DNA from: Candidatus Methylophosphatis roskildensis
GTDB taxonomy: Bacteria; Pseudomonadota; Gammaproteobacteria; Burkholderiales; Rhodocyclaceae
Length of the DNA: 64,000 nucleotides
NCBI GenBank assembly: GCA_016708905.1
Contig: JADJEV010000001.1
Coordinates: 12,254-76,253, forward strand
Direction of reading: 5' to 3'
Shown: positions 1 through 64,000 of the stretch, piece by piece
Layout of the letters: each line of letters starts with the position of its first letter
Position numbering within the stretch: the stretch's first letter is position 1
Notes under the pieces: generated by a model
The model's input: the letters and a program-made list of their open reading frames with translations, nothing else
Told to the model about the DNA's origin: nothing
Databases searched by the model: none
Translations under genes and position numbers: made by a program

Positions 1-1116
1 GGACGGACGATGAAAATGGAATTGCACCAGTTCGTACTCGCGGCCCATCACGATGATGCGATTGCCGGCGGTCAGGCGCACCTGCACCGTGTGACCGTTG
101 TCGATCACGCTAAACCCCGACGGCTTGTAATAGAAACGCACCGGCTCCTGATCGACCCGGATGCCGTCGCGAATGTCGATCGGTGACTGGCGCTCGCCGG
201 TGCTGCAGGTCTTCCATTCCGGTTTTAGCGTGCCCCAGCTATCGGGGCCGGTTTCGCCCTCGTAGGTCCAGTGCACGTCATGACCGGTTCCACTGTGACT
301 GTCTTTGGCGAGCAGATCGACTGCCTTGACCGCCGTGACCGCAGTGACTGGTTTCGCCGGCGCGGCATGGCCGGCGAGCGCAAGCTCCTCCTTCGCAGCC
401 GGCCGATGCCTGTCGGGTATTCCGCGCGGCGGCTTCGCCTCGACCGCCGGCTTGCGGATCGGCGCAACGGCATGCGAGCCCGGCTCTGCCTTGGCGACGG
501 CCGGCTTCGGCGCCGACTTGCCGGCGGGCTTCGATTCCTCGCGCGCTGCCGGTTTGGCATCGTGCTTGTCGATGCCTACCGCGGCGCGGGTCGCTTCCGC
601 TTCAGCCTTGAGATCGGCGTGACGCAGGGTCGGCCGGATGTCGACGAGAGGCTTCTTGACCTCAGCATCGGCCGTGCCGGCCTTCTGGCCGGCCTCGGCC
701 GCCTGCAGCGCGACCTTCTTCAGTTCACCGACCGTCGGCGGTTGGCAGACCTCACGAAACAGCTTGGCGTCGGTCGTGCCGGCCTGCACCGCGGATTCAC
801 GTTCGCCTTCGACGCGCTCCTCGCGCATCACCGTCATGTCCTCGCGCAGGAATACGCGTTTGATCGTCGAATAGCGGTTGGCGCGGCAATCGTAGCGATT
901 GAGCGCCTTCAGCGTGTGGTAGCCCTCGCGGGCCGCGACGTCGGGTGCCACGACCAGCCGCATCCAGACGATCTTCTTGCCCGGATCGGACGGCAACAGG
1001 CTGGCCCGGTCGATATCGACGCGTGCGCCTTTTTCCGACGCGATGTTCTGCCAGTCGGCGGCCAGTGTCGGCAGCGACGCTGCCGCTGCGATCAATAGCG
1101 GAATGATCCTGCGCAT
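1..1116 (-). CDS. alpha-carbonic anhydrase precursor, N-terminal 372 codons (ORF runs off the left edge of the window)
   Basis: Absent from the supplied track because it is open at position 1. ATG at 1116 is preceded by GAGG. The translation starts MRRIIPLLIAAAASLPTLAADW (signal peptide) and continues through a K/A/P-rich linker. It then reads HDVHWTYEGETGPDSWG..CSTGERQSPIDI..NGHTVQV..YELVQFHFHRPS, the alpha-CA signature. Confidence 0.8.
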   Translation of the reverse strand, partial: MRRIIPLLIAAAASLPTLAADWQNIASEKGARVDIDRASLLPSDPGKKIVWMRLVVAPDVAAREGYHTLKALNRYDCRANRYSTIKRVFLREDMTVMREERVEGERESAVQAGTTDAKLFREVCQPPTVGELKKVALQAAEAGQKAGTADAEVKKPLVDIRPTLRHADLKAEAEATRAAVGIDKHDAKPAAREESKPAGKSAPKPAVAKAEPGSHAVAPIRKPAVEAKPPRGIPDRHRPAAKEELALAGHAAPAKPVTAVTAVKAVDLLAKDSHSGTGHDVHWTYEGETGPDSWGTLKPEWKTCSTGERQSPIDIRDGIRVDQEPVRFYYKPSGFSVIDNGHTVQVRLTAGNRIIVMGREYELVQFHFHRPS

Positions 1117-1735
1117 CTTCGTACCTCAAAAAGACGGCCGGAAACCACCGGCCGCAAATCCCACTACAAGGAGGCTGATACAGGTTTCTTTACGACCGGC
1201 CCCACCGCTGCTTGAGCGCTGCGGGCAGGGTGGATCGGCGCTATCTGAATTAGTTTGTTAGTGCAATGGGTTAGCACGCAAGGCTGGACAAGCCCGGGAT
1301 TTCTCGGTATAACCCATGGGATGGAATCGATGAAACCCATGGCGCAAGTCCTATCGGAGCTTCAGGTACGGCCGGTAGAGCGCAGCGAGGAACAACGCTA
1401 TCGAGAGCAGATGGCGCGGCATCATTATCTGGGAGATCTCGCGAAGATCGGCGAGGCGATCTGGTATGTCGCAACCTGGCGCGGTCAGTGGGTCGCGCAA
1501 CTCAACGTCTCGGCGGCGGCCCTGAAATGCGGCGTGCGTGATCGATGGATCGGCTGGGACTTTCGCACGCAGTATGACCGACTCAAACTCATCGCCAACA
1601 ACAGTCGCTTCCTGATCCTGCCCGAGTGGCACCGGCCGAATATTGGCTCACGGGTGCTCTCGCTCACTGAACGGCGCATCGCCCGCGACTGGCAGGCGCG
1701 CTTTGGTCATCCCTTGCTCCTGCTGGAAACCTTTG

Positions 1736-3337
1736 GGTGTAACTCTCATACTGATGCCCGGCGAGTTGGAAGCGGCACGACGTTTTCGGGGAAGTGAATC
1801 TCGCGCCGGTATTGAGCCGAGACGAGCTGCCACGCGGCATCGAAGCGCTCGCTCTGCGCCAGCGCACGGAAGGTGAGGATCGCCTGCCCGCCGTCGATGC
1901 TCCAGCGTTGCCCCGAGCGTTTCATGCGCTGGGTCACCAGCGTCTTGCAGGCCGCCTCCACCACGCCCGAGCCGATCGGCAGATTCTCGGCACGTAGTCG
2001 CGCATAGTCCATGCGTGCGCGGTTGCGCCGGAAGTACGCCAGTTCCTGCTTGAGCGCCTTGCAACGGCGCTTGCGGCTGTGATGGTAGGCGAGCGTGCGG
2101 ATCACCTTGCCCACGCCGTCCTCGGCCTTGAGCAGCAGATGGCGGTATTCCTTGAAGCGGGCCTGCGCCTTAGGGGACGTTTCACCATAGACATGACCGA
2201 AGGCCCGCCGCAGATGTTCCGCGGCGTGGTAGAAGTCCACCACTTCCTCGCCTGGGGGCAGTTCCTTGGCGAGGAACTCCCAGTTGTCGCGCGCCCCATC
2301 GGCCACCTTGACCAGTCGTAGTTGCGGTTGGCTCGCGAGCGCATGTTCGACTTCGGCCACCAGTTGGCGCTTGAGTGTGCACTTCTTCGGCTCGGGCATG
2401 CGCGCATGACGCACCGTGCGCAGCCGCTCGCCGGCCCCGTCATAGTGGCTCAGCGTGCCGCAGCCCACTTCGCGAAATCCCGCTGGCCCCTTGGTGGGCT
2501 TGCCCTGCTGTCGGCTTTGTTCGCGTTTGTCCTCGCGCTGCCCGTCTTTCATCGGCGCCATCACCCCGTCCAGCGAGACCGCAAGCACGGCGGCCTGGGC
2601 GAGGGGCGGCGCCTGCTCGCGCAACTGGCTCTCCCACTGCATACGATGTTGTTCCCACTTCGCGTCAATCGCCTTGGGCAGTCGGTCCAGGCTGCTGCGT
2701 GAGGGGTGCATGCCGCCCAACTCGCCAAACAACTGCTCGCCTTCGGCCGGCGTCAGATGGGTGACCACCCACAAGCCCATCCGCGCGGCCAGCGGGGTGA
2801 AGAACCCCTCGACGATCCCAGCACGCAACTCCAGCGGGCATTCGCTCTGCCCGTTGGTGCCCGCCGCACGGTAACGGTGGCGCAGCACCTTCACCGGTCC
2901 GGCCGCCGTCATGTATTCGCCGTAGCCGCTGACCACCCGTCGGTAGAGCACCCCCTCGATCCTCAGCACCGGGAGCGTCACGTCCAGCCGCGCCAGCTCT
3001 TCGCCGACAAACTCGCGCTCGGCTTCGGCAAAGCGCCGGCGCACTTCGCGCTCGAACGCTTCGAACCCTTCTCCATGGTCACTTGCGCAGCGCCTGCGCC
3101 CCTCGATAAAACACAATAGGCTCTCCAGCGCCTTGCCGCCGACACGCGCCTTTTCCTTGAGCGCGCCAACTTTCGCTACACTTTCCATGGGCCAGCCTCC
3201 GGTGGTTGTTTCTCGCAAATCCAACCGCCTTCTATCACGAGGTTGGCCCACCCCCCATGCCAGACAAATTTCGTCTGGACACACTATCAGCATACTCATA
3301 AGCCATTGATTTTATTATCAACGGTAGACCTACACCC
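1736..3337 (-). mobile_element. ISKra4-family insertion sequence
   Basis: 8-9 bp target duplication AAACCTTT(G) at 1727-1735 and 3338-3346. Terminal inverted repeats are (G)GGTGTAACTCTCATACTGAT and the reverse complement of ATCAACGGTAGACCTACACCC. Removing the element restores the interrupted DUF4338 reading frame. Confidence 0.8.
1746..3188 (-). CDS. ISKra4-family transposase
   Basis: ATG at 3188 is preceded by GGAGG. Translation MESVAKVGALKEKARV.. ..SLDGVMAPMKDG.. ..VKVADGARDNWEF.. ..VDFYHAAEHL.. ..LPIGSGVVEAACKTLVTQRMKRSGQRWS matches my memory of ISKra4 transposases. Confidence 0.85.
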   Translation of the reverse strand: MESVAKVGALKEKARVGGKALESLLCFIEGRRRCASDHGEGFEAFEREVRRRFAEAEREFVGEELARLDVTLPVLRIEGVLYRRVVSGYGEYMTAAGPVKVLRHRYRAAGTNGQSECPLELRAGIVEGFFTPLAARMGLWVVTHLTPAEGEQLFGELGGMHPSRSSLDRLPKAIDAKWEQHRMQWESQLREQAPPLAQAAVLAVSLDGVMAPMKDGQREDKREQSRQQGKPTKGPAGFREVGCGTLSHYDGAGERLRTVRHARMPEPKKCTLKRQLVAEVEHALASQPQLRLVKVADGARDNWEFLAKELPPGEEVVDFYHAAEHLRRAFGHVYGETSPKAQARFKEYRHLLLKAEDGVGKVIRTLAYHHSRKRRCKALKQELAYFRRNRARMDYARLRAENLPIGSGVVEAACKTLVTQRMKRSGQRWSIDGGQAILTFRALAQSERFDAAWQLVSAQYRREIHFPENVVPLPTRRASV

Positions 3338-4825
3338 AAACCTTTGTCGATCCGCGGCGATTTCATGGCGGCGTCTATCGCGCGGCCAACTGGACGGAAC
3401 TGGGGCTCACTCAAGGCTACCGGCGCACGCGGCAAGGCTACAGCGGCGAGATTGACGCGCCCAAGCGCGTGTTTGTGCGTGCCTTGCACCGGGCCGCCCG
3501 AGCGCAATTGACGCATCCTGAGCGCAATCACCTCCAACTCACGGGAGCCCCAAAATTGATGCTGAGCGCTGAGCAGATGCGCGCGCTGCCGCTGTGCTTC
3601 ACCACCGTCACCGACCCGCGCCGCCGGCAAGGGCGCCGCCACCGCCTGCCCGTGGTGCTGGGCATTGCCGCGGGCGCCATCCTGTGCGGCATGCGCGGCT
3701 ACAAGGCCGCCCATGACTGGGCCGAAAGCCTGGGGCAAAAGGCACGTGAGCGCTTTGGCTGTCGGCGCGAGAAGGGGCGTTATGTCGTCCCCAGCGAATT
3801 CGTCATCCGCGATTGCCTGGTGCGCATTGAACCGGACACGCTGGATCGCGCGCTCAATGTCTGGAACCAGGCGTGGGCAAAAGACGACCGGGCGCTGGCG
3901 ATGGATGGTAAAGTCATGAAGAACGCGATCGACGCGCAGGGCTATCAAACGCACATCCTGAGCGTGATCGGCCATGAGTCGAACACCTGCCACACCCAAA
4001 AAAGTCGGGACATTGCCCGTAGCCGGCAGCGATGAGCAAAAGCGTACCAACGAGATCGGCATGGCCATCCCCGTGCTCGATGGCTGCGCGCTCGCCGGCA
4101 AGGTGGTCACGGCCGATGCGCTGCTGACCCAGCGCACACTGGCAGCGTATCTGATCGGGCGCAAGGCCCACTATAGCTTTACCGTCAAAGGCAACCAGCC
4201 CGGTCTCGAACGCGAAATCGCCTTGCTGTTTGAAAAGCGGGGCGATCCTGACTTCGTCGACGTGACCCCGCCTGACCATGGCCGCATCGAGACCCGACGC
4301 ATCTGGTGCAGTACGGCGCTCAATGCCTACCTCGATTTCCCTCACGTCGGCCAGGTGTTCATGATCGAGCGCGAATCAATCAAGAAGAAAACCGGCGAGT
4401 CATCGCGTGAGATCGCGCTGGGCATCACGAGCCAGTCGCCGCACGAGGCCTCGGCGCAAGAGGTCTTGGCGATCAATCGCGGCCACTGGACCATCGAGAG
4501 CACCCATTACATCATCGACTGGAACTACGACGAGGATCGCTCTCGCATCCGTACCGGCCACGGCCCGGAAAACATCACCCGCCTGCGTCGCTTCGCCGTC
4601 GGCATCCTCAAGTCCTTTCAGAGCACCGAGTCTATCGCCGAGATGATGCGCAAACTTTGCTTCAATACCCGCCTCGTCTTCGACTACTTGCGCATGACCA
4701 ATAACTCAGCTTCCAGACCACGGGTTATTTGAGAACAAATTTACCGTGGCGCTGCGGGACGGGCGGATTTACAGCCCGCCCGCTTTGGCGTAAGGTTTCA
4801 CCGCTGACCTGGGGGTCCTGACACA

Positions 4826-4903
4826 CCGCGCGGCATCGGTGCAGTCGGGTGAGAGAGTCCCTTTGAACCTGATCCGGGTAATGCCGGCGAAGGGAAGCGC
4901 AGC
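4826..4903 (+). promoter_or_regulatory. TPP (THI-box) riboswitch upstream of thiC
   Basis: GGTGCAGTCGGGTGAGAGAGTCCCTTTGAACCTGATCCGGGTAATGCCGGCGAAGGGAAGC matches the THI-box core (CUGAGA-like, ACCCUUUGAACCUGAUC.GG.UAAUGCC.GCG.AGGGA). Downstream, TTCTCCT (4931-4937) is complementary to the thiC Shine-Dalgarno AGGAGAA (4967-4973). This suggests translational control. Confidence 0.85.
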
Positions 4904-4976
4904 GAACGGGGCCCCTGCCCCGTCCGGCCGTTCTCCTCGTCGCGCCCCGAAACACGTTATCGCGCAAGGAGAAGGC

Positions 4977-6891
<1,915 letters not shown>

Positions 6892-6903
6892 GACCCGCAC
6901 CAG

Positions 6904-6940
6904 ATGGCGTTCTCCGGGCAGGCTGGCCGGAGAGCGCCAT
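6904..6940 (+). terminator. hairpin downstream of thiC (possible terminator, weak T tract)
   Basis: ATGGCGTTCTCCGG (6904-6917) pairs with CCGGAGAGCGCCAT (6927-6940), with one G-U pair. It is followed by TTCAT. Confidence 0.4.
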
Positions 6941-7081
6941 TTCATGCGCCTTCCAGGCATTGCCGCCCGCAGATCGCCATCTGGTGCGGCTTCCAGGCCT
7001 GCTCGCGGAATCTTCATGGATTCCGTCGGCAAGGCGGCGGATGCGGCACAATTGCCGGTTTGTCTTTACCGCTGAACTACG

Positions 7082-10000
7082 ATGGATCTGGCGAAATCGC
7101 TCGCGCGGCTCGACGACGCCGCGCTCTCCGAGTTCTTCTCCAACTCGGCAATTGCCAAGGCCCGCGGCTACCTCGCCCGGGTGCGCGAAATCGAGCGCAC
7201 CGGCGACCTGCTGCGGGCGAAGGTGCAGGGTTCCGACTACGCGCCTTACGCCGTCTCGATACGGCTGGAAAGCCGCGAGTTCTTCGGCACGCCATCGCTG
7301 GAAATCGCCACCCGTTGCACCTGCCCGGTCGGCAATCGCTGCAAGCACGCGGCCGCACTGCTGATGGCGGTGCGCAAGCAGGGCCTGCCGGCCGATAAGC
7401 CGCGCAGCGAAGTCCTGCTATGGGCGGCCGGGCTGAAGAAACGCATCGATACCGCCCTGCGCGCCGCCGACAAGCCGCAGCGCCCACGCGATGCGATCTT
7501 CTACGTGATCGCAGCCGACGAAAGCGGCAACGACGCCAGTCTGCACCTGTTGAAGGGCGCAGCCGACGAGCAGGGGCGCCCCAAGGGCGGCGCCAGAGCG
7601 TGGGACAACGTCGACCAGGCGCTGGTACGGCCGCCCACGTTCGTGCAGGAGAGCGATCTCGACGTTTTCCGCGCGCTGCTGCGGCACCGCCGCAAGCGCG
7701 ACTATTACGGCGACGTCAGGCTGCATGGCGCCAGCGGCGCGACACTGCTCGAAGCCGTGTTGGCCACCGGCCGTATGTGGGCCGGGCACGACTATGACGA
7801 GACCATGCGCCCGCTGCAACGTGCGGCACCGCGTGCCGGTCATCTGATCTGGCGCAATGTCGCCGCCGGGCTGGCACCCGTGGTGGCGACCGAACCGGTG
7901 GGCGGCATCGTGCTGCCGACCGAACCCCTGTACTACCTGGACCTCGAGCGCGGCGAGATCGGCCGCGTCGGGCTCGAACACGCCGAGGTGGTGCTCGACG
8001 TGCTGCGGCTGCCGCCACTGACCGAGAACGAGTTGCCGCTGGTGGCAGCAGCGCTGGCCGATGTGGCGCCCGAGCTGCCGGCCACGCTGCCGGGCCAGAC
8101 CGGCGAACTCGAGGAACTCGCCGCGCCGCTCGAACCGGTGCTCACCATCGACACCCTGACCACCTGGGGCCATGCCAGGCATCGCGACTACGAACACACG
8201 TTCTCGCCGACGCGCTACGACTACGCGCTCGCCACGTTTCGCTATGGCGGTGCCGAGTTGCTGCCGGGCACCACGCACGGCGTCGTTTCCCTGCCCGACG
8301 GCCGCGCGGTGCGGCTGAAGCGCGACAGCGCGGCCGAGAACGCGGCACTGGCCGCGCTCGAGCGCGCCGGTTTGAAGCCGGTGCGTCCGCAATGGTTACG
8401 CCCGAGCGAAACGCGGCGGGAACTCGGGCTGCTGCTCGGTCTGGCCAGCGAAGTGGCGTGGACCGAGTTTTTCGCCGAGCAGGTGGCGGCGCTGCGCCAG
8501 GCCGGCTGGCATATCGACTGCCCGGCAGACTTTCGTCACCGCGTGCTGGCGGTAACCGAATGGGATGCCGAACTCGAGGAGGATGCCAACGGCTGGTTCG
8601 CCCTCTCGCTGGGCATCGAGGTCGAGGGCCGGCGGCTCGAACTGGCCCCCTTGCTGCACCAGTTGTTCCGCCGCGAACCGCGCTGGCTCGACCCGAAAAA
8701 GCTCGAACAGATCGGCAACGACGAGAGCGTGATCGTCTTCACCGAGGCGGGCGAGCGCATCGCGATACCGGCGCAGCGGATCAAGCCGCTGGCGCGCACC
8801 CTGGTCGACCTGTTCGACGCGCCCGAGGCTGGCGCGCTGCGCGTTTCGCGCTTCGACGCGCCGCGGCTGGCCGAGGCGCTGGACGAGAACTGGCAGACGC
8901 GCGGCATGCAGCCGCTGGAAGACTGGCATGCGCGTATCCGAAAAGCGCAGGGGATCGAGCGCGTCGACCCGCCACAGGGGCTGGCGATCGAGTTGCGGCC
9001 CTACCAGCTCGAAGGGCTGGCCTGGCTGCAGCACCTGCGCACTAGCGATCTGGCCGGCATACTCGCCGACGACATGGGCCTGGGCAAGACCGCGCAGGCG
9101 CTCGCCCATCTGCTGGCGGAGAAGCAGGCCGGGCGGCTCGACCGGCCGGCGCTGGTGGTACTGCCGACCTCGCTGATCTTCAACTGGAAGCGCGAGGCCG
9201 GCCGCTTCGCGCCGGATCTCTCGGTGCTCAAGCTGCAGGGCAAGGCGCGCGGCGAGGCCTTCGCGCAGATCCCGCACCATGACATCTGCCTGACCACCTA
9301 TCCGCTGCTGTGGCGCGACCGCGAACACCTGGCGGCGCACGCCTACCACTACGTGATTCTCGACGAGGCGCAGACGGTGAAGAACGCCGCCAGCCAGGCC
9401 GCGCAGGTGGTGCGCCAGCTCGATGCCCGCCATCGCCTGTGCCTGACCGGCACCCCGCTGGAGAATCATCTCGGCGAGCTGTGGTCGCAGTTCGATTTCC
9501 TGCTGCCGGGCTTTCTCGGTGCCGCAAAGGATTTCACCTCCCGCTGGCGCACCCCGATCGAGAAACGCGGCGACGCGCTGCGCGGGCGCCTGCTGGCCCA
9601 GCGCGTGGCCCCCTTCATTCTGCGGCGCAAGAAGGAGGACGTGGCGAAGGAGCTGCCGCCCAAGACCATCGTGTTGCGCACCGTCGAACTGCAAGGCCGC
9701 CAGCGCGACCTCTACGAAACCGTGCGCAGCGCGATGGACAAGCGGGTGCGCGAGGAGATCGCTGCGCGCGGATTCGCGCGCAGCCAGATCGTGATTCTCG
9801 ACGCGCTGCTCAAGCTGCGCCAGGTGTGCTGCGACCCGCGCCTGCTCAAGCTGTCGGCGGCGGAGAAGGTCAAGGAGCGCGCCAAGCTGGATCTGCTGAT
9901 GGAAATGCTTCCCGAACTGGTCGAGGAGGGCCGGCGCGTTCTGGTGTTTTCGCAATTCACCCGGATGCTGGCATTGATCGAGGCCGAATTGAATGATCGC

Positions 10001-10393
10001 GGCATCGGCTACAGCCTGCTCACCGGCCAGACGCAGAAGCGCGAAGCGGCGATCGCGAAGTTTCAGGACGGCGCGGTGCCGGTGTTCCTGATCAGCCTCA
10101 AGGCCGGCGGCGTGGGCCTCAACCTGACCGCGGCCGACACCGTGATCCACTACGACCCGTGGTGGAACCCGGCGGTGGAGAACCAGGCGACCGACCGCGC
10201 CCACCGCATCGGCCAGACGAAGAACGTGTTCGTCTACAAGTTGATCGCGGCCGGCAGCATCGAGGAAAAGATCCTCGCGCTGCAGGAGAAGAAGGCGGAA
10301 CTCGCCGCCGGCATACTCAACGAGGACCGCGAGAGCATGGCCAAGTTCGGCGAAGACGACATCCGCGACCTGCTGGCCGCACTGCCGGAATGA
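7082..10393 (+). CDS. SNF2-family helicase with N-terminal SWIM zinc finger
   Basis: 1103-aa ORF. SWIM motif CTCPVGNRCKHAAALL. SNF2 motifs LADDMGLGKTAQ, VILDEAQTVKN, LTGTPLENHL, and helicase C QATDRAHRIGQ. Confidence 0.85.
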   Translation: MDLAKSLARLDDAALSEFFSNSAIAKARGYLARVREIERTGDLLRAKVQGSDYAPYAVSIRLESREFFGTPSLEIATRCTCPVGNRCKHAAALLMAVRKQGLPADKPRSEVLLWAAGLKKRIDTALRAADKPQRPRDAIFYVIAADESGNDASLHLLKGAADEQGRPKGGARAWDNVDQALVRPPTFVQESDLDVFRALLRHRRKRDYYGDVRLHGASGATLLEAVLATGRMWAGHDYDETMRPLQRAAPRAGHLIWRNVAAGLAPVVATEPVGGIVLPTEPLYYLDLERGEIGRVGLEHAEVVLDVLRLPPLTENELPLVAAALADVAPELPATLPGQTGELEELAAPLEPVLTIDTLTTWGHARHRDYEHTFSPTRYDYALATFRYGGAELLPGTTHGVVSLPDGRAVRLKRDSAAENAALAALERAGLKPVRPQWLRPSETRRELGLLLGLASEVAWTEFFAEQVAALRQAGWHIDCPADFRHRVLAVTEWDAELEEDANGWFALSLGIEVEGRRLELAPLLHQLFRREPRWLDPKKLEQIGNDESVIVFTEAGERIAIPAQRIKPLARTLVDLFDAPEAGALRVSRFDAPRLAEALDENWQTRGMQPLEDWHARIRKAQGIERVDPPQGLAIELRPYQLEGLAWLQHLRTSDLAGILADDMGLGKTAQALAHLLAEKQAGRLDRPALVVLPTSLIFNWKREAGRFAPDLSVLKLQGKARGEAFAQIPHHDICLTTYPLLWRDREHLAAHAYHYVILDEAQTVKNAASQAAQVVRQLDARHRLCLTGTPLENHLGELWSQFDFLLPGFLGAAKDFTSRWRTPIEKRGDALRGRLLAQRVAPFILRRKKEDVAKELPPKTIVLRTVELQGRQRDLYETVRSAMDKRVREEIAARGFARSQIVILDALLKLRQVCCDPRLLKLSAAEKVKERAKLDLLMEMLPELVEEGRRVLVFSQFTRMLALIEAELNDRGIGYSLLTGQTQKREAAIAKFQDGAVPVFLISLKAGGVGLNLTAADTVIHYDPWWNPAVENQATDRAHRIGQTKNVFVYKLIAAGSIEEKILALQEKKAELAAGILNEDRESMAKFGEDDIRDLLAALPE

Positions 10394-10959
10394 CGGAATT
10401 GCTCTCGCATAGCTCCAGCAAGTCAGCGGGCCGGCTGCCCATGAGAGCGCACCATAGCCCGTCTGGTTTCAATCGGTTGATCGGCGCATTCGACCGAGAT
10501 CTTTGCTTCCGAGTGTTCGGTGGCAGATGGCTGGTTTCGGATGCGCAACGGTTCTTACCCTTGCCGGTCCGGACGGCCGCTCCTCGGCCTCAACGGACGG
10601 TGGCGTTCAGCGCCAACTTGGTCTGCAATGCGACGGTTACCCGACGCTGGTCAGAATCCGTGCCGAACGGCAGGTTTCCATCTTCATTGGGGCCGGATTC
10701 GACCCAAACCTGCCGGTCGAGTATTTCAAAGCGGCCGTTCGCAGCAACAACCGACGGGACGGAAGCTGCCGTTCGTTACGCCGAGGCCCTGTGGGCGCCT
10801 GAGCGGCAGGTTTGAAGTTGGACCGGCCAGTGAGCGAAGGACAGCGCCGGTCAGCCACCGGCCATGACCTGCCGTTCGATGTGCCATCGAAATTTTGAAG
10901 CCTGTCGGAGCCTGAACGGCGGCTTTTCGGCGAGCAAGTTGGGGCGCAGTTAGGCAAGA

Positions 10960-11126
10960 CTCGGCCACAACCGGTCGGTCGCGATTTTTCTCCAAAGCCG
11001 ACGTTGAGCGAGACCGCCCACCCGCAAGCAGCCATTGGCTTGGCATTCTCAAATTTCGCGCGCGGCGGGCGGCTTTGTGGGGGTACCGGTCATTGACGTG
11101 TCGTTCGCCGAGGTCGGTACCCGGCC
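10960..11126. repeat. 167-bp inverted repeat, left copy (partner 13444-13610)
   Basis: Base-by-base comparison: the reverse complement of 10960-11126 equals 13444-13610 except for one mismatch (G/A at 10972 versus 13602). Confidence 0.95.
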
Positions 11127-11315
11127 AAGAAGCGACGCTCGCTGAATGCGAGAACGGCTTCGACGAATGGCCGCTCCGCACCTGTCAGCCGTCCTTCATC
11201 GGAAGCTGCCTGCGGGCATGATCGGCCATGGCAGTCACTCGTCATCGTGTAGCAAGTAAGCGCGGAGGTATTTGCGGACGTCCGCCTCCAGACTTCGTGC
11301 AACTGGCGATGTCCC

Positions 11316-11371
11316 CTAGCAGCCTGTCGGACTTGATTCGTGGGTGCGAATCAAGCCCGACAGGCTGCTAG
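11316..11371. repeat. long near-perfect hairpin (25-bp stem, 6-nt loop)
   Basis: CTAGCAGCCTGTCGGACTTGATTCG (11316-11340), loop TGGGTG, then CGAATCAAGCCCGACAGGCTGCTAG (11347-11371). One mismatch in the stem and no T tract. Confidence 0.9.
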
Positions 11372-11697
11372 ACCGCTCTATGCAAGCAAACACGAGACGA
11401 TTCAATGCAGGGGCAGCGTGCACTACCGACCCCGGAGCGCATCACAGCATGCCCGAATAACTCGACCGCTTCGAGCCGATTCGCATCGAACAGGTGGAAA
11501 GACCCAGGCAGCAAGCTTCTGTGGGCCACGCGCAAGGCAACCGGGTTGACGTCGCGGCCCAGTCTCCGCGACGACCTGTCAGACGCCCCGGTCAGATCGC
11601 TGCTCGTTGCCAATAATCCGGCTTGCTCGGACTCGGCCGATTGCGCCCACGGCGACGCTCCTAGGGCTTCAATGTTGAACGTCCCGTTGGGCGAGTT

Positions 11698-12150
11698 TTA
11701 TTTGTCAGCGTTGAAGATATGGACCTTGGTAAGCCACCCACCGTCGGGCTGACGCTCAAATATGCGCACGGTGTTCCCTGAAAATCTTGTCCGCTCACCG
11801 GCATCCTTCACGACAACGACTGTCCACCGGGCGACCTGATATGCATACTTGCCGTCCTGATGGATGCTGACAATTTCGAAAGTATGGTCCTTCTTGTCGC
11901 CGGGTTTGAGACGGGCTTCCCAGAACTTCCCAATCGCTTCGTTGCCGTTGACGGGCTGACTTCCGGGCGGCAAGAGAACCGCATCTTTGGCATACATCGC
12001 TGGAAAGGCTGCAGGTGTGTTTGCGTTGTATGCAGCCAACCATCGCGCGTTATCTGCCTCCATCACCGCGCGAAGATCCTCAGCCCGCGCGGGCGCCACC
12101 ATCATGAATACAACAAGCAGTGCAAGGTGAAAGGCATGCTTTGCTGTCAT
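11698..12150 (-). CDS. secreted SnoaL-like / DUF4440 (NTF2-fold) protein
   Basis: 150-aa ORF with signal peptide MTAKHAFHLALLVVFMMVAPARA. The body (..NARWLAAYNANTPAAFPAMYAKDAVLLPPGSQPVNGNEAIGKFW..) resembles DUF4440/YybH-type proteins. Confidence 0.65.
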   Translation of the reverse strand: MTAKHAFHLALLVVFMMVAPARAEDLRAVMEADNARWLAAYNANTPAAFPAMYAKDAVLLPPGSQPVNGNEAIGKFWEARLKPGDKKDHTFEIVSIHQDGKYAYQVARWTVVVVKDAGERTRFSGNTVRIFERQPDGGWLTKVHIFNADK

Positions 12151-12477
12151 GGCAGTACCTCCTCAGGAAAGGGCGGATGCCCAACGAATGAAAAAGATCT
12201 GTCCGGCCTGGTGCTGAACTGCCAACTTGGAAGGCGCCACGTTGCTTCCATGAGAGGAGGGGTCGTCATGAACGTTCGAACACCGTCGCAATCGAATCAT
12301 TCGGTCCACACGCCTTCATCGGAAAATGCGGCTTTCCCCACCTCTGCGTTCATTTGCCAATCGCCTATTTCACAGATAGTACGAGCCAATGCCTATGTCA
12401 ACACCGCTGACATCGCCGGAAGCGCAGCGCCGCTGGTTGACGGTCCGCTGCAAGCTCGGGTTCGGCGTCATAAGTGG

Positions 12478-12774
12478 CTAGAGATTCGGGACGCTTCCGC
12501 GGCTGGCGTGCCAGAATGCGAGAATGACGACCTTACCCGGTCGCACGTCGTAGTAGACGTGGTATCGGACCCTTGAGAGGTAGAGGCGGCGCAGGTCTGG
12601 ATAGCGCGCCGTACTTGACCTTGCGCCAATGCCAGGTTGGTGGGAAAGAAGCGTCCTTGCGTCCTGAAAGTCAACGCGGATAGCATCCGGCGTAGATAGC
12701 CTGTTGCTCGCCCACCAGGCTGCTGCTGCTTCGATCTGAGCCGCTGCCCGAGGGGTTACCTCAACTTCGAGCAC
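12478..12774 (-). CDS. ParE/RelE-family toxin
   Basis: 98 aa, ..RRLYLSRVRYHVYYDVRPGKVVILAFWHASRG. It lies 5 bp downstream of a small antitoxin-like ORF. Confidence 0.75.
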   Translation of the reverse strand: MLEVEVTPRAAAQIEAAAAWWASNRLSTPDAIRVDFQDARTLLSHQPGIGARSSTARYPDLRRLYLSRVRYHVYYDVRPGKVVILAFWHASRGSVPNL

Positions 12775-12779
12775 TTTGC

Positions 12780-13010
12780 TCAGGCGATGCGGCGCAGCCG
12801 CTCGATTAGTTCGTCCGCGGAGATCGTTTCTCCCCGATCGGCCTGAGCGATTGATTCCAAGAGCTCCGCTTCGATCTCGGGGGGAACCTCGAACGTCTCG
12901 TCAGGCTCGCGGGCGAGGACGGTGACGACGGTGCCCTCTGGCAGAGGATCCCCTTCCACGACGACTTTTCCGCCTACGACGATCCCAGTGGTGAGTTGCA
13001 TGGCACTCAT
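12780..13010 (-). CDS. putative antitoxin partner of the ParE-like toxin
   Basis: Small acidic ORF (MSAMQLTTGIVVGGKVVVEGDPLPEG..ELLESIAQADRGETISADELIERLRRIA) immediately upstream of the toxin. The start is taken at an internal ATG of track ORF 12780..13037. Confidence 0.6.
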   Translation of the reverse strand: MSAMQLTTGIVVGGKVVVEGDPLPEGTVVTVLAREPDETFEVPPEIEAELLESIAQADRGETISADELIERLRRIA

Positions 13011-13443
13011 TGTACTCCCGCGTACCAACACGCGCATGATGACGCCGAACGTAGAGTTGAGTGGCGCCGAGCGGGAAGGCGAAGCGTCCCCTCGAACGTC
13101 GTGTTCCTCGTCTTCATATCAAATACCAACGAATTCCAATCGACGGTGCGGTATAGGTAACTACTGCGGTAGCAGGAGTTAGGGAGTTTTGCACGAAAAG
13201 CAAGACATCAAAAACTCTCCCATGCTCGCCTAACAAAGCCGGATAGCTACTAGCAGTTATCCCTGCCCTGATGACGGGAAATGAGACTAGTGACACGAAG
13301 AACCATGGTGTTACGTCCTTAAATCACAGCCACCATTAAAATTACGTAAAATGCGGCAGATCAAGTCAGCAGATCAAGTCATGAGCATAACGGCGTCGCG
13401 CTGAAATGTCTGCAATCGGGAATTTTCGCCACTGTCCGGTCAT

Positions 13444-13610
13444 GGCCGGGTACCGACCTCGGCGAACGACACGTCAATGACCGGTACCCCCACAAAGCCG
13501 CCCGCCGCGCGCGAAATTTGAGAATGCCAAGCCAATGGCTGCTTGCGGGTGGGCGGTCTCGCTCAACGTCGGCTTTGGAGAAAAATCGCGACCGACCGGT
13601 TATGGCCGAG
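13444..13610. repeat. 167-bp inverted repeat, right copy (partner 10960-11126)
   Basis: See the left copy: 166/167 identical in inverted orientation. Confidence 0.95.
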
Positions 13611-13888
13611 AGCCGCGGTTTCAAATGCTTCCCGAAAGCCGCCGATCGAAAATTGGGGGTTCGGCGAACGTCGGCTTTCCGGCGCTACCCGGAAAGGCAG
13701 CGGCCGGCCATCAACATTCACCGAACTTAACCGAAAACCGCGCAGACAAATGGCCGGCCTCAGCACTCTGCCAACCTACGGGATGTGCACGTGGGCATCT
13801 TTTGATCAGCCTTATGGAAAGCTTTGCAGGGCCGATTTCCGGAAGCTGGCTTCTTGCTCGAATCGCGCCGGCGCATCTATCCCTGTGA

Positions 13889-15542
13889 ACCTAAGCCGGA
13901 CGAGCCGGAACCAAACAGGGGAATAGCGGTACCCTAGCGCTTGCGTGGAGCTTGTCGATGCGGAGGCCGCCATGGAGCTGCTTACGACCCGGTACGCGGA
14001 GAATCTGGCAGGCGTGCTGTCTTGCTACGACCGGATCGTCATCACCGGCACGTTGCCCGGCGCGTGTTTCGCAGAGGGCATGACCAGCTTCTTGGTCTCC
14101 CGTGGGATCCGTATCTTCGACTACCCGCAGTTCGCGCTGCCTCTGCGGGAGCGCGTTCGCCATGCCGCTCAGGCGCTGGCAACGGAGCACGGCGCCAGGA
14201 TCGAACATATCGCCAAGGCCCACGTTCGCAAAGAAGACGTCGTGGCCAAGGTGCTCGCGGCGCGTGGCGATGCGCCCGGCCTGGTGCACGTGATATCGGC
14301 GATGGAGACCTGCGCGACCTATCAACCCTGGCACGACAAGGCCAGCGGACGCACTTTCCTGCGCCCGGACACCAAGTGCCTGCACTACTACTTCTACTGG
14401 ATGGACCGAGAGCTGGGGCTCATCTACGTGCGCGTGCCCACCTACTGTCCGTTCCGGCTGCAGGTTTACTGCAACGGACACAGTTGGCTGGCGCAACGAA
14501 TGCGGCGCGAGGGCATCGACTTCGCCGCAGCCGACAACGCTTTTGCTCGCATAACCGACTTCGCTCGTGCGCAAGAACTCGCCGACACCTTCAAGCCTGA
14601 GTTGCTGCATCGCCACCTGGACCGCTACGCCCAGCTGTGCTGCCCCGTCCTGGATGTCTTTGGGCAGACCTACCACTGGAGCATCATGCAGGCCGAATAC
14701 TCGACCGACTTGGTGTTCAAGAGCGAGAAGATCCTCGGCTCGCTGTACCAGCAGCTCGCCCGCGAGGCAGTGCTCTCGGTGAAGGCCGAGCAAATCGCCA
14801 CATTCCTGGGCAAGAAGATCACCCCGCAACTGGCCGCCGAGATTGGCTCGCGCCTGAGCACGCGCATTGAGGGAACCTGCATCAAGCACAAATTCGGATC
14901 GGTCTCTATCAAGATCTACGACAAGTTCGCTCGCATCCTGCGCATCGAGACCACAACCAATGACGTTTCGTTCTTCAAGCACCACCGCAAGGTGGAACAC
15001 CGCACCGGCCGCACCACGCGAGAAGTCGCGCCACTGAAGAAATCCATCTACAGTCTCATCGACCTGCGCGAAATTCTGCTGGGCTGCAATCATCGCTATC
15101 TCGAGTTCCTCTCCAGCCTGGACGATCACAGCAGCGGACAACGCCTGCTTGAACGCGTGACGCAATCCAAACCTGACGGCGACCGGTCCTTCAAGGGCTT
15201 GAACTTCTTCGATTCCAACGACCAAGCCCTCCTACGCGCCGTGCAACGACCCGAATTCAACATCCATGGCTTGGCCCGCTGTGACTTGATGCGCCGACTC
15301 CCTGACCAAACGCCCTCGCGACTGTCCCGCCAGCTCCGCCGCCTGCGCGTCCTCGGCTTGATCAAGCGCGCCGCCAACACCTACCGCTACTACCTGACTC
15401 GAGCAGGCCGCATGGCCATCGCCGCGTTCGAGCGCCTCACCAACTTCGCAATCGTTCCTGCAATGGCCGCATAGCCGCAATGCATCGTTTCGGCCTCGCA
15501 CTTCTGTGCCAGGACGCAAAACTTTGAAGTCGTAAGAGACTA
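13889..15542 (+). mobile_element. unclassified 1.65-kb repeated element, copy 1
   Basis: Identical by eye to 38806-40460 apart from a 3-nt in-frame indel. Shared sequence runs from (A)CCTAAGCCGGACGAGCC to GTCGTAAGAGACTA and the flanks are unrelated. The ends are not inverted repeats of one another. Confidence 0.7.
13972..15474 (+). CDS. about 500-aa protein of the repeated element (putative transposase/recombinase, family not recognised)
   Basis: The single long ORF of the element (track 13945..15474, GTG; first in-frame ATG at 13972). The C-terminus looks winged-helix-like: LRRLRVLGLIKRAANTYRYYLTRAGR. I see no DDE, HUH, Ser or Tyr recombinase signature. Confidence 0.7.
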   Translation: MELLTTRYAENLAGVLSCYDRIVITGTLPGACFAEGMTSFLVSRGIRIFDYPQFALPLRERVRHAAQALATEHGARIEHIAKAHVRKEDVVAKVLAARGDAPGLVHVISAMETCATYQPWHDKASGRTFLRPDTKCLHYYFYWMDRELGLIYVRVPTYCPFRLQVYCNGHSWLAQRMRREGIDFAAADNAFARITDFARAQELADTFKPELLHRHLDRYAQLCCPVLDVFGQTYHWSIMQAEYSTDLVFKSEKILGSLYQQLAREAVLSVKAEQIATFLGKKITPQLAAEIGSRLSTRIEGTCIKHKFGSVSIKIYDKFARILRIETTTNDVSFFKHHRKVEHRTGRTTREVAPLKKSIYSLIDLREILLGCNHRYLEFLSSLDDHSSGQRLLERVTQSKPDGDRSFKGLNFFDSNDQALLRAVQRPEFNIHGLARCDLMRRLPDQTPSRLSRQLRRLRVLGLIKRAANTYRYYLTRAGRMAIAAFERLTNFAIVPAMAA

Positions 15543-17185
15543 AAAACCTCAGTTAGCCGATTCCGTTTGCATGATTTTCGAGAAGCCGCTGGGCGCGAGG
15601 CGGTCCGACCCCGGCGAGGAGGCATTTGAGATGCTCGCAGACGAGGTTCCAGACGGTGGTTGGATGCAACTGCTCCGCAGCACGAGCTAACCAGCCCTGA
15701 AGCATGGCGGAGACACGCATTAGCGCTGCCCGCGCCTTCTCGAAATGAGCGTGCAAACCGGTCAGTGTGATCGTCGTCTGCCCGGCATGTTCGGTCCGGC
15801 GCCCCACCGAGGACATCAGCCACGGCCGACTGGTGATGGCCTCGCGGCGGGCTTCAGGATTGGCCAAGCGAACGAACAGGCTCCACCAGTTGTAGATGAG
15901 TGCCACGGCCCGGGCGGCCAACTGGCAGCGATGCAGGTCGTGCGTGGTAAAGCCACCCCATCCCCACTGGTTCTTGAGTTCGTCGAAGGCGTTCTCGGCA
16001 TCCGCCCGATCCCGGTAGAGCTGACCCAGACTGACAATCTCGTAGTCGGTGTTGGTCACCAGCACCGCGTACTCATAGCCCGTGATGCCCTTGCCTGCCT
16101 TGCGGTCGGCTTCCACGAAGGCCAGCAGTTGCTGACCGTCAGCCTCACCGGCCACCGCGATCTCGCCCGTCAGCGGCCGGCGCAGCACGACGACGCGACG
16201 ATTCTTCTCCCAGCCCTTGAGGGCAAGCGCCCCATCCTTGCCCTCCCAACCCTGGCCGGCATCCGTCCAGCCCGATTGGCGGAACACACTGACAATGTGA
16301 CGCTTGACGTTCTTCGAGAGCTTGAGCTTGAACAGGTAAGGCTGCCCCCGTTGCTCCAGAGCCGTCATCATCGCGTCGCACCCGAAGGCGTTGTCCCCGC
16401 GCACCAGCTTCGGCTTGTTTTCTGCGGGCAGTTCATCGAGAACCTTGAGCAGACCGGGCTGAGCATGCTTGGCCGTGTGTTCGTTGCCGGCACACACTTC
16501 GACACCCAGGACCAGCCGCAAACCCGCCATCAGGTACGTGTGATAGGCATGGGACGGGCGTCCCGGTTTCTTCGGGTTATAGCCGATGAGCGCGCCTTCC
16601 TGATGGCCATACAACGGCTTGATCGTGGTGTCGATGTCCAGAATCCAGGCGGCGTTGAGCAGCGCGCTGACACTGTCCGACAGATGCCCGTCCAGCCAGG
16701 CGCACCCCGGGCCTTGCGGGATGCGCTTCAGGGCATTGCGCAGAGCGTCTTCGGAGATGACCTTGTCCATGCCCAACAGGCCGGGATTGACCCCGTCGCA
16801 GCGGATCCCGGTCACGTGGGCGTAGCGTCGGTGGCCCGACAACACCGAGAGCAGCCAAGTGCCCAGCACCTCCGCCTTCGAGGGTGCATTGGGACTGGCG
16901 TAGCTCAGCGGGGCGCTTTCCAGCCAACGACTCCACAGTCCAGTCAGGTTGAGAAACTCGATGAAGTAGGCCAATTGCCCCATCGGCGTGGCGGCGCTCT
17001 CCGACTCCCATCGCACCTGCACCCGACCTGCCATCGTCTGCACCCCAGCGCACGACAACAGCATTTCCTCGCGTTTCGCCAGCTTCAGTTTCGCCTCACC
17101 CATCGGGTGGCTCCTCAATTTCGTCGCCAACCCACAGTTTGCCGACCTTCGCACGGTTTGGCATACCGGCAACTCAGGTTTTTAG
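15540..17185 (-). mobile_element. IS4/IS1380-superfamily insertion sequence
   Basis: Terminal inverted repeats CTAAAAACCTCAGTT (15540-15554) and the reverse complement of AACTCAGGTTTTTAG (17171-17185), 14/15 matching. No target duplication is visible. Confidence 0.7.
15553..17103 (-). CDS. DDE transposase (IS4/IS1380-like)
   Basis: ATG at 17103 after GAGGAG. Motifs WILDIDTT.., LVRGDNAFG.., and YRDRADAENAFDELK (Y-2-R-3-E-6-K). Confidence 0.8.
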   Translation of the reverse strand: MGEAKLKLAKREEMLLSCAGVQTMAGRVQVRWESESAATPMGQLAYFIEFLNLTGLWSRWLESAPLSYASPNAPSKAEVLGTWLLSVLSGHRRYAHVTGIRCDGVNPGLLGMDKVISEDALRNALKRIPQGPGCAWLDGHLSDSVSALLNAAWILDIDTTIKPLYGHQEGALIGYNPKKPGRPSHAYHTYLMAGLRLVLGVEVCAGNEHTAKHAQPGLLKVLDELPAENKPKLVRGDNAFGCDAMMTALEQRGQPYLFKLKLSKNVKRHIVSVFRQSGWTDAGQGWEGKDGALALKGWEKNRRVVVLRRPLTGEIAVAGEADGQQLLAFVEADRKAGKGITGYEYAVLVTNTDYEIVSLGQLYRDRADAENAFDELKNQWGWGGFTTHDLHRCQLAARAVALIYNWWSLFVRLANPEARREAITSRPWLMSSVGRRTEHAGQTTITLTGLHAHFEKARAALMRVSAMLQGWLARAAEQLHPTTVWNLVCEHLKCLLAGVGPPRAQRLLENHANGIG

Positions 17186-18123
17186 GGTGAAAGCTTGCGT
17201 GCCAGGCAGTCGATATGCCGGTCATCGGTGCCGCAACAGCCGCCCAGCACCTTCATCCCCAGTTCGTCACGCAGTGCGGCCACGCTGTTTCCGAAAACCT
17301 CCGGCGCTTCTTCGACCAGTTCGGCACTCTCGTCTAGTTCTTCCGGGCTGAGGGCGGCGGTGTTAGCCAGCAGGCCAATCACCCGTTCCCTGACCTGTGC
17401 CGATGAATTCCGCTCGTTCAACAAGGCGCTACGGAAGACCGAGGCGTGTGTGCAGTTGATCAGGTAGGCCAGCGGACGCGGTGTCACCGATGCATCAATG
17501 GTCGCGATGGCCGTCTTGAGCGGCGTGCCGTCGAGCAGCGTTCCTTCCGGACGGGCGACGAAACTGATCACGTAGGGCAGTCCGGTGGCCGCCTGCGCCT
17601 GCGCCAGCCCGATCGCTTCGCTCATTGCGGGAAGCGTGGCGGCCATAAGAAAGTCGACCCCGGCAGCAGCCAGGGCATTGGCCTGCCAGGTGTGAAATTC
17701 GGCGGCGGCCTCGGCGCTCATCGCCTCAGTGGGTTTGTACGCGTCGCCACGACAACTCATCAGCCCGCAGATTGCGACTTGTTGCGCGTAGGCGCCGTAA
17801 CTGTCGCGCAGTTCAGCAAGAAAGCGGCTGTTGTCGCCGTTCAGATCGCGACCGGCCAGCCCAGCAGCCGTGATGCGTTCCCGTCCGGCGCGCCAGGTCG
17901 GCGTGGACAGCAGCAGTGGCAACTGGTAGCGCTGGCCGATTTCAAGATACTGGCGGTAGATGGCCTCCAGCGCTGCGCGGCCGGATTCTTCATAAATCAG
18001 TGCCGAATTGACCACGTGGTCGTCGATCTGAATGCCTCGAGAGCGGCGTAAACGTTCGATGACGGCGCCTTCGCCAAGAATTGGCGACGAGGCTGCGAGA
18101 AGCGAATTGGCTTTGTTTGTCAC
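17182..18123 (-). CDS. homocysteine S-methyltransferase family protein
   Basis: 313 aa ending ..GMKVLGGCCGTDDRHIDCLARKLSP. The GGCCG zinc-site motif and overall similarity match MmuM/YbgG-type enzymes. The stop codon is formed by the last bases of the adjacent IS. Confidence 0.8.
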   Translation of the reverse strand: MTNKANSLLAASSPILGEGAVIERLRRSRGIQIDDHVVNSALIYEESGRAALEAIYRQYLEIGQRYQLPLLLSTPTWRAGRERITAAGLAGRDLNGDNSRFLAELRDSYGAYAQQVAICGLMSCRGDAYKPTEAMSAEAAAEFHTWQANALAAAGVDFLMAATLPAMSEAIGLAQAQAATGLPYVISFVARPEGTLLDGTPLKTAIATIDASVTPRPLAYLINCTHASVFRSALLNERNSSAQVRERVIGLLANTAALSPEELDESAELVEEAPEVFGNSVAALRDELGMKVLGGCCGTDDRHIDCLARKLSP

Positions 18124-18132
18124 TATGTTGCA

Positions 18133-18411
18133 TCACACCAATTCAATCTGAACTTTCCGGCCAACAACGGCTGCAGCGCGTTGTAGCGTGGATAGCGTCA
18201 CATCGCGGGTGGGATCGAGCAGCCGATCAACCTGCGAGCGGCTGGTCTTCAACATAGCGGCCAGGCGCGCTTTGCTCAGCGACTGCTTCTCCATCGCTTC
18301 GGTCAACTGCCAGACCACAACCTCCTTGATGGCCAGAGCCTGGGCTTCCTCGAAGATGCCTTCTTCCTTGAGGAGGCTGTCGAGGCTCGATCCGTGATGC
18401 TTCCTGCTCAT
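18133..18411 (-). CDS. HTH (XRE-type) antitoxin, HigA-like
   Basis: 92 aa, ..SLSKARLAAMLKTSRSQVDRLLDP.. Overlaps the upstream toxin ORF by 4 nt. Confidence 0.75.
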   Translation of the reverse strand: MSRKHHGSSLDSLLKEEGIFEEAQALAIKEVVVWQLTEAMEKQSLSKARLAAMLKTSRSQVDRLLDPTRDVTLSTLQRAAAVVGRKVQIELV

Positions 18412-18761
18412 GATCTCAACTCCTTCTGGCGCTTGCGCGCCAATGCCAGTTCGTCGTCGGGCGTCTTCTGCGTCTTTTTGATGAAAGCGTGCAGCGCTAC
18501 GAGAACGCCTTCATCAAGGCACAGCAACACACGTGCGATGCGGTTGCTGGGCAACTCGGTTCGAATCTCCCATAGTCCCTGCCCCATGGCCCGACACAAC
18601 GGCATGCCTACCGGCCAGCGCCACTGCGCCCGCATCAGGTCTTGGCCGACCACAAGCCGATCCGGCGCATCCAGAGCCTTGAGCCACTCGCGTACCGGTT
18701 CCCTTCCGCTACTGCTTCGAAAGAAGACCAGCGGAGTTTTCTGAGTTGCGTCTTTGGCCAT
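18408..18761 (-). CDS. RelE/HigB-like toxin (Gp49/DUF891-type)
   Basis: 117 aa, ..REPVREWLKAL..GLWEIRTELPSNRIARVLLCLDEGVLVALHAFIKKTQKTP. Toxin-first gene order as in higBA. Confidence 0.7.
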   Translation of the reverse strand: MAKDATQKTPLVFFRSSSGREPVREWLKALDAPDRLVVGQDLMRAQWRWPVGMPLCRAMGQGLWEIRTELPSNRIARVLLCLDEGVLVALHAFIKKTQKTPDDELALARKRQKELRS

Positions 18762-19454
18762 TCTTCACCGTTCGAGATGTACCATAAAAGGTTCATGTCT
18801 TGCAAGGTGATTCTTGGCGCCCCTACCCGCGCCAGCGCCGGCAGGCCGGGAGCGCTCAGCCGACTGCTTGTTGGGGAACGTGAATGCCGAAATGTGGGGT
18901 GAGTTGGGAGTCAAGGATTGTGGTCCAATGGCGGCTGCGCTTCGTAAGCCGCCGTCGGAACCCGCAGGCTGTCTACGGCCGCGAAGGGCCGCGTCCGGAC
19001 GACGGGCGTTGTCAAAGCGGCCGGTCGGCGTGATTCCCTGTCCTACGACCGGTAAGGAGTCGATACCGGCCGCCCGGATCGCTCACCACCAACGGCCGCT
19101 CTGGCCGACGAGTGTGAGTTCCCCATTTGGCAGGTATCGGAGTTCAGCGGCCATCCCACTGGCCGCTCATCGGAAGCGTCCAATTTCCGCTCCTGGCCGG
19201 GGCCTGCCCTTCTGGGTAGGTGTCGGAAAGCGGACCGTCGCCGATCCCCGATTTCCCAAGGGCTGCTTTCGGCGCGCATCGCGGACCGCGGCTGCCGGCC
19301 AGCAGCTGGTGCTCCCGCCCGTCGGTTGTGGGTGCGTCTGTCCCCGCACCGTTGGGTGTGCTAGGAGTCTGGCTGTCTGGTCGCGAATATCGCCATCAGG
19401 CGCCCGCCGTCCAAGCCTTTGCCTCCAGCGCTGGGCCGTGATATTCTGGTCAGC

Positions 19455-19757
19455 ATGACTAGAAAAGCACCAACCTTGGCAGTACCGACCGCGCAGCCTC
19501 CGCGTAGTCGTTGGCGCCTTCAAGACGCAAAGGCGCGATTCAGCGAACTCGTTCGCATGGCGCACAGCGATGGGCCGCAGCACGTCACGTTGCATGGCCG
19601 CGATGCGGTGGTGGTTGTCGATGCGGACGAATTCAATCGCCTGAAGGGCGCGCGAACCGGCGAGTTGCTGATCGAGGCTCTGCAAGCTTCGCCACATCGC
19701 CAGATCGAGATCGAACCACGCCGTTCTGCGATGCCAGTGCGGGCGGTCAAGTTGTGA
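19455..19757 (+). CDS. Phd/YefM-type antitoxin (VapB-like)
   Basis: ..WRLQDAKARFSELVRMAHSDGPQHVTLHGRDAVVVVDADEFNRL.. The stop overlaps the GTG start of the PIN gene (GTGA). Confidence 0.7.
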   Translation: MTRKAPTLAVPTAQPPRSRWRLQDAKARFSELVRMAHSDGPQHVTLHGRDAVVVVDADEFNRLKGARTGELLIEALQASPHRQIEIEPRRSAMPVRAVKL

Positions 19758-20188
19758 GTGGCTGGCTGCTCGATACCAATGTGATTTCGGAGTTGCGTCG
19801 ATCGCGCCCCAGTGCGCGGGTGCGAAGCTTCATTGCGAGCCAACTGCTTGAAGACTTGTTCGTCAGCATCGTCACTTTCGCCGAAATCCGCTTCGGCATC
19901 GAGGCAGTCGGCGATCCGATTCGCCGCTCCGAACTGAACGACTGGCTGCTGCACAGAGTGCGGCCCATGTTCGATCAGCGCGTACTGGAGGTTTCGGAGG
20001 ATGTCATGTTCAAGTGGCGCATCCTCGTTGAAGAGGGCCGCAAAGTCGGCCATACGTTTTCGCAGCCCGACCTGATCATCGCGGCAACCGCCCTGCAACA
20101 CGGGCTGACGGTCGTGACCCGCGATACCGGCGACTACAAGCTCGCGCGAGTCCCGTTGTTGAATCCTTGGGTCGACGAGTCGTTGTGA
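19754..20188 (+). CDS. vapC: PIN-domain toxin VapC (FitB-like)
   Basis: VSGWLLDTNVISELRR..TFAEIRFG..DLIIAATALQHGLTVVTRDTGDY. GTG start at 19754 inside track ORF 19511..20188. Confidence 0.85.
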   Translation: MSGWLLDTNVISELRRSRPSARVRSFIASQLLEDLFVSIVTFAEIRFGIEAVGDPIRRSELNDWLLHRVRPMFDQRVLEVSEDVMFKWRILVEEGRKVGHTFSQPDLIIAATALQHGLTVVTRDTGDYKLARVPLLNPWVDESL

Positions 20189-20686
20189 CCTCGTTCCCTG
20201 CCCGGCTCGGCGGCGAAAACGGGGCTCAACGAAATGGAATCGCAGCTTTGCGGCCGTCGATTTGCATGGCTGGCTGACCGCTCCGGGTCGGTTCCGAACG
20301 GCTGATGTCACAGAAGCCGCCGGTCGCGCGCCCCGGGTAGGCCAGTAGCCGGTCATGAGTACACTGCGGACGGAGGGGCTCGGCCACCCACTGGCTCCTT
20401 AGGCCGAATTCGAGAAGCATTCGTGTGACGCGAGAACGTCAGCTTGCCGGAGTGCTGCGCACCTTCGCGAAAACCCTGTGTGCTCTGAAACACCGACAAT
20501 CGCGCCCCTATGATCCGGGCAATCCGCTCAGTCCTGATTTGGGATTTCCCTAGCGGCGCTCTCAATCTCCAAGTGCAACGGCTTCGTCCAATGATTTGCC
20601 GGCCAACATGCCGGCCCGGTGCCGGCCTTGATCTTCGCACTTGTGTTGACTAGACTTGGTCAGATCCAATCCAGAGGTGATGAGCC

Positions 20687-20923
20687 ATGCCGGTGGTCAA
20701 TATTTATGAAGCCAAGACACAGCTTTCCAGGTTGATCGAAAAAGCGGCATCGGGCGAAGACGTCGTCATCGGGCGTGGTGGAAGGCCGGTCGCGCGAATT
20801 ACCGCGCTGACGCCGGCCAAACAGCCGATCCGCTTCGGGCTTTTGAAGGGGCGGATCAAGCTTGCGGACGACTTCGATGCACCACTGCCTGACGAGGTGG
20901 TCGGCGCGTTCGAGGGACGATAG
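20687..20923 (+). CDS. Phd/YefM-family antitoxin
   Basis: MPVVNIYEAKTQLSRLIEKAASGEDVVIGRGGRPVARI.. Abuts the next PIN gene. Confidence 0.85.
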   Translation: MPVVNIYEAKTQLSRLIEKAASGEDVVIGRGGRPVARITALTPAKQPIRFGLLKGRIKLADDFDAPLPDEVVGAFEGR

Positions 20924-21300
20924 TGCGACTGCTGCTGGATACCCACGTGTTTCTCTGGTCGGTTACGGACAACAGGAAGCTGAAACGGGCCGCCCGCGAC
21001 TTCATTCTTGCTGCCGACGAGGTCTACGTATCGGCCGCATCGATCTGGGAAATCGCCATCAAGGCCCACCTTGGAAAAATCGAGGGAGACCCCGAAGAGC
21101 TGGCCGAGGCGATCGAGCCGAGCGGATTCCATGAACTGCCGGTCACGGCTCGACATGGCGCGGCGGTGGCGCGCCTGCCCGCGCTCCATGCTGATCCATT
21201 CGACCGTCTGCTCGTGGCGCAAGCGATGTCCGAGCCACTGCGGTTTCTGACGGCTGATTCGATGCTGAGCAAATACAGCGAGCTGGTCGATCTCGCGTAG
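20923..21300 (+). CDS. vapC: PIN-domain toxin VapC
   Basis: MRLLLDTHVFLW..SAASIWEIAIK..DPFDRLLVAQA. Confidence 0.85.
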   Translation: MRLLLDTHVFLWSVTDNRKLKRAARDFILAADEVYVSAASIWEIAIKAHLGKIEGDPEELAEAIEPSGFHELPVTARHGAAVARLPALHADPFDRLLVAQAMSEPLRFLTADSMLSKYSELVDLA

Positions 21301-21579
21301 CTTGGAGTCTGTCCTGGCGGCGATATCTTCCAGACGAGTGTCGGCGCAACATCCGACTACCATTGCGCCGAACGAAGTCGCGAACCGCGGCGCAGTCCGG
21401 CGCGTTTCTCTGGCCCGCTCGAGCGTGCCGGGAAAGCAGCTTGGCAGAATATCATCGAGGGGTGGCCGGCAAGCCGCATGAATGCTGGCCCGCTAGGCAG
21501 GCATGCCCCGGAGCCAATATGGGAGCGGCTCTCCAGGCAGGCATGCCTGTGAGGTCCGTTGCATGCGGCTCTCAGGCCA

Positions 21580-22905
21580 TCAGGGTTCGAGCAGGGCGTT
21601 GATCTGCTGCACGTCGTCCTCGCCCAGCGAGCCGGCGGCCGCCTTCAGGCGCAGTTGCGCGAGCAGGGTGTCGTAGCGTGCCTTGAACAGGTCGCGCCGG
21701 GTGGTGGAGAGCTGCTGCTGGGCGTTCAACACATCGATGTTGATGCGCACACCGACTTCGTAGCCGAGCTTGTTCGAATCGAGCGCCGATTGCGAGGACA
21801 CCAACGCCGCTTCCAGCGCCTTGACCTGGGCAGTGCCGCTGCTGACGCCGAGGTAGGCCTGGCTGGCCGACAGCGCGGCGGCGCGGCGGGCGGATTCCAG
21901 ATCGCTCATCGCCTTCAGATTGAGCGCGGCGGCCTCGCGCTCGCGCGAGACGACCAGCCCGCCTTGATAGAGCGGCACCGCCACTTGCAGGCCGATGACG
22001 TTCGAATCGCTCTCGGAGGTGCCGAGCGAAACACTGGTCGAGCCGAGCCCCTTGGTGTGATTACGCGAGGCGACCAGATCGACGGTCGGATAGTGGCCGG
22101 CGCGCTGGCGGTCAATCTCGCGCGCGGCGATCTCGAGCCCGGCCTGCTGGGCCTGCACCGTGTAGCTGCTCTGCTCGGCGGCCGAGATCCACTTCTGCAC
22201 ATCGTCGGGTTCCGGCCGGTTGATCTGCACGGTCGGCTTGAGCGCCTTCAAGGCCTCGGGCTCCTTGCCGATCACCTGGCGCAGCGCCTGGCGCTTGATG
22301 TCGAGATCGCTTTGCGCGGCGATCTCCTGCGCCACGGTCAAGTCGTAACGCGACTGCGCTTCGTGGGTGTCGACGATGGTCGAGGTGCCGACCTCGAAGT
22401 TGCGCTTGGCCTGTTCGAGCTGTTCGGCGATCGCCTTCTTCTGCGCCTGCGCCACGGTCAGGGTGTCCTGCGCCAGCAGCACGTCGAAATAGGCCTGCGA
22501 GACGCGCAGAACCAGATCCTGTCCCGCCTGCGAGAACACCGCTTCGGATTGGGCGACCTGCAGTTTCGACTGGTCGTAGGCGACCAAGTTCTGCCAGCGG
22601 AACAGCGGCTGGGTCAGTTGCAGCGTATAGCCGTTGGAATTGAACCGCGAATCGGCGGAAGTCGGCCGCTTGAGTTCGACGTCGTTCCAGTTGGTGTTGG
22701 CGGAAAAGCCGATCGTCGGCAGCAGGCCGGCGCGGCCTTGCGGAATCCGCTCGCGGCCGGCGTCGAGCTGCGCGCGCGCCGCGGCGAACTGGCTGTCGTT
22801 GGCGAGCGCGTCGCGATAGGTTTGCAGCAGATCCGCGGCACCCGCGCCGTGCGCAAAGAGCGACGATGCCGTCAGTCCGATGGTGATCCAGTTCCTGCGC
22901 TGCAT
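21580..22905 (-). CDS. tolC: TolC-family outer membrane channel
   Basis: 441 aa with a signal peptide, then DLLQTYRDALANDSQFAAARAQLDAGRERIPQGRAGLLPTIG.. Two repeated TolC halves. Confidence 0.9.
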   Translation of the reverse strand: MQRRNWITIGLTASSLFAHGAGAADLLQTYRDALANDSQFAAARAQLDAGRERIPQGRAGLLPTIGFSANTNWNDVELKRPTSADSRFNSNGYTLQLTQPLFRWQNLVAYDQSKLQVAQSEAVFSQAGQDLVLRVSQAYFDVLLAQDTLTVAQAQKKAIAEQLEQAKRNFEVGTSTIVDTHEAQSRYDLTVAQEIAAQSDLDIKRQALRQVIGKEPEALKALKPTVQINRPEPDDVQKWISAAEQSSYTVQAQQAGLEIAAREIDRQRAGHYPTVDLVASRNHTKGLGSTSVSLGTSESDSNVIGLQVAVPLYQGGLVVSREREAAALNLKAMSDLESARRAAALSASQAYLGVSSGTAQVKALEAALVSSQSALDSNKLGYEVGVRINIDVLNAQQQLSTTRRDLFKARYDTLLAQLRLKAAAGSLGEDDVQQINALLEP

Positions 22906-22930
22906 GCGGTTCTCCAGTTGCCTTGGGAAT

Positions 22931-23248
22931 TCAGTAGGTCGGCATCGCCGGATCGACGCTGCGCGCCCAGGCGGCGACGCCGCCGCTCAGATTGACGACG
23001 TTGGCGAAACCTCTCGATTCGAGGAACAGCCCGACCTGCATGCTGCGCGCGCCATGGTGGCAGATGCAGACGATGCGCATGTCCGGATCGAGTTCGCCCA
23101 GGCGCAGCGGAATCGTCTGCATCGGCATCAGTTGCGAGCCTTCGATGCGACAGTGATCGAACTCCCACGGCTCGCGCACGTCGAGCAGCAGCGGCTTGTC
23201 GCCGGCTTCGAGTTCCTGGGCCAATTGGGTCGGCGTGATCTGCTGCAT
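22931..23248 (-). CDS. rhodanese-domain protein
   Basis: MQQITPTQLAQEL..LLLDVREPWEF..IVCICHHGARS..NLSGGVAAW. Start taken at the internal ATG 23248. Confidence 0.8.
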   Translation of the reverse strand: MQQITPTQLAQELEAGDKPLLLDVREPWEFDHCRIEGSQLMPMQTIPLRLGELDPDMRIVCICHHGARSMQVGLFLESRGFANVVNLSGGVAAWARSVDPAMPTY

Positions 23249-23264
23249 GACGATTCCCGTCGCT

Positions 23265-23924
23265 TCAAAATACGAACCGGTCCTTGCGCGGCGCGTTGTC
23301 GAGGGGGGCGACATTGGTCTCGAACAGATTGACCGTCTGATAAGCGCCCTCGGCGGTACAGGTGACCAATTGGGCCGTCATGGCCGGCGCATCACCGACG
23401 ATCGCGCACAGGCGCCCGCCGAGCTTGAGCTGGGCCAGCAGTTCGTGCGGCAGCATCGGCAGCGAGCCGGTGACCACGATCACGTCATAGGGCGCGTGCA
23501 GCGGCCAGCCGCGCACGGCATCGCCCTGGTCGACCGAGACGTTGGTGACGTGTGCCCGCTCGAGATTGGCGCGCGCCATCGTCACCAGGGCGGGATCGAT
23601 GTCGACGGCGTGAACCTGCTCCACCCGCGCGCCGAGCAGCGCGGCCAGGTAGCCCGAACCGGCGCCGACCTGCAGCACCTTGTCGGCGCGGCGCGGCGAC
23701 ACGGCCTGCAGCATGCGCGCTTCGACCTTGGGCTCCAGCATGCTCCGGCCATTGCCGAGCGGCACCTCGATATCGGCGAAGGCGAGATTGCGGTAGGCCG
23801 GCGGTACGAAATTCTCGCGCTTGACGGCAAACAGCAGGTCCAGCACATCCTGGTCGAGCACATCCCACGGCCGGATCTGCTGCTCGACCATGTTGAAGCG
23901 CGCCCGCTCGAAATCCATGTTCAT
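23265..23924 (-). CDS. protein-L-isoaspartate O-methyltransferase-like methyltransferase
   Basis: MNMDFERARFNMVEQQIRPWDV.. with SAM motif VLQVGAGSGYLAALL. Sits in a pcm-like / rhodanese / tolC gene order. Confidence 0.8.
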   Translation of the reverse strand: MNMDFERARFNMVEQQIRPWDVLDQDVLDLLFAVKRENFVPPAYRNLAFADIEVPLGNGRSMLEPKVEARMLQAVSPRRADKVLQVGAGSGYLAALLGARVEQVHAVDIDPALVTMARANLERAHVTNVSVDQGDAVRGWPLHAPYDVIVVTGSLPMLPHELLAQLKLGGRLCAIVGDAPAMTAQLVTCTAEGAYQTVNLFETNVAPLDNAPRKDRFVF

Positions 23925-24025
23925 CTTTTTTGCTCCCTGGTTGCCGATCACGGTGCATCACCGTGCGCCATATTCAAGCCTTGGCATTTTACCTGCTCGG
24001 GACGATCTGCCGCGCGGCGAGGCGC

Positions 24026-27000
24026 TCAAATATTCGCAGCGCCTGCTGGATCGGCCGCCGCCGGTCTGGAATCCGCCGCCGAGGGCGCGGCGGGCGCAGG
24101 CTCGTCGCGCCGGACGCGGAACCACGCCGCGTAAAGCGCCGGCAGGAACAGCAGCGTCAGCACGGTGGCGACCAGCAGGCCGCCCATGATCGCCATCGCC
24201 ATCGGGCCCCAGAAAATCGAGCGGGTCAGCGGGATCATCGCCAGGATCGCCGCCGCCGCGGTCAGCATGATCGGCCGGAAACGTCGCACCGCTGCACCAA
24301 CGATCGCATCCCAGCGCGTCCGCCCGGCGGCGATGTCCTGCTCGATCTGGTCGATCAAGATCACCGAATTGCGCATGATCATGCCGGCCAGCGCGATCAC
24401 GCCCAGGGTCGCCACGAAGCCGAACGGCGCCTGGAAGGCGATCAGCGCCAGCGCCGCGCCGATGATGCCCAGCGGGGCGGTCAGGAACACCAGCAGGCTG
24501 CGCTGGAAGCTGTGCAACTGAAGCATCAGCAGGGTCAGGATGATCACCACCAGCAGCGGCATGTTCGCATTAATGCTGTCCTGGCCGCTCTTGCTCTCCT
24601 CGATCGCGCCGGCGATCTCGATCCGGTAGCCGGGCTGCATGGCGCGGCGGATGTCGTCGAGCTTGGGATCGATCAGCATCGCGGCATGGGGCCCCTGGAT
24701 GCCATCCTTGACTTCCGACTGCACGGTGATCGTCGGCTCGCGACCCTGGCGCCAGATGATGCCGGGCTCCCATACCAGTTCGCCGCGCGCCAGTTGCGAC
24801 AACGGCACCGAACGCCCGTTGCCGGCCGGAATGTTGGCGTCGTAGAGCCGGTCGATCACGCTGCGCTCGCGTTCCGGCTGGCGCATGACGATGTCGATCA
24901 ACCGGTCGCCTTCGCGGAAGGTACCGATGGTCGTGCCGGTCAGCACCGTCTGGGCGGCACGGGCCAGCGTCTGCGAGCTGATGCCGAGCGCCCGCGCCTT
25001 GTCCTGGTCGAGATCGAGGCGCAGCACCTTGATCTGTTCGTTCCAGTTGTCATTGACGCCGACGGTGTTGGGATCGGCCCGCATCACATCCTTGACCTGG
25101 TCGGCGTACTTGCGCACCAGCGCGGCATCCGGGCCCTTGACACGGAACTGCACCGGGTAGGCCACCGGCGGCCCGTTCGGCAGCAGGTTGACGCGACCGC
25201 GCACGTCGGGGAATTCGGCCGCGAACACCGCCTTCATCTTCTCGCGCACCCGCTCGCGCGCCGCCACGTCTTTGGTCAGGACGAAGAGCTGGGCGAAGTT
25301 GGCGTGGGTCAGTTGCTGATCGAGCGGCAGGAAGAAGCGCGGACTGCCGGTGCCGACATAGGTGACGTAGTTGACGACATCGGGCGCCACGTCTTCGCGC
25401 TGGAGGAAGGCCTCGAAGCGCCTGGCCTCGCGTTCGGACGCCGCAAAGCCGGCGCCTTCCGGCAGCCACAGCTCGACATTGAGTTCCTCGCGATTCGAGT
25501 CGGGGAAGAACTGCTGCTGGATGAAGCGGAAGCCGAAAATTCCGAGCGCGAACACCGCAAGGGTGATCACGATCACGGTCTTGCGCTGGTCGACGCACCA
25601 GTCGACCAGGGCGCGGAATCTGCGGTAGCCGGGCGAATCGAAAGGATCGTGCGGCCCGCCTGCGGGCGGCTTTTCGTTGAGCAGCAGGAAACCAATGTAA
25701 GGGGTGAAGAACACCGCCGCGATCCAGCTCGTGATCAGAGCGATCGCGTTGACGGCGAAGATCGAGAACGTGTACTCGCCGGCAACCGACTTGGCGATGC
25801 CGACCGGCAGAAAGCCCGCGACGGTGATCAGGGTACCGGTCAGCATCGGCATCGCGGTGGATCGGTAGGCGAAGGTCGCGGCCTCGAGCCGCTCGTAGCC
25901 CTCTTCGAGCTTGCGCACCATCATCTCGACGACGATGATCGCGTCATCGACCAGCAGGCCCAGCGCGATGATCAGCGCGCCGAGCGAGATCTTCTGGAAA
26001 TCGATGCCGAACACCCACATGCAAAGAAAGGTCACCGCCAGCACCAGCGGGATCGTCAGCGCGACCACCAGCCCCGGCCGCATGTCGACGCGCAGCGGAT
26101 GCCGGTGCAGGCCGAGCGACAGGAAGCTCACTGCGAGCACGATCAGCACCGCCTCGCTGAGTGTGCGCAGGAATTCGCCGACCGAACGCTTGACCACCCG
26201 CGGCTGGTCGGCAACCTGCGCGACCTCGATGCCGACCGGCAGGTCGTTGCGGATCTTCGCCATCGCCTGTTCGAGGTTGAGGCCGAGCTTCACGATGTCG
26301 CCGCCCTTGGCCATCGACACGCCGACGCCGATGACCTCCTTGCCGTTGAAGCGCATCTTCTGCACCGGCGGATCGGCATAGGCGCGCGTCACGGTGGCGA
26401 AGTCACCGAGGCGAAAGGCGTTGCTGTTGCCCGGCACGCGCAGCACCAAATTCTCCAGGTCGCGCTCGTCGCGGAACTGGCCGGATACGCGCACCTGCAG
26501 GTCCGACTCCGGCGTGATCAGCGTGCCGGCCGGCTCGATGACGTTCTGCGCATTGAGTGCGGCAATCACCTGCTCGATGCCGATGCCCATCTGCGCGAAT
26601 TTCTTGTGCGAGAACTCGACGAAAACCTTCTCGTCCTGCACGCCGAACAATTCGACCTTGGCGACGAAGGGAACGTGCAGCAACTGCTGGCGCGCGTAAT
26701 CGACGTAGTCCTTGAGTTCGTGATAGGAGAATCCGTCAGCCGAGAAGGCGTAGAGCGAGCCGTAGGTATCGCCGAACTCGTCGTTGAAGAACGGGCCCTG
26801 GGTGCCGGCAGGCAACTGGTTGCGGATGTCGCCGACCTTCTTGCGCACCTGATACCAGATGCCCGCCACTTCCTTGGGCGGCACACTGCCGAGCAGCACG
26901 ACGAAGATCAGCGACTCGCCCGGCTTGGAGTAGCTGCGGATCTTGTCGACGTAGGGCGTCTCCTGCAGCTTGCGTTCGATGCGGTCGGTCAGTTGCTCTT

Positions 27001-27187
27001 CGACCTGGCGCGCGGTTGCGCCCGGCAGCCGCGAACTCACCACCATGACGCGGAAGGTGAACTCCGGATCCTCGTTCTGGCCGAGCTGGAAGTAGGCGAA
27101 CACACCACCGAGCAACAGCACCACCAGCAGATAGCGCGTCAGCGCGGCGTGACGAATCGCCCATTCCGAGATATTGAAGCCGCGCAT
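24026..27187 (-). CDS. RND efflux transporter permease (AcrB family)
   Basis: 1053 aa, typical AcrB-type N-terminus MRGFNISEWAIRHAALTRYLL.. and 12-TM architecture. Confidence 0.9.
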   Translation of the reverse strand: MRGFNISEWAIRHAALTRYLLVVLLLGGVFAYFQLGQNEDPEFTFRVMVVSSRLPGATARQVEEQLTDRIERKLQETPYVDKIRSYSKPGESLIFVVLLGSVPPKEVAGIWYQVRKKVGDIRNQLPAGTQGPFFNDEFGDTYGSLYAFSADGFSYHELKDYVDYARQQLLHVPFVAKVELFGVQDEKVFVEFSHKKFAQMGIGIEQVIAALNAQNVIEPAGTLITPESDLQVRVSGQFRDERDLENLVLRVPGNSNAFRLGDFATVTRAYADPPVQKMRFNGKEVIGVGVSMAKGGDIVKLGLNLEQAMAKIRNDLPVGIEVAQVADQPRVVKRSVGEFLRTLSEAVLIVLAVSFLSLGLHRHPLRVDMRPGLVVALTIPLVLAVTFLCMWVFGIDFQKISLGALIIALGLLVDDAIIVVEMMVRKLEEGYERLEAATFAYRSTAMPMLTGTLITVAGFLPVGIAKSVAGEYTFSIFAVNAIALITSWIAAVFFTPYIGFLLLNEKPPAGGPHDPFDSPGYRRFRALVDWCVDQRKTVIVITLAVFALGIFGFRFIQQQFFPDSNREELNVELWLPEGAGFAASEREARRFEAFLQREDVAPDVVNYVTYVGTGSPRFFLPLDQQLTHANFAQLFVLTKDVAARERVREKMKAVFAAEFPDVRGRVNLLPNGPPVAYPVQFRVKGPDAALVRKYADQVKDVMRADPNTVGVNDNWNEQIKVLRLDLDQDKARALGISSQTLARAAQTVLTGTTIGTFREGDRLIDIVMRQPERERSVIDRLYDANIPAGNGRSVPLSQLARGELVWEPGIIWRQGREPTITVQSEVKDGIQGPHAAMLIDPKLDDIRRAMQPGYRIEIAGAIEESKSGQDSINANMPLLVVIILTLLMLQLHSFQRSLLVFLTAPLGIIGAALALIAFQAPFGFVATLGVIALAGMIMRNSVILIDQIEQDIAAGRTRWDAIVGAAVRRFRPIMLTAAAAILAMIPLTRSIFWGPMAMAIMGGLLVATVLTLLFLPALYAAWFRVRRDEPAPAAPSAADSRPAAADPAGAANI

Positions 27188-27191
27188 CGGC

Positions 27192-28328
27192 TCAGCTTCC
27201 GGCCTTCGCGGCCGCGGGTGCCGTGGCGGGAGCGGCCGCCGGCCGGGACGGCTCGTCGCTCAGCAACCTGACCTTCTGCCCCGGCTGCAGCAGATGCGCC
27301 CCGGCGGTCACGACCACCTGGCCGGGCGCCAGGCCGTTGCTGAGAAGCGCGTCGTTGCCGTTCGGCCCGGCAATGGTCACCGGTACGCTGCGCACAGTGG
27401 AGGACGCCGGATCGAGCACCCACACCATGGTATGCTCGCCCGTCTTCAGCAACGCCGACAGGGGCACGCGGATCAGCGGCACCGGCGTTTGCGCGGAAAA
27501 GCGGACGTTGGCCGTCATGCCCCAGCGCATCCCGGCCGGCGGATCGGCCACCGCTACCCGAACCGCATAGGTCCGGGTGGCCGGGTCGGCGGCGGGTGCG
27601 GTCTCGCGGATCCGGCCATTGGACACACGCCCCGGCGCGGCCCACAGAGACACTTCGACGCGCTTGGCGGCGCGAACCGCTTCGACCTGGTCCTCGGGCA
27701 CGCCGATGGCGATCTCCTTTTCGGCGGTCTGCGCCAGCCTGACCACGGTCTGGCCCGACGTCACCACCTGCCCAGCCTCGGCCTCGACCGCCGTGATCAC
27801 GCCGTCGGCATCGGCGCGGAGCGCCGCGTACTCGGCCTGATTGTCCTGAATGCCCAGTTGGGCGCGCACGGCATTGAGCTGCGCCAGCGCGCTGTCATGA
27901 GCGGCCTGGCGGCGGTCAAGTTCGGCCTGGCTGATGAAGTTCTTCGCCCGCAGGTCGCGGTAGCGCGCCAGATCGGCCTTCGCGAGTTCGTACTGGCTGA
28001 CCGCAGCCGTGACATTCGATCGCGCCGCTGCTTCGGCGAGCTTGAGGTCTTGCGGATCGAGCTGGGCCAGCACCTGCCCCTTCTTCACCTGCGCGCCGAC
28101 GTCGACCAGTCGGCGCAGGATCTTGCCGCCGACACGAAAGCCCAGACGCGATTCGTAGCGCGGGCGCACCTCGCCGGAGAATTCGGCCAGCAGATCGGCG
28201 CGCTCGGCGGCGACCGTCAGCGTGCGCACGGGTCGAACCACCTCGACCACCTGCTGCTCCTTGGCGCAGCCGGCGATCAGCAGGGCTATGAGTGGCACGA
28301 GGCAGACGGAAACGACGGCACGATTCAT
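27192..28328 (-). CDS. RND efflux periplasmic adaptor (MFP) lipoprotein
   Basis: 378 aa with lipobox LIAGC. Coiled-coil and beta-barrel adaptor signature ..GQVLAQLDPQDLKLAEA.. Confidence 0.9.
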   Translation of the reverse strand: MNRAVVSVCLVPLIALLIAGCAKEQQVVEVVRPVRTLTVAAERADLLAEFSGEVRPRYESRLGFRVGGKILRRLVDVGAQVKKGQVLAQLDPQDLKLAEAAARSNVTAAVSQYELAKADLARYRDLRAKNFISQAELDRRQAAHDSALAQLNAVRAQLGIQDNQAEYAALRADADGVITAVEAEAGQVVTSGQTVVRLAQTAEKEIAIGVPEDQVEAVRAAKRVEVSLWAAPGRVSNGRIRETAPAADPATRTYAVRVAVADPPAGMRWGMTANVRFSAQTPVPLIRVPLSALLKTGEHTMVWVLDPASSTVRSVPVTIAGPNGNDALLSNGLAPGQVVVTAGAHLLQPGQKVRLLSDEPSRPAAAPATAPAAAKAGS

Positions 28329-28972
28329 CGCGGCTCCTTGGCGCCCGCCACCAGCAGGCCATGAAAGACCAGATCGAGATAGGCATCGAGATAGGCGCGC
28401 GGATCCATGCGCTTGGGCTCGCAGCAGGCGAACGAGTAGCGCCAGGTGGCAAGGTGGATCAGCGGGGCCATCAACACGTTGACGATCAGTTCGTCATTGA
28501 CGCTGCGGAACGTGCCGCGCTCGATGCCAAGCCGCAACGCCCGCCGAACCAACTCGCGGCCACGGCCCATCACCTCGTCGAAATAGAACTTCGCCACCTC
28601 GGGGAAGTTCTGCGCTTCGGCCATCATCAGCTTGGGGATTCCGCCCAGATCGGTCGCGCCGATCAGCTCCCACCAGCCGAGCAGGATCTCGCGCAGCAGG
28701 CGCTCGGGGTCGTCGCCATGGCATTGGAAGAGCGCCTCGCCCTGCTCGAGCGCCGGCACGATGCCTTCCCGAATCACTGCGGTGAACAGAGCTTCCTTGC
28801 TGTCGAAGTAGAGGTACAGCGTGCCCTTGGAAACCCCGGCGCGCGCAGCCACGTCGTCGAGCTTGGTCGCGGCGAATCCGCGCTCGACGAACAGCGACAG
28901 TGCCGCGGTCGTGAGTTCCTGCGGGCGTGCTTCCTTGCGACGGGAAAAGCGCGCGCGGGCTTCAGCGTTCAT
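28325..28972 (-). CDS. TetR-family transcriptional regulator
   Basis: 215 aa, N-terminal HTH ..ELTTAALSLFVERGFAATKLDDVAARAGVSKGTLYLYF. Overlaps the MFP start by 4 nt. Confidence 0.85.
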   Translation of the reverse strand: MNAEARARFSRRKEARPQELTTAALSLFVERGFAATKLDDVAARAGVSKGTLYLYFDSKEALFTAVIREGIVPALEQGEALFQCHGDDPERLLREILLGWWELIGATDLGGIPKLMMAEAQNFPEVAKFYFDEVMGRGRELVRRALRLGIERGTFRSVNDELIVNVLMAPLIHLATWRYSFACCEPKRMDPRAYLDAYLDLVFHGLLVAGAKEPR

Positions 28973-29022
28973 TGGCGTGTTCCGACGGTGAAGTCCGCTC
29001 CGAATCGAGCGGGATCTGCATA

Positions 29023-29048
29023 TTGATAACTAACCAGTCAGTTATCAA
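29023..29048. promoter_or_regulatory. palindromic operator candidate upstream of the tetR-RND operon
   Basis: TTGATAACT (29023-29031), an 8-nt spacer, then AGTTATCAA (29040-29048). A perfect 9-bp inverted repeat 51 bp upstream of the tetR start. Confidence 0.5.
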
Positions 29049-29079
29049 ATTACACCGTGAGCCGCCTCGCGTCAAGCTG

Positions 29080-29204
29080 CTGTTCTTCGACCGAATGCTC
29101 TGGGTGGTGCCGATGGAGTCCGGGATCCCATCAACAGGTCTCGGGGCAAGCGGACGAGTCGAAGACGCAAGCGTTGCTTTGGTCCCGGCGCAGTGGGTCG
29201 ATCC
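29080..29204. repeat. about 125-bp dispersed repeat (family B), copy 1
   Basis: CTGTTCTTCGACC..GCCGATGGAGTCCGGGA..GGACGAGTCGAA.ACG..GTCCCGGCGCAGTGGGTCGATCC aligns with 57268-57391 at roughly 80 percent identity by eye. A partial third copy lies at 31018-31032. Confidence 0.8.
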
Positions 29205-29446
29205 CGCCACGGCGTGAGCGCGGGTGCCCACGGCATTCGTTGCGATTCCGAGAGCTCTCCACGCGCCGGCCGCACGCAATTTGCCGAACAACGATTGTTG
29301 GCGCCCGAAATACTTGTGGATGCGGCGTTGGATTCCCTATCCTTGGCACGGCGCCGAAGCGCGCGAGTGCGTGGCGATTGAGAACCCGCACCGCGTCCGA
29401 TATTGGCTTACCGGACGAGTGCAGGTGGGAGCTTTCAGGTAAGAAG

Positions 29447-30790
29447 CTACAGCGACTCGAGAAACTTCAGTAGCAACTGCCGATCAGCCTCGCTCAGAGC
29501 CAGGTACGCCGCCGTCACGGGTGCCGCCTGCCCTGCATGCCGCTCGATAGCCTCTTGCTTGGTGAACGTGAGGCCATCGTGCATCAGGCGATTGCGTGTC
29601 CTCAAACCCCACAGCGGCGCCGTCCGGATCTGTTTGGCCGTACCCGCGAACTCGGGCGTCGGCTGCACCGGGATGCCGTCCCCGGTCCCGATGTCGTGAA
29701 GCAGGAAGTCGCTGTAGGGATGGAAGGCCTTGTTGCCAAGTGCGGCGGGAATCTCGAACGTGCCGCCGTTGATCTTTGTGCCGGGCGCGGCGGTCACGAG
29801 CGTGCCTACGTGGCAGGTCGCGCAGCCGGTGCTCTTGAACAGCGCTTCGCCCGCGCGTACTTCGGCGGTGATCGCGCCGCGGGGCGGCGCCTTGGTTGAG
29901 CGCATGAAGTCGGCGAACGCGATCACGTCGTCGCCGTCGTCCTCGGGGTCCGGCACCGGATCGTACTCCGTGCCGTATCCAACGAACACACCGCTCGAGG
30001 TGTTCTCCTCGGGCAGCAGCGGGCTCGTGATGCCCATCTCGTTGAGATAAGCGTCGGCAGAGAACGACACGAGGCTCCCGTGTTGGCTCTTCCAGCCCAG
30101 ACGCCCGATGCGCGTCGTACCCGGCGCTTCGAGCACCGGCGAGAGCACGGCCGTTCCGCGCATGGCGGCGGGCTGCGCATCGCGGAGGCGGAGCAAGGTA
30201 TCGTTCGAAAGCGCCTCGACGAAGCCCAGGCCGAGGGTGCTCGTCGACAGACGGAACGTGCGAATGTCGTCCTCATAAGCCACGCGTTCGACGATCGCCG
30301 CGTGCGTCGCGCGCGAGTGCACGAGCGAGCCGCCGAGAGATTCGAAGAAGTCATCGCCATTGAGGTGCCCCGTACGGTGCTCGGTGATCTGGCTGGCGCC
30401 GCCCGTGACCACATTTTCATGGCATTCGCGACAGCTCTGGGCATTGTAGACAGGGCCGATGCCGTCAGCGATCGTCTCGACCTCCTCGAAGATGAAGCGG
30501 TTGTCGTTGAACGAGCGCAGCGCTACGACGGTATCCTTGGTAAGCGTGTCGTAAGCGGGGCCTTGCTCGAGATAGCCGTTAGTCATGTTGTCGAACCCGG
30601 TCGGCGCCTCGGTCGGGCGCGGCGACGGCGGGCGCCTCCCACCGCGGCCATCGGTGGTGCTGGCCTCTTCGCTCGGCGCGGTCCGTCCAACTCGGAAACG
30701 ATCGCGACGGTTGTCGGCGTCGGCCTGATCGACGGCAATCAGAGTGCTCAGGGCAACGCCCGCAGTGAGCGACAAAATAGAGTTGCGCAT
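29447..30790 (-). CDS. di-heme oxidoreductase / putative peroxidase (DUF1111 family)
   Basis: 447 aa with a signal peptide and two CxxCH motifs (CRECH, CATCH). C-terminal ..RTAPLWGLRTRNRLMHDG.. is typical of DUF1111. Confidence 0.8.
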   Translation of the reverse strand: MRNSILSLTAGVALSTLIAVDQADADNRRDRFRVGRTAPSEEASTTDGRGGRRPPSPRPTEAPTGFDNMTNGYLEQGPAYDTLTKDTVVALRSFNDNRFIFEEVETIADGIGPVYNAQSCRECHENVVTGGASQITEHRTGHLNGDDFFESLGGSLVHSRATHAAIVERVAYEDDIRTFRLSTSTLGLGFVEALSNDTLLRLRDAQPAAMRGTAVLSPVLEAPGTTRIGRLGWKSQHGSLVSFSADAYLNEMGITSPLLPEENTSSGVFVGYGTEYDPVPDPEDDGDDVIAFADFMRSTKAPPRGAITAEVRAGEALFKSTGCATCHVGTLVTAAPGTKINGGTFEIPAALGNKAFHPYSDFLLHDIGTGDGIPVQPTPEFAGTAKQIRTAPLWGLRTRNRLMHDGLTFTKQEAIERHAGQAAPVTAAYLALSEADRQLLLKFLESL

Positions 30791-31071
30791 GGATTCCCTC
30801 TCCGCTGAAGTGTGGTGTGAGTGCTTTCAAGTGCGGCGTGAGCGCTTTCCTTTTCTGTGAGCGCCAGGTTCGCTCCATCGCCCGCGGGCACGACTGGCTG
30901 CAAGATCCATACCGAACAAATATGCTGGGACGAATCAGTAGCTTATGCGTTTGGACGCACGAAGCATCGTCGGGCATCTACGACGAAAGTGCTAGGTGAC
31001 AATCCAAGCTTTCGCGTAGTGGGTCGATCCCGCGCCGGAGTGAGTGCGACTGCCTGCCCCGCAGTCGCTCC

Positions 31072-31135
31072 TCAACCCTTCGCGGCGTAACCCGCGGTCT
31101 TCAGGCCGTAGGTAGCCCGCATTCGGCGCAATATC
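31072..31135 (-). pseudogene. 3'-terminal fragment of a prpE-like acyl-CoA synthetase gene
   Basis: The minus strand reads ..YGLKTAGYAAKG-stop. Compare the end of prpE (..AALKTAGYAAKA-stop at 57392). It is preceded by the same family B repeat fragment. Confidence 0.5.
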
Positions 31136-31150
31136 GATTGCGCCCTACGC

Positions 31151-31348
31151 GTGCTGATGACGCCCCAGTTGCGCAGCACCTTGTGCGATCACGCCGCCGG
31201 CAACTACCGCATCCTGACGACGCTGGCCGCCGAACTGCTCGCCGCCGCCGCCCAGCGCGATCTGCCGCAACTCGATGAGAAGCTATACCTCGATGTCTTC
31301 GCCCAACCCGAAAGCCCCAAGCCGCGCCGTGCGGCTGCCGGCCGCTGA
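31151..31348 (+). pseudogene. C-terminal fragment of a transposition AAA+ ATPase (ExeA/TniB-like, Mu-like transposon remnant)
   Basis: ..LCDHAAGNYRILTTLAAELLAAAAQRDLPQLDEKLYLDVF.. resembles, from memory, the C-termini of ExeA-like transposon ATPases. No N-terminal part is present. Confidence 0.45.
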
Positions 31349-31363
31349 TCACTGGAGCCTGCT

Positions 31364-31575
31364 ATGCGACCCGACTCAACGCCCGTCAAGATCCGCCTGC
31401 CGCCCATCTCCGATGCGGCTGTCGTCGAGATCTATGACTTCCTCTGCAATTTCCTTCGGCTCTTCGAATCCCACTATGGCGGCCAGATCCATACTTTTAC
31501 GCGGATCGTTCCTTCGACAACACCGTCCAGCACACATCGCCCCCGAAATCCCCGCCCGACGACCCACCTTTCTGA
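31364..31575 (+). pseudogene. small transposon-associated protein, frameshifted in a T4 run (31495-31498)
   Basis: MRPDSTPVKIRLPPISDAAVVEIYDFLCNFLRLFESHYGGQIHTF, then a frame change. The +1 frame continues YADRSFDNTVQHTSPPKSPPDDPPF-stop (31573-31575). Confidence 0.45.
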
Positions 31576-31596
31576 TCCACAGACCCGCTCAACAAC

Positions 31597-31627
31597 AACG
31601 CCGTCGGCATTCATCGCCGACGGCGTT
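31597..31627 (+). terminator. rho-independent terminator-like hairpin
   Basis: AACGCCGTCGGC (31597-31608), a 7-nt loop, GCCGACGGCGTT (31616-31627), then TCGCTTC. Confidence 0.55.
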
Positions 31628-31837
31628 TCGCTTCATGACCAACTCGCCTCGACACCATCACTTTGCGTGAACATCGGGGCATCAAATTCGGTGACCGCAC
31701 TCAATTCCCTGGCACGGCTTACTGCCGAGGCAATTCCAAAAGGATATTTTCTACGGGGCTCCGAACTCGGCGCTCAGCGACCGTGCTTGTCCAACAAACC
31801 GTTCAGATCGTGGCTTCGCACGATCTAACCTTGTTCG

Positions 31838-32365
31838 TTAGGCCTTCGCCGCTGCCCACACACCCCCGCCAAAACCTTCGCGCGCGTAAACCTTGATGGG
31901 AAACCGAGACTCAAACTTGCGACCCTCAAGGTCTTTGTAGGTGATGGACACTTCAGCCTCCGAACCGTACCTCAGCCAAGAATCTTCTCCTGGGTTATCC
32001 GTGAACGCCCCGAACGACGTTGTCAACTCCTCTCCGTTCCGAAGAAGCGGAATCTCGCTTGCGCTCAGGAAGTTCGATTCGATCATTTTGAACTTCTGAT
32101 CACGCACACCTGGCTCAAGTAGCGACGCAATCTCTGCCTCTGAGGCATGCAGCCGCACCCGTACCGCAGGCCTGCTCCCTGTGTTGGCAATGACCAGATT
32201 GAACGTAGCAGCCGAGATGCCTGAACTGTGCTCTGTGATGAAAGCGGTGACGACGGGCCGATTGGACTGCAGCCAGTTGACTTTGGTGAAGTACAGCGAC
32301 ACGAGCGAGATGAGAATCGCGCCCACGGAAAGGGCGGTTTTGAGATCGTCTGCAGTCACGGACAT
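31838..32365 (-). CDS. hypothetical membrane-anchored protein (orphan, in a lower-GC islet)
   Basis: 175-aa ORF with one N-terminal TM helix (LSVGAILISLVSLYF). No family recognised. The surrounding DNA is visibly less GC-rich than the rest of the window. Confidence 0.55.
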   Translation of the reverse strand: MSVTADDLKTALSVGAILISLVSLYFTKVNWLQSNRPVVTAFITEHSSGISAATFNLVIANTGSRPAVRVRLHASEAEIASLLEPGVRDQKFKMIESNFLSASEIPLLRNGEELTTSFGAFTDNPGEDSWLRYGSEAEVSITYKDLEGRKFESRFPIKVYAREGFGGGVWAAAKA

Positions 32366-32392
32366 AGTGGACTCGGAGGCCTAACGAATAGC

Positions 32393-32445
32393 GTTTATCC
32401 GCCGAAGCGGATGGGGGCAGCGCGACGTCATTTCGGCGGATAAAC
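32393..32445. repeat. 14-bp-stem hairpin at the outer end of the IS91 remnant
   Basis: GTTTATCCGCCGAA (32393-32406) and TTCGGCGGATAAAC (32432-32445) are perfect complements. Assigning this to an IS91 end is inference. Confidence 0.4.
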
Positions 32446-32704
32446 CTCGTTGGACTGGGCCGCCGCGACGGCGGAGGCTATGGGGATTGTAAGGCGGTGG
32501 CGCCCGAAGTCAATTGAATGGCATGGCCAGAGTGGGTCGTGCGGGCCGCACCGATGTGCGCAAAAGGTAGCGTAGCAGCGCGCGGGCGGAGCTGGCGGGC
32601 AAAGTGGCGCGATCGCAGGCGCTGTTGCGCGCGCCGGGGACGAGCCAGGCCGCGTACGGCGATACCGTCCGTTCGCTGCGCAACAGAAAGGCCGGGATCG
32701 ATTC

Positions 32705-33160
32705 TCACGGCGGTCCGCGTGGATGAGGCAGGTGAGCTTGCGCGCCGATCGTGGCAAGCAGACGGAACTGTGCGGTCGCGCAATTCGGGCAGCGAGCGTG
32801 CTCGATGTGCGAAACGCGACGCAGGAACGCCGCCACCGACTCGATCACGACCGGCCGCGCAGGTGGTGCGCCGAGCGCAGCGCGGGCCGCAGCCAGGCCG
32901 TTGTTCGTCCTGGCCGGCCAGAGCAGGCCGTAGTGACGGATGCGCTCGAAGCCGGCCGGCAGCACATGCTGCAGGAAGCGATGGATGAACGCGGGACCGG
33001 GGATGCGCACTGTGCGCTTGGCGCCCACAGCGGGATCGGCGCGCACGCGCAAGAGCACCTCGTTGCACTCGATGCCGACGATGCGCTCGTTGGAGATCGC
33101 CACCCGGTGTATATGGCGACCCATGACGCTGTAGAATCCGTGCTGCATCGCATCGGCACA
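32705..33160 (-). pseudogene. IS91-family (rolling-circle) transposase, C-terminal fragment only
   Basis: ..YSVMGRHIHRVAISNERIVGIE..FIHRFLQHVLPAGFERIRHYGLLWPARTNN..CPNCATAQF. The N-terminal two-thirds are missing, and the truncation point abuts the cimA start. Confidence 0.7.
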
Positions 33161-33167
33161 AATTCTC

Positions 33168-34760
33168 ATGGCCCGCATCTCCATCTACGACTCCACGCTG
33201 CGCGACGGCGCGCAGGCGCAAGGCATCTCCTACTCGGTCGACGACAAGATCAAGATCGTCGAGCGGCTCGACGCGCTCGGCATCCGCTACATCGAGGCCG
33301 GCAATCCCGGCTCGAACCCGAAGGATCTCGAGTTCTTCGCCCGCGCCGCGAGCCTGAAACTCGCCAACGCCTGCATCATCGCCTTCGGCGCGACGCGCAA
33401 AGTCGGCATTCCCGTTGCCGACGACGCCAACATCCAGTCGCTGCTCAAGGCCGGCACCGCCGCCATCGCCATCTTCGGCAAGAGCTGGGATTACCAGGCG
33501 CTGGAGATCCTGCGTACGACGCTGGAAGAAAACCTGGCAATGATCGGCGACACGGTGCGCTACCTGAAACGGCACGGCAAGGAAGTGGTGTTCGACGCCG
33601 AACACTTCTTCGACGGCTACAAGGACAACCCGGAATTCGCGCTCAAGACGCTGGCCGCCGCGGTCGAGGCCGGCGCCGATTCGCTCGCGCTGTGCGACAC
33701 CAACGGCGGCAGCTTCCCCGACGAGATCTTCGACATCACGCGCACGGTCTGCCAGCACTTCCCGAACGCGGCCGTCGGCATCCACTGCCACAACGACAGC
33801 GAAATGGCGGTGGCCAACTCCATCCGCGCCGTGCAGGCCGGCGCCACGCAGGTGCAGGGCACCATCAACGGTCTGGGCGAACGCTGCGGCAACGCCAACC
33901 TCTGCTCGATCATCCCCAACCTGCAACTGAAGCTTGGCCACGATTGCATCCCTGCCGACGCGATGCGGCACCTGACCAGCACCTCGCGCTCGGTGGCGGA
34001 AATCGCCAACATGCCGCACAACGACAAGGCACCCTACGTCGGCAGCCACGCCTTCGCGCACAAGGGCGGCATGCACATCGACGCGGTGGTGAAGAACCCG
34101 ATTTCCTACGAGCACGTCAACCCGGAACTGGTCGGCAACAGCCGGCGAATGCTGATGTCGGAAGTGGCGGGCCGCAGCACGCTGCTGGCGCGCATCAACG
34201 CCGTCGATCCGACACTGGCGAAGGACTCGCCCGAGACGCGGGGGATCGTGGATAAGCTCAAGGAACTCGAACACGAGGGTTACCAGTTCGAGGCGGCGGA
34301 GAGCTCGTTCGAACTGGTGGTGCGCAAGATGCTCGGCCGCTACACCCCCTTCTTCGAACTGGTCGAATTCAAGGTCATCGTCAGCGAACCCTGCGTCAAC
34401 GAGGAGGCGAACTCGTCGGTGATCATCAAGGTTCGCGTCGGCGACCAGGAAGTGCTGACAGTCGCCGAGGGCGACGGACCGGTGAACGCCCTCGACCGCG
34501 CCGCGCGCAAGGCGCTGGAGCGCCTCTATCCGGCCATCGGCGAGATTCGCCTGACCGACTACAAGGTGCGCGTGCTGGATTCCGACAAGGCTTCCGCGGC
34601 CAAGGTGCGGGTGCTGGTCGAATCCACCGACGGCCGCGAGAACTGGACCACCATCGGCGTCTCCACCGACATCATCAACGCCTCCTGGCAGGCGCTGGTC
34701 GACGCTATGGAATACAAGCTGATACGCGATCAGGAACCCAAGTCGCCTTCGCGCTTGTGA
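33168..34760 (+). CDS. cimA: (R)-citramalate synthase (LeuA-family)
   Basis: 530 aa, MARISIYDSTLRDGAQAQGISYSVDDKIKIVERLDALGIRYIEAGNPGSNPKD.. Length and N-terminus fit the CimA subfamily rather than LeuA. Confidence 0.8.
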   Translation: MARISIYDSTLRDGAQAQGISYSVDDKIKIVERLDALGIRYIEAGNPGSNPKDLEFFARAASLKLANACIIAFGATRKVGIPVADDANIQSLLKAGTAAIAIFGKSWDYQALEILRTTLEENLAMIGDTVRYLKRHGKEVVFDAEHFFDGYKDNPEFALKTLAAAVEAGADSLALCDTNGGSFPDEIFDITRTVCQHFPNAAVGIHCHNDSEMAVANSIRAVQAGATQVQGTINGLGERCGNANLCSIIPNLQLKLGHDCIPADAMRHLTSTSRSVAEIANMPHNDKAPYVGSHAFAHKGGMHIDAVVKNPISYEHVNPELVGNSRRMLMSEVAGRSTLLARINAVDPTLAKDSPETRGIVDKLKELEHEGYQFEAAESSFELVVRKMLGRYTPFFELVEFKVIVSEPCVNEEANSSVIIKVRVGDQEVLTVAEGDGPVNALDRAARKALERLYPAIGEIRLTDYKVRVLDSDKASAAKVRVLVESTDGRENWTTIGVSTDIINASWQALVDAMEYKLIRDQEPKSPSRL

Positions 34761-34873
34761 AGAAATCGTTGCGAGCGGCCTGAGTTCGGTCCGAGGAGCG
34801 CAGACGTACTCAGTGCTACATCGAGCACCGCATGGCCGAAATCGGGACGCGCAGTAGATTCATTCACAAGCTC

Positions 34874-35665
34874 TCAGGCCCGATCGGGCTTCAACAGAAC
34901 CAACTTCAACTGGTCCTGGTCGACCGGCTTCAAGGTCACCTGCTGGTAACTCACCAGGCCGCGCCTGCAGTGATTGAAGTCGCGCCGCCCGCCCTGGCGT
35001 TCAAGCACGTTGTGCTGCTTCCAGAAACGCGCAAATTCCGGACTGCCCTTCTTCAGGTCGTCGATCAGCCGCACCAGTGCCGGTTCGTCGAGCCGCGTCC
35101 GGCAGTCGGCGCGAAACTCCGCCACCAGTCGGCCCGCCCGCGTTTCCCAGTCGACGATGAGCGCGCGCGCTCCGGGCGCGAGGAACACATAGCGCAGCAG
35201 ATTGCGCGGCAGTTCAGATTCCCTGACGCGCTGGTCGAGCCAGCCGGCGAAGAGTGCGGCCGCCGGCTTGTTCCACGCCAGCATGTCCCAGGTACGGCCG
35301 AGGATGTAGGCGGGAATCGCGATGTTGGCGACCAGCGAGATGAGCAGGTCGGCCGCCGCATCGCTTTCCGGCGCTGCGGCCAGCGGATCGCGCCGCCCGG
35401 CGAGTTCGAAGATGTAGGCGCGCTCGCCGCGGGTGAGATGAAGCCCTTGCGCCAGTCGTTCCAGCGCATCCGCCGAAACATTGACCGGGCGCCCTTGTTC
35501 GATCCAGGTGTACCAGGTCGGGCTGATGCCGGCGAGTTGCGCGACTTCCTCGCGGCGCAGGCCCTGCGTGCGCCGCCGGCTGCCGGCGGGGAAGCCGAAA
35601 GCCTCGGGCGCCTGGCGACTGCGCGCGGCCTGGAGAAATTCGCCGAGTTCCTTGCGGGTGTCCAT
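34874..35665 (-). CDS. XRE-family HTH regulator (MmyB-like)
   Basis: MDTRKELGEFLQAARSR..GLRREEVAQLAGISPTWYTWIEQGR.. Start at the internal ATG 35665. Divergent from leuC. Confidence 0.75.
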   Translation of the reverse strand: MDTRKELGEFLQAARSRQAPEAFGFPAGSRRRTQGLRREEVAQLAGISPTWYTWIEQGRPVNVSADALERLAQGLHLTRGERAYIFELAGRRDPLAAAPESDAAADLLISLVANIAIPAYILGRTWDMLAWNKPAAALFAGWLDQRVRESELPRNLLRYVFLAPGARALIVDWETRAGRLVAEFRADCRTRLDEPALVRLIDDLKKGSPEFARFWKQHNVLERQGGRRDFNHCRRGLVSYQQVTLKPVDQDQLKLVLLKPDRA

Positions 35666-35802
35666 GAACGGCCTCTGGCTGTTAATTCCAGTACCAGTAT
35701 AAATAGCACCCTTGTCAGGGTACAAACGATTCGCTAGCATCCTCGCCCATGGCGCAGCACACGCCTCGCCTATCACCTCATCACCGCATGCGAGGAGGCC
35801 TC

Positions 35803-37212
35803 ATGGCTGGCAAGACGCTTTACGACAAACTCTGGGAATCGCACGTGGTCCGCGAAGAGAGCGACGGCACCTGCCTCCTCTACATCGACCGCCACCTGAT
35901 GCACGAGGTGACCAGTCCGCAGGCCTTCGAAGGCTTGCGGCTGGCCGGACGCAAGGCGTGGCGCAAGCAAAGCATCGTCGCCAACCCGGACCACAACACG
36001 CCGACCGACCATTGGGACCAGGGCATCAAAGATCCGATCTCGCGCCTGCAAGTGGAAACGCTCGACGCCAACATCAAGGATTTCGGCGCGCTGGTGTACT
36101 TCCCCTTCAAGCACGCCAACCAGGGCATCATCCACGTCATCGGCCCCGAGAACGGCACCACGCTGCCGGGCATGACCGTCGTCTGCGGCGACAGCCACAC
36201 CTCCACGCACGGTGCCTTCGGCGCGCTGGCGCAGGGCATCGGCACCTCCGAAGTCGAGCATGTGCTCGCGACGCAGACGCTGGTCGCCAAGCGTTCCCGG
36301 CGCATGCTGGTGACAGTCGAAGGCCGCCTTGCCGCCGGCGTGACCGCCAAGGATGTGGCGCTCGCCATCATCGGCAAGATCGGCACCGCCGGCGGCACCG
36401 GCCATGCCATCGAGTTCGGCGGCTCCGCCATTCGCGCGCTGTCGATGGAAGGCCGCATGACCCTGTGCAACATGGCGATCGAGGCCGGCGCGCGCGCCGG
36501 CCTGGTCGCGCCAGACGAGAAGACCTTCGAGTATCTCGAGGACAAGCAGTTCGCGCCGAAGGGGGACCAGTGGGATCGCGCCGTCGCCTACTGGAAGACG
36601 CTGCAATCCGACGCCGATGCCATGTTCGACGCCATGGTCGAACTCGACGCTTCGATGATCGAACCACAGGTCACCTGGGGCACCTCGCCCGAACAGGTGC
36701 TGCCCGTGGGCGGCCGCGTGCCCAATCCCGCCAACGAAGCCGATGCACAAAGGCGCGTCGGCATCGAGCGCGCGCTGCAGTATATGGGGCTTGCCGCCGA
36801 CACGCCCATCGGCGAGATCCGGGTCGACAAGGTGTTCATCGGCAGTTGCACGAATTCGCGCATCGAGGATCTACGCGCCGCCGCCACGATTGCCAAGGGC
36901 AGGAAGAAGGCCGCCAGCGTCAAGCAGGTGCTGATCGTGCCGGGCTCAGGCCAGGTCAAGCGCCAGGCCGAAGCCGAAGGGCTGGACAAGGTCTTCGTCG
37001 AAGCGGGCTTCGAGTGGCGCGAACCCGGCTGCTCGATGTGCCTGGCCATGAACGCCGACCGCCTCGCCCCGGGCGAGCGCTGCGCCTCGACCTCGAACCG
37101 CAACTTCGAGGGCCGCCAGGGCGCCGGCGGTCGCACCCACCTCGTCAGCCCGGAAATGGCCGCCGCTGCCGCCATCGCCGGCCACTTCGTCGACATCCGC
37201 AAACCGTTCTAA
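35803..37212 (+). CDS. leuC: 3-isopropylmalate dehydratase large subunit
   Basis: ATG 35803 after [69 protein letters not shown].. Confidence 0.95.
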
Positions 37213-37234
37213 GCCAATTCAAACCGGGACGAAC

Positions 37235-37873
37235 ATGAAAGCATTCACCCAGCTCACCGGCCTCGTCTGCCCGCTCGACCGCGCCAACGTCGACACCGAC
37301 GCCATCATCCCCAAGCAGTTCCTCAAGTCGATCAAGCGCTCCGGCTTCGGGCCGTACCTGTTCGACGAGTGGCGCTACAGCGACGTCGGCGAACCCGGCA
37401 TGGACTGCACCCATCGCCCCGTGCGGGCCGACTTCGTGCTCAACCAGCCGCGCTACCAGGGCGCGCAGGTGCTGCTCGCCCGCGACAACTTCGGCTGCGG
37501 ATCGAGCCGCGAACACGCGCCGTGGGCCATCGAGGACTATGGCTTTTGCGTCGTCATCGCGCCGTCGTTCGCCGACATCTTCTTCGGCAACTGCTACAAG
37601 AACGGCGTGCTGCCCATCGTGCTGCCCGCCGCCACGGTCGACAAGCTGTTCAAGGAATGCGCCGACACCGAGGGCTATCAACTCGAAGTCGATCTGAAAA
37701 AGCAGACCGCGACCACGCCCTCGGGCGAATCGTTCGCCTTCGACATCACGCCGCACCGCAAGCACTGCCTGCTCAACGGCCTCGACGAGATCGCCCTGAC
37801 TCTGCAACACGCCGACGAGATCAAGGATTTCGAGGCGAAGCATGAAGCTGCCCAGCCTTGGCTGTTCGCGTGA
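37235..37873 (+). CDS. leuD: 3-isopropylmalate dehydratase small subunit
   Basis: [47 protein letters not shown].. Confidence 0.95.
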
Positions 37874-38485
37874 TCCGTTCGCCAATACAGTTTGCGCTGC
37901 CGCTGGCGTCGATGCTGCTGGCCGGCAGCGCTGCGCATTCCGCGCCGTCCTATGACAGCGCTTTCGCCAGTTCCTTCGGGGACGACAAGGTCGTCTGCGG
38001 GCTCCGGGAATTCCGTTGGTACTCGCGAACGCCGGCTATTTGGAGTCGTTGCGGACGTCCATTTCACTGATCTCATTGGGCAGCGAATGGCTGGAAATGG
38101 CCGGGACCGTACTTTCCCTACCCCTGCCGAAAGCAGCCTTCTGGAGAAGGAGGCGCTTGTCGCGAAGGGCAGCTTACTGCCTCTGCTGCGAGCTCACACT
38201 CCCGGCCAATAGCTGCCGTTGGCGGTTGGCGCCGCAAAGCGGACGCTGTCGACCGGCTCACTTGACTTACCGACCAGCCGCATGTGCCTAAACTGCCCAG
38301 TGGCCAACAACCGCAGCCAGCGGCGTGGCTCACCTCCATCGAGAATTGCGGCATCAACGCAATGAAGGGCCACTCGCGTCGTGAGTGCGCTTCGCACAAG
38401 CACCAGGAGGTTTCTCCCAGGCTTGCGATTCAGTCGGTACTCCTGCACTATTGTGCATTACAAATGTAATTCGCGAGGACAAATC

Positions 38486-38764
38486 ATGAAGACTGCCGCT
38501 ATTCCCGCCGTACGCGTTTCACCGGAACTGCGCCAAGCCGCCGAGGATTTGCTCCAAGCTGGCGAGACGCTGTCTGGCTTCGTCGAAGAAGCCGTGCGGC
38601 GCAATGTTGAGTTCCGTCAAGCGCAGAAGGCCTTCCTCGAGCGCGGGCTGGCCTCGGGCGAGGCGTCGAGGAAGTCCGGCAAGTACGTGTCCTCGGCGGC
38701 GATGCTGGGCAAGCTCGCCCGGCGCCTCGAGAGGGCCCGCAAGGGGCTTGGCGTCACGGGATGA
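38486..38764 (+). CDS. ribbon-helix-helix-type antitoxin (ParD-like)
   Basis: MKTAAIPAVRVSPELRQAAEDLL..GFVEEAVRRNVEF.. The stop overlaps the ATG of the parE-like gene (ATGA at 38761-38764). Confidence 0.6.
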   Translation: MKTAAIPAVRVSPELRQAAEDLLQAGETLSGFVEEAVRRNVEFRQAQKAFLERGLASGEASRKSGKYVSSAAMLGKLARRLERARKGLGVTG

Positions 38765-38805
38765 GCCGTTTCCGAGTCCGCTTCACTCCGGAAGCTGAGG
38801 AAGAC

Positions 38806-40460
38806 CTAAGCCGGACGAGCCGGAACCAAACAGGGGAATAGCGGTACCCTAGCGCTTGCGTGGAGCTTGTCGATGCGGAGGCCGCCATGGAGCTGCTTAC
38901 GACCCGGTACGCGGAGAATCTGGCAGGCGTGCTGTCTTGCTACGACCGGATCGTCATCACCGGCACGTTGCCCGGCGCGTGTTTCGCAGAGGGCATGACC
39001 AGCTTCTTGGTCTCCCGTGGGATCCGTATCTTCGACTACCCGCAGTTCGCGCTGCCTCTGCGGGAGCGCGTTCGCCATGCCGCTCAGGCGCTGGCAACGG
39101 AGCACGGCGCCAGGATCGAACATATCGCCAAGGCCCACGTTCGCAAAGAAGACGTCGTGGCCAAGGTGCTCGCGGCGCGTGGCGATGCGCCCGGCCTGGT
39201 GCACGTGATATCGGCGATGGAGACCTGCGCGACCTATCAACCCTGGCACGACAAGGCCAGCGGACGCACTTTCCTGCGCCCGGACACCACCAAGTGCCTG
39301 CACTACTACTTCTACTGGATGGACCGAGAGCTGGGGCTCATCTACGTGCGCGTGCCCACCTACTGTCCGTTCCGGCTGCAGGTTTACTGCAACGGACACA
39401 GTTGGCTGGCGCAACGAATGCGGCGCGAGGGCATCGACTTCGCCGCAGCCGACAACGCTTTTGCTCGCATAACCGACTTCGCTCGTGCGCAAGAACTCGC
39501 CGACACCTTCAAGCCTGAGTTGCTGCATCGCCACCTGGACCGCTACGCCCAGCTGTGCTGCCCCGTCCTGGATGTCTTTGGGCAGACCTACCACTGGAGC
39601 ATCATGCAGGCCGAATACTCGACCGACTTGGTGTTCAAGAGCGAGAAGATCCTCGGCTCGCTGTACCAGCAGCTCGCCCGCGAGGCAGTGCTCTCGGTGA
39701 AGGCCGAGCAAATCGCCACATTCCTGGGCAAGAAGATCACCCCGCAACTGGCCGCCGAGATTGGCTCGCGCCTGAGCACGCGCATTGAGGGAACCTGCAT
39801 CAAGCACAAATTCGGATCGGTCTCTATCAAGATCTACGACAAGTTCGCTCGCATCCTGCGCATCGAGACCACAACCAATGACGTTTCGTTCTTCAAGCAC
39901 CACCGCAAGGTGGAACACCGCACCGGCCGCACCACGCGAGAAGTCGCGCCACTGAAGAAATCCATCTACAGTCTCATCGACCTGCGCGAAATTCTGCTGG
40001 GCTGCAATCATCGCTATCTCGAGTTCCTCTCCAGCCTGGACGATCACAGCAGCGGACAACGCCTGCTTGAACGCGTGACGCAATCCAAACCTGACGGCGA
40101 CCGGTCCTTCAAGGGCTTGAACTTCTTCGATTCCAACGACCAAGCCCTCCTACGCGCCGTGCAACGACCCGAATTCAACATCCATGGCTTGGCCCGCTGT
40201 GACTTGATGCGCCGACTCCCTGACCAAACGCCCTCGCGACTGTCCCGCCAGCTCCGCCGCCTGCGCGTCCTCGGCTTGATCAAGCGCGCCGCCAACACCT
40301 ACCGCTACTACCTGACTCGAGCAGGCCGCATGGCCATCGCCGCGTTCGAGCGCCTCACCAACTTCGCAATCGTTCCTGCAATGGCCGCATAGCCGCAATG
40401 CATCGTTTCGGCCTCGCACTTCTGTGCCAGGACGCAAAACTTTGAAGTCGTAAGAGACTA
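38806..40460 (+). mobile_element. unclassified 1.65-kb repeated element, copy 2 (inside parE)
   Basis: Same sequence as 13889-15542, with one extra ACC codon at about 39286-39291. The junctions carry a 3-nt CTA ambiguity. Confidence 0.75.
38887..40392 (+). CDS. about 500-aa protein of the repeated element, copy 2
   Basis: Translation identical to copy 1 except RPDTTKCLHYY versus RPDTKCLHYY. Confidence 0.7.
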   Translation: MELLTTRYAENLAGVLSCYDRIVITGTLPGACFAEGMTSFLVSRGIRIFDYPQFALPLRERVRHAAQALATEHGARIEHIAKAHVRKEDVVAKVLAARGDAPGLVHVISAMETCATYQPWHDKASGRTFLRPDTTKCLHYYFYWMDRELGLIYVRVPTYCPFRLQVYCNGHSWLAQRMRREGIDFAAADNAFARITDFARAQELADTFKPELLHRHLDRYAQLCCPVLDVFGQTYHWSIMQAEYSTDLVFKSEKILGSLYQQLAREAVLSVKAEQIATFLGKKITPQLAAEIGSRLSTRIEGTCIKHKFGSVSIKIYDKFARILRIETTTNDVSFFKHHRKVEHRTGRTTREVAPLKKSIYSLIDLREILLGCNHRYLEFLSSLDDHSSGQRLLERVTQSKPDGDRSFKGLNFFDSNDQALLRAVQRPEFNIHGLARCDLMRRLPDQTPSRLSRQLRRLRVLGLIKRAANTYRYYLTRAGRMAIAAFERLTNFAIVPAMAA

Positions 40461-42461
40461 CTACGGTTGTTCGATTTCTTGATAGAGCAGGATCTTGCCG
40501 CAGCGGAGCGCGCCGAGGCTGCGATTGCCAAGGCGATCGAGCTGCTGGAAGTCTTTCCGTTCTCATGCCGCAAAGCCATCTGCGGTTCCGGCAGTCCCTT
40601 TCTTCGCGAACTGATCATTCCCTTCGGGGGTTCTGGGTACGTGGCGCTGTTCGAGATCGAGGATCCGCGGACCGTAACCATTCTCGCTGTGCGCCACCAA
40701 CGGGAGGAGGACTACCACTAACCGAAGAAGTCAGGCACCCACAATTCCCGACGAGGTCGCCAGAAATGGCGTGCATACCTCGGCCCCGTTGCGGTGATTG
40801 CGGACGCGACTGGAGGGCGTCTGTGATGGGCAGGGCGCGGCCATGACCGGCCGGACACCGCTTCCACGAAGCCGCCATCTGAACGGCCGCTGCAATCTTA
40901 GACCTGCCGGACGACTTCCCGATCCCGGCCGGGGAGTTCCTTTGAGGATGACATCCAGAAAGGCGCCGTTGCCACGGGCAGCTTTCAAAACGAAATGCTC
41001 TCCGCGTACAATCGGCCAGGAGCCACCGTTGCCCCACCGGCAGTTTCTGACATCTCATCGACAACTGCCGGTCGGCGAACGTGAGGCGGGCACCAGGGGA
41101 ACACGCAGCCAACCCGGGCCGCTTGAAACGGAGTGCTTGGCGCAGCATATGCTGGGCAGCTGAGCAGCCCGTTTCGCTCCCTGACAACCACCCCTCTTTG
41201 ACCTCGGGAGACCTTGTGAGCGAACAAATCTCTTTCGAAACCAACGATTTCGCCAGCAATCCGGAGCCGCGCTGCCCTTGCATCCTCCTGCTGGACGTGT
41301 CGAGCTCAATGAACGGGCGCCCTCTCGACGAGCTGAACGCCGGACTAGCCACCTTCCGAGACTAACTGTCGGCCGATGCCCTGGCGATGAAGCGGGTTGA
41401 GGTGGGCATCGTCACCTTTGGCCCAGTCAAGGTTGAGACCGCATTCACCAGCGCCTCCACGTTCTACCCGCCGACGCTTCAGTCACAGAGCGACACTCCG
41501 ACCGGAGGTGCCATCACCCAGGCACTGAACATGGTCGAGGAACGCAAGCGCGACTACCGCGCGAACGGTATTTCGTACTACCGCCCTTGGGTGTTCCTCA
41601 TCACTGACGGCAAGCCGACCGACGCATGGTCAAACGCGGCGGACGCCATTCGCGAAGGCGAGGCATCGAAGAAGCTTGCGTTCTTCGCGATTGGTGTGCA
41701 GGGCGCGGACATGGACACCCTTCGCAAGATCAGTGTTCGCGAACCGCTGTCCCTCCAAGGCCTTAAGTTCCGCGAGTTGTGTCGCGGCCGACCTGAACCC
41801 GGTTCAAAGGTGACGATGTGAAACCGGATGTTCTTCCTCGTTTTCTTCAGCTGGAAGTATCCGAGCTGGCGTCTTCTTCGCTGTTGGGTGTGTTCTTCGG
41901 TCTTCTTCAAGGATCGTGTAGTAGCCGGGGTTGTGACCTGGCAAGAGACACGACATGGGACGAGAGGAGAAGCGCGCATGCCTGAACTGCGGAGGGGATT
42001 TACTCCGGAGGCGCGTAACGCGCGGCATCAGCGGTACTGCCGCTTGGCACCGTGCAAGGCGGTGAGCAAGCGGGCGAGTCAGGCGAAATGGTTGGCCAAG
42101 GCGGAGAACTTGGACTACCACCGTGGACCACAAGCGGTGGCTCGGGTACAAGCCTGGCGGGCAGCGCACCCCGGTTACAGTCGGCGCAAGGCAGCGGTGG
42201 CGGCGCCAGAAGTCACAAGGCAAGAGGCCCTGCCGAGGGCAGCCACTGAATCCGCACAAGAGGACTTGCCGGCGGCGGAGTCGCTCGCGCAGCAGATCTC
42301 TTGTAACGCTCCGATCGCACCGTTACAAGATCTCTTGAATGCACAACCCATTGTTCTGGTTGGGCTTATCGCTCACATCTGGGGGACCGCGTTACAAGAA
42401 GACATCGCCTCGGCCGTCTCCCGGTTGGTACAACTCGGGCTCGACATCCGAGGAGGACATC

Positions 42462-42824
42462 ATGAGCATTGCCAAGCGGGTTCTGAACCCGGAACGCCTG
42501 CGTCAGGTGCCCGAACACTTCAGCTGGGTCGATCACCGCCTGGTGCGGGAGCACACCATCGAGAAGGCTGACGTCTGTGCCTGGGCGCTCTACCTGTTTC
42601 TGGTCGCCGTTGCCGATGTCCACGGCCTGAGCTACTACGCCGAGGCCAGCCTGTCCCGGCGCCTCGGACTCGATCCGCACCGTCTGGCGAAGGCGCGCAG
42701 CGATCTCATCGGGCTCGACCTGATCGCCTACGACCCGCCGCTCTATCAGGTCCTGAGTTTGCCCGTCCAGTTGCCGATGGCCGCACGCCTTGAGCAATTG
42801 CACGCCATTCTCGGGCGGCGCTGA
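42462..42824 (+). CDS. small IS21-borne ORF upstream of istA (function unknown)
   Basis: ATG 42462 after GAGGAGGA. MSIAKRVLNPERLRQVPEHFSWVDHRLV.. The stop overlaps the istA ATG (ATGA). Confidence 0.4.
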   Translation: MSIAKRVLNPERLRQVPEHFSWVDHRLVREHTIEKADVCAWALYLFLVAVADVHGLSYYAEASLSRRLGLDPHRLAKARSDLIGLDLIAYDPPLYQVLSLPVQLPMAARLEQLHAILGRR

Positions 42825-43507
42825 TGATCGACTACGCCACCTGGTGCGCCATCCGCGATGGTGTCGAGAAACACCTCACTGCGGATCAACTGGCCACAGC
42901 GTTGAGCCTGGACGTCAAGACCGTCCGCCGCTGGATCGGCCGACCCTATGCGCAGCGGCAGACGGCCAAGCGCGACAGCAAGCTCGATCCGTTCAAGGGG
43001 CGCATCGTGCGCTGGCTGGAGACCCACGCGCTCACCGCGCAGCAAATCTTTCAGCGCCTGTGCGACGAGGGCTACGGCGGGGGCATCAGCATCGTCAAGG
43101 ACTACGTCCGCGCGATTCGTCCGCGGCCCCGCGAAGCCTTCCTGACGCTGGCCTTTGCGCCCGGCGAGGTGGCTCAGGTCGACTGGGGGGAGTTCGGAAC
43201 CATTGCCGTCGGCGACACTCGGCGTCGCCTGTCGTTCTTCGTCATGGTCCTGGCCTGGAGCCGGCAGATGTACGTCGAATTCACGCTCTCGCAAACCATG
43301 GAGCAGTTCCTGGCGGCGCACGTCAACGCCTTCAATGTCTTGGGCGTCCCCAAAAAGGTGATGGTCGACAACCTGCGCTGTGCCGTGCTCCGCCATCCCC
43401 GTGGCGAGCACGCCGAGTTCAATCCGCGCTATCTCGACTTCGCCCGCCACTACGGTTTCCAGATCGTCGCCTGCGCGGTGGCCAAGGGCAACGAGAAGGA
43501 GTGAGGT

Positions 43508-45584
43508 TCATACTATCTCCTGTTGGTCATGTGCAACGGCCATTTCGCTGGGCAACTTCCGCGGCCGGCCGATCTTGGGCGCGACAACCGTACCGGGTTC
43601 GGGCATCACGTACAAGCAATGGCTGGGGCCGCCGTAGATCTCGCGCTCAAGGATGCCCAGGTTCGCCCAGTGACTGACGGTGGCCACGCATACACCCAAG
43701 CGCTGTGCAATTTCCTCGGCTGTCTGTAGGCCACGCGCACGGAGGCGCTCGTAGCGACTTCTGAGCTTGTAGGCTATGCGCATGCGGCGAACCTTCAGGT
43801 AAGTGAAGGGTTCTTGCCGCCAGTTGCGATATCCCATCTCGTTGAGCCGTTTGGCCGCCTGGGTATCACTACATGTTTCGAGCAATTGGTCCAGTGCAAT
43901 GACCACCTGGGGAGGTGTCTTGCGCACCTGCGCGATGGGCAGGCTTCGCGCTACACGGATCGAACTTGTCTGACCACCGCGCCAGCGAATTCCCGCAGTG
44001 ATTTCCTTGCGGTCGGCCACGATCGTCACATCTTCGATCAATAGGGCCAGCATGCGCTTGCGCTCTATGGGATCGGTACGAGGGTCGTGCCACACCCGTG
44101 GAAGTCCGCAGCGATGGCCATGACGCGTTCGCGGGCCTGGCTGTCGAGCGCCTTGGCATCGGACTGACGCTGTTGGTCATGGAATTGCTGCAAGGCACTG
44201 ATCTGTCGCAGACACGCGTTCCAGTCAGCCTCCAGCGCGTCTGCAACAAGGCGGTTGTCTGGATCGACCTTGAGGAATCTGCGACGGGCAAGATCTGCTT
44301 CATAGCGAGCCCGCTCGAGTTGCTTGCTCCGCAATTCATCGGCCCGCCCAATGCGCGCGGCGATCTCGTCCTGACCTGCAGGGCGAGCGCCAAGGCGGCC
44401 GGTGCGACCTTGTCCAGCAGCTGCGCACCGATCGCAGCGTCGAGGCTGGCCCCTTGTAGGCTCTGACATGCTTTGGCCCCGCGTCGCACGGCGGCCACCA
44501 GGCACTGGTAGTAAGGCACCGTAGTTGTGGCGATATGGCTGTATCGCGTGCTCATGCGCGCACCGCAACGTCCGCAAATGATGCGCCCCTGAAGCAGGCC
44601 AACGCCTTCGCGCGGCGGGCTGCCACGGCCGGTAACGCCGCGGCCGGGGGCGTTGTGCTTGAGCGTGAGCTGGTTGCGTTCGAACTCATCCCAGTCGATG
44701 TAGCCAGGATGTGCATTGCATATCAACGTATGCCACTGCTCACGCGGGACCTGCAGAAGATGGGGACGCAGATTTTCGTCACGGGCCGGTGGACGCGCCC
44801 AGGACAAAGGCACCGGCGTAGCGCGGGTTGTGCAGTATCTCTACCACGCGCCTGTGATCGATCGAACCCCAAAGCACGTCACCCTTGCCGAGGCCCCGCT
44901 GCAGGCGCCGAGGAAAGCGGACACCCTCGCGCTCGAAGCGACGCACGACCGCACAAGCCGAGCCGCTTTGCCGGTAGGTATCGAAGACGAACTGCAACGC
45001 ACTGCGGATCTGCGCGTCAGGATCGAGCACAACTGCACCGCTGGGTGTATAGACCAGGCCGACCGGTAGGGCCAATTCCAACTCACCACGGCTGGCCTTG
45101 TTGCGTATGCCGCCTTGCAGACGGGCCTTCAGGATGTGCAGTTCGGCCTCACTCATCGTGCCCTTCAGGCCCAGCAGCAGACGGTCGTTGAAGTGCGCAG
45201 GGTCATACACACCGTCTTCGTCGCAGATGAGGGTCTGCGACATGGCGGCGAGCTCGAGCAAGCGGTGCCAGTCAGCGTTGTTGCGCGCCAAGCGCGAGAC
45301 CTCCAACCCAAGGACGATGCCTGCGTGCCCCATGGCGACCTCAGAGACGAGGTGCTGGAAGCCGTCGCGGTTTCGCGAGCTGGCGCCCGAGCGTCCGAGA
45401 TCGTTGTCGATGGTGTGGATGCGTTCGATCGGCCACCCGAGTGCCACTGCGCGCTGTTGCAATGCGTACTGGCGCTTCGTGCTCTCGGTGTTTTCCAGCA
45501 CCTGGCGCAAGGTGGACTGACGAACGTACAGGTAGGCATCACGACGCAGATGGTTGGTGCTGACCTTGGGGATTCAGAGTACAT
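43508..45584 (-). pseudogene. large serine recombinase with several frame changes
   Basis: The pieces lie in different frames:
- (M)YSESP / KVSTNHLRRDAYLYVRQSTLRQVLENTESTKRQYAL..GIVLGLEVSRLARNNADWH (resolvase domain)
- ..REQWHTLICNAHPGYIDWDEFERNQ..GRIICGRCGARM (zinc ribbon)
- ..LERARYEADLARRRF (coiled coil)
- ..DPIERKRMLALLIEDVTIV..
ATG at 45584 after AGGAG. Confidence 0.75.
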
Positions 45585-46335
45585 GGGTAGGCTCCTGTGT
45601 ATAGCGCAAGACCATGTTGGCCAGCAGCCGCAACAGAGCGGGGTCGCTCGGCGAGGCGGCGGGCGTGACGGCGGGCGCACCTGAGCTCACGCCCACTACG
45701 GGTGTGCCGGCTGCGCCGATGAGCTTCATGCCACCGAGCAAGCCGTGATAAGCCACGGCAGCAAGCCCCTCTGGACGAGCTTGGCCGAGCAGCACAGCAG
45801 TGCGCAGTTGCTCGTAGGCTTCGATTCCTGCCGGCACGATCTTGCCTTTCGTCGTGGTGTCTGAGCGCGCTTCGAGGCTCAGCGTTTTTTTCCGCTCCAA
45901 CGCACGTTCGATGCTGCGTGGATGCACCGCGATGTGCTTCTCATCGCGTAGGGCCTTGGCGAGCGCTCGGGCGTGTAGCGTGGGATCCTCGGCCTGACGC
46001 CCGGCAATAAAGACCATGACCTCGTCGGTGAGCTTGTGCGCACCCTTGGGGCCGCGCCGTTGCGGCAAAAGCCCGGCTACGCCGTCGCGGTCGAACGCGT
46101 TCATCGCCTGGTACAAGGTCGGTCGCGACATTCCGTACATGGCCGCCGCCTGCGCCTTGGGCGTGCCCTCGTGGCTGACCTGGCGAAGCATCTCGTACTT
46201 CACCTGGACGAGGTCCAGCGCGTCGAAGAAGACACTGTTGCGAAAGTGTGGCGCGCTCACCCGGTCGGGGTGCAAGTTGAGCGACTCGTTCTGCTTTAGC
46301 CGCTCAGCCTTGGCGCTTCTCTTGGTCCTGATCAC
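45574..46335 (-). CDS. HTH-domain protein upstream of the serine recombinase
   Basis: ..VKYEMLRQVSHEGTPKAQAAAMYGMSRPTLYQAMNAFDRDGVAGLLPQRRGPKG.. The start is uncertain (GTG 46335 proposed). The upstream part of track ORF 45574..46584 is AT-rich and probably non-coding. Confidence 0.5.
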   Translation of the reverse strand: MIRTKRSAKAERLKQNESLNLHPDRVSAPHFRNSVFFDALDLVQVKYEMLRQVSHEGTPKAQAAAMYGMSRPTLYQAMNAFDRDGVAGLLPQRRGPKGAHKLTDEVMVFIAGRQAEDPTLHARALAKALRDEKHIAVHPRSIERALERKKTLSLEARSDTTTKGKIVPAGIEAYEQLRTAVLLGQARPEGLAAVAYHGLLGGMKLIGAAGTPVVGVSSGAPAVTPAASPSDPALLRLLANMVLRYTQEPTHVL

Positions 46336-46580
46336 AGTGGTTACAGTGGCCGTTTGTATGTATTGTAATATATGCCGCCATTGTTGGATGTCAAGGGTAA
46401 TTTTTTGCGAGGTAGACCTTTGAATAAGCCAAGCAAACATCACTAGCCCCCCACTTTCTACCTCCGTCACTCCGGCCAACCTGCCCAACCAGCAAGCCAC
46501 GAAGTCGATCACCGTCACCATTGATGTGTTCACTGACAAGATCATGAGCGGCATAATTAAAATGACGTATGCGGCGGAAT

Positions 46581-46763
46581 TCATTTGACACCGCCTTCTT
46601 CGTCGCGAACCTTCAGCGCGGCGATCAGCGCGCTCAGCCGCAGCAGATCATCGACGCGCAGCCAACTGCGCCCCGCCGACGCCGCCATGAACGAATCGAG
46701 CTCGTGCAGACTCGTCCACGACGTCAGCACTGAGACCAGCTGTCCCCGCGCGTCGTAGTACAT
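46581..46763 (-). CDS. small conserved-looking ORF at the head of the recombinase operon (start unclear)
   Basis: MYYDARGQLVSVLTSWTSLHELDSF.. The same frame is open upstream (..ITHAFHPRRGERITAATRKKTWGDDRI-MYYD..) without an obvious start. From memory it resembles small proteins that accompany serine-recombinase modules. Confidence 0.35.
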   Translation of the reverse strand: MYYDARGQLVSVLTSWTSLHELDSFMAASAGRSWLRVDDLLRLSALIAALKVRDEEGGVK

Positions 46764-47681
46764 GATCCGGTCATCACCCCACGTCTTCTTGCGCGTGGCG
46801 GCCGTAATCCGCTCGCCACGCCTGGGATGAAATGCGTGCGTGATCTCAACAAGGGTTCTCTGACATTGCGTACAACCGTCAGTTGGGGACTTACGAGAAG
46901 GGCCGGGTCGAGCGCGGTGTCGGCTACGTCAAGGGCAACTTCCTTGCCGGCCTGGATCTGCCGGAGTTTGCCGCGCTCAATCCGGCACTGCGCCTCTGGC
47001 TGGAGTCGGTGGCCAATGTCCGCTTGCACCGGGAAACCCATCGCCGGCCAGTCGATCTGTGGAGGGAGGAGCAAGCCCATTTGCAGGCGGTCAATCCCCG
47101 CCCCTTCGATGTCGGCCGGGTGCTGACGCTGCGCGCCAACCGGCAATTCCGGGTGAGCTTCGAGGGCAACCGTTATTCGGTACCGGCGCGCTTTGCCGGC
47201 AGCCAAGTGACCGTGAAGGTTTATCCGGACCGACTCTGCGTGTATCACGGCGAGGAATTGATCGCACGCCATGGCCGCTCATTCGAGCGGCACCGCGACA
47301 TCGAGGATCCGGATCATCCGAAGGCGCTGCTGGCACAGCGTCGCCATGCGCGCGACGCCCACGTGCTCAAGCGCTTCCTTGCCCTGTCGCCGCTGGCGGC
47401 GAAGTACCACGCCGGTCTGCTGGAGCGCCGCGGCAATGCCATTTCGCATGTCCGCAAGATCGTGGCGCTGGCCGAGATCCATGGCGACGATCCGGTACTG
47501 CGGGCGATGACTGATGCATTGGCCTTCGAGGCGTTCAGCAGCGAGTACATCGCGCATTTGATCGAGGCGCGCGAGCGCAAATTGCCCGAGGCGAGCCCGC
47601 TGCTGCTGATGCGCCGTCAGGATGCGCTGGATCTGGAGTTACCGCCGGCCGATTTGTCGGCTTATGCAAACTTAACAGGAG

Positions 47682-48434
47682 ATGACAATGGGAATGACTG
47701 AGGCTCTATTGCAGACGAATCTGAAGCGCTTGCAGTTGCCGTATTTCGCCGACCACCACAGCGCCTTGATGGCGCAGGCGGGGCGCGAATCCTGGTCGCA
47801 TGGCCGACTGCTCGAGCACCTGGTCGACGGTGAGGTGGCCCGTCGTGATGCCGCCTTGATCGAGCGCCGGCTGAAGGCGGCGCGCCTGCCCGGGATCAAG
47901 ACGCTCGATGGCTTCGATTGGAGTTGGCCGAAGAGGATCAATCGGGCGCAGCTCCAGCAGGTGTTTCGCCTGGACTTCCTCCCCCAACACGGCAATCTGA
48001 TCCTGCTCGGAGGCGTCGGTGTCGGCAAGACGCATCTGGCGATTGCCCTGGCGCATACCGCTTGCCTCAAGGGCAGGACGGCCCTGTTTACCAGCGCAGT
48101 CGATATCGTCAATACGCTGGCCGCCGCCCAGGCTACCGGCGGCATCAAGCGCGAGATGGCACGCCTGCTCAAGCCTTCGTTACTCGTCGTCGATGAACTG
48201 GGGTACTTGCCGATCGACAAGTTCGGCGCCGATGCGCTGTTCCAGGTGATCAGCCAACGCTACGAGCGCGGTTCGACGATCATTACTACGAATCGGGCGT
48301 TCAAGAACTGGCCGGAGATCTTCAACAACGACAGCACGCTGACTTCGGCTTTGCTCGACCGCTTGCTTCATCACGCCGAGTCCATCGTCATTGAGGGCCG
48401 TAGCTACCGCATGCGCGATCAGTCCGATTCCTGA
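47682..48434 (+). CDS. istB: IS21 helper ATPase IstB
   Basis: ..LLGGVGVGKTHLAIALA (Walker A)..LLVVDELGYLP (Walker B).. Confidence 0.9.
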   Translation: MTMGMTEALLQTNLKRLQLPYFADHHSALMAQAGRESWSHGRLLEHLVDGEVARRDAALIERRLKAARLPGIKTLDGFDWSWPKRINRAQLQQVFRLDFLPQHGNLILLGGVGVGKTHLAIALAHTACLKGRTALFTSAVDIVNTLAAAQATGGIKREMARLLKPSLLVVDELGYLPIDKFGADALFQVISQRYERGSTIITTNRAFKNWPEIFNNDSTLTSALLDRLLHHAESIVIEGRSYRMRDQSDS

Positions 48435-48685
48435 TCCGACCTTCACCATAAACCGCCGGCTTCCTGCATCGCAGGGCCGGCCGCTTTCGCTTGCTCCGGC
48501 GAGTCTCCCCTCGGGCCGCTTCAACACCCCAGTTTCCGCTCCGCTTCCAAGTCGTCAGATTCGGACCAGTTTCGAGCCGGCGCGGACAAGTTGTTCAGCT
48601 GGCTGTCGAGCTCGCTCCGCTCGGTGTCGCGTTCGACCCCCGGCACCGAGGTACCGCTCGAAGCACCCAAAGGCTGGGCCTCTGT

Positions 48686-49447
48686 GTGACTTGGCGTCTT
48701 GTGTACGCCTCTGAGGTCGGAACCTCCCACGCACACACCGCTACTCCCTGCCAAGACAGCTGCTGGGCATTGGTCGACCGTCTGGCGGACGGGCAGCCGC
48801 TCCTGTCGGTATTCGTCGCAGACGGGGCTGGCAGCGCTGCTAAAGGCGGGGAAGGTGCGGAGCTCGCTATCGAGGCTGCCGCAGCTTTCATCGCCAAGAA
48901 GGCGAAGCAGGGAGAGTTCGGTCTGAGCGACGTGCTTGCCACCGACATCGTGCTCGCAATACGCGAGCGCATTTATGCAGTTGCCGAAGCGGAGAAGCTG
49001 AAGGCGCGTGACTGCGCCTGCACGTTCTTGGGCGTGCTCTCGGCTGCTGCCGGGACGTTGGTTCTTCAAGTCGGTGACGGCGGCGTCGTTCTGGACACCG
49101 GTGCGGGGCTCGAGGTAGCCGTCGTCCCGATGTCGGGCGAGTATGCGAACATGACGCACTTCGTGACCGACGAGGACGCCGTGACCGTCCTTGCGACCAA
49201 GACGTACCCTGACCGGGCATTGAAGGTCGCTGCGTTCACTGATGGCATACAGCGACTTGCCTTGAACCTCGCGACCAACACACCGCACGAGCCGTTCTTC
49301 GCGCCGTTCTTCAACGGAATGGCCAAGGCAAATGCTGCGCAGGAAGACCAACTCCAAGGCCTGCTGGTCAAGTTCCTGAACAGCCCACCGGTCAACGAGC
49401 GCACGGATGACGACAAGACGTTCGCGTTGGCGCTCTGGATGTCCTGA
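48686..49447 (+). CDS. PP2C-like protein phosphatase (TerY-P triad member)
   Basis: The GTG at 48686 overlaps the vWA stop (GTGA). [44 protein letters not shown].. Confidence 0.75.
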
Positions 49448-50841
49448 CATCGCGTATGCCGAGGACCCTGTACACCTCCAGAGGGACAGCGGTCGACATC
49501 GGCCGCGAACTTGGCAAGGGCGGCGAGGGCTCAGTCTTTGATGTGCCGTCCTCGTCCAGCCAGGTCGCCAAGCTTTACCACAAGGCGCCGGACGGTAAGA
49601 AACAGGCCAAGTTGAGCTTCATGGCGTCAACAGCAGACGCCCAGCTGCTCAACTACGTCGCCTGGCCACAGGAGACACTACATCCCAGCCGAGGTGGCCC
49701 TGTCATCGGCTTCCTAATGCCGAAGGTGTCCGGCAAGAACCCAGTGCATATGGTGTACAGCCCGGCGCATCGCCGGCAGGACTATCCGAAGGCGGCTTGG
49801 GACTTCTTGCTGTACGTGGCGCGAAACATCGCGGCCTCGTTCAAGACTGTACACGCGCACGGCCACGTTGTTGGCGACGTCAACCAGAACAGCTTCATGG
49901 TGGGCCGCGACAGCAAGGTCGTCCTCATCGACAGCGACTCGTTCCAAGTCAACGCCCGCGGGACCATGCACCTCTGCGAGGTGGGCGTCTCGCACTTCAC
50001 TCCGCCCGAGCTCCAGACGTTGTCGTCGTTCGATGGGTTTAAGCGCACGACGAACCATGACAACTTCGGGCTGGCACTTCTGATATTCCATGTGCTATTC
50101 GGCGGCCGGCATCCGTAATCGGGCGTTCCCCTTCGCAATGGCGTAGGAGACGCGCTCGAGACGGACATCAAGAATTTCCGCTACGCCTATGCTCGGGACA
50201 ACCAAGCCCGTGGCTTCAGCCCGCCGCCACGCTCCATCCCGGTCTCTATGCTTCCCGATGCGATGGAGTCCATGTTCCATTTCGCGTTCACGGAGAAGGG
50301 AGCATCGGACGCTCGACCAACGGCACAGCAGTGGGTGGCCGCGCTAGACAGCGTCCGGAGCCGCCTCAAGAAGTGCAGCGCATCCGACATGCACGTCTAT
50401 CCAGACCGCTTGGCGTCATGCCCGTGGTGCTCTCTGGAAAGGCAGGGGGTGGCGTATTTCATCGATCTGGGCACTACCTTTACCCAGACGACCACAGGCT
50501 TTGTGCTTACTCAGAGCTTGTGATTTATTCCCCGGCGCGGCCGGAAGGCCACACAAGGAACATTGGCGCCGGGTTGTTCGGCGCAAGATGGATTTCGCAT
50601 TGCCTACCCCGCTATCGAGCGTTCATTTGGCGGATTTCCACCGATTCGGGCCCTCAAACCGGCAATCCGGCGATGCCGGACGAACCTGTCCCTATCCCGA
50701 GCAATTGCGGCGCCAGTGCCGCCATGCGCATCAGGTTGTGCGCCAGGGCGAAGATCGTGTCCCTCCGGCAATGCGGCATAGATTCTGCGGTTCGCGCTGA
50801 TTGGTACGGGGGTTGGCAATGAAGTAGTTTGCATTTGGGTC

Positions 50842-51759
50842 TTGCGTTCCAAATCCATCTCGGCTACTCTGCTGCGCATGCAGGGAACGCTGAGCTACCG
50901 TCACCGTGTGATCACCGACGAGGACCTCGTCTTCATTCGCAGTCTCATCGCCGAACATCCAGGCTTGAGCCGGAGGCAACTGTCCAAGAAGCTGTGTGAG
51001 GCCTGGAATTGGGTGCAGGCCAACGGCGCACCGCGCGACATGGTGTGTCGCGGGTTGATGCTGATGCTCCATCGCGAAGGTCTGATCGAATTGCCGCCGG
51101 TACGCTGGGTGCCGCGCAATCCGATGGTCGATCGCAGCCAACCGCAGCGGATGAGCGTGGATGAGGCGCCGCTGCATGCAAGATTCGCAGATCTTGGTCG
51201 GCTGGAGGTGCGCCAGGTGCGGCGTACGCCCGATGAGGCCTTGTTCAACAGCCTGCTCAAGCAGCACCACTATCTGGGTTACACGCAGCCGGTGGGGGAG
51301 CATCTGAAGTACCTGGTCTTCGCTCAGGGACGGCCGGTGGCCTGCGTGGCATGGTGCTCGGCACCGCGCCACCTGGGTAGCCGCGATCGGTTCATCGGCT
51401 GGGACAAGCAGGCACGGCGGCAGAACATCGGGCTGCTCGCCTACAACACGCGATTCCTCGTTCTGCCCTGGGTGACGGTGCCACACCTGGCCTCGCACAT
51501 TCTGGGACGCATGGCGCGCGTGCTCTGCGCCGATTGGCAGCGCCTGTACGGCCACCCGATCTATTTTGTCGAGACCTTCATCGACCCGCAGCGTTTTCGC
51601 GGGACCTGTTACCGAGCAGCCAACTGGATTGTGCTGGGGAGCACTACCGGGCGCGGCAAGGACGCACCGACCCGCCAGGCCAACCGCTCGATCAAGCAAG
51701 TGCTGGGCTACCCGCTGGTCAAGGAGTTCCGCCAGCGGCTCTCGGAAGTCCTCGTGTGA
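50842..51759 (+). CDS. DUF4338-domain protein (DruA-like domain) encoded inside the IS66 unit
   Basis: 305 aa, ..LLKQHHYLGYTQPVGEHLKYLVFA..RDRFIGWD..YNTRFLVLPW..YFVETFIDPQRFRGTCYRAANW.. Clearly homologous to the N-terminal part of the ISAs1 fusion at 1321. Confidence 0.75.
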   Translation: MRSKSISATLLRMQGTLSYRHRVITDEDLVFIRSLIAEHPGLSRRQLSKKLCEAWNWVQANGAPRDMVCRGLMLMLHREGLIELPPVRWVPRNPMVDRSQPQRMSVDEAPLHARFADLGRLEVRQVRRTPDEALFNSLLKQHHYLGYTQPVGEHLKYLVFAQGRPVACVAWCSAPRHLGSRDRFIGWDKQARRQNIGLLAYNTRFLVLPWVTVPHLASHILGRMARVLCADWQRLYGHPIYFVETFIDPQRFRGTCYRAANWIVLGSTTGRGKDAPTRQANRSIKQVLGYPLVKEFRQRLSEVLV

Positions 51760-53363
51760 AGCGCCCCGAATTCGTCAACGCCACTCAGGCACAGCTCGAC
51801 GAACTGCTGGCGCAGGCCAAGACGACATTCTCTGCCGAGCAATACGAACTGCTCGAAGGGGTGCTCGGCACCTTTGTGTACGTCATGCAGGCCTTGCAGA
51901 ACGCCAAGACCTCGATCAAGCGCTTTCGCCAGATGTTGTTCGGCGCGCGTACAGAGCGCAAAGCCAAGGTGTTCAAGGACCATGGCGAGCGCGCCGCCGG
52001 TGAGCCGCCTTCGGCTGAAACCGGTAACGCTGCGAAGCCTTCCCCGCCGTCGGCGGGGCACGGTCGCAATGGCGCACAGGCGTACTGCGGTTGCCCCGTG
52101 GTCGAGGTCAAGGTCGCCGATCTGCAACCGGGCGACCCATGCCCTGAATGCACCGAGGGCAAGGTCTATGACTCACCGCCAAGGATCCTCGTCAAGGTGC
52201 TCGGCCAGCCCCCGCTGGCAGCGACGCTCTACAAGCTGCGACAGTTGCGCTGCCGTCTGTGCGATGCGCGCTTCACCGCCTCCCTGCCCGAGGGGGTGAG
52301 CTTGCCCAAGTACGACCCGAGCTGCGCGAGCATGCTCGCCTTGCTTCGCTACGGCAGCGGCATGCCCTTCTACCGCCTCGAAGGCCTGCAGGCGAGTCTG
52401 AACGTCCCGCTCTCCGATGCCACGCAGTGGGACGTCGTGGCCAAGGCGGTACCGGGGCCACGCGCGGCCTTCAACGAACTGATCCGCCAGGGCGCACAGG
52501 CCCCGCTGCTGCATAGTGATGACACCCATGCGCAGATCCTCTCGCTGAGGGCGACACGCAGCCAGCTCGAGGCCGCCGGCCAGAGCCCTTCAGCCAAGGC
52601 GATCAACACCTCGGGTATCGTCGCCGTCCTGCCCGAGGCGCGCAAGGTGGTGCTGTTTTTCACCGGTCACCAGCACGCGGGGCAGAATCTGGCCGACGTT
52701 CTGGCGCAGCGGGCCCGGGATTTGGCCCCGCCGACCCAGATGAGCGATGCGCTGGCCTGCAACTTCGCCGGCGAGTTCAAAACGATCGTGGGCAAATGCC
52801 TGGCCCATGGCCGACGCAAGGTGCTCGAGCTGGTGGAGGATTTTCCCCAGCCGTGCCGCACCGTGATCGAGGTTCTGGCCAAGGTCTACACCGTGGATGC
52901 GCACTGCCGCGACGAGAAGATGTCCGCCGAGCAGCGCCTGCTCCACCACCAGGCCCACAGCGCCGAGCCCTTGCAAGGGCTGCATCGTTGGATGACGAAT
53001 CAATTCGAGCAGCACCTCGTCGAGCCCAACAGCAGCCTGGGTCAGGCCCTGCGCTACCTGCTCAAGCACTGCAGCGGACTCACCTTGTTCCTGCGCCAGG
53101 CAGGGGCGCCGCTGGATAACAATCTCTGCGAAAGAGTGCTCAAGCGGGTGATCTTGCATCGGAAGAATTCGATGTTCTACAAAACCAGCAAGGGGGCGGA
53201 GGTCGGCGATATCTACATGAGCCTCATCCACACCTGCGAGCTCTGCGGGGTCAACCCGTTCGAGTATCTGCAGGCATTGCAGATCCATGCGCAGAACGTG
53301 TTGACCCGGGCCGCCCTGTGGTTGCCCTGGAATTACCGCGAGCAGTTGGCACGCGCAGCCTGA
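51756..53363 (+). CDS. IS66-family transposase (TnpC-type)
   Basis: The GTG at 51756 overlaps the DUF4338 stop (GTGA). ..IKRFRQMLFGARTERK..CPECTEGKVYD..CRLCDARF..HSDDTHAQIL..CLAHGRRKV..DNNLCERVLKR..RKNSMFYKT.. Confidence 0.85.
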   Translation: MKRPEFVNATQAQLDELLAQAKTTFSAEQYELLEGVLGTFVYVMQALQNAKTSIKRFRQMLFGARTERKAKVFKDHGERAAGEPPSAETGNAAKPSPPSAGHGRNGAQAYCGCPVVEVKVADLQPGDPCPECTEGKVYDSPPRILVKVLGQPPLAATLYKLRQLRCRLCDARFTASLPEGVSLPKYDPSCASMLALLRYGSGMPFYRLEGLQASLNVPLSDATQWDVVAKAVPGPRAAFNELIRQGAQAPLLHSDDTHAQILSLRATRSQLEAAGQSPSAKAINTSGIVAVLPEARKVVLFFTGHQHAGQNLADVLAQRARDLAPPTQMSDALACNFAGEFKTIVGKCLAHGRRKVLELVEDFPQPCRTVIEVLAKVYTVDAHCRDEKMSAEQRLLHHQAHSAEPLQGLHRWMTNQFEQHLVEPNSSLGQALRYLLKHCSGLTLFLRQAGAPLDNNLCERVLKRVILHRKNSMFYKTSKGAEVGDIYMSLIHTCELCGVNPFEYLQALQIHAQNVLTRAALWLPWNYREQLARAA

Positions 53364-53388
53364 GCGCAGCGGCGCGCCCGGGCACGCT

Positions 53389-53748
53389 CTATGCGGCCAC
53401 GCTCAGCCGACGCCACGCCGGGGCCGCATTGGCGCGCGCCGGATCGCCCCCCATGAGCAGCAGTTGCAGCTCGCAGGCCTCGAGCGCCCGGCTCGGCTTC
53501 TCGCCGTCGGGCCAAAATGCGAACCGCCCGCTCGATAGCCGTTTCTGGCACAACCAGTAGCCTTGACCGTCATAGGTCAAAATCTTGATCGCCGTGCGCG
53601 CCCGGTTGCAAAAGACGAACAGGGCACCACTGAAAGGATCGGCCTCCAGGCGTTGTCGGCACGCGCCCACCAACCGATCGATTCCGGCACGAAAGTCGAT
53701 CGGCTCGACCGCCACCAGAATGCGCATGTGCGGCGTGATCTGGATCAT
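53389..53748 (-). CDS. IS66 Orf2 (TnpB)
   Basis: MIQITPHMRILVAVEPIDFRAGIDRLVGACRQRLEADPFSGALFVFCNRARTAIKILTYDGQGYWLCQKRL.. The ATG overlaps the tnpA stop. Confidence 0.85.
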   Translation of the reverse strand: MIQITPHMRILVAVEPIDFRAGIDRLVGACRQRLEADPFSGALFVFCNRARTAIKILTYDGQGYWLCQKRLSSGRFAFWPDGEKPSRALEACELQLLLMGGDPARANAAPAWRRLSVAA

Positions 53749-54167
53749 GCCGCACCCCAGAAGGCGCTGCACAGCCCAGCCAGGCCGGCAAGGCCATTGC
53801 CATTGAGTTCCACGCGCATCTTCGCCCCTCGCCCGTTCTCCAGCTCGACGGCACATTCGCACAGACTCTGCGCGCCAGGTGCCGGCGAAACCATCAACTC
53901 CACGAACCGCGGGCCGTCCTTCCCAGCGTCCGCCGCACTGACCTCGTGCTCCAGACGCTTCTTCAGCCTGTCGCGGTCGACGCGCAGCTCACACACCACG
54001 CGGTGCACCCCGTGTTCCCTGGCCATCTCTACCGCCGCCACCCACAAGCGCTCCGGAATATGTTCGCCGCGAACACGCCTCTCACGCCAATGCTTGAACC
54101 GCTCCCCTATCTGCGCCAGGCTCTCACCATGCCCCCTCGCTTGCTCGACCTTCGCCCTCTCGTCCAT
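53745..54167 (-). CDS. IS66 Orf1 (TnpA, HTH)
   Basis: 140 aa, ..IPERLWVAAVEMAREHGVHRVVCELRVDRDRLKKRL.. ..VELENGRGAKMRVEL.. Confidence 0.75.
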   Translation of the reverse strand: MDERAKVEQARGHGESLAQIGERFKHWRERRVRGEHIPERLWVAAVEMAREHGVHRVVCELRVDRDRLKKRLEHEVSAADAGKDGPRFVELMVSPAPGAQSLCECAVELENGRGAKMRVELNGNGLAGLAGLCSAFWGAA

Positions 54168-57100
54168 CAGTTGCTCTCCTCATCCGGTTGAACTCGCAGC
54201 TGAAGTTAGCAAGGACGTCGATCGATTTCATGCTGGCTTGCCGGAGGGACACCGAAGATCAGCATCACACATTTGACCTTTCCCAGCCCGCGCACTCGAA
54301 ACTGCTGCAATCCCCGATTGCGACTGTGCGCATTGACGCATTCGGCCGTTGCCGCCCGTCGCTTGTACAGGGCCTTCGCTTCATCCGTGCCCATCCGCTG
54401 GCGCCAAGCCGCCACTGCCTCGCTGTCGCGCGCCTTGGCCTGGTGCGGGTCGACCGTCTTGTCCTTCGGTTCGGGCACCGGCCCATAGACGCATGTGCTC
54501 TCACTGGCCCGCTCGATCTGCTCGTGACCGACATAACCGCCATCGACCAGCCAGGCTTCTGGTGCCCGCCCACAGCGCTCGGTGACCTGCTCGAGCATCG
54601 GCCCCATCTGTCCCTGATCGGTGCCGATGGTGGCCACATCAAGACCGACGATCACCAGACTGTCGGCATCAGAGGCCAGTTGTGGGTTGTAGGCCGGCCG
54701 GAAGCCGCCATCGCCCATCTTCATCACCGTGGCCTGGGCGTCGGTCATCGAGACCCGCGCTTGTTCGGCGGGCTTGCCTTGCCGCTGCTTGATCGCTTCG
54801 ATCTCGGGCAGCCGGGCCAGCGCCTGCTCCAGACGCTCTTGGCGTTGCTGCGCCGCCCGCCGCCGGGCCGCCTCCCGTGCCCGTTGGACCAGGGCCGGGT
54901 CGGCCTCCAGTTCGGCTTTCAACCGCGCCACGTGCGCGCGCGCCGCTTCCAGGCAGCTTGCCAGTTTCTCTTTGCGCCGAAACGAGCCGGCCCCGGCACT
55001 GGCGCGTACCCGCATCCCGTCCTGGGCCACCTGCTTGAGCTTGACCACCCCCGCGCCCATCAGGCTCGCAATGCTCACGCTCAGCAGTTCATCGAGCGCT
55101 TCACCGTGATCCTTGCGAAAGTCCGACAGCGTGTGGTGATTGACCTGCACACCACCACAGAGCCAGCGATAGGCGTCGTGCGCTTCGATCAGGCGGGAGA
55201 CTTCCCGCGCGCTGCCTACCCCGTCGAGCGTGGCGTACAGCCACAGCGAGAGCAAAATCTCCGGGGCGATCGCCGCGCGCCCGACACCGCCTTCGGCTAC
55301 CCGCACAGTTGCGTAGAAGCGCCCCAGATCCTGGCGCTCGACATAGGCCCAGACCAGTCGCGCCCGGTGCCCTTCGGCCAGCAGCGATTCAAGATCGCTG
55401 GCCCGAAATTCCATCTGCCCTCGGTTCGGTAACAGCACGCGCGCTCGGGTCTTCGTCATCTTCGCTGTCTCGCACCAAGGCCAGAGTACATTATGCCACA
55501 GACATCATCCGGGCGGGGGATTTTTTCACAGCCTCTCAGGTCTGGGCTGTGATCGAGGCCGTCGCGGCGCCGCCCACTCTGAGCATCCCGAGCCCGAGCG
55601 AATTCAAGGTCACCGCGCAAGCGCTGCCGGCTGGCGTCCCGGGGGCGGGCACCATCACCTTCTACCGCTTGCTTGCAGTGGGCATCGGCATCGCCATCGC
55701 GGTGGCGCCCCCCAAGGCCATGTTCTGGGGCATCGTGATCGGAGCCATCGGCTGGATCATCGCGGGAAGCGCTGGTTCGTCTGAACGCACGGCCGAGCGC
55801 TCGCGCCGCTCAACTGCACAACAGGCCGCGAAGAAGGAATACGACGAGCTGGTTGAGCGGGTACAGCGGGATGCTGGACCCGCAGGCTTTCAGGCTAAGC
55901 GAGCGGAGCTGTCCAAGCTTCGTAACGAATATCAAGCGCTGCCGCAAGCCGAGAGGCAGGAGCTGGACCACCTGCATTCCACGGCCCACGAGCGCCAGCA
56001 GCAGAAGTTCCTGGACACCTGTTTCATCGACAGTGCCTCAATTTCCGGTGTCGGTCCGGCGCGGAAGGCCGCGCTTCGGTCCTTCGGCATCGAAACGGCA
56101 GCCGACGTGAGCCGCAGCAAGGTGATGCAGGTACGGGGCTTCGGAGAAGGCCTCACCCGGGCGATGACGGACTGGAAGGCATGCTGTGAGAGACGGTTCG
56201 TCTTCAACGCATCAAACGCCGTCTCCGCTGCTGACCGTGACGCGGTTCGCTCCAAGTTCGGCGCCCGAAAGGTGAGCATCGAAGCTGCCTTGACCCGCGG
56301 AGCGGGAGAACTGCAAAACTTTAGGCAGCGTGCCACCAGCCAGATGGCCATGCTAAAGCCGCAGCTCGAAGCTTCAGCCAGGAAGCTTGCCCAGGCCGAA
56401 AAGGATCTGTCGGCTCTGTAGAGGAACGCCTGCGCGATGCGCCTCGCTTCGAAGAACGCTTGCAAGAAGTCGCCGCGCGGATGATGCTCGACCCACATCA
56501 GCGGTGTTTTGGTGGTTATGCATGGCTCGCGCGCGAGCAGCTGCTTTGGGGCGATGAGTTCAGCTTTGCAAATTTTGCTGACGGGTCGGCGCTAGAAATC
56601 TCCAAGGTCGGCAGCCCGCACAATGATGAGTACTCCCGGCGGAACCCCAACGGCAGGTCAGGCCGACGACTTGTCGGTGATCAACCTTCACGAACGGCTG
56701 CTCCACTCCGTCACCGGCCATAGAACCGCTGATTCCGCATCCGGCAGCTGAGGGTCGCGTCCTGCCGAAGCGGAAATGGAAAGCGGCCGTTCGGCGCGGT
56801 TTTCCAACGTGTGGCAGGAAACCGGCGGATAGCGGCCACAGCCGGCGCAAGACGCCACGGGCCGCAATCGCGGACGAGCTGGCCGAATGTCAATCGAGTT
56901 GAGCCGCAGGCCCACTGGATACCGGCATCGGTGACCCTCGATTTCGCGTCGCCGCTACGTCTCTTTGTGGCCGGATGCTGCCAGTGATCTCGCCATTCCC
57001 AAGTAGTGGTAATGGCCGACCTTGACTCATACTTTATTCGGTTGCATCCATAAGGTCGGTAGACCTGCGCGAAGGTCCATTCCATGATCTCGAAATCAAC

Positions 57101-57267
57101 TTCGAGGCGAGGCCGGAAAGTTATGCCAATTCAAGTGCCCGACAGACTTCTTTCTCGCTGGAGGAGGCCGATTAGGCTCTGTCTTGGAAACCCGACAGCT
57201 CTTGCACCGTCTTTGCCGAGGGTGCTTTCCCTCTGGAGGCCTCGACAATTCTCATTACTCGTCAAAA

Positions 57268-57391
57268 CTGTTCTTCGACCGGATGGTCCGGGTTGCGCCG
57301 ATGGAGTCCGGGACCACGCCAACAAGCCGGGGGCAACTGGACGAGTCGAAAACGTAGGAGTCGATTTAGTCCCGGCGCAGTGGGTCGATCC
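57268..57391. repeat. about 125-bp dispersed repeat (family B), copy directly downstream of prpE
   Basis: Aligns with 29080-29204 and ends one base before the prpE stop codon. Confidence 0.8.
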
Positions 57392-59290
57392 TCAAGCCTT
57401 CGCGGCGTAACCGGCGGTCTTCAGCGCGGCTTCGATCTCATCGAGGATGGCCGGGTCGTCGATGGTGGCCGGCACATTGTACTCGACGCTATCGGCAATC
57501 TTGTGCATGGTGCCGCGCAGGATCTTGCCGGATCGTGTCTTGGGCAGCCGGCTGACGATGAGCGCGGTCTTGAAAGCCGCCACCGGGCCGATGCGCTCGC
57601 GTACCAGGGCAATGAGTTCCTTGACGATTTCCTCATGCTGGCGGCTGACACCGCTCTTCAGGACGACGAAGCCGACCGGCAACTGCCCTTTCATTTGGTC
57701 GCTGACACCGATCACCGCACATTCCGCGACGCTTTGATGCGATGCCAGTACTTCTTCCATGGCGCCGGTCGACAGGCGGTGGCCGGCGACGTTGATGACA
57801 TCGTCGAGCCGACCCATGACAAAGATGTAGCCCTCGTCATCGATGAAACCTGAATCGCCAGTGGTGTAGAAACCCGGATTCTCCTCGTAGTAGGCATCGC
57901 GACAGCGCTGATCGGCATTCCACAAGGTCATGAAGGCGCCGGGGGGCATCGGCAGTTTCATCACCAGCGCGCCTTCGTCCCCGCTCGCCGCCGGGTGGCC
58001 GTCCGCCCCTAGAACCTGCACGTTCCAACCCGGCATCGGCTTGCTGGTCGAACCGTATTTCACCGGCAGCCGCTCGATTCCGAGCGGGATGCCGGCGATT
58101 GCCCAGCCGGTTTCGGTCTGCCACCAATGGTCGATCACCGGCACCTTGAGGTGGGTTTCCGCCCATTGCAGGGTGTCCGGATCGCAGCGCTCTCCGGCCA
58201 GGAACAGGGCGCGGAAATGCGACAGGTCGTATTGCCTGATCAGTTCGCCGTCGGGGTCTTCACGCTTGATGGCGCGAAAGGCGGTCGGAGCGGTAAACAG
58301 CACGGGAATCCGGTGCTGGCTGATCACCCGCCAGAATGCCCCGGCGTCCGGCGTGCCCACCGGTTTGCCTTCATAAAGGGTGCCGGCGGAGCCGTGGATC
58401 ATCGGGCCGTAGGTGATGTAGGAATGCCCGACCTGCCAGCCCACGTCGGAGGCGGCCCACATCGTTTCGCCGGGCTCGATGGTGTAGAAATGCTGCATCG
58501 TCCAGTTGGTGGCCACCGCGTGACCGCCATTGTCGCGGACGATGCCCTTGGGCTGGCCGGTGGTGCCGGAGGTGTAAAGGATATACAGCGGATCGGTCGC
58601 CGCCACCGGCACGCAATCGACCGGGCTCGCAGCCGCCGCGAGTTCGTCCCAGTCATGGTCGCGGCCGGGAACGAGGGTCGCCGCGACCTGCGGCCTTTGC
58701 AGGATGACGCAGGCGGCCGGCTTGTGAATGGCGAGATCGAGTGCCGCATCCAGCAGCGGTTTGTAGGGCAGCACCCTCGCGCCCTCGATGCCGCAGGAGG
58801 CGGATACCACGACCTTGGGGGTGGCGTCATTGACCCGGGTCGCCAGCTCGTGCGGCGCGAAACCACCGAATACCACCGAGTGGATGGCCCCAAGCCGGGC
58901 GCAGGCCAGCATGGCGACCACCGCCTGCGGCACCATCGGCATGTAGATGACCACCCGGTCGCCCTTGCTCACGCCGAGCCGCCCGAGCGCCCCGGCGAAG
59001 CGAGAGACCAGGTCGAGCATCTCCCGAAACGTGAAGGTCTGGACGGTTCCGGTGACCGGGCTGTCGTAGATCAGCGCCACCTGATCCGCCCGCCCGCCGG
59101 CGACATGCCGGTCGAGCGCGTTGTAACAAGTATTCAGTTCGCCGCCGGCGAACCAGCGGAAGAAAGGCGCCCGACTATCGTCGAGCACCTTGTCCCATGG
59201 CTTGAACCAATCGATTTCCGCCGCGGCCTCGGCCCAGAATCCAACGGGATCGGCCAGCGAACGGCGGTGGATGTCATCGTATGCGCTCAT
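57392..59290 (-). CDS. prpE: propionate--CoA ligase (acyl-CoA synthetase family)
   Basis: 632 aa, MSAYDDIHRRSLADPVGFWAEAAAEIDWFKPWDKVLDD..FRWFAGGELNTCYNALDRH.. AMP-binding motif YTSGTTGQPKG. Confidence 0.85.
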   Translation of the reverse strand: MSAYDDIHRRSLADPVGFWAEAAAEIDWFKPWDKVLDDSRAPFFRWFAGGELNTCYNALDRHVAGGRADQVALIYDSPVTGTVQTFTFREMLDLVSRFAGALGRLGVSKGDRVVIYMPMVPQAVVAMLACARLGAIHSVVFGGFAPHELATRVNDATPKVVVSASCGIEGARVLPYKPLLDAALDLAIHKPAACVILQRPQVAATLVPGRDHDWDELAAAASPVDCVPVAATDPLYILYTSGTTGQPKGIVRDNGGHAVATNWTMQHFYTIEPGETMWAASDVGWQVGHSYITYGPMIHGSAGTLYEGKPVGTPDAGAFWRVISQHRIPVLFTAPTAFRAIKREDPDGELIRQYDLSHFRALFLAGERCDPDTLQWAETHLKVPVIDHWWQTETGWAIAGIPLGIERLPVKYGSTSKPMPGWNVQVLGADGHPAASGDEGALVMKLPMPPGAFMTLWNADQRCRDAYYEENPGFYTTGDSGFIDDEGYIFVMGRLDDVINVAGHRLSTGAMEEVLASHQSVAECAVIGVSDQMKGQLPVGFVVLKSGVSRQHEEIVKELIALVRERIGPVAAFKTALIVSRLPKTRSGKILRGTMHKIADSVEYNVPATIDDPAILDEIEAALKTAGYAAKA

Positions 59291-59526
59291 AGCGGCATTT
59301 CCTCCTGTGTCGTTTCATGGAAATTGCGATTTCGCCGCCCGATCGATGATCGCTTGCCCTCGGTCGGGCCGGCGATTGCTTCACCATCGTTCGCGATCCT
59401 ACAAGGATACTGCTGCCCGCACATCTCGCGCCGGCCATAGCAGCCTGTCGGGCCCAACGCGATCGGGTTGAGCTTAGGCTCGCTTATACCTATCCTTGCA
59501 ATAGGCACACTGACCGGGAGGACGAC

Positions 59527-60042
59527 ATGAAGATCAAGCGCATATATTTCATCGTGCCGAATGCCGATTTGGCCAGAACCATCGTGAATGAGTTACTGGT
59601 TGCGCGCGTCGAAGAGAAGCACATGCATATCCTGGCCAAGCGGGGTACCGATCTGCATGAATTGCCCGAGGCCTCGATGCTGCAGAAATCCGATTTCGTT
59701 CCGGCAGTCCAGCGCGGGCTCGCCCTGGGCGGGGTCGTCGGCACTCTGGCCGGCCTGGTCGGCATCGCGGTTGCGCCCGCTGCAGCGGTTGTCGCGGGGG
59801 GCGTCATCCTTGCTTCCAGTCTTGCCGGGGCGGGCGTCGGTGCCTGGTTGAGCGGCATGGTCGGCCTCAACGTCGGCAACACGCGGCACAAGCAGTTCGA
59901 GGATGCCATCGAGCGGGGCGAGCTCCTGATGCTGATCGACGTGCCGATATCGCGCGTCGAAGAGATCAGCGAACTGGTCAAGACCCATCACCCGGAAGCC
60001 GAACTGGAAGGCACCGAGCCGCGGATTCCGGCGTTTCCGTGA
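59527..60042 (+). CDS. membrane protein (DUF1269-like)
   Basis: 171 aa with a central glycine/alanine-rich TM segment LALGGVVGTLAGLVGIAVAPAAAVVAGGVILASSLAGAGVGAWLSGMVG. GGGAGGA lies upstream of the ATG. Confidence 0.55.
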   Translation: MKIKRIYFIVPNADLARTIVNELLVARVEEKHMHILAKRGTDLHELPEASMLQKSDFVPAVQRGLALGGVVGTLAGLVGIAVAPAAAVVAGGVILASSLAGAGVGAWLSGMVGLNVGNTRHKQFEDAIERGELLMLIDVPISRVEEISELVKTHHPEAELEGTEPRIPAFP

Positions 60043-60407
60043 GCGACGCGACGATCGACGAACTCGACACCGGCTGAGGATCGTCCTGAGCCTGCCACGC
60101 AGGTCTTTGAGGTCAGCAGCCGGGATCGAGCCCTATATTCCTTTCGGATTGGACGAGGCGGATGCGCTGCTGTTCCATCGAACCGAGATTACGCCGACGG
60201 GAATCCGCCGACGGGAGTCGTCGACGGCTTCGTCGGTCTGCACATTGGACTGTCCGGCCCCGTCGTAGCCGATGCGGCTGTCGCTGCCGAGTGGGGCAAT
60301 GGCGTCTGTCAGGTCGCCGGCCTCATGTCGATGCGCCAGATCAGCTTGCGGGTCGCCGGAGGCGGTCGGGGTGGCGTCGACGCGCACGATGGCGCACTAT
60401 TCGCACA

Positions 60408-60547
60408 CCTCACCCGCAAGCAAGCTCGGCCTGGGAGCCGCACCGGATGGCGCTTTGCAGCGGCATCGAGCCAACAGCGCCATTCCATGCGGCTTCGCCG
60501 ACTGGCACCCTGAAGATGCCCTGTACATGCGGCGTCCAGGGCAGGCT
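60408..60547. repeat. 140-bp direct repeat (family C), copy 1
   Basis: CCTCACCCGCAAG..GCCGCACCGGA.GGCGCTTTGCAGCGGC..AGCGCCATTCCATGCG..GGCACCCTGAAGATGCCCTGTACATGCG..TCCAGGGCAGGCT aligns with 61521-61660 (roughly 85-90 percent identity by eye). Confidence 0.85.
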
Positions 60548-60675
60548 CGTCGAGCGGGCGGGGCGCGGTGACTATATCTCGGCGCCGTGGAGCATGTCCG
60601 GCAAATTCGCCTATGGGCAGACGCGGAATACGCTAACGATGATGCTCGAAGCCTCGTCGGATCACCGTTCGTCGA

Positions 60676-61032
60676 TCAGGGGAGGATGGAAATGCGGATG
60701 CGATCGGGCTGAAGCACGACGAAGCTGCCGGCAAGGCGGTCCGCGTACTTGCCCACTAGCTCGAGCACGCGGTCCCCGATCTTGGCTCGCGCACCCGCTG
60801 CAAACCGAATCAGCACAACACCCACGCTCTCGCGCCCTGCCGCGAATACCAGTTGCCCGAAGTCCTTGTCCTCGGTGAGCAGAATCCGGCTCTCGCGTAG
60901 CGCGAGTTCGATTACCCGCTCGTCCTGTGCGCCAGACATGATCTCCGCCACAGACAGCACGTCAAAGCGCTCGGCGCGCAGCGCACGAACGGCAGCGAAA
61001 TCGCAGCTTTCGTCAGCAAGGAAGCGCAACAT
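60676..61032 (-). CDS. DUF5615-family (PIN-like) putative toxin
   Basis: MLRFLADESCDFAAVRALRAERFDVL..ILLTEDKDFGQLVF.. Confidence 0.7.
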   Translation of the reverse strand: MLRFLADESCDFAAVRALRAERFDVLSVAEIMSGAQDERVIELALRESRILLTEDKDFGQLVFAAGRESVGVVLIRFAAGARAKIGDRVLELVGKYADRLAGSFVVLQPDRIRISILP

Positions 61033-61050
61033 CCCAACGGTGTCGGCTGA

Positions 61051-61269
61051 CTATACGATCTCTTCGTGGGCCAGCACCTCTGCGGCATAGATCATCGCGG
61101 TACGGATGTCCTCGGCCTTCAAATTGGGATAGGCGTCGAGCAGGTCACGCTCGTTCGCGCCCTCGCCTAGCTTGCGCAGGATCAACTCGACCGGGATGCG
61201 CGTGCCGCGGATCACCGGCTTTCCCAGCATGACCTCGGGGTTGATTTCGATGCCATTGGGAAGCGTCAT
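61051..61269 (-). CDS. DUF433-family putative antitoxin
   Basis: ..INPEVMLGKPVIRGTRIPVELILRKLGEGANERDLLDAYPNLKAEDIRTAMIYA.. Confidence 0.75.
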   Translation of the reverse strand: MTLPNGIEINPEVMLGKPVIRGTRIPVELILRKLGEGANERDLLDAYPNLKAEDIRTAMIYAAEVLAHEEIV

Positions 61270-61520
61270 CGTACTCTCTCCTCGATTCCGACCGTGGTGC
61301 GGATTCTCCCGGCACCGACACCAACATCTCGTCCAGCAACGAAGGCGTTACCGGGACACTGCCGTGCTGAAGAATTCGAATAGTACCTACAAGCATCATG
61401 CCACAGCGGACCGCACATGACTCAGCGAGAGTGCGACGGGATCGAATACTTGCGACGGACAGCGAAGACCCATGCCCTGTTTTGGAGTAGCGTCCATCTG
61501 CACGGCACCCTGCTCGATCG

Positions 61521-61660
61521 CCTCACCCCGCAAGAAGGTCGGTCTGAGAGCCGCACCGGAGGGCGCTTTGCAGCGGCGACGAACCAGCAGCGCCATTCCA
61601 TGCGCCTTCGCCCATTGGCACCCTGAAGATGCCCTGTACATGCGCTGTCCAGGGCAGGCT
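61521..61660. repeat. 140-bp direct repeat (family C), copy 2
   Basis: See copy 1. The two copies bracket the DUF433/DUF5615 pair in direct orientation. Confidence 0.85.
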
Positions 61661-61913
61661 TGCCGAGATCGGGTTTGCGTATGGGCAGCATTGAATCGTG
61701 GATCCCCGGGCTTCGCTGCGCTCAGCCCAGGCTACGTATGCTGCGGATCGTATTACCTTGCCCGGTAGGTCCGAGCATTCATCGCATTCGCAAAGAATGG
61801 TACGATGCGCCCCACGCGTTGGGCTCGCAGATTCGGCACGCTTACCTTGTCGCCGGAAGTCGTCCCCGCAGCCGCATCCTCCTTCATCCCTGACTGATCA
61901 ATCCGAGCGAACC

Positions 61914-62552
61914 ATGGGAATTGCCATTGCCGCGCTGGGAGTCCTGCTCCTCAGCGCCCTTAGTTTTGTCGTCATCCCCGATCCGAACACGGCGTCGATT
62001 GTCGGCTGGGTTCACGACGGCGGCGTGATAGCGCTGAGCCTGTTCATCCTGGGCCGAAGTCTCTACCTGCTGCGCGCCGGCAACAGATCGACGTCGCCTG
62101 CGGTGCCCTCGCCTCCCACACAGCCGCCTGCCGAAACCGCGAAGCCACCGGCGCCGCTGCCGACCCAGACCGGCGAGGCGCTGATCCTGCTTTCGCTGCT
62201 GCAGGAGAAGGGGCGATTTCTCGATTACCTGATGGAGGATGTCACCGCCTTCAGCGACGCTCAGGTGGCCGCCGCCTCGCGCGTCGTGCACCAGGGCTGC
62301 TCGGCGGTGATCCGGGAATGCCTGGCGCTGGCCCCCGCCCACGATGGCAAGGAAGGTGAGCGCATCAGCATCGAGGCGAGTACCGATCCGCAGCAGTATC
62401 GGCTGATCGGCAAGGTACAGGCGCCGCCTTTCAGCGGCGTGGTCGTGCATCGCGGCTGGAAGACATCGAAGCTGGCCCTGCCGCGTCACACCCGGCCGAT
62501 CGATCCGGCCGGCGAAAACGTGATCACGCCGGTAGAAGTAGAGGTCCGTTAG
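61914..62552 (+). CDS. DUF2760-domain membrane protein
   Basis: ATG 61914 inside track ORF 61698..62552. Two TM helices and a proline-rich linker, then ..LILLSLLQEKGRFLDYLMEDVTAFSDAQVAAASRVVHQGC.. ..PPFSGVVVHRGWK, as I remember DUF2760. Confidence 0.6.
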   Translation: MGIAIAALGVLLLSALSFVVIPDPNTASIVGWVHDGGVIALSLFILGRSLYLLRAGNRSTSPAVPSPPTQPPAETAKPPAPLPTQTGEALILLSLLQEKGRFLDYLMEDVTAFSDAQVAAASRVVHQGCSAVIRECLALAPAHDGKEGERISIEASTDPQQYRLIGKVQAPPFSGVVVHRGWKTSKLALPRHTRPIDPAGENVITPVEVEVR

Positions 62553-62652
62553 TCCGTCAGGCGCGCCACCGATACGCGTCGGACGCGCGCCGGCCTCGAT
62601 CGCGGCGCGGACTTTGTCGCGTCACTCCGAAATTCATCAGCAAGGTCAACCA

Positions 62653-64000
62653 ATGAGCAAGAAGTACAGTGTGGGCATCGACCTCGGCACGTCCAATTCC
62701 TGCGTCTCGATCTGCGAAGTCGCCGGCGGATCCGCGCGCGGAATCGACATGACCCAGATCCTGGCGCCGAACGTGATCGGGGAAAAGTCCCTGCTCGCGT
62801 CGGCGCTCTACATTCCCGCGCCCGGCGAGTACGCCGAGGACAGCCTGAGCCTGCCGTGGCATGGCACGCATGCGCCCGACTACGTGGTGGGCGCATTTGC
62901 TCGCGAGCGCGCGGCCCTGGTGCCGGACCGCATGGTCACCTCGGCCAAGTCCTGGCTGTGCAATCCGCATGTGAATCGTCGCGAGCCGATCCTGCCCTGG
63001 CAATCCGAACTGGAGCAGGGGAGAGTCTCGCCGTTCGAGGCCTCACGCCGCTACCTCGAGCATATGCGCCAGGCGCTCGCCTACCATCTGCAGCAACACG
63101 CCGGTGCGGCGACCGTGGACGACTGTCATGTCGTGCTGACCGTTCCCGCCTCGTTCGACGAAGTGGCACGCAGCCTGACCCACGAGGCTGCACTGGCGGC
63201 GGGCTTCGGCCAGGTCACACTGCTGGAGGAACCGCAGGCGGCCTTCTACGCCTGGATCGCCCATTCGACGCAGGACGACGCCGCCTCGTCCGGCCGGCCG
63301 TGGCACGAGCAGGTTGCCGAGGGCGACCTGATCCTGGTCTGCGATGTCGGCGGCGGCACCGCCGACTTCAGCCTGATCGCGGTGGCCGAAGCGGCGGACG
63401 GTCTGTCGAAGAACCTGGAACTGCACCGCATCGCAGTGGGTGAACACATCCTGCTCGGCGGCGACAACATGGACCTGGCGCTGGCCCACACGCTCAAGGT
63501 GAAGATCGAAGATGGTGGAAACGAACTCGACCCGTGGCAGTTCCTTTCCCTGATCCATGCCGCACGCGACGCGAAGGAGAAGCTGCTCAGCGACGAGGCG
63601 CTGCAGGAAGTGCCGATCGCCGTCCCCTCGCGCAGTGCCAGCCTGTTCGCCAAGACCCTCGCCACCACCCTCACCCGCCAGGAGGTCGTCGCCCTGCTGG
63701 TGGAAGGCTACTTCCCGCTGACCGCGATCAACGAATTGCCGGCTGCGCGAAAGTCGGTGGGCCTGCAGGAATACGGGCTGGACTACGCCACCGAACCGGC
63801 GGTGAGCAAGCACCTTGCCCGCTTCCTCAAACGCGCGCTGGAGAACGTCAAGTCCGACGAGGCACTGGCCGCGTCGATCGGTGCGCGCGCCGGCCTGGAG
63901 CAGGCGAGCATCCTCAAACCCACCGCCGTGCTGTTCAATGGCGGCGTGTTCGAGGCGGCGATCTTCCGCCAGCGCATCGTCGAGCTGCTTACAGCCTGGC
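62653..64000 (+). CDS. non-canonical Hsp70-family ATPase, N-terminal part (runs off the right edge)
   Basis: Absent from the track because it is open-ended. MSKKYSVGIDLGTSNSCVS..VVLTVPASFDEVAR..LLEEPQAAFYAW..VCDVGGGTADFSLI..GGDNMDLAL.. Confidence 0.85.
   Translation, partial: MSKKYSVGIDLGTSNSCVSICEVAGGSARGIDMTQILAPNVIGEKSLLASALYIPAPGEYAEDSLSLPWHGTHAPDYVVGAFARERAALVPDRMVTSAKSWLCNPHVNRREPILPWQSELEQGRVSPFEASRRYLEHMRQALAYHLQQHAGAATVDDCHVVLTVPASFDEVARSLTHEAALAAGFGQVTLLEEPQAAFYAWIAHSTQDDAASSGRPWHEQVAEGDLILVCDVGGGTADFSLIAVAEAADGLSKNLELHRIAVGEHILLGGDNMDLALAHTLKVKIEDGGNELDPWQFLSLIHAARDAKEKLLSDEALQEVPIAVPSRSASLFAKTLATTLTRQEVVALLVEGYFPLTAINELPAARKSVGLQEYGLDYATEPAVSKHLARFLKRALENVKSDEALAASIGARAGLEQASILKPTAVLFNGGVFEAAIFRQRIVELLTAW

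Follow-up and report, generated by a model that had tools for sequence, protein, structure and literature searches.

A Mom-like GNAT domain of the DUF4338 family attached to the transposases of ISAs1 and other insertion sequences, with a candidate frameshift site in the ISAs1 members

Introduction

Insertion sequences (ISs) of the ISAs1 family, which includes the H-repeat elements of E. coli, are 1.2-1.5 kb long and are described in ISfinder as single-ORF elements. In the IS1 and IS3 families a short OrfA and a fused OrfAB are made, the frameshift being located between the DNA-binding and catalytic domains, while canonical IS66 elements have the gene order tnpA-tnpB-tnpC. Phage Mu, also a transposing element, carries the enzyme Mom, a glycyl-tRNA-using modifier of adenine in DNA. 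Mom has the GNAT fold, acts as a dimer and requires a helix-turn-helix (HTH)-like insertion (PMC13219725). DruA of the type I Druantia anti-phage system belongs to the Pfam family PF14236 (DUF4338), a domain termed GNAT without further specification in a published analysis (PMC10853773). Here we describe DUF4338 domains carried by insertion sequences, starting from two elements in a 64,000-nucleotide stretch of Candidatus Methylophosphatis roskildensis DNA (the window).

Results and discussion

An interrupted ISAs1-family element carrying DUF4338

The first element and its parts are as follows, in window coordinates.

1216..1225: left target-site duplication, 10 bp, GCGCTGCGGG, with an identical 10-mer at 4749-4758
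1226..4748, + strand: ISAs1-family insertion sequence, interrupted, with a one-base change in an A-run; ends set against sister copies
1226..1244, + strand: left terminal inverted repeat CAGGGTGGATCGGCGCTAT; homology with independent copies begins exactly at 1226
1321..1735, + strand: orfA part 1 (residues 1-138), with the first two thirds of the DUF4338/Mom-like GNAT domain (translation, PF14236)
1727-1735 (left) and 3338-3346 (right): identical copies of the 9-bp target duplication of the nested IS, AAACCTTTG
1736..3337, - strand: nested ISKra4-like IS, 1,602 bp, splitting the GNAT domain between ETF and VD
1746-3299, - strand: 517-aa transposase of the nested IS; NF033572 (ISKra4) is its best family at 182 bits, below the cut-off of 205 bits
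3347..4035, + strand: orfA part 2, with its stop codon at 4033-4035
3998..4004, + strand: candidate recoding site, here A6G (CAA AAA AGT), from the relatives' alignment
4004..4732, + strand: orfB, 242 codons for the remainder of the ISAs1 DDE transposase, in +1 relative to orfA here
4730..4748, + strand: right terminal inverted repeat ..TTGAGAACAAATTTACCGTG, from copy comparison
4749..4758: right target-site duplication, 10 bp, GCGCTGCGGG, matching the left copy

The interval 1226-4748 holds an inactivated ISAs1-family IS, 1.9 kb long in its intact form and with CAGGG-type ends. Its limits were defined by alignment to L086 (99.84% identity over 1,912 bp), to L001 and to the Ferrovum copies L003-L005; the left end reads CAGGGTGG... 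from 1226 and the right end ...ACCGTG up to 4748, and in the copy comparison the relatives' left end CAGGGTGAATTTG.. matches the right end CACGGTAAATTTG... Sister copies, those of L086 and Ferrovum among them, have 10-bp duplications of other sequence at the equivalent junctions. When the nested IS, whose terminal repeats are GGTGTA../GGGTGTA.., and one copy of its duplication are subtracted, the element measures 1,912 bp. An uninterrupted copy, such as the first-pass annotation of this DNA had suggested looking for, was found in L086 (1,912 bp, 99.8% identical, with its own duplication). That annotation had placed the termini at inverted repeats at 1301-1326 and 4711-4735, whereas the sister copies and the duplication put them at 1226 and 4748. 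Its view that DUF4338 is part of the IS and not a neighbouring gene nevertheless holds, as the true termini and the 10-bp duplication enclose the whole reading frame; that the domain belongs to this element and its transposase is strongly supported, though not via the repeats first cited. The window copy is disabled twice over, because the ISKra4-like insertion lies in the extra domain and the A-run is one A short.

With the nested IS excised, the ORF starting at 1321 continues in frame as ...LLLLETF/VDPRRFHGG..., as had been proposed. Part 1 of orfA contains the motifs HHYLG, RDRWIGW, NNSRFLILP, NIGSR and LLLETF; part 2 supplies the end of the GNAT domain (to ~3421), then the DDE_Tnp_1_assoc helical domain (~3596-3865), and closes with the beginning of the DDE domain, the A-DGK motif included, identified from invariant columns of the relatives' alignment. 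The repaired protein has the domain order DUF4338/DruA (PF14236; aa 14-163, E 1.7e-21), DDE_Tnp_1_assoc (PF13808; aa 222-311, E 1.2e-16) and ISAs1 transposase (PF01609; aa 369-543, E 1.2e-5), the three families named in the first reading, and PF14236 does match the residues encoded by 1321-1735 plus 3346-3470, a match whose absence would have refuted that reading. The ISAs1 transposase model NF033564 is matched over its full length (aa 242-559; 161.3 bits, cut-off 70). An extra N-terminal domain of ~200 aa thus precedes the usual ISAs1 helical and DDE catalytic domains. Contrary to the first reading, the ORF does not extend without a stop through the whole transposase: the frame breaks in the A6 run (3998-4003), and a stop codon follows at 4033-4035. 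Another frame break in the window, in thiC, falls at a G-run.

The window element shares with the ISAs1 family the NF033564 equivalog match of its transposase, the DDE_Tnp_1_assoc and DDE_Tnp_1 domains, terminal inverted repeats starting CAGGG (left CAGGGTG..) and a 10-bp target duplication; these ends and this duplication agree with the ISfinder table for ISAs1, where target duplications are 8-10 bp long. It differs in the 200-aa N-terminal Mom-like GNAT domain, and the DUF4338 clade as a whole differs in its length of ~1.9 kb and in its two frames around an A_AAA_AAG site. Since the catalytic protein is a clear member, we treat length and frames as a departure within ISAs1 rather than as grounds for exclusion; one relative is already annotated as "ISAs1 family transposase" in RefSeq. 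More than 590 related loci with the same architecture were found in species-representative genomes of many phyla, and complete copies are 1,907-1,930 bp long. Of the 55 complete copies, 43 are flanked by exact 10-bp duplications; 38 of these duplications are distinct, and they show no target consensus. This points indirectly to a mobile family, as does the multicopy state of the element, identical copies lying at different sites, each with a distinct duplication.

A conserved candidate frameshift site

Among 53 distinct relatives from many phyla, 52 read A7G at the break, that is, CAA AAA AAG with the heptamer A_AAA_AAG in phase; in all 52 sequences containing the heptamer this phase is kept and the downstream ORF lies in -1. 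Of 80 related genome loci retrieved, nearly all change frame by -1, and at the same residue. The codons CAA, AAA and AAG are invariant, and their neighbours take 2-4 synonymous forms (GTC/GTG/GTA/GTT, GGC/GGT/GGG/GGA). Counting CAA as codon 0, a 0-frame stop occurs at codon 3 or 8 in 51/52, and the Val codon creating it is GTA in 42/52. The window copy, with A6 and hence one A fewer, lacks the in-phase heptamer, and its orfB lies in +1 relative to orfA whereas that of the relatives lies in -1. True single-ORF fusions exist in some lineages (P0119 and the Thiodictyon copy); the junction reads QNKVG in single-ORF relatives free of the A-run and QKKVG in A8 variants. As A6, A7 and A8 are all present among the copies, part of the run-length variation is due to mutation or homopolymer sequencing error. 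A stop and an IS boundary separating the DUF4338 and transposase parts had been named as the observation that would undo the fusion: most relatives do have a stop, but it lies between two parts of the transposase and is not accompanied by an IS boundary.

The invariant, in-phase CAA AAA AAG with its downstream frame in -1 points to a conserved programmed frameshift, and, as the stop comes after an invariant A AAA AAG, recoding is indicated and not a pair of separate genes. From these alignments we strongly infer that the intact family has one gene read in two ways, as OrfA and OrfAB. Normal translation of CAA AAA AAG would meet a stop directly after the site or six codons on, and would yield an OrfA of ~360 aa in which the extra and helical domains are followed by a stub of the catalytic domain. 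Shifting by -1 on A_AAA_AAG would produce an OrfAB transposase of ~590 aa whose junction, ..QKK/VG.., matches single-ORF relatives; one A added during transcription would give the same protein. The same slippery heptamer is found in phase in IS1/IS3-family elements and in dnaX, and the predicted short OrfA and fused OrfAB, together with a 0-frame stop placed immediately or a few codons downstream, are further likenesses to IS1 and IS3. Unlike in those elements, the candidate site of the DUF4338-ISAs1 clade lies within the catalytic domain, after the first Asp, and the transposase is of a different family. A further difference from IS1, IS3 and dnaX is that a search of the relatives for a conserved hairpin or pseudoknot downstream of the candidate site found none: RNAalifold predicted no conserved stimulatory hairpin in the relatives' site region, and a 5-bp stem named by hand was 72.8% paired, against 73.0% in shuffled controls, and showed no covariation.

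Recoding could also take place one step earlier, with RNA polymerase slipping on A7 and adding one A, so that an A8 mRNA encodes the fused transposase. Some IS elements are known to slip on A-runs, the product ..QKKVG.. would be identical, the existence of A8 variants in DNA shows the frame in question to be functional, and the search for a downstream stimulatory structure, which found none, would be in keeping with it. Phase is, however, irrelevant to transcriptional slippage and yet is invariant here; moreover, seven As make a short run for efficient slippage, and a correctly phased A_AAA_AAG is known from dnaX, IS150 and IS911 as the classic heptamer for -1 shifts of the ribosome. We consider slippage by the polymerase unlikely. 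That the two frames are not programmed at all, the real gene being a single A8 ORF and the remainder decaying pseudogenes or an A-run sequencing artefact, seems very improbable. A6 and A8 variants do occur, many of the source assemblies are long-read MAGs, some copies have further sporadic breaks and thiC is broken at a homopolymer in the window itself; against this, A7 with the -1 offset is found in 52/53 across short-read, long-read and complete genomes of many phyla, the heptamer stays invariant and in phase amid varying flanking codons, A7 copies have fresh, exact target duplications, and the preference for GTA at the Val codon of the 0-frame stop (42/52) speaks the same way. A programmed -1 frameshift remains our preferred reading.

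DUF4338 in IS66 and other families

The second DUF4338 protein of the window, at 50842-51759, had been regarded as a stand-alone homologue of the first. The homology was borne out (34% identity, E 6e-32) but the protein does not stand alone, being coupled inside an IS66-family element with the following features.

50749-50756 and 54253-54260: identical copies of an 8-bp duplication, CGAAGATC
50757..54252, + strand: IS66-family element, 3,496 bp, with perfect 15-bp inverted repeats GTGTCCCTCCGGCAA
50878..51759, + strand: 293-aa DUF4338 protein, first gene of the element (PF14236, E 1.5e-30)
51756..53363, + strand: IS66-family DDE transposase TnpC (PF03050, E 8e-39; NF033517, 184.5 bits, cut-off 180)
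53389-53862, - strand: IS66 TnpB (PF05717; NF033819, 94 bits, cut-off 50)
53745-54167, - strand: 140-aa ORF overlapping tnpB, within the same inverted repeats

The 293-aa protein, 100% identical to P0121, consists of an N-terminal helical (HTH-like) region followed by the DUF4338/Mom-like GNAT domain, and the stop of its gene overlaps the start of the next by 4 nt (GTGA). TnpC, TnpB and the 8-bp duplication are typical of IS66. The element departs from the canonical gene order in that the DUF4338 gene precedes, and is translationally coupled to, tnpC, and in that tnpB and the further ORF are on the opposite strand, an arrangement conserved in L100-L102.

Coupling of DUF4338 to IS66 was seen in the window and in 11/11 relatives' contexts. 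In Thiodictyon, DUF4338 is coupled to an IS4 transposase inside inverted repeats with a 9-bp duplication, and fusions to IS701, IS4 and IS66 transposases were also found, as was a fusion to the N-terminal HTH part of an IS630-type transposase that scores below the cut-off and has no DDE domain. In all, DUF4338 is joined to transposases of at least four unrelated IS families (ISAs1, IS66, IS4 and IS701), and its role probably extends to DDE insertion sequences in general rather than being specific to ISAs1. No description of such attachment to several unrelated IS families was found in the literature searched.

Relationship of DUF4338 to Mom and a proposed function

The AlphaFold model of the DUF4338 domain has a confident GNAT topology. 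Its best match among solved structures (Foldseek) is Mom, 8bv8 (E 1.9e-7, target TM 0.64), with many GNATs next; in this fold comparison a large number of ordinary acetyltransferases come close to its score. For 14/14 DUF4338 domains Mom (PF25680) ranks second among Pfam families, with sub-threshold hits (best E 4.7e-6), and hhalign of the DUF4338 profile against the Mom alignment gives 95.5% (E 1.4e-8, 133 columns). Single-sequence similarity is weak (4 bits by hmmsearch; 8% by hhalign against Mom alone), and as the window protein scores 15.6 bits with PF25680, below the gathering threshold of 27.1 bits, we regard DUF4338 as a sister family of Mom and not as a member. The active-site residues of Mom are H58, Y59, R111, S124, D149, R151 and Y159 (PMC13219725). 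Six of the seven, comprising the catalytic H-Y, R, S, D and Y, are identical and conserved in DUF4338, invariant or nearly so, the counterparts in the IS domain being H35, Y36, R96, S110, D140 and Y149; that of R151 is an Arg at 142/143, offset by one position and not invariant. DUF4338 is without Mom's C-terminal HTH-like insertion and conserved tail, and always adjoins a separate HTH-type module instead.

Profiles and model together suggest that DUF4338 has a GNAT fold homologous to Mom of phage Mu. The DNA-related role guessed at in the first-pass annotation would fit homology to a DNA-modifying enzyme; substrate and donor cannot be read from the GNAT fold, as the authors of the Mom study agree (PMC13219725). 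From these comparisons we infer that the domain is a DNA-directed modifying enzyme acting with the transposase. It would be an active transferase, held on DNA by the adjoining HTH-type module; its substrate would be nucleic acid, most probably the DNA of the element, of its target or of their vicinity, and this modification would regulate or assist transposition. A recoded ISAs1 transposase joined to a Mom-like, DNA-directed modifying domain that assists transposition, in a manner general to DDE ISs, is the joint explanation that we favour, with a probability of roughly 0.55.

The extra domain might alternatively be an ordinary acetyl-CoA-dependent GNAT for which nucleic acid is not the substrate; it would then acetylate a protein, such as the transposase itself or a nucleoid or repair factor of the host, or else a small molecule, or it would serve in metabolic sensing. 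Dozens of acetyltransferases acting on proteins or small molecules come close to Mom in their match to the model, JGI pipelines label some members "GNAT superfamily N-acetyltransferase", and the published analysis speaks of a plain GNAT (PMC10853773). We think this rather unlikely, given that Mom is the only consistent second Pfam match, that the profile-profile match to Mom is significant, that the conserved residues are Mom's set and not the usual Q/RxxGxG/A CoA-binding motif, and that a DNA-binding-type module is always joined to the domain.

Less plausible still is a domain that has lost catalysis and whose part in the transposase, or in a regulatory OrfA, is structural or lies in oligomerisation or in binding DNA or tRNA. 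The OrfA products of IS1 and IS3 are regulators, which would speak for such a role, as would the dimeric state of Mom and its need for the HTH-like insertion (PMC13219725). The Mom-essential H, Y, R, S, D/E and Y are nevertheless invariant or nearly so across copies linked to ISAs1, IS66, IS4 and IS701 whose overall identity is only 35-40%, a pattern expected from selection on an active site.

PF14236 is matched by the two DUF4338 proteins of the window at 77-107 bits (cut-off 27; E 1.7e-21 and 1.5e-30), and DruA of type I Druantia falls in the same Pfam family. The likeness to DruA is one of shared profile; the IS-borne domains differ in lying inside IS boundaries and in being fused or coupled to transposases. 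PADLOC models including Druantia gave no family at E <= 0.01 for P0006, P0121 and P0003, and DruB-E genes (with the large helicase DruE) were absent near DUF4338 in the window and the fetched contexts, where the neighbours are transposase genes. Although Pfam names PF14236 "Druantia protein DruA" and UniRef labels one IS OrfA "Druantia anti-phage system protein DruA", it is most improbable that the gene is a DruA anti-phage gene or remnant carried as IS cargo with no role in transposition, in view of these two negative results and of the in-frame fusion or 4-nt overlap with the transposase start, which is unlike cargo genes.

A more specific form of the modifying-enzyme reading can be advanced only tentatively: DUF4338 may be a Mom-type nucleic-acid hypermodifier, possibly aminoacyl-tRNA-dependent, recruited independently by at least four DDE IS families, and possibly by IS630, to mark DNA. 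If this is true, an HTH-held DUF4338 would chemically mark the element or its target, with transposition possibly controlled or the DNA possibly shielded as a result; DruA would then find its explanation in this chemistry too, as the DNA-marking (self/non-self) component of type I Druantia.

Reading frame of the interrupted element

The DUF4338-encoding frame that begins near the left side of the window is interrupted by a nested insertion sequence with the following features.

1736-3337: nested insertion sequence, with the 9-bp direct repeat AAACCTTTG on both sides (sequence at 1727-1760 and 3325-3350)
1746-3299, minus strand: 517-aa protein of the nested element; best family ISKra4 (NF033572), 182 bits, below the 205-bit cut-off

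Excision of the nested element with one copy of the repeat joined ...LLLLETF in frame to VDPRRFHGGVYRAANW..., and translation of the joined sequence confirmed the continuation that the first-pass annotation had read after removing the ISKra4-like element. The repaired protein matched all three Pfam families named there, PF14236 'DruA' at aa 14-163 (E 1.7e-21), PF13808 at aa 222-311 and PF01609 at aa 369-543, as well as the NCBIfam ISAs1 transposase equivalog at 161 bits (cut-off 70). Since PF14236 does match, the core observation of a DUF4338 domain joined to an ISAs1 transposase stands. The ORF had also been described as running without a stop into the transposase; it enters the transposase but meets a stop at 4033-4035, the final 242 codons (4004-4732) lying in the +1 frame. 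In the window copy the frame breaks at the run CCCAAAAAAGTCGGG, with A6 at 3998-4003.

Ends, copies and mobility

The boundaries were set by comparing the repaired element with copies found through its protein homologues. Homology to a copy on a Sterolibacteriaceae contig (locus L001) and to three Ferrovum myxofaciens copies (L003-L005) begins at 1226 (CAGGGTGG...) and finishes at 4748 (...AAATTTACCGTG), and a 10-bp duplication, GCGCTGCGGG, flanks the window copy at 1216-1225 and 4749-4758. The inverted repeats at 1301-1326 and 4711-4735, proposed earlier as termini, are therefore internal and were rejected as ends; in Ferrovum, conservation at the right end is limited to the outermost 20 nt.

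The Ferrovum copies are mutually identical over 1,915 bp and occupy different sites, with the duplications GCAGATTACC and TTTGTTTTCT. A sister copy (L086; 1,912 bp, 3 mismatches) is free of the nested element and has its own duplication, GCCCATGGCG. With each species represented by a single genome, a scan found at least 590 related loci, in Beta- and Gammaproteobacteria, Nitrospira, Desulfobacterota, Ignavibacteria, Anaerolineae, Pirellulales and others, with Terriglobia genomes carrying 15 or more copies each. Exact 10-bp duplications were present in 43 of the 55 complete copies having both flanks, and the 38 distinct ones gave no consensus for a target-site preference. The duplications point to mobility of the element and, together with ends shared by independent copies, they place the DUF4338-encoding part within a genuine insertion sequence that was active recently. 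The domain thus belongs to the insertion sequence, as had been proposed, being enclosed by these ends and the 10-bp duplication.

Some copies stand head to tail (TSD-IS-TSD-IS-TSD), with one 10-bp unit between them that is identical to the outer target duplication.

L016 980-4821, L021, L024 and L020: tandem copies, Terriglobia MAG CAUVWY02
L047 989-4814: tandem copies, Ca. Accumulibacter ACC003

Occurring in two unrelated genomes, these tandems could be IS dimers, the result of tandem amplification or an effect of long-read assembly.

A putative recoding site in the A-run

Homologues returned by the protein search fall into a class of ~590 aa with all three domains and a far larger class of 358-363 aa, whose members terminate exactly where the window frame breaks. 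With a full-length relative as tblastn query, nearly all genome loci showed a -1 frame change, placed at query residue 349-355. Of 53 distinct sequences, 52 read CAA AAA AAG at the site and one has a deletion; these three codons are invariant, and the adjacent Cys, Val, Gly, Leu and Pro codons use two to four synonyms each. The A_AAA_AAG heptamer, which is that of dnaX, IS150 and IS911, sits in the phase that tandem -1 slippage needs. A 0-frame stop comes directly after the site (AAG TAG) in 11/52 sequences and six codons past AAG in 40/52, and the Val codon that creates the latter stop is GTA in 42/52. The product predicted from a -1 shift, ..TQKK/VGTLPV.. (slash at the junction), agrees with A8 variants (QKKVG in proteins P0003 and P0014), with the A-run-free relative P0119 (..GQNKVG..) and with a more distant Thiodictyon copy. 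From these sequence patterns we strongly infer that the frame break of the element family is a conserved recoding site.

Transcriptional slippage on the A-run would yield the identical protein. This reading gains from the fact that a downstream stimulatory structure could not be supported: RNAalifold on 39 sequences predicted none, and a hand-drawn 5-bp stem downstream showed no covariation and paired no better than shuffles. Decay or artefact, a further and much less likely account of the two-frame state, has to be set against the conservation of the site, and finds some support in the window copy itself. The run is polymorphic in length, with A6 in the window and in L086, A7 in 52/53 distinct loci and A8 in others (polymorphism sites: window 3998-4003; L086 4058-4063; L087 ~2543; L089-L091). 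The A6 copies would need a +1 or -2 shift, and their shorter run reflects either a genuine slip-strand mutation or an error in the homopolymer. The downstream thiC gene (4976-6891) likewise lies in two frames, broken at a G5 run near 5772-5776 (...IRWG/...) by either an assembly indel or pseudogene formation, which makes an assembly error plausible for the A6 run too. Whatever the A6 run is, the nested insertion renders the window copy non-functional, and this relic is disabled in two ways.

With A8 the two frames are joined in one ORF; examples are P0003 and, from three JGI samples, P0014. The run might be a DNA-level on/off switch besides a frameshift site. The Ferrovum copies have a second frame break within an A-rich stretch, which we treated as sporadic because its position and direction vary between loci. 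One Accumulibacter copy (L050, 4075-6455) carries a 2.4-kb insertion with a 736-aa ORF directly past the slippery site and the OrfA stop.

Fold of the extra domain and its relation to Mom

Structure prediction, suggested for the domain in the first-pass annotation, gave a GNAT topology. For P0006, a 363-aa OrfA with 100% identity to the window protein where covered, the AlphaFold model is confident for residues 10-185 and runs β1, helices, β2-β4, long helix, β5, helix, β6-β7. Among solved structures, Mom of phage Mu matches it best (8bv8; E 1.9e-7, target TM 0.64), followed by many GNAT acetyltransferases, including the nucleic-acid acetylases TmcA and NAT10, and the model's matches in a viral library are headed by Mom-like and NAT_SF viral proteins. 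Sequence searches of the PDB with a single sequence and with a profile gave no match, Mom being found there only by fold comparison. In Pfam, Mom was the sole consistent second match, in 14/14 domains (best E 4.7e-6, below threshold), and one homologue, P0009, already has a precomputed match to the Mom family PF25680. Comparison with a single Mom sequence was weak (hhalign 8%, hmmsearch 4 bits); the link reached significance only once an alignment of nine Mom members from phage genomes had been built, when profile-profile hhalign aligned 133 columns with a probability of 95.5% (E 1.4e-8).

Mom moves glycine from charged tRNA onto N6 of adenine in DNA, with the active-site set H58, Y59, R111, S124, D149, R151 and Y159 (2026 paper, PMC13219725). 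In the alignment their counterparts in the IS protein are H35, Y36, R96, S110, D140, R142/143 and Y149, which, except for the second Arg, are invariant or nearly so in the alignment of the ISAs1 type as well as in every IS context; the D140-equivalent position is sometimes E. DUF4338 has already been named a GNAT domain in a published comparative study (PMC10853773). The IS-borne domain is a sister of the Mom family and not a member of it.

DUF4338 with other transposase families

The second DUF4338 gene of the window had been described as stand-alone, at 50842-51759. It overlaps the start of an IS66 transposase gene and lies inside an IS66-type element.

50757-54252: IS66-type element with perfect 15-bp inverted repeats (GTGTCCCTCCGGCAA) and an 8-bp duplication, CGAAGATC
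50878-51759, plus strand: second DUF4338 gene, product 34% identical to the first, ending in GTGA over the start of the next gene
51756-53363, plus strand: IS66-family transposase (NF033517, 184.5 bits; cut-off 180)

A minus-strand TnpB gene and a further ORF share the inverted repeats with this pair. The second DUF4338 protein has at least 8,000 homologues, all 120 listed being at least 80% identical, and in 11/11 contexts examined the IS66 transposase gene comes next with a 4-nt overlap. In canonical IS66 elements tnpA, tnpB and tnpC all point in one direction, whereas here tnpB and the 140-aa ORF (53389-54167, minus) converge on DUF4338-tnpC from the opposite strand, a layout kept in other contigs (L100-L102) at 81% DNA identity.

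An IS4/Tn5-type case is found on a Thiodictyon plasmid, where the transposase gene begins within the end of a DUF4338 gene (overlap ATGA); the pair lies within inverted repeats, with a 9-bp duplication that splits a host gene. When 1.84 billion cluster representatives were searched exhaustively, 9,075 related clusters were returned at E <= 0.001, and the best 150 of these contained the following fusions.

P0331 and P0345: IS701 transposases, 320-330 bits (cut-off 150)
P0354: IS4 transposase, 425 bits (cut-off 160)
P0379: C-terminus of an IS66 transposase
P0351: IS630-like HTH, below cut-off

The link between DUF4338 and transposases extends beyond ISAs1. One DUF4338 protein, P0378 (421 aa), ends just past the IS4/Tn5 'IS4_FS_Nterm' DNA-binding domain (NF049926), which suggests that IS4-linked forms may likewise frameshift to give OrfA and OrfAB. 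In every case the GNAT domain adjoins a helix-turn-helix-type module, either its own N-terminal helical region (on weak evidence) or the transposase DNA-binding domain. For the 293-aa IS66-type protein, whose AlphaFold model is poor (pLDDT 58, shallow alignment), a putative N-terminal HTH is suggested by three helices modelled with confidence and by weak Pfam matches (E about 0.02).

Placement and proposed working

We place the element in the ISAs1 family because its catalytic protein, ends and duplication fit. The family is described as shorter, without an extra domain and without a frameshift, and the element differs in all three respects. Two products are strongly indicated: OrfA (GNAT, helical domain and a stub with the first catalytic Asp) would arise from normal reading, and OrfAB, the full transposase, from -1 recoding. 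By analogy with Mom, the GNAT domain is probably catalytically competent and would act on nucleic acid, with the DNA-binding module beside it setting its position. Unrelated DDE transposases have captured the domain repeatedly, which suggests that it serves transposition or element persistence generally; candidate roles are marking of ends or target, timing of transposition and DNA shielding.

The domain could instead be a protein or small-molecule acetyltransferase, as the many such enzymes among its fold matches would allow, with Mom ranking ahead of them. Less probably, it could be a non-catalytic module, a reading that has the near-invariant active-site counterparts against it. A defence passenger gene is improbable; it would share the placement in PF14236, but the domain differs from DruA in that PADLOC gave no match to it and DruB-E were absent among its neighbours.

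Insertion sequences are usually held to encode just what mobility needs. A conserved, probably catalytic Mom-like domain in or coupled to at least four unrelated transposase families, in thousands of copies and many phyla, suggests that transposition involves an accessory activity so far overlooked. To our knowledge, DUF4338/DruA has been a defence-system hallmark without assigned function; it now gains a testable hypothesis, Mom-like modification, with the active-site residues named. Programmed -1 frameshifting would likewise extend to the ISAs1 family. That a Mom-type DNA-modifying activity is common to insertion sequences and type I Druantia we consider rather unlikely; if true, it would be of high interest.

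The searchable literature on DUF4338, DruA, ISAs1 and IS66 contained no description of the fusion or the frameshift and no paper tying DUF4338 to Mom or to transposases. Three points thus appear to be new: the conserved ISAs1 frameshift, the homology between DUF4338 and Mom, and the repeated recruitment of DUF4338 by four or more IS families. The GNAT-ISAs1 architecture is present in databases, where some of the proteins are already called 'ISAs1 family transposase', and is uninterpreted as far as the searchable literature shows. Other names for IS-encoded OrfA are 'Druantia anti-phage system protein DruA' in UniRef (P0042), 'DUF4338 domain-containing protein' at NCBI, and 'GNAT superfamily N-acetyltransferase' or 'predicted transposase YbfD/YdcC' at JGI (differences seen in P0042; P0031, P0069, P0091 and P0111). 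Pfam labels such as 'Druantia protein DruA' on IS proteins can inflate defence-system counts, and counts by PF14236 alone would take in insertion sequences.

Neighbouring features

On the Thiodictyon plasmid NZ_CP020371 an ISKra4-family transposase gene (L103, 1522-2808) lies directly upstream of a GNAT-ISAs1 gene, a parallel to the window, where an ISKra4-like element sits inside the GNAT domain of the ISAs1 element. This proximity may be coincidence or a mutual insertion preference. Downstream of the window element, a TPP riboswitch (RF00059, 57.5 bits) occupies 4801-4912, upstream of thiC. The element ends at 4748, only 53 bp upstream of the riboswitch, so that the insertion may cut the riboswitch and thiC off from their promoter.

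Follow-up and report, generated by a model that had tools for sequence, protein, structure and literature searches.

A decayed yegL-pphC-yegI-type vWA/PP2C/kinase cassette, probably acquired horizontally, in Candidatus Methylophosphatis roskildensis

The window is a stretch of 64,000 nucleotides from Candidatus Methylophosphatis roskildensis, and its region 41216-56421, once the insertion DNA is left out, codes for three proteins: a vWA protein, a PP2C phosphatase, and a Ser/Thr kinase (Table 1). The initial annotation had described these as three adjacent genes after removal of insertion sequences (IS), with an in-frame TAA and an IS21 element in the vWA gene, an in-frame TAA and an IS1182 element in the kinase gene, and an intact phosphatase alone. 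All of these features are present, the four lesions are real, and both IS families are confirmed. The triad is a pseudogenised member of the yegL-pphC-yegI group, in which two TAA codons and two insertions leave the vWA and kinase frames not open.

Table 1. Coordinates of the cassette genes and of the elements inserted in them (window positions).
Feature	Position	Strand	Evidence
yegL-like vWA gene, 5' part (residues 1-188)	41216..41780	+	translation; Pfam VWA 3.5e-12
IS21-family element	41781..48589	+	Pfam rve, Mu-transpos_C_2, IstB_IS21 1.7e-72
Nested 3.4-kb serine-recombinase element within istA	43500..46892	-	Pfam Resolvase, Recombinase, Zn_ribbon_recom; HTH_28
yegL-like vWA gene, 3' part	48595..48689	+	joined frame across IS21
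pphC/yegK-like PP2C phosphatase, intact, 253 aa	48686..49447	+	Pfam PP2C_2 (PF13672) 1.7e-42
yegI-like Ser/Thr kinase, 5' part (kinase domain and CPWC zinc ribbon)	49456..50514	+	translation
IS1182-family element	50515..55534	-	NCBIfam transpos_IS1182 (NF033551) 3.3e-101
Nested 3.5-kb IS66-like element	50757..54252	. (unassigned)	inverted repeat, junctions, Pfam DruA 1.7e-30, DDE_Tnp_IS66, TnpB_IS66
yegI-like kinase, 3' part (two hydrophobic helices, coiled coil, helix-hairpin-helix)	55540..56421	+	in-frame join to 5' part

The vWA gene starts with GTG at 41216, and the MIDAS motif (DxSxS) noted earlier begins at residue 27 and reads DVSSS. Its in-frame TAA lies at 41363-41365 (codon 50), a position held by D or E in intact relatives. 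The C-terminal tail in the joined frame is identical to that of related locus L003 and differs by one residue from that of L006. The noted overlap of its stop with the phosphatase start is seen as four base pairs shared between the TGA at 48687-89 and the GTG at 48686. The phosphatase retains D46 and all 45 of the 45 residues conserved in its family.

The kinase gene carries its in-frame TAA at 50116-50118 (codon 221), where 12 of the 12 closest relatives checked have Y, and terminates with TAG at 56419-21. Its joined reading is in frame, comprises 646 codons, and is colinear with intact 646-aa relatives, covering 100% of these proteins at up to 90% identity. The residues K39, D141, D159, and S162 are present, and the GVGPARKAALRSFGIETAADV block is conserved in the 3' part. 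The helix-hairpin-helix (HhH) proposed earlier for the C-terminus agrees with a weak HHH_5 match (E 0.0015), with a confident and almost entirely helical structure model of residues 360-646, and with the HhH layout of YegI. Pfam Pkinase gives no match to the window kinase, the structure model of the kinase domain is poor, and a fold search with it returned no significant match; the identity as a kinase thus rests on YegI orthology and on weak kinase-model matches.

The IS21-family element is flanked by a 5-bp target duplication, AGTTG, at 41776-80 and 48590-94. It has the organization of its family, namely istA (rve and Mu-transposase C-terminal domain) followed by istB (47682-48434) and a short target duplication, although istA itself is interrupted and split into 42824-43504 and 46883-47701. 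Three further copies occur in the genome at 99.5-100% identity, and one IS21 copy (C1:267410-278096) is without the nested serine-recombinase element. Besides a large serine recombinase, that nested element encodes an HTH protein of 336 aa; a 9-bp ACGAGAAGG repeat flanks it on both sides, and in assembly L007 the recombinase is an open frame of 693 aa.

The IS1182-family element has an IS1182-type DDE transposase, terminal inverted repeats with similar ends (AGCTTGTGA... and AGGCTGTGA...), and a target duplication, CTCAG, at 50510-14 and 55535-39. The IS66-like element interrupts its transposase gene; the genome has a second, contiguous copy (C3:898072-899596) of 94-97.5% identity. The IS66-like element has 23-nt inverted ends and an 8-bp duplication, CGAAGATC, and carries a DruA/DUF4338-like gene and TnpC on the + strand, with TnpB and a 140-aa ORF on the - strand. 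The initial annotation did not mention nested elements inside either IS21 or IS1182. Repeats at ≥95% identity make up 14.8% of the genome, and a 1646-bp IS nearby, which occurs in 15 near-identical copies, is polymorphic from one assembly to another.

A relative is encoded in 493 of 591 pattern-matched stretches from the GTDB species-representative genome collection, and vWA, PP2C, and kinase homologues stand in the same order in 76 of the 79 loci that were fetched. The window cassette retains 206 of the 207 residues that are ≥97% conserved in this family. It is absent from the 60 relatives checked, two of the same genus included, and synteny with a congener ends at 57392, which indicates that the cassette was acquired rather than ancestral. 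The locus is very probably a horizontally acquired and now dead cassette that belongs with the yegL-pphC-yegI orthologs, which form one branch of the TerY-P-class vWA/PP2C/Ser-Thr-kinase triads.

As to that broad class (Anantharaman et al. 2012), the locus has a MIDAS vWA protein, an adjacent PP2C, and a Ser/Thr kinase with zinc ribbon as third gene. The earlier identification as TerY-P therefore holds for the class, through three homologous proteins, but does not extend to the anti-phage subfamily modelled by PADLOC. Activity against T7-like phages has been described for a TerY-P system (PMC7699616), and there is also a description of a Pseudomonas aeruginosa variant. It is unlikely that the cassette belongs to this validated system of Gao et al. 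2020 and that its decay cost the strain a phage defence. The three domain classes do agree, as does their order, the vWA protein is homologous to TerY-type vWA proteins, and two of the closest intact loci lie amid defence-type genes (BrxR, DUF499/DUF1156/SNF2 helicase, Schlafen-like helicase, McrA-like, AAA_15/21). Across about 40 loci, however, the neighbours are heterogeneous and include many housekeeping genes. The PADLOC TerY model PDLC02224 gives no match to the window proteins or their intact relatives, the vWA and PP2C proteins included, and none at E≤1 in the whole genome; as a control, E. coli YegL reaches just E=0.03. The kinase of the tested modules is described as having a C-terminal OB fold (PMC11090510), whereas the last 290 residues of the window kinase form two hydrophobic helices, long helices with coiled coil, and the HhH. 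Moreover, the E. coli cluster is present at a single place in 5,417 of 5,426 complete genomes, a species-core distribution unlike that of a typical accessory defence system, and E. coli laboratory hosts already have it. The literature searched contains no phage-protection experiment on the yegLKI subfamily.

In an intact yegL-pphC-yegI-type cassette, the MIDAS vWA protein would serve as a sensor or scaffold, the HhH region of the kinase might contact nucleic acid, and phosphorylation would act as a switch that responds to a stress or an invader. In this lineage the operon took nonsense substitutions at vWA codon 50 and kinase codon 221, while IS21 inserted into the vWA gene and IS1182 into the kinase gene. 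The serine-recombinase element came with IS21 or entered it afterwards, and the IS66-like element struck IS1182 after the latter had inserted. With IS21 in place, neither the 3' end of the vWA gene nor the phosphatase or kinase gene is still joined to the 5' end of the cassette, so that the insertion is probably polar on them. The first lesion abolished function, and the later ones would have piled up on neutral DNA amid a genome-wide IS expansion. The annotated claim of four independent inactivations is thus right about four real lesions, but just the first of them inactivates and the others fell on a dead operon.

The loss of the cassette is ordinary gene decay in a genome swamped with mobile elements, and recent neutral decay after the first lesion suffices as an explanation. 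On the scale of sequence divergence, the decay is recent. Lineage-specific nonsynonymous/synonymous counts are 25/104 here, and two intact relatives have 16/120 and 19/90 (Fisher p=0.24), so that the ratio is not significantly raised. With four lesions in 3.35 kb and hardly any other decay, the locus lies somewhat above the expectation of a simple neutral clock, which leaves room for selection for loss. The relaxed or negative selection on the system suggested at the outset is not borne out as far as selection against the system is concerned, given this ratio, the repeat content of the genome, and the chance of sparing the phosphatase. This gene occupies 23% of the coding length, and four random lesions miss it with a probability of about 0.36.

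An adaptive loss, in which a costly or self-toxic cassette was silenced, with the kinase and vWA genes struck repeatedly and the phosphatase kept as antidote to a toxic kinase, is considered quite improbable. The distribution of the lesions (two in the vWA gene, two in the kinase gene, zero in the phosphatase) is what it calls for, and PphC dephosphorylates YegI in vitro (10.1101/819920, 10.1101/303594), a reversal of autophosphorylation that fits an antidote role. The conserved residues are otherwise nearly all kept, and because they show almost no other decay, the hits would be close together in time. A single lesion already inactivates the operon, however, and extra lesions therefore gain nothing under selection. 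The chance escape of the phosphatase, the very high genome-wide IS load, and the nonsynonymous/synonymous counts likewise speak against it. In addition, disruptions in the 79 related loci are about proportional to gene length, with ~8 falling in the kinase and 3-4 each in PP2C and vWA by a rough tally that includes assembly errors. It is highly doubtful that the loss was selected in a fixed order, with the membrane kinase as a toxic effector checked by the phosphatase, safe shedding requiring the kinase (and the sensor) to be dead first and the phosphatase last, and the locus being a snapshot of that order. If this were true, the species-core yegL-pphC-yegI of E. coli would be a kinase-based abortive-infection or addiction-like module.

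The stops and IS junctions are not artefacts of the source assembly. The vWA TAA and the left vWA/IS21 junction recur letter for letter in 8 other records, and the kinase TAA, the right IS21 junction, and the left kinase/IS1182 junction in 5 other records, with short-read metagenome contigs among them. Both stops and five of the six IS junctions checked recur in such contigs; the right IS1182 junction recurs only in two other long genome assemblies, L007 and L008. The lesions are carried by every assembly of the source population that was found. It is scarcely credible that they arose as errors in the assembly or consensus of a metagenome-assembled genome built from long reads: the window does have one-base deletions relative to a sister assembly (41993, 44099, 44372, 44788, 44801, 45567) that falsely frameshift the serine recombinase, but both TAAs are substitutions, not indels. 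Two other genome assemblies have the identical TAAs, and so do short-read contigs (megahit and Logan) from several samples; the IS21 junctions, the left IS1182 junction, and the left IS66 junction are identical there as well.

Compared with known systems, the ter-linked TerY-P triad of a Klebsiella plasmid (NZ_CP098170.1) has the same order of vWA, PP2C, and kinase, and its kinase also contains a zinc ribbon, but just 23-30% identity separates it from the window cassette, and none of the ter genes is found near the latter. Its proteins are larger, with a vWA protein of 346 aa that includes a TerY-C domain and a PP2C of 577 aa, and its kinase, of 499 aa, is without membrane hairpin or HhH, unlike the window kinase. 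The window vWA protein is 30% identical to this TerY-C protein (E 4e-22) and 31-32% identical to plasmid proteins annotated as TerY, and the PP2C is 27% identical to the ter-cluster PP2C (E 3e-7). The kinase aligns with the ter-cluster kinase over residues 4-338, CPWC ribbon included, with an hhalign probability of 94.6% (E 7e-8). A decayed TerY-P cluster in Helicobacter pylori (PMC4978471) is a precedent for the decay of such modules; it belongs to a different subfamily, lies within a large McrBC/type VII-like island, and decayed by deletion, not IS insertion.

The closest comparison is with yegL-pphC-yegI of E. coli. YegL, PphC, and YegI are 77%, 64%, and 61% identical end to end to their counterparts, with the vWA and kinase figures taken from intact relatives (P0002 for the kinase) and the PphC figure from the window PP2C over 251 of 253 aa. 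The protein lengths are 219, 253, and 648 aa in E. coli K-12 and 219, 253, and 646 aa in the cassette. The gene order and the overlap of vWA stop and PP2C start are shared, while in K-12 yegJ sits between pphC and yegI. Biochemical work on YegI and PphC has established them as a kinase/phosphatase pair (bioRxiv 10.1101/819920, 10.1101/303594). A two-helix hairpin anchors YegI in the inner membrane and leaves both of its ends in the cytoplasm; YegI autophosphorylates on serine, and K39, D141, and S162 of YegI and D46 of PphC are needed for activity (10.1101/819920, 10.1101/303594). No inducing condition was found for yegI or pphC (PMC13232886). These four residues are common to E. coli and the window reading and invariant in the family alignment, and the window kinase has the layout of YegI, with zinc ribbon, two membrane helices, and C-terminal HhH. 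The E. coli locus is intact and species-core, whereas the window copy is pseudogenised and appears to be a recent acquisition of the source genome without counterpart in its relatives.

The locus holds a yegL-pphC-yegI cassette of the TerY-P class that was acquired horizontally and is now pseudogenised. As the initial annotation proposed, removal of the IS DNA leaves adjacent genes for a vWA protein, a PP2C phosphatase, and a kinase, and the joined frames are colinear with intact relatives. The vWA frame is regained once 41781-48594 is skipped, its TGA (48687-89) overlaps the PP2C GTG at 48686, and the kinase join is in frame over 646 codons. All four lesions described earlier were located, namely a TAA and an IS21-family element in the vWA gene, and a TAA and an IS1182-family element in the kinase gene, and the phosphatase alone looks intact. 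The closest intact metagenome loci (L003 and L006) have DNA identity of ~81%, and are colinear with the window after skipping both IS blocks, with breakpoints that lie no more than a few bases from the IS ends. The vWA stop codon stands where relatives encode D or E, and the kinase stop codon where the 12 closest relatives checked encode Y; both stops are single-base nonsense substitutions. More than 100 intact proteins (644-651 aa) align with the joined kinase across 96-100% of its length at identities up to 90%, and the protein collection contains no intact allele closer than 90%.

Coordinates of the cassette, its lesions, and associated features (window positions unless a locus or contig is named; L, related loci; C, contigs of the window's genome)
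Feature	Position	Strand	Details
vWA gene start	41216	+	GTG; translation of 41081-41860
vWA nonsense codon	41363-65	+	TAA; same vWA frame, translation
IS21-family element in vWA gene	entry at 41780/41781		ends TGTCGCGGCC... and ...GGCGCGGACA; 5-bp duplication AGTTG on both flanks
Serine-recombinase/HTH element, nested in istA of IS21	43500-46892		3,393 bp; 9-bp flanking repeat
Other serine-recombinase/HTH element and IS21 copies	C3:959997-963395; C2:414243-420268
PP2C gene	48686-49447		open frame, 253 aa; PF13672, 1.7e-42
Kinase gene start	49456	+	TAA 50116-18 within frame; translation
IS1182-family element in kinase gene	entry 50514/50515; kinase resumes 55540		NF033551, 3.3e-101; CTCAG duplication at borders
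IS66-like element, nested in IS1182	50757-54252		3,496 bp; 23-nt inverted ends, 8-bp duplication
1,646-bp IS splitting parE toxin gene	38809-40454
Acyl-CoA synthetase-like gene, flanks cassette	57392-59290	-
SNase gene in nearest relatives	L003:5901-6467; L006:3786-4349		also L021, L022, L030
DUF4236 neighbours	L020:3832-5055		also L034, L043, L069, L071

The lesions are real and not assembly artefacts, since they recur in independent assemblies and short-read contigs. These records were found by exact-protein look-up. The same locus is present at 99.5-100% identity in two other genome assemblies (GCA_963852225.1 and GCA_016707455.1) and in contigs assembled from short reads of several wastewater samples (ERZ27280354, ERZ27280359, ERR12727950, ERR12727960, ERZ965214, and ERZ965218). 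They were searched with 40-base strings spanning each lesion. The strings for the vWA TAA and for the left junction between vWA and IS21 occur in 8 other records, and those for the kinase TAA, the right junction of IS21, and the left junction between kinase and IS1182 in 5. The left junction of IS66 with IS1182 is found in 4, and the right junction of IS1182 in 2. The window differs from GCA_963852225.1 by only three substitutions and six one-base deletions (41993, 44099, 44372, 44788, 44801, and 45567), none of them in the triad. The serine recombinase of that sister assembly is an open 693-aa frame, and the window's copy is frameshifted because of the one-base deletions, which look like consensus errors of this assembly.

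The genome of the window is an IS-expansion genome, in which repeats (at least 400 bp, at least 95% identity) occupy 742 kb, or 14.8% of 5.0 Mb, in 190 blocks. The 1,646-bp IS has 15 full-length genomic copies of at least 99.8% identity, and its 510-aa protein has no significant Pfam match, only a weak one below the curated cut-off. Two short-read contigs of this population lack its insertion in parE and show a clean empty site; the element is thus recently active and polymorphic, and IS activity in the population is ongoing. IS21 is present in four genomic copies with istA interrupted in 4/4. The 3.4-kb serine-recombinase/HTH element occurs only within IS21 copies, in 3/4, where it always sits at one and the same position of istA next to a 9-bp ACGAGAAGG repeat, and a second istA site (~43164-43189) has other inserts of 3.4 or 7.3 kb in the three other copies, so that inserts at two sites leave all four with a broken istA. 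Within the IS66-like element, which has intact inverted ends, a DruA/DUF4338-like gene (Pfam DruA, 1.7e-30) lies directly upstream of the TnpC-type transposase gene (50842-53363), and TnpB and a 140-aa ORF are convergent on the opposite strand.

The cassette is absent from 60/60 relatives of this genome, and the earlier proposal to date the lesions by orthologous loci therefore gives no result; dating relies on the sister assemblies from this population, every one of which carries the lesions. Since the triad lesions are common to every copy found there, they probably predate the 1,646-bp IS insertion in parE.

The initial annotation took four hits in one system as a sign of relaxed or negative selection, and this is not supported. 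Lineage-specific substitutions, counted at codons for which both other ingroup loci agree with each other and with at least one outgroup, give synonymous to nonsynonymous-or-stop counts of 104/25 for the window, 120/16 for L006, and 90/19 for L003 (Fisher p=0.24). Residues at least 97% conserved in the family are kept at 79/80 positions in vWA, 45/45 in PP2C, and 82/82 in the kinase. There is no measurable signal of relaxed selection beyond the lesions themselves, and the retained residues together with the unraised ratio indicate that the cassette was inactivated recently, measured against its divergence from the nearest relatives. As the phosphatase makes up ~23% of the coding length, four random hits spare it with a probability of ~0.36. 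Moreover, the first lesion alone inactivates the operon, the others land on a dead operon, and IS insertion is the dominant mutation in this genome. Neutral decay is sufficient to explain the locus, and adaptive loss of the cassette, the less probable reading, is not required by the data. Taken alone, the locus is an ordinary cluster of pseudogenes in a wastewater bacterium laden with IS elements, and the decayed copy tells little.

Synteny with a genome of the same genus begins with the acyl-CoA synthetase-like gene, at its 3' (low-coordinate) end at 57392, and nothing from the window left of this position is present at the congener locus. The cassette was acquired horizontally, given its absence from the 60 relatives and the end of synteny at this flanking gene. 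In a species-representative genome collection, 493 of 591 pattern-matched stretches encode a relative of the cassette, in Beta- and Gammaproteobacteria, Desulfobacterota, Nitrospira, Planctomycetes, Verrucomicrobia, Actinobacteria, and one labelled as the archaeon Methanoregula. The vWA, PP2C, and kinase homologues are in the same order in 76/79 fetched loci. Two candidates for a conserved fourth gene were rejected. The first, a staphylococcal-nuclease (SNase) gene of the secreted type, directly precedes vWA only in the nearest relatives and is not core. The window lacks it, and homology there reaches only 48 bp upstream of the vWA start, to 41168. DUF4236 is the commonest recurrent neighbour, yet it accounts for 7/150 flanking ORFs on either side of the triad, is not core, and is not found in the window's genome. 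A DUF4236 protein is also encoded in a Klebsiella ter cluster, adjoining the TerY genes.

For the window kinase, no Pfam Pkinase match was obtained, and only weak matches to PADLOC PD-T4-6 and MkoA and to NCBIfam lanthionine-synthetase kinase domains were found. AlphaFold2 (15 sequences) gives a mean pLDDT of 62.6, with the kinase domain below 50. Foldseek against the PDB returns nothing at E<=0.001, the IRAK4 and RIPK1 matches being non-significant, and a sequence profile finds nothing in the PDB. The predicted fold thus gives no support for or against kinase identity.

Two clues led to E. coli yegI: the lengths of the proteins, and a JGI name, 'DNA-binding helix-hairpin-helix protein with protein kinase domain'. 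The K-12 region encodes YegL (219 aa), PphC/YegK (253 aa, with a 4-bp gene overlap with yegL), and YegI (648 aa). End-to-end identities to these proteins are 77% for vWA (from intact L006), 64% for PP2C (the window's own protein), and 61% for the kinase (from the intact relative P0002). YegI is an active Ser/Thr kinase without some canonical motifs. It autophosphorylates, with an important role for S162, and has been mutated at K39 and D141; the protein spans the inner membrane twice with both termini intracellular (10.1101/819920). PphC is a Mn-dependent PP2C (D46) that dephosphorylates YegI (10.1101/303594). K39, D141, S162, D46, and the MIDAS motif are all kept in the window reading. According to a 2026 paper, neither an inducing condition nor a role is yet known for yegI/pphC (PMC13232886). 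Only some E. coli genomes contain yegJ, and matches covering 81% of the query lack it.

The triad definition of Anantharaman et al. 2012 is taken here from citing papers. As summarised in one of these, the CoCoNuT paper, TerY-P combines a vWA protein resembling TerY with a PP2C and with a kinase that has a zinc ribbon at its C-terminus; in the modules tested by Gao et al., an OB fold takes the place of the ribbon (PMC11090510). Against the canonical ter-operon triad of a Klebsiella plasmid, the window vWA has 30% identity (E 4e-22), the PP2C 27% (E 3e-7), and the kinase, including the zinc ribbon, an hhalign probability of 94.6%. Homology of all three proteins thus supports membership of the broad TerY-P class. 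The cassette is not of the PADLOC/Gao subtype. The kinase tail, with its hydrophobic hairpin, coiled coil, and HhH, is unlike both described types. The PADLOC check suggested earlier for the reconstruction was negative: the TerY model PDLC02224 has no match in the window proteins, the intact relatives, or any frame of the genome. E. coli YegL reaches only E=0.03, and the Klebsiella ter-plasmid triad also escapes a match, so the model is narrow. For a P. aeruginosa 'TerY-P variant', the supplements have primers without sequences (PMC10889362). Neighbours of the triad are mixed (integrases, transposases, AAA_15/21, PIN, methylases, and many housekeeping genes), and this mixture is not decisive for a defence-island context. 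Among complete E. coli genomes, 5,417/5,426 carry the cluster, at a median of one place each and almost always at a single chromosomal position, which is unlike an accessory defence system. The operon type is compact, with three genes in nearly invariant order, and has been widely transferred; the current PADLOC TerY model misses it. The cassette is tied to the E. coli yegL-pphC-yegI operon, which is biochemically studied yet functionally orphan, and the family is usable as a test set for the role of YegI/PphC or for whether TerY-P-class triads are generally defensive.

What the first reader, a model, noticed from the sequence alone, without database searches (positions are those of the whole stretch)
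50842..53363. A second DUF4338 gene is translationally coupled to an IS66-type transposase
Inside the IS66 unit, the DUF4338 ORF (50842-51759) ends in TGA overlapping the GTG start of the IS66 TnpC-type transposase (GTGA at 51756-51759). This is a classic coupling arrangement.

Together with the ISAs1 fusion at the other end of the window, the same domain is associated with two unrelated DDE transposase families within 64 kb. That argues for a recurrent functional partnership rather than chance adjacency.
Basis: partly seen in the sequence, partly recalled or inferred. Interest (0 to 1): 0.6.

Follow-up and report, generated by a model that had tools for sequence, protein, structure and literature searches.

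The report
IS66 element with coupled Mom-like gene
A 3.5-kb jumping gene of the IS66 family carries, overlapping the start of its transposase gene, a strongly conserved extra gene for a DNA-binding domain joined to an enzyme fold most like phage Mu's DNA-modifying Mom; the same pairing recurs across many phyla and with other transposase families, which points to a helper function in transposition that I found described in no paper.

Summary
ORF 50878-51759 (Pfam DruA/DUF4338) ends in a TGA that overlaps the GTG start of the IS66 TnpC gene (GTGA, 51756-51759).

Both genes lie in a complete 3,496-bp IS66-family element (50757-54252). It has 23-nt inverted repeats and an 8-bp target duplication (CGAAGATC). 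It also holds tnpA-tnpB on the opposite strand.

The pairing is not local:
- In 78 related loci from many phyla the DruA-like gene always sits directly upstream of tnpC.
- The start and stop overlap by 4 nt in about 40 of 63 scorable loci. Most others are within -8 to +5 nt.
- The DruA-like gene is under stronger purifying selection than the transposase (dN/dS 0.14-0.19 against 0.25-0.35).

In this genome all 39 DruA-domain copies sit in five IS types (two IS66, two ISAs1-like, one Tn5-like), either overlapping the transposase gene or fused to it.

A confident model (pLDDT 94) shows a winged helix plus a GNAT fold. Its best solved match is phage Mu Mom, and five of Mom's seven proposed active-site residues are conserved. 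It is not a Druantia DruA orthologue.

Its role in transposition is inferred, not shown. No paper I could search describes the association. Earlier notes from this scan reached the same reading at other loci.

The parts
50749..50756 (.). Left copy of the 8-bp target-site duplication CGAAGATC
   Evidence: Read from sequence. The intact host IS at C3:898072-899596 holds this octamer once. RNA contigs join 50748 to 54253 with 8 shared letters.
50757..50779 (+). Left terminal inverted repeat GTGTCCCTCCGGCAATGCGGCAT
   Evidence: pair I1 (23 nt, 87% complementary to 54230-54252). The same IR consensus, GTGTCC(C/T)T(C/T)CGGCAAGC.TGCATGAA, is found in about 25 related loci.
50878..51759 (+). DruA-like gene (293 aa): N-terminal winged helix (residues 1-70) plus a Mom-like GNAT domain (about 100-290)
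   Evidence: Pfam PF14236 at 1.7e-30. Homologues are typically 293 aa. AF2 model has pLDDT 93.8. Best Foldseek PDB hit is 8bv8, Mu Mom, E 5.5e-7. dN/dS 0.14-0.19.
51744..51748 (+). GGAAG Shine-Dalgarno-like motif inside the end of the DruA-like gene, 7 nt before the tnpC start
   Evidence: Read from sequence. A consensus resemblance only.
51756..51759 (+). GTGA: tnpC start codon GTG overlapping the DruA-like stop codon TGA
   Evidence: a 4-nt overlap in 39-40 of 63 related loci.
51756..53363 (+). IS66-family DDE transposase tnpC (535 aa)
   Evidence: PF03050 at 8.4e-39. NCBIfam NF033517 scores 184.5 bits against a cut-off of 180.
53389..53748 (-). IS66 tnpB (119 aa)
   Evidence: PF05717 at 2.2e-28. 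NF033819 'IS66 accessory protein TnpB'. 55-100% identical in related loci.
53745..54167 (-). tnpA-like gene (140 aa); its stop overlaps the tnpB ATG by 4 nt (ATGA on the minus strand)
   Evidence: ORF. No Pfam, NCBIfam or PADLOC hit. Position, size and overlap match IS66 tnpA. Homologues precede tnpB in 60+ related loci.
54230..54252 (-). Right terminal inverted repeat
   Evidence: pair I1.
54253..54260 (.). Right copy of the target-site duplication CGAAGATC
50510..50756 (-). Context: one half of the IS1182/IS5-like host IS that the element split
   Evidence: 94% identical to C3:899596-899350.
54253..55539 (-). Context: the other half of the host IS, carrying its DDE transposase gene (54206-55459)
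   Evidence: 97.5% identical to C3:899357-898072. Pfam DUF772, DDE_Tnp_1_6 and DDE_Tnp_1.

Best explanation
The DruA-like gene is an integral accessory gene of a large, widespread subgroup of the IS66 family. It is not cargo and not a piece of a Druantia defence system.

Its stop codon overlaps the tnpC start codon. Ribosomes finishing the DruA-like protein can therefore re-initiate on tnpC, so the two proteins would be made from one message in a fixed ratio and at the same place.

The protein joins a winged-helix DNA-binding domain to a GNAT-fold domain. Its nearest solved relative is phage Mu Mom, an aminoacyl-tRNA-dependent transferase that modifies adenine in double-stranded DNA.

I propose that it acts beside the transposase on the element's DNA or its target as a catalytically active acyl- or aminoacyl-transferase, most likely directed at nucleic acid, and that this promotes or regulates transposition.

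Shown:
- the anatomy of the element;
- conservation of gene order and of the overlap;
- stronger purifying selection than on the transposase;
- the fold and the conserved Mom-type residues;
- fusion of the same module to other transposase families.

Inferred:
- that coupling occurs at the ribosome;
- that the protein is catalytically active;
- its substrate;
- that it is needed for transposition.
For: Anatomy of the element:
- Inverted repeats, 8-bp duplication and empty site.

Conservation of the pairing:
- The DruA-like gene is directly upstream of tnpC in 78 loci from many phyla.
- 53 loci are colinear (tnpA-tnpB-druA-tnpC). 13 are convergent like the window.
- 4-nt overlap in 39-40 of 63 loci; most others between -8 and +5 nt.
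- Shared inverted-repeat consensus and independent 8-bp duplications.

Selection:
- The DruA-like protein is the best conserved of the four proteins in 31 of 40 loci. Mean identities are 70% (DruA), 51% (TnpC), 67% (TnpB) and 42% (TnpA).
- dN/dS is 0.14-0.19 for DruA against 0.25-0.35 for tnpC in seven of eight comparisons; in the eighth, the 97%-identical L031, the order is reversed (0.60 against 0.34) on very few substitutions.

Own genome:
- 39 PF14236 hits, all inside five IS types.
- The unfused types also have overlapping stop and start. Type D has tnpC then druA with a GTGA overlap. Type A has GTGA or a 13-nt overlap.
- All five PF03050 hits belong to a DruA-carrying IS type; four have the DruA gene beside them and one is a fragment without it.

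Fusions elsewhere:
- DruA::Tn5-like: 2,703 hits, and the top 120 all share this architecture.
- TnpC(IS66)::DruA, DruA::DDE_5 and DruA::DDE_Tnp_1.

Fold and active site:
- AF2 model with pLDDT 93.8. Best PDB match is 8bv8, Mu Mom, E 5.5e-7 and 18% identity; the other hits are GNATs.
- Pfam Mom PF25680 matches below threshold in 33 of 42 family members.
- A colinear profile alignment puts Mom H58, Y59, S124, D149 and Y159 on the conserved H131, Y132, S206, D236 and Y245. The Mom residues are from PMC13219725.
- The Aravind laboratory calls DUF4338 a GNAT (PMC10853773).
Against: - No experiment links the gene to transposition.
- The sequence similarity to Mom is weak: hhalign probability about 3% and pairwise E 0.012, and Pfam Mom scores are below the gathering cut-off.
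- Generic GNATs follow Mom closely in the fold search, at E about 1e-6 to 1e-5.
- Mom's HTH-like insertion, which is essential for its activity, is absent.
- Two of the seven Mom residues (R111, R151) align only to neighbouring arginines.
- The element is single-copy in this genome, so recent activity here is not shown.
- RNA contigs cover parts of the genes but none spans the junction, and DNA carry-over cannot be excluded.
- About a quarter of the scorable loci lack the exact 4-nt overlap, and a few have gaps of 60-160 nt.
Confidence: 0.6

Rival explanations
1. Protein-directed acetyltransferase. The GNAT domain acylates the transposase itself or a host protein, such as a nucleoid protein or a defence factor, and so tunes transposition. 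It would not modify nucleic acid.
For: Most characterised GNATs act on proteins or small molecules, and these make up nearly all fold-search hits after Mom. Fusion or coupling to the transposase would put the enzyme next to such a substrate.
Against: The best structural match and the conserved residue set are Mom-like. The usual acyl-CoA pyrophosphate loop (Q/R-x-x-G-x-G/A) is replaced by VPHLASH (by eye). The partners are unrelated transposases with no common surface. The N-terminal winged helix suggests a nucleic-acid context.
Confidence: 0.18
2. Non-catalytic partner. The winged helix plus GNAT-like domain serves as a DNA-binding, target-choosing or ligand-sensing subunit (sensing acyl-CoA or charged tRNA). 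It would regulate the transposase without transferring any group.
For: In other IS families it sits at the transposase N-terminus, where DNA-recognition domains usually are. Mom's essential insertion is absent. Many GNAT-like domains have become binding modules (general knowledge).
Against: Five Mom-type active-site residues are invariant or more than 90% conserved across representatives that share only about 35-45% identity with the window's protein. The ISAs1 fusion keeps the GNAT core but drops the winged helix. No common target motif appears among eight duplications.
Confidence: 0.15
3. Cargo gene. The DruA-like gene is a defence or anti-defence passenger that benefits the host or the vector, as Mom protects Mu DNA from restriction. 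It would merely ride on IS elements.
For: The Pfam family is named after a Druantia defence protein, and the same GNAT is fused to DndF. Mom is an anti-restriction enzyme.
Against: The gene has an overlapping stop and start with the transposase gene in either order. It is fused in frame to transposases of several families. This genome has 39 copies, none with Druantia neighbours. PADLOC DruA models do not match. Cargo is normally variable, but here it is the most conserved gene of the element.
Confidence: 0.07
4. Programmed frameshift. The overlap serves to make a DruA-TnpC fusion protein by -1 ribosomal frameshifting, as in IS3 or IS1, rather than two coupled proteins.
For: The TnpC frame is the -1 frame and is open for 375 nt upstream of the GTG in the window. 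Fused versions exist in other IS families.
Against: There is no slippery heptamer in the overlap. In relatives the TnpC frame is closed 3-12 nt upstream of the start in 12 loci. Several loci have non-overlapping TAG-ATG junctions.
Confidence: 0.03

Closest known systems
Canonical IS66-family insertion sequences (IS66, IS679, ISRm14: tnpA-tnpB-tnpC), as defined by ISfinder (from my own knowledge; ISfinder could not be queried)
   Same: DDE transposase TnpC (PF03050, NF033517). TnpB (PF05717, NF033819). A small tnpA whose stop overlaps the tnpB start (ATGA). 8-bp target duplication. Terminal inverted repeats of about 23 nt. Size about 2.5-3.5 kb.
   Different: A fourth, highly conserved gene (winged helix plus Mom-like GNAT) lies immediately upstream of tnpC and overlaps it. 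In the window and 12 relatives the tnpA-tnpB pair is inverted, so it converges on druA-tnpC. The inverted repeats start with GTGTCC rather than the family's usual GTAAGCG.
ISBst12 group of the IS66 family (tnpC only)
   Same: The type D elements of this genome (C3:1051353-1054024 and copies) have tnpC without tnpA or tnpB, and GTAAG-type inverted repeats.
   Different: Type D carries the DruA-like gene downstream of tnpC with a GTGA overlap. The window's element keeps tnpA and tnpB.
Phage Mu Mom (PF25680; PDB 8bv8), a glycyl-tRNA-dependent transferase that modifies adenine in dsDNA (PMC13219725)
   Same: GNAT fold, and the best structural match (E 5.5e-7, 18% identity). Colinear alignment over about 180 columns. 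H58/Y59, S124, D149 and Y159 have identical conserved counterparts. Neither has the glycine-rich CoA loop.
   Different: Below Pfam's Mom threshold. No HTH-like insertion (Mom residues about 175-209). An extra N-terminal winged helix of about 70 residues plus a linker. Coupled to a transposase, not to Com or a phage late operon. Substrate and donor unknown.
DruA of type I Druantia (PF14236 is named after it)
   Same: Shares the Pfam domain (profile positions 32-222 of 297).
   Different: No match to PADLOC's DruA models. No DruB-E neighbours. About 290 aa and IS-borne. Multi-copy.
Transposase partners made by overlapping or fused reading frames (IS3/IS1 OrfA-OrfAB; IS21 IstA-IstB; IS66 TnpA-TnpB)
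   Same: An accessory protein encoded next to the transposase, with overlapping stop and start codons.
   Different: Those partners are DNA-binding or ATPase helpers. None is a GNAT-fold enzyme, as far as I know.

Membership tests
IS66 family of insertion sequences | DDE transposase TnpC of the IS66 type | tested here: met
   PF03050 at 8.4e-39. NF033517 equivalog scores 184.5 bits against a cut-off of 180.
IS66 family of insertion sequences | Accessory TnpB (IS66 Orf2), preceded by a small tnpA with overlapping stop and start | tested here: met
   PF05717 and NF033819. The 140-aa ORF 54167-53745 ends in an ATGA overlap with tnpB. This tnpA-like protein has no family-model hit.
IS66 family of insertion sequences | 8-bp target-site duplication and terminal inverted repeats | tested here: met
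   CGAAGATC on both sides and 23-nt inverted repeats. 8-bp duplications in at least 8 related loci. The repeat tip is GTGTCC, not GTAAGCG.
IS66 family of insertion sequences | Colinear gene order tnpA-tnpB-tnpC | tested here: not met
   In the window tnpA-tnpB are on the minus strand, converging on druA-tnpC. 53 relatives are colinear but have druA inserted between tnpB and tnpC. This is therefore a variant subgroup.
Druantia type I (DruA) | Match to curated DruA models | tested here: not met
   PF14236 domain present, but no PADLOC model matches at E <= 0.01.
Druantia type I (DruA) | Operon with DruB, DruC, DruD and the DruE helicase | tested here: not met
   The neighbours are tnpC, tnpB and tnpA inside inverted repeats. 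All 39 copies in the genome lie in IS units.
Mom family (PF25680) | Score above Pfam's gathering cut-off | tested here: not met
   15 bits against 27.1 for the window protein. 33 of 42 relatives match below threshold, best E 6.5e-5.
Mom family (PF25680) | Mom-like GNAT fold | tested here: met
   8bv8_B is the top Foldseek hit: E 5.5e-7, TM 0.58 normalised to Mom, 202 aligned columns.
Mom family (PF25680) | Active-site residues H58, Y59, R111, S124, D149, R151, Y159 (PMC13219725) | tested here: inconclusive
   Five align to identical conserved residues (H131, Y132, S206, D236, Y245). R111 and R151 fall next to R192 and R239. The alignment itself has low statistical support.
Mom family (PF25680) | HTH-like insertion (residues about 175-209), essential for activity | tested here: not met
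   A gap of about 23 residues at that place in the profile alignment. The model goes directly from strand 251-255 to strand 274-279.
GNAT superfamily | Core fold of mixed beta-sheet with helices | tested here: met
   230 PDB matches at E <= 0.001; all but a few of the 50 listed are GNATs (the rest include malonyl-CoA decarboxylase). Consistent with PMC10853773.
GNAT superfamily | Acyl-CoA pyrophosphate-binding loop Q/R-x-x-G-x-G/A after strand 4 | tested here: inconclusive
   The sequence there is V-P-H-L-A-S-H with no glycines (consensus, read by eye). Cofactor binding was not tested.

The most novel reading that the evidence does not exclude
The IS-borne DUF4338 proteins are Mom-type transferases that chemically mark nucleic acid, perhaps using charged tRNA as the donor. 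DDE transposases of many unrelated families (IS66, ISAs1, Tn5-like and other IS4, IS701-like) have repeatedly recruited this module, either as a coupled or a fused subunit. DNA modification would then be a general, so far unrecognised step in the control or targeting of bacterial transposition. The same chemistry would explain the unknown role of DruA in Druantia defence.
Probability: 0.25. Interest if true: 0.85.

Novelty: new variant of a known kind. Interest (0 to 1): 0.6.

Why it matters
IS66 is one of the largest IS families, yet the roles of its accessory genes are unknown. Here a fourth gene proves to be the most conserved part of a very widespread subgroup: 11,594 clusters at 50% identity match the family profile. 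The same module is attached to several unrelated transposases.

If it is an active Mom-like enzyme, transposable elements would carry their own nucleic-acid-modifying activity. That would be a new layer of transposition control. It would also give a concrete biochemical hypothesis for DruA of Druantia.

The family is absent from 14 model genomes. This may be why it has escaped study.

A practical point follows. Annotation as 'Druantia protein DruA' in IS-rich genomes does not indicate a defence system.

Tried and rejected
- **PDB sequence search.** A profile of close homologues (A1) found nothing even at E <= 10.
- **hhalign of A1 against Mu Mom.** Not significant (probability 1%). The more diverse A2 gave a longer colinear alignment but still low probability. 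A forced global alignment was meaningless.
- **First AF2 model.** The shallow alignment left the C-terminal 60 residues unmodelled (pLDDT 70), and its fold search did not list Mom. It was replaced by the second model.
- **Mom relatives for a profile.** A viral-contig search gave only sequences 85-100% identical to Mom, useless for a profile.
- **PADLOC and NCBIfam.** Neither has a model that fits the DruA-like or tnpA-like proteins.
- **Plasmid collection.** Only two records, both Ca. Thiodictyon, so no informative curated IS names.
- **Promoter and terminator scan of the element.** No promoter-like site and one terminator-like site, no more than the shuffles give.
- **Programmed frameshift fusion.** Considered and rejected.
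- **Metatranscriptome contigs.** Too sparse to show co-transcription across the junction.
- **Common target motif.** None evident among eight 8-bp duplications.
- **Literature.** Searches for DUF4338 or DruA with transposase or IS66 found no paper describing the association. ISfinder and TnPedia could not be consulted.
Full report
**1. The observation**

- The frame 50842-51759 (+) is open and matches Pfam PF14236 (DruA, formerly DUF4338) at E 1.7e-30. The frame that starts with GTG at 51756 and ends at 53363 matches PF03050 (IS66 transposase) at 8e-39 and NCBIfam NF033517 above its cut-off.
- The sequence reads ...CTC GTG TGA in the first frame. The G at 51756 begins GTG AAG CGC in the second frame.
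- A GGAAG motif lies 7 nt upstream of the GTG.
- One correction: more than 100 close homologues are mostly 292-301 aa long (293 aa is the commonest length) and begin at the equivalent of ATG 50878. The gene is most likely 50878-51759.

**2. The unit it belongs to**

- A BLAST of 50000-56000 against the whole assembly shows that 50510-50756 and 54253-55539 are the two halves of an IS1182/IS5-like element. That element is intact at C3:898072-899596, and the two halves share 8 bp.
- The 3,496 bp between them (50757-54252) carry 23-nt terminal inverted repeats and are flanked by CGAAGATC on both sides.
- Metatranscriptome contigs that join 50748 to 54253 show the same empty site.
- Inside the element, druA-tnpC read rightwards. 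On the other strand, a 140-aa tnpA-like gene (54167-53745) overlaps by ATGA a tnpB gene (53748-53389; PF05717, NF033819).
- This is a complete IS66-family element with an unusual convergent layout. It is single-copy in this genome.

**3. Is the pairing local or general?**

- The DruA-like protein has thousands of close homologues. All 8,000 scored candidates pass E 1e-5, and the top 120 are 79-100% identical.
- Three look-ups of contigs that encode them showed the same four genes in the same layout in different flanks, with a 4-nt overlap of druA and tnpC each time.
- A scan of one genome per species found 578 relatives. The best 80 loci come from Burkholderiales, Acidobacteriota, Planctomycetota, Gemmatimonadota, NC10, Chloroflexota, Desulfobacterota, Actinomycetota and others.
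- tblastn with the window's four proteins gave this census:
  - 53 loci are colinear, tnpA-tnpB-druA-tnpC;
  - 13 are convergent like the window;
  - 12 are on contigs too short to tell.
- The convergent form is thus a derived rearrangement of a four-gene IS66 subgroup.
- Both forms share the inverted-repeat consensus GTGTCC(C/T)T(C/T)CGGCAAGC.TGCATGAA. At least eight loci show their own 8-bp duplications, with no common motif.

**4. The junction**

- Of 63 loci whose TnpC aligns from its N-terminus, 39-40 have the 4-nt ATGA/GTGA overlap. Most of the rest lie between -8 and +5 nt, and a few have larger gaps.
- The start is ATG in most loci and GTG in the window and its 97%-identical relative. 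The neighbouring bases differ.
- So the overlap, not the sequence, is conserved.
- A frameshift fusion is unlikely. The window has no slippery heptamer, and in 12 relatives the TnpC frame is closed within 12 nt upstream of the start.

**5. Selection**

- Across 40 loci with all four proteins, mean identity to the window is 70% for DruA-like, 51% for TnpC, 67% for TnpB and 42% for TnpA-like. The DruA-like protein is the most conserved in 31 of the 40.
- Pairwise dN/dS against eight convergent relatives is 0.14-0.19 for the DruA-like gene and 0.25-0.35 for tnpC. The nearly identical pair has too few changes to be informative.
- The gene is therefore functional and more constrained than the transposase.

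**6. The wider partnership**

This 5.0-Mb genome has 39 PF14236 matches. They fall into five groups, each a repeated unit with its own ends:

| Type | Size | Copies | Layout |
|---|---|---|---|
| A | 2.8 kb | about 15 | DruA-like ORF, then a transposase with the ISAs1-typical DDE_Tnp_1_assoc domain (split into two frames); stop and start overlap (GTGA or 13 nt) |
| C | 2.6 kb | 6 | 756-aa DruA::Tn5-like transposase fusion |
| D | 2.7 kb | 3 | IS66 tnpC, then druA, with a GTGA overlap; no tnpA or tnpB |
| E | 3.5 kb | 1 | the present element |

- All five PF03050 matches in the genome belong to types D or E.
- Beyond this genome, the Tn5-like fusion has 2,703 hits, and the 120 best all show the same architecture. 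NCBI labels some of them simply 'IS4 family transposase'.
- A profile search of 1.84 billion cluster representatives found 11,594 family members at E <= 0.001.
- Long members among the best 150 are fused to IS66 TnpC (DruA at the C-terminus), Tn5-like, DDE_Tnp_1 and DDE_5 transposases, and to HTH_29.
- In a sample of 301 genomes of the same phylum, 21 have the domain, mostly 1-3 copies on small contigs. None of 14 model genomes has it.

**7. What the protein is**

- PADLOC's DruA models do not match, and there are no Druantia neighbours. It is not a Druantia component.
- A first model from a shallow alignment was poor at the C-terminus. A second, from 70 sequences most of them only 33-46% identical to the query, reached pLDDT 93.8 and pTM 0.80.
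- That model shows a winged helix (residues 1-70), a linker, and a GNAT domain.
- Foldseek against the PDB ranks 8bv8, phage Mu Mom, first (E 5.5e-7, 18% identity, 202 columns). Many ordinary GNATs follow at 1e-6 to 1e-5.
- Pfam's Mom model matches 33 of 42 family members below threshold.
- A profile alignment to Mom is colinear over 183 columns but statistically weak. It places Mom's H58, Y59, S124, D149 and Y159 on H131, Y132, S206, D236 and Y245. These five are among the seven residues that the 2026 structure paper (PMC13219725) proposes for the active site.
- Their counterparts are invariant or more than 90% conserved in the family.
- R111 and R151 fall next to the conserved R192 and R239.
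- Mom's HTH-like insertion is missing.
- Mom transfers glycine from Gly-tRNA to adenine in dsDNA.
- The Aravind laboratory had already called DUF4338 a GNAT (PMC10853773).

**8. Mechanism proposed**

- Shown: a conserved accessory gene whose stop overlaps the transposase start, or which is fused to the transposase, across families. It encodes a winged helix plus a Mom-like GNAT with an apparently intact active site.
- Inferred: termination-reinitiation delivers both proteins together. The GNAT is active, and its substrate is nucleic acid at or near the transposition complex.
- The rivals are protein acylation, a non-catalytic sensor or targeting subunit, cargo, and a frameshift fusion. They are weighed in their own section.

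**9. Expression**

Four metatranscriptomes from the study whose DNA runs hold the element contain short contigs identical to parts of druA, tnpC and tnpA. None crosses the junction, and DNA carry-over cannot be excluded.

**10. Novelty**

- No paper in the searchable library links DUF4338 or DruA to transposases or IS66. ISfinder could not be checked.
- Earlier AI notes from this scan describe the same module at other loci and reach the same reading. They are leads, not independent evidence.
- I re-derived the main points here. I added the four-gene and convergent architectures, the junction census, the selection comparison and the residue mapping.

**Verdict.** This is a new variant of a known kind, an IS66 subgroup with a coupled Mom-like accessory gene. 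Interest 0.6.

Noticed in passing
window 50757-54252; loci L031, L034-L039, L041, L043, L045, L048-L050, L102: The convergent layout (druA-tnpC facing tnpB-tnpA) recurs in 13 loci with different flanks, while 53 relatives are colinear (tnpA-tnpB-druA-tnpC). Both forms keep the same inverted repeats. How the tnpA-tnpB module was inverted and moved to the other end is unexplained. L102 (Phycisphaerae; TnpC only 29% identical) may be an independent case.
   Followed up: partly
own genome, e.g. C1:635844-638654 (type A), C5:254782-256694 (type B), C2:254655-257272 (type C), C3:1051353-1054024 (type D): 39 PF14236 copies in a 5.0-Mb genome, all inside five IS types. Sampled genomes of the same phylum have 0-3. 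This genome is an extreme outlier for these elements.
   Followed up: partly
window 1225-1735 and 3338-4751: The type B element (GNAT core fused to an ISAs1-type transposase) is split in the window by an insertion of about 1.6 kb (1736-3337) that holds a 517-aa ORF on the minus strand.
   Followed up: no
L031 (wastewater contig) against window 50749-50756: The 97%-identical element in L031 sits in a different context (near a DUF4158/Tn3-like fragment). Its duplication, GAAAGATC, resembles the window's CGAAGATC. This may be chance or a weak target preference. Six other duplications show no such motif.
   Followed up: partly
L119 (Ca. Thiodictyon syntrophicum plasmid pTs485, record 282572-287344): A DUF4338 gene and an 'IS4 family transposase' gene lie inside a split DUF2235 gene. 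An IS91 transposase and an integrase gene separate them. This looks like another DruA-carrying IS, interrupted by a second insertion.
   Followed up: no
P0362, P0341, P0350: Some long family members have partners that are not obvious transposases. P0362 has MORN repeats. P0341 has an HTH_29/HTH_23 C-terminus. P0350 has a 170-aa unannotated N-terminal extension.
   Followed up: no
L092 (3.7-kb contig in a 'Methanobacteriota archaeon' MAG): A complete colinear four-gene element (DruA 62% identical) sits on a short contig binned to an archaeon. This is either cross-domain spread or a binning error.
   Followed up: no
window 54112-54253 against C3:816864-817004: The right-hand 142 bp of the element (inverted repeat plus the tnpA upstream region) has a 98%-identical solo copy elsewhere in the genome. 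It may be a remnant of a second copy.
   Followed up: no
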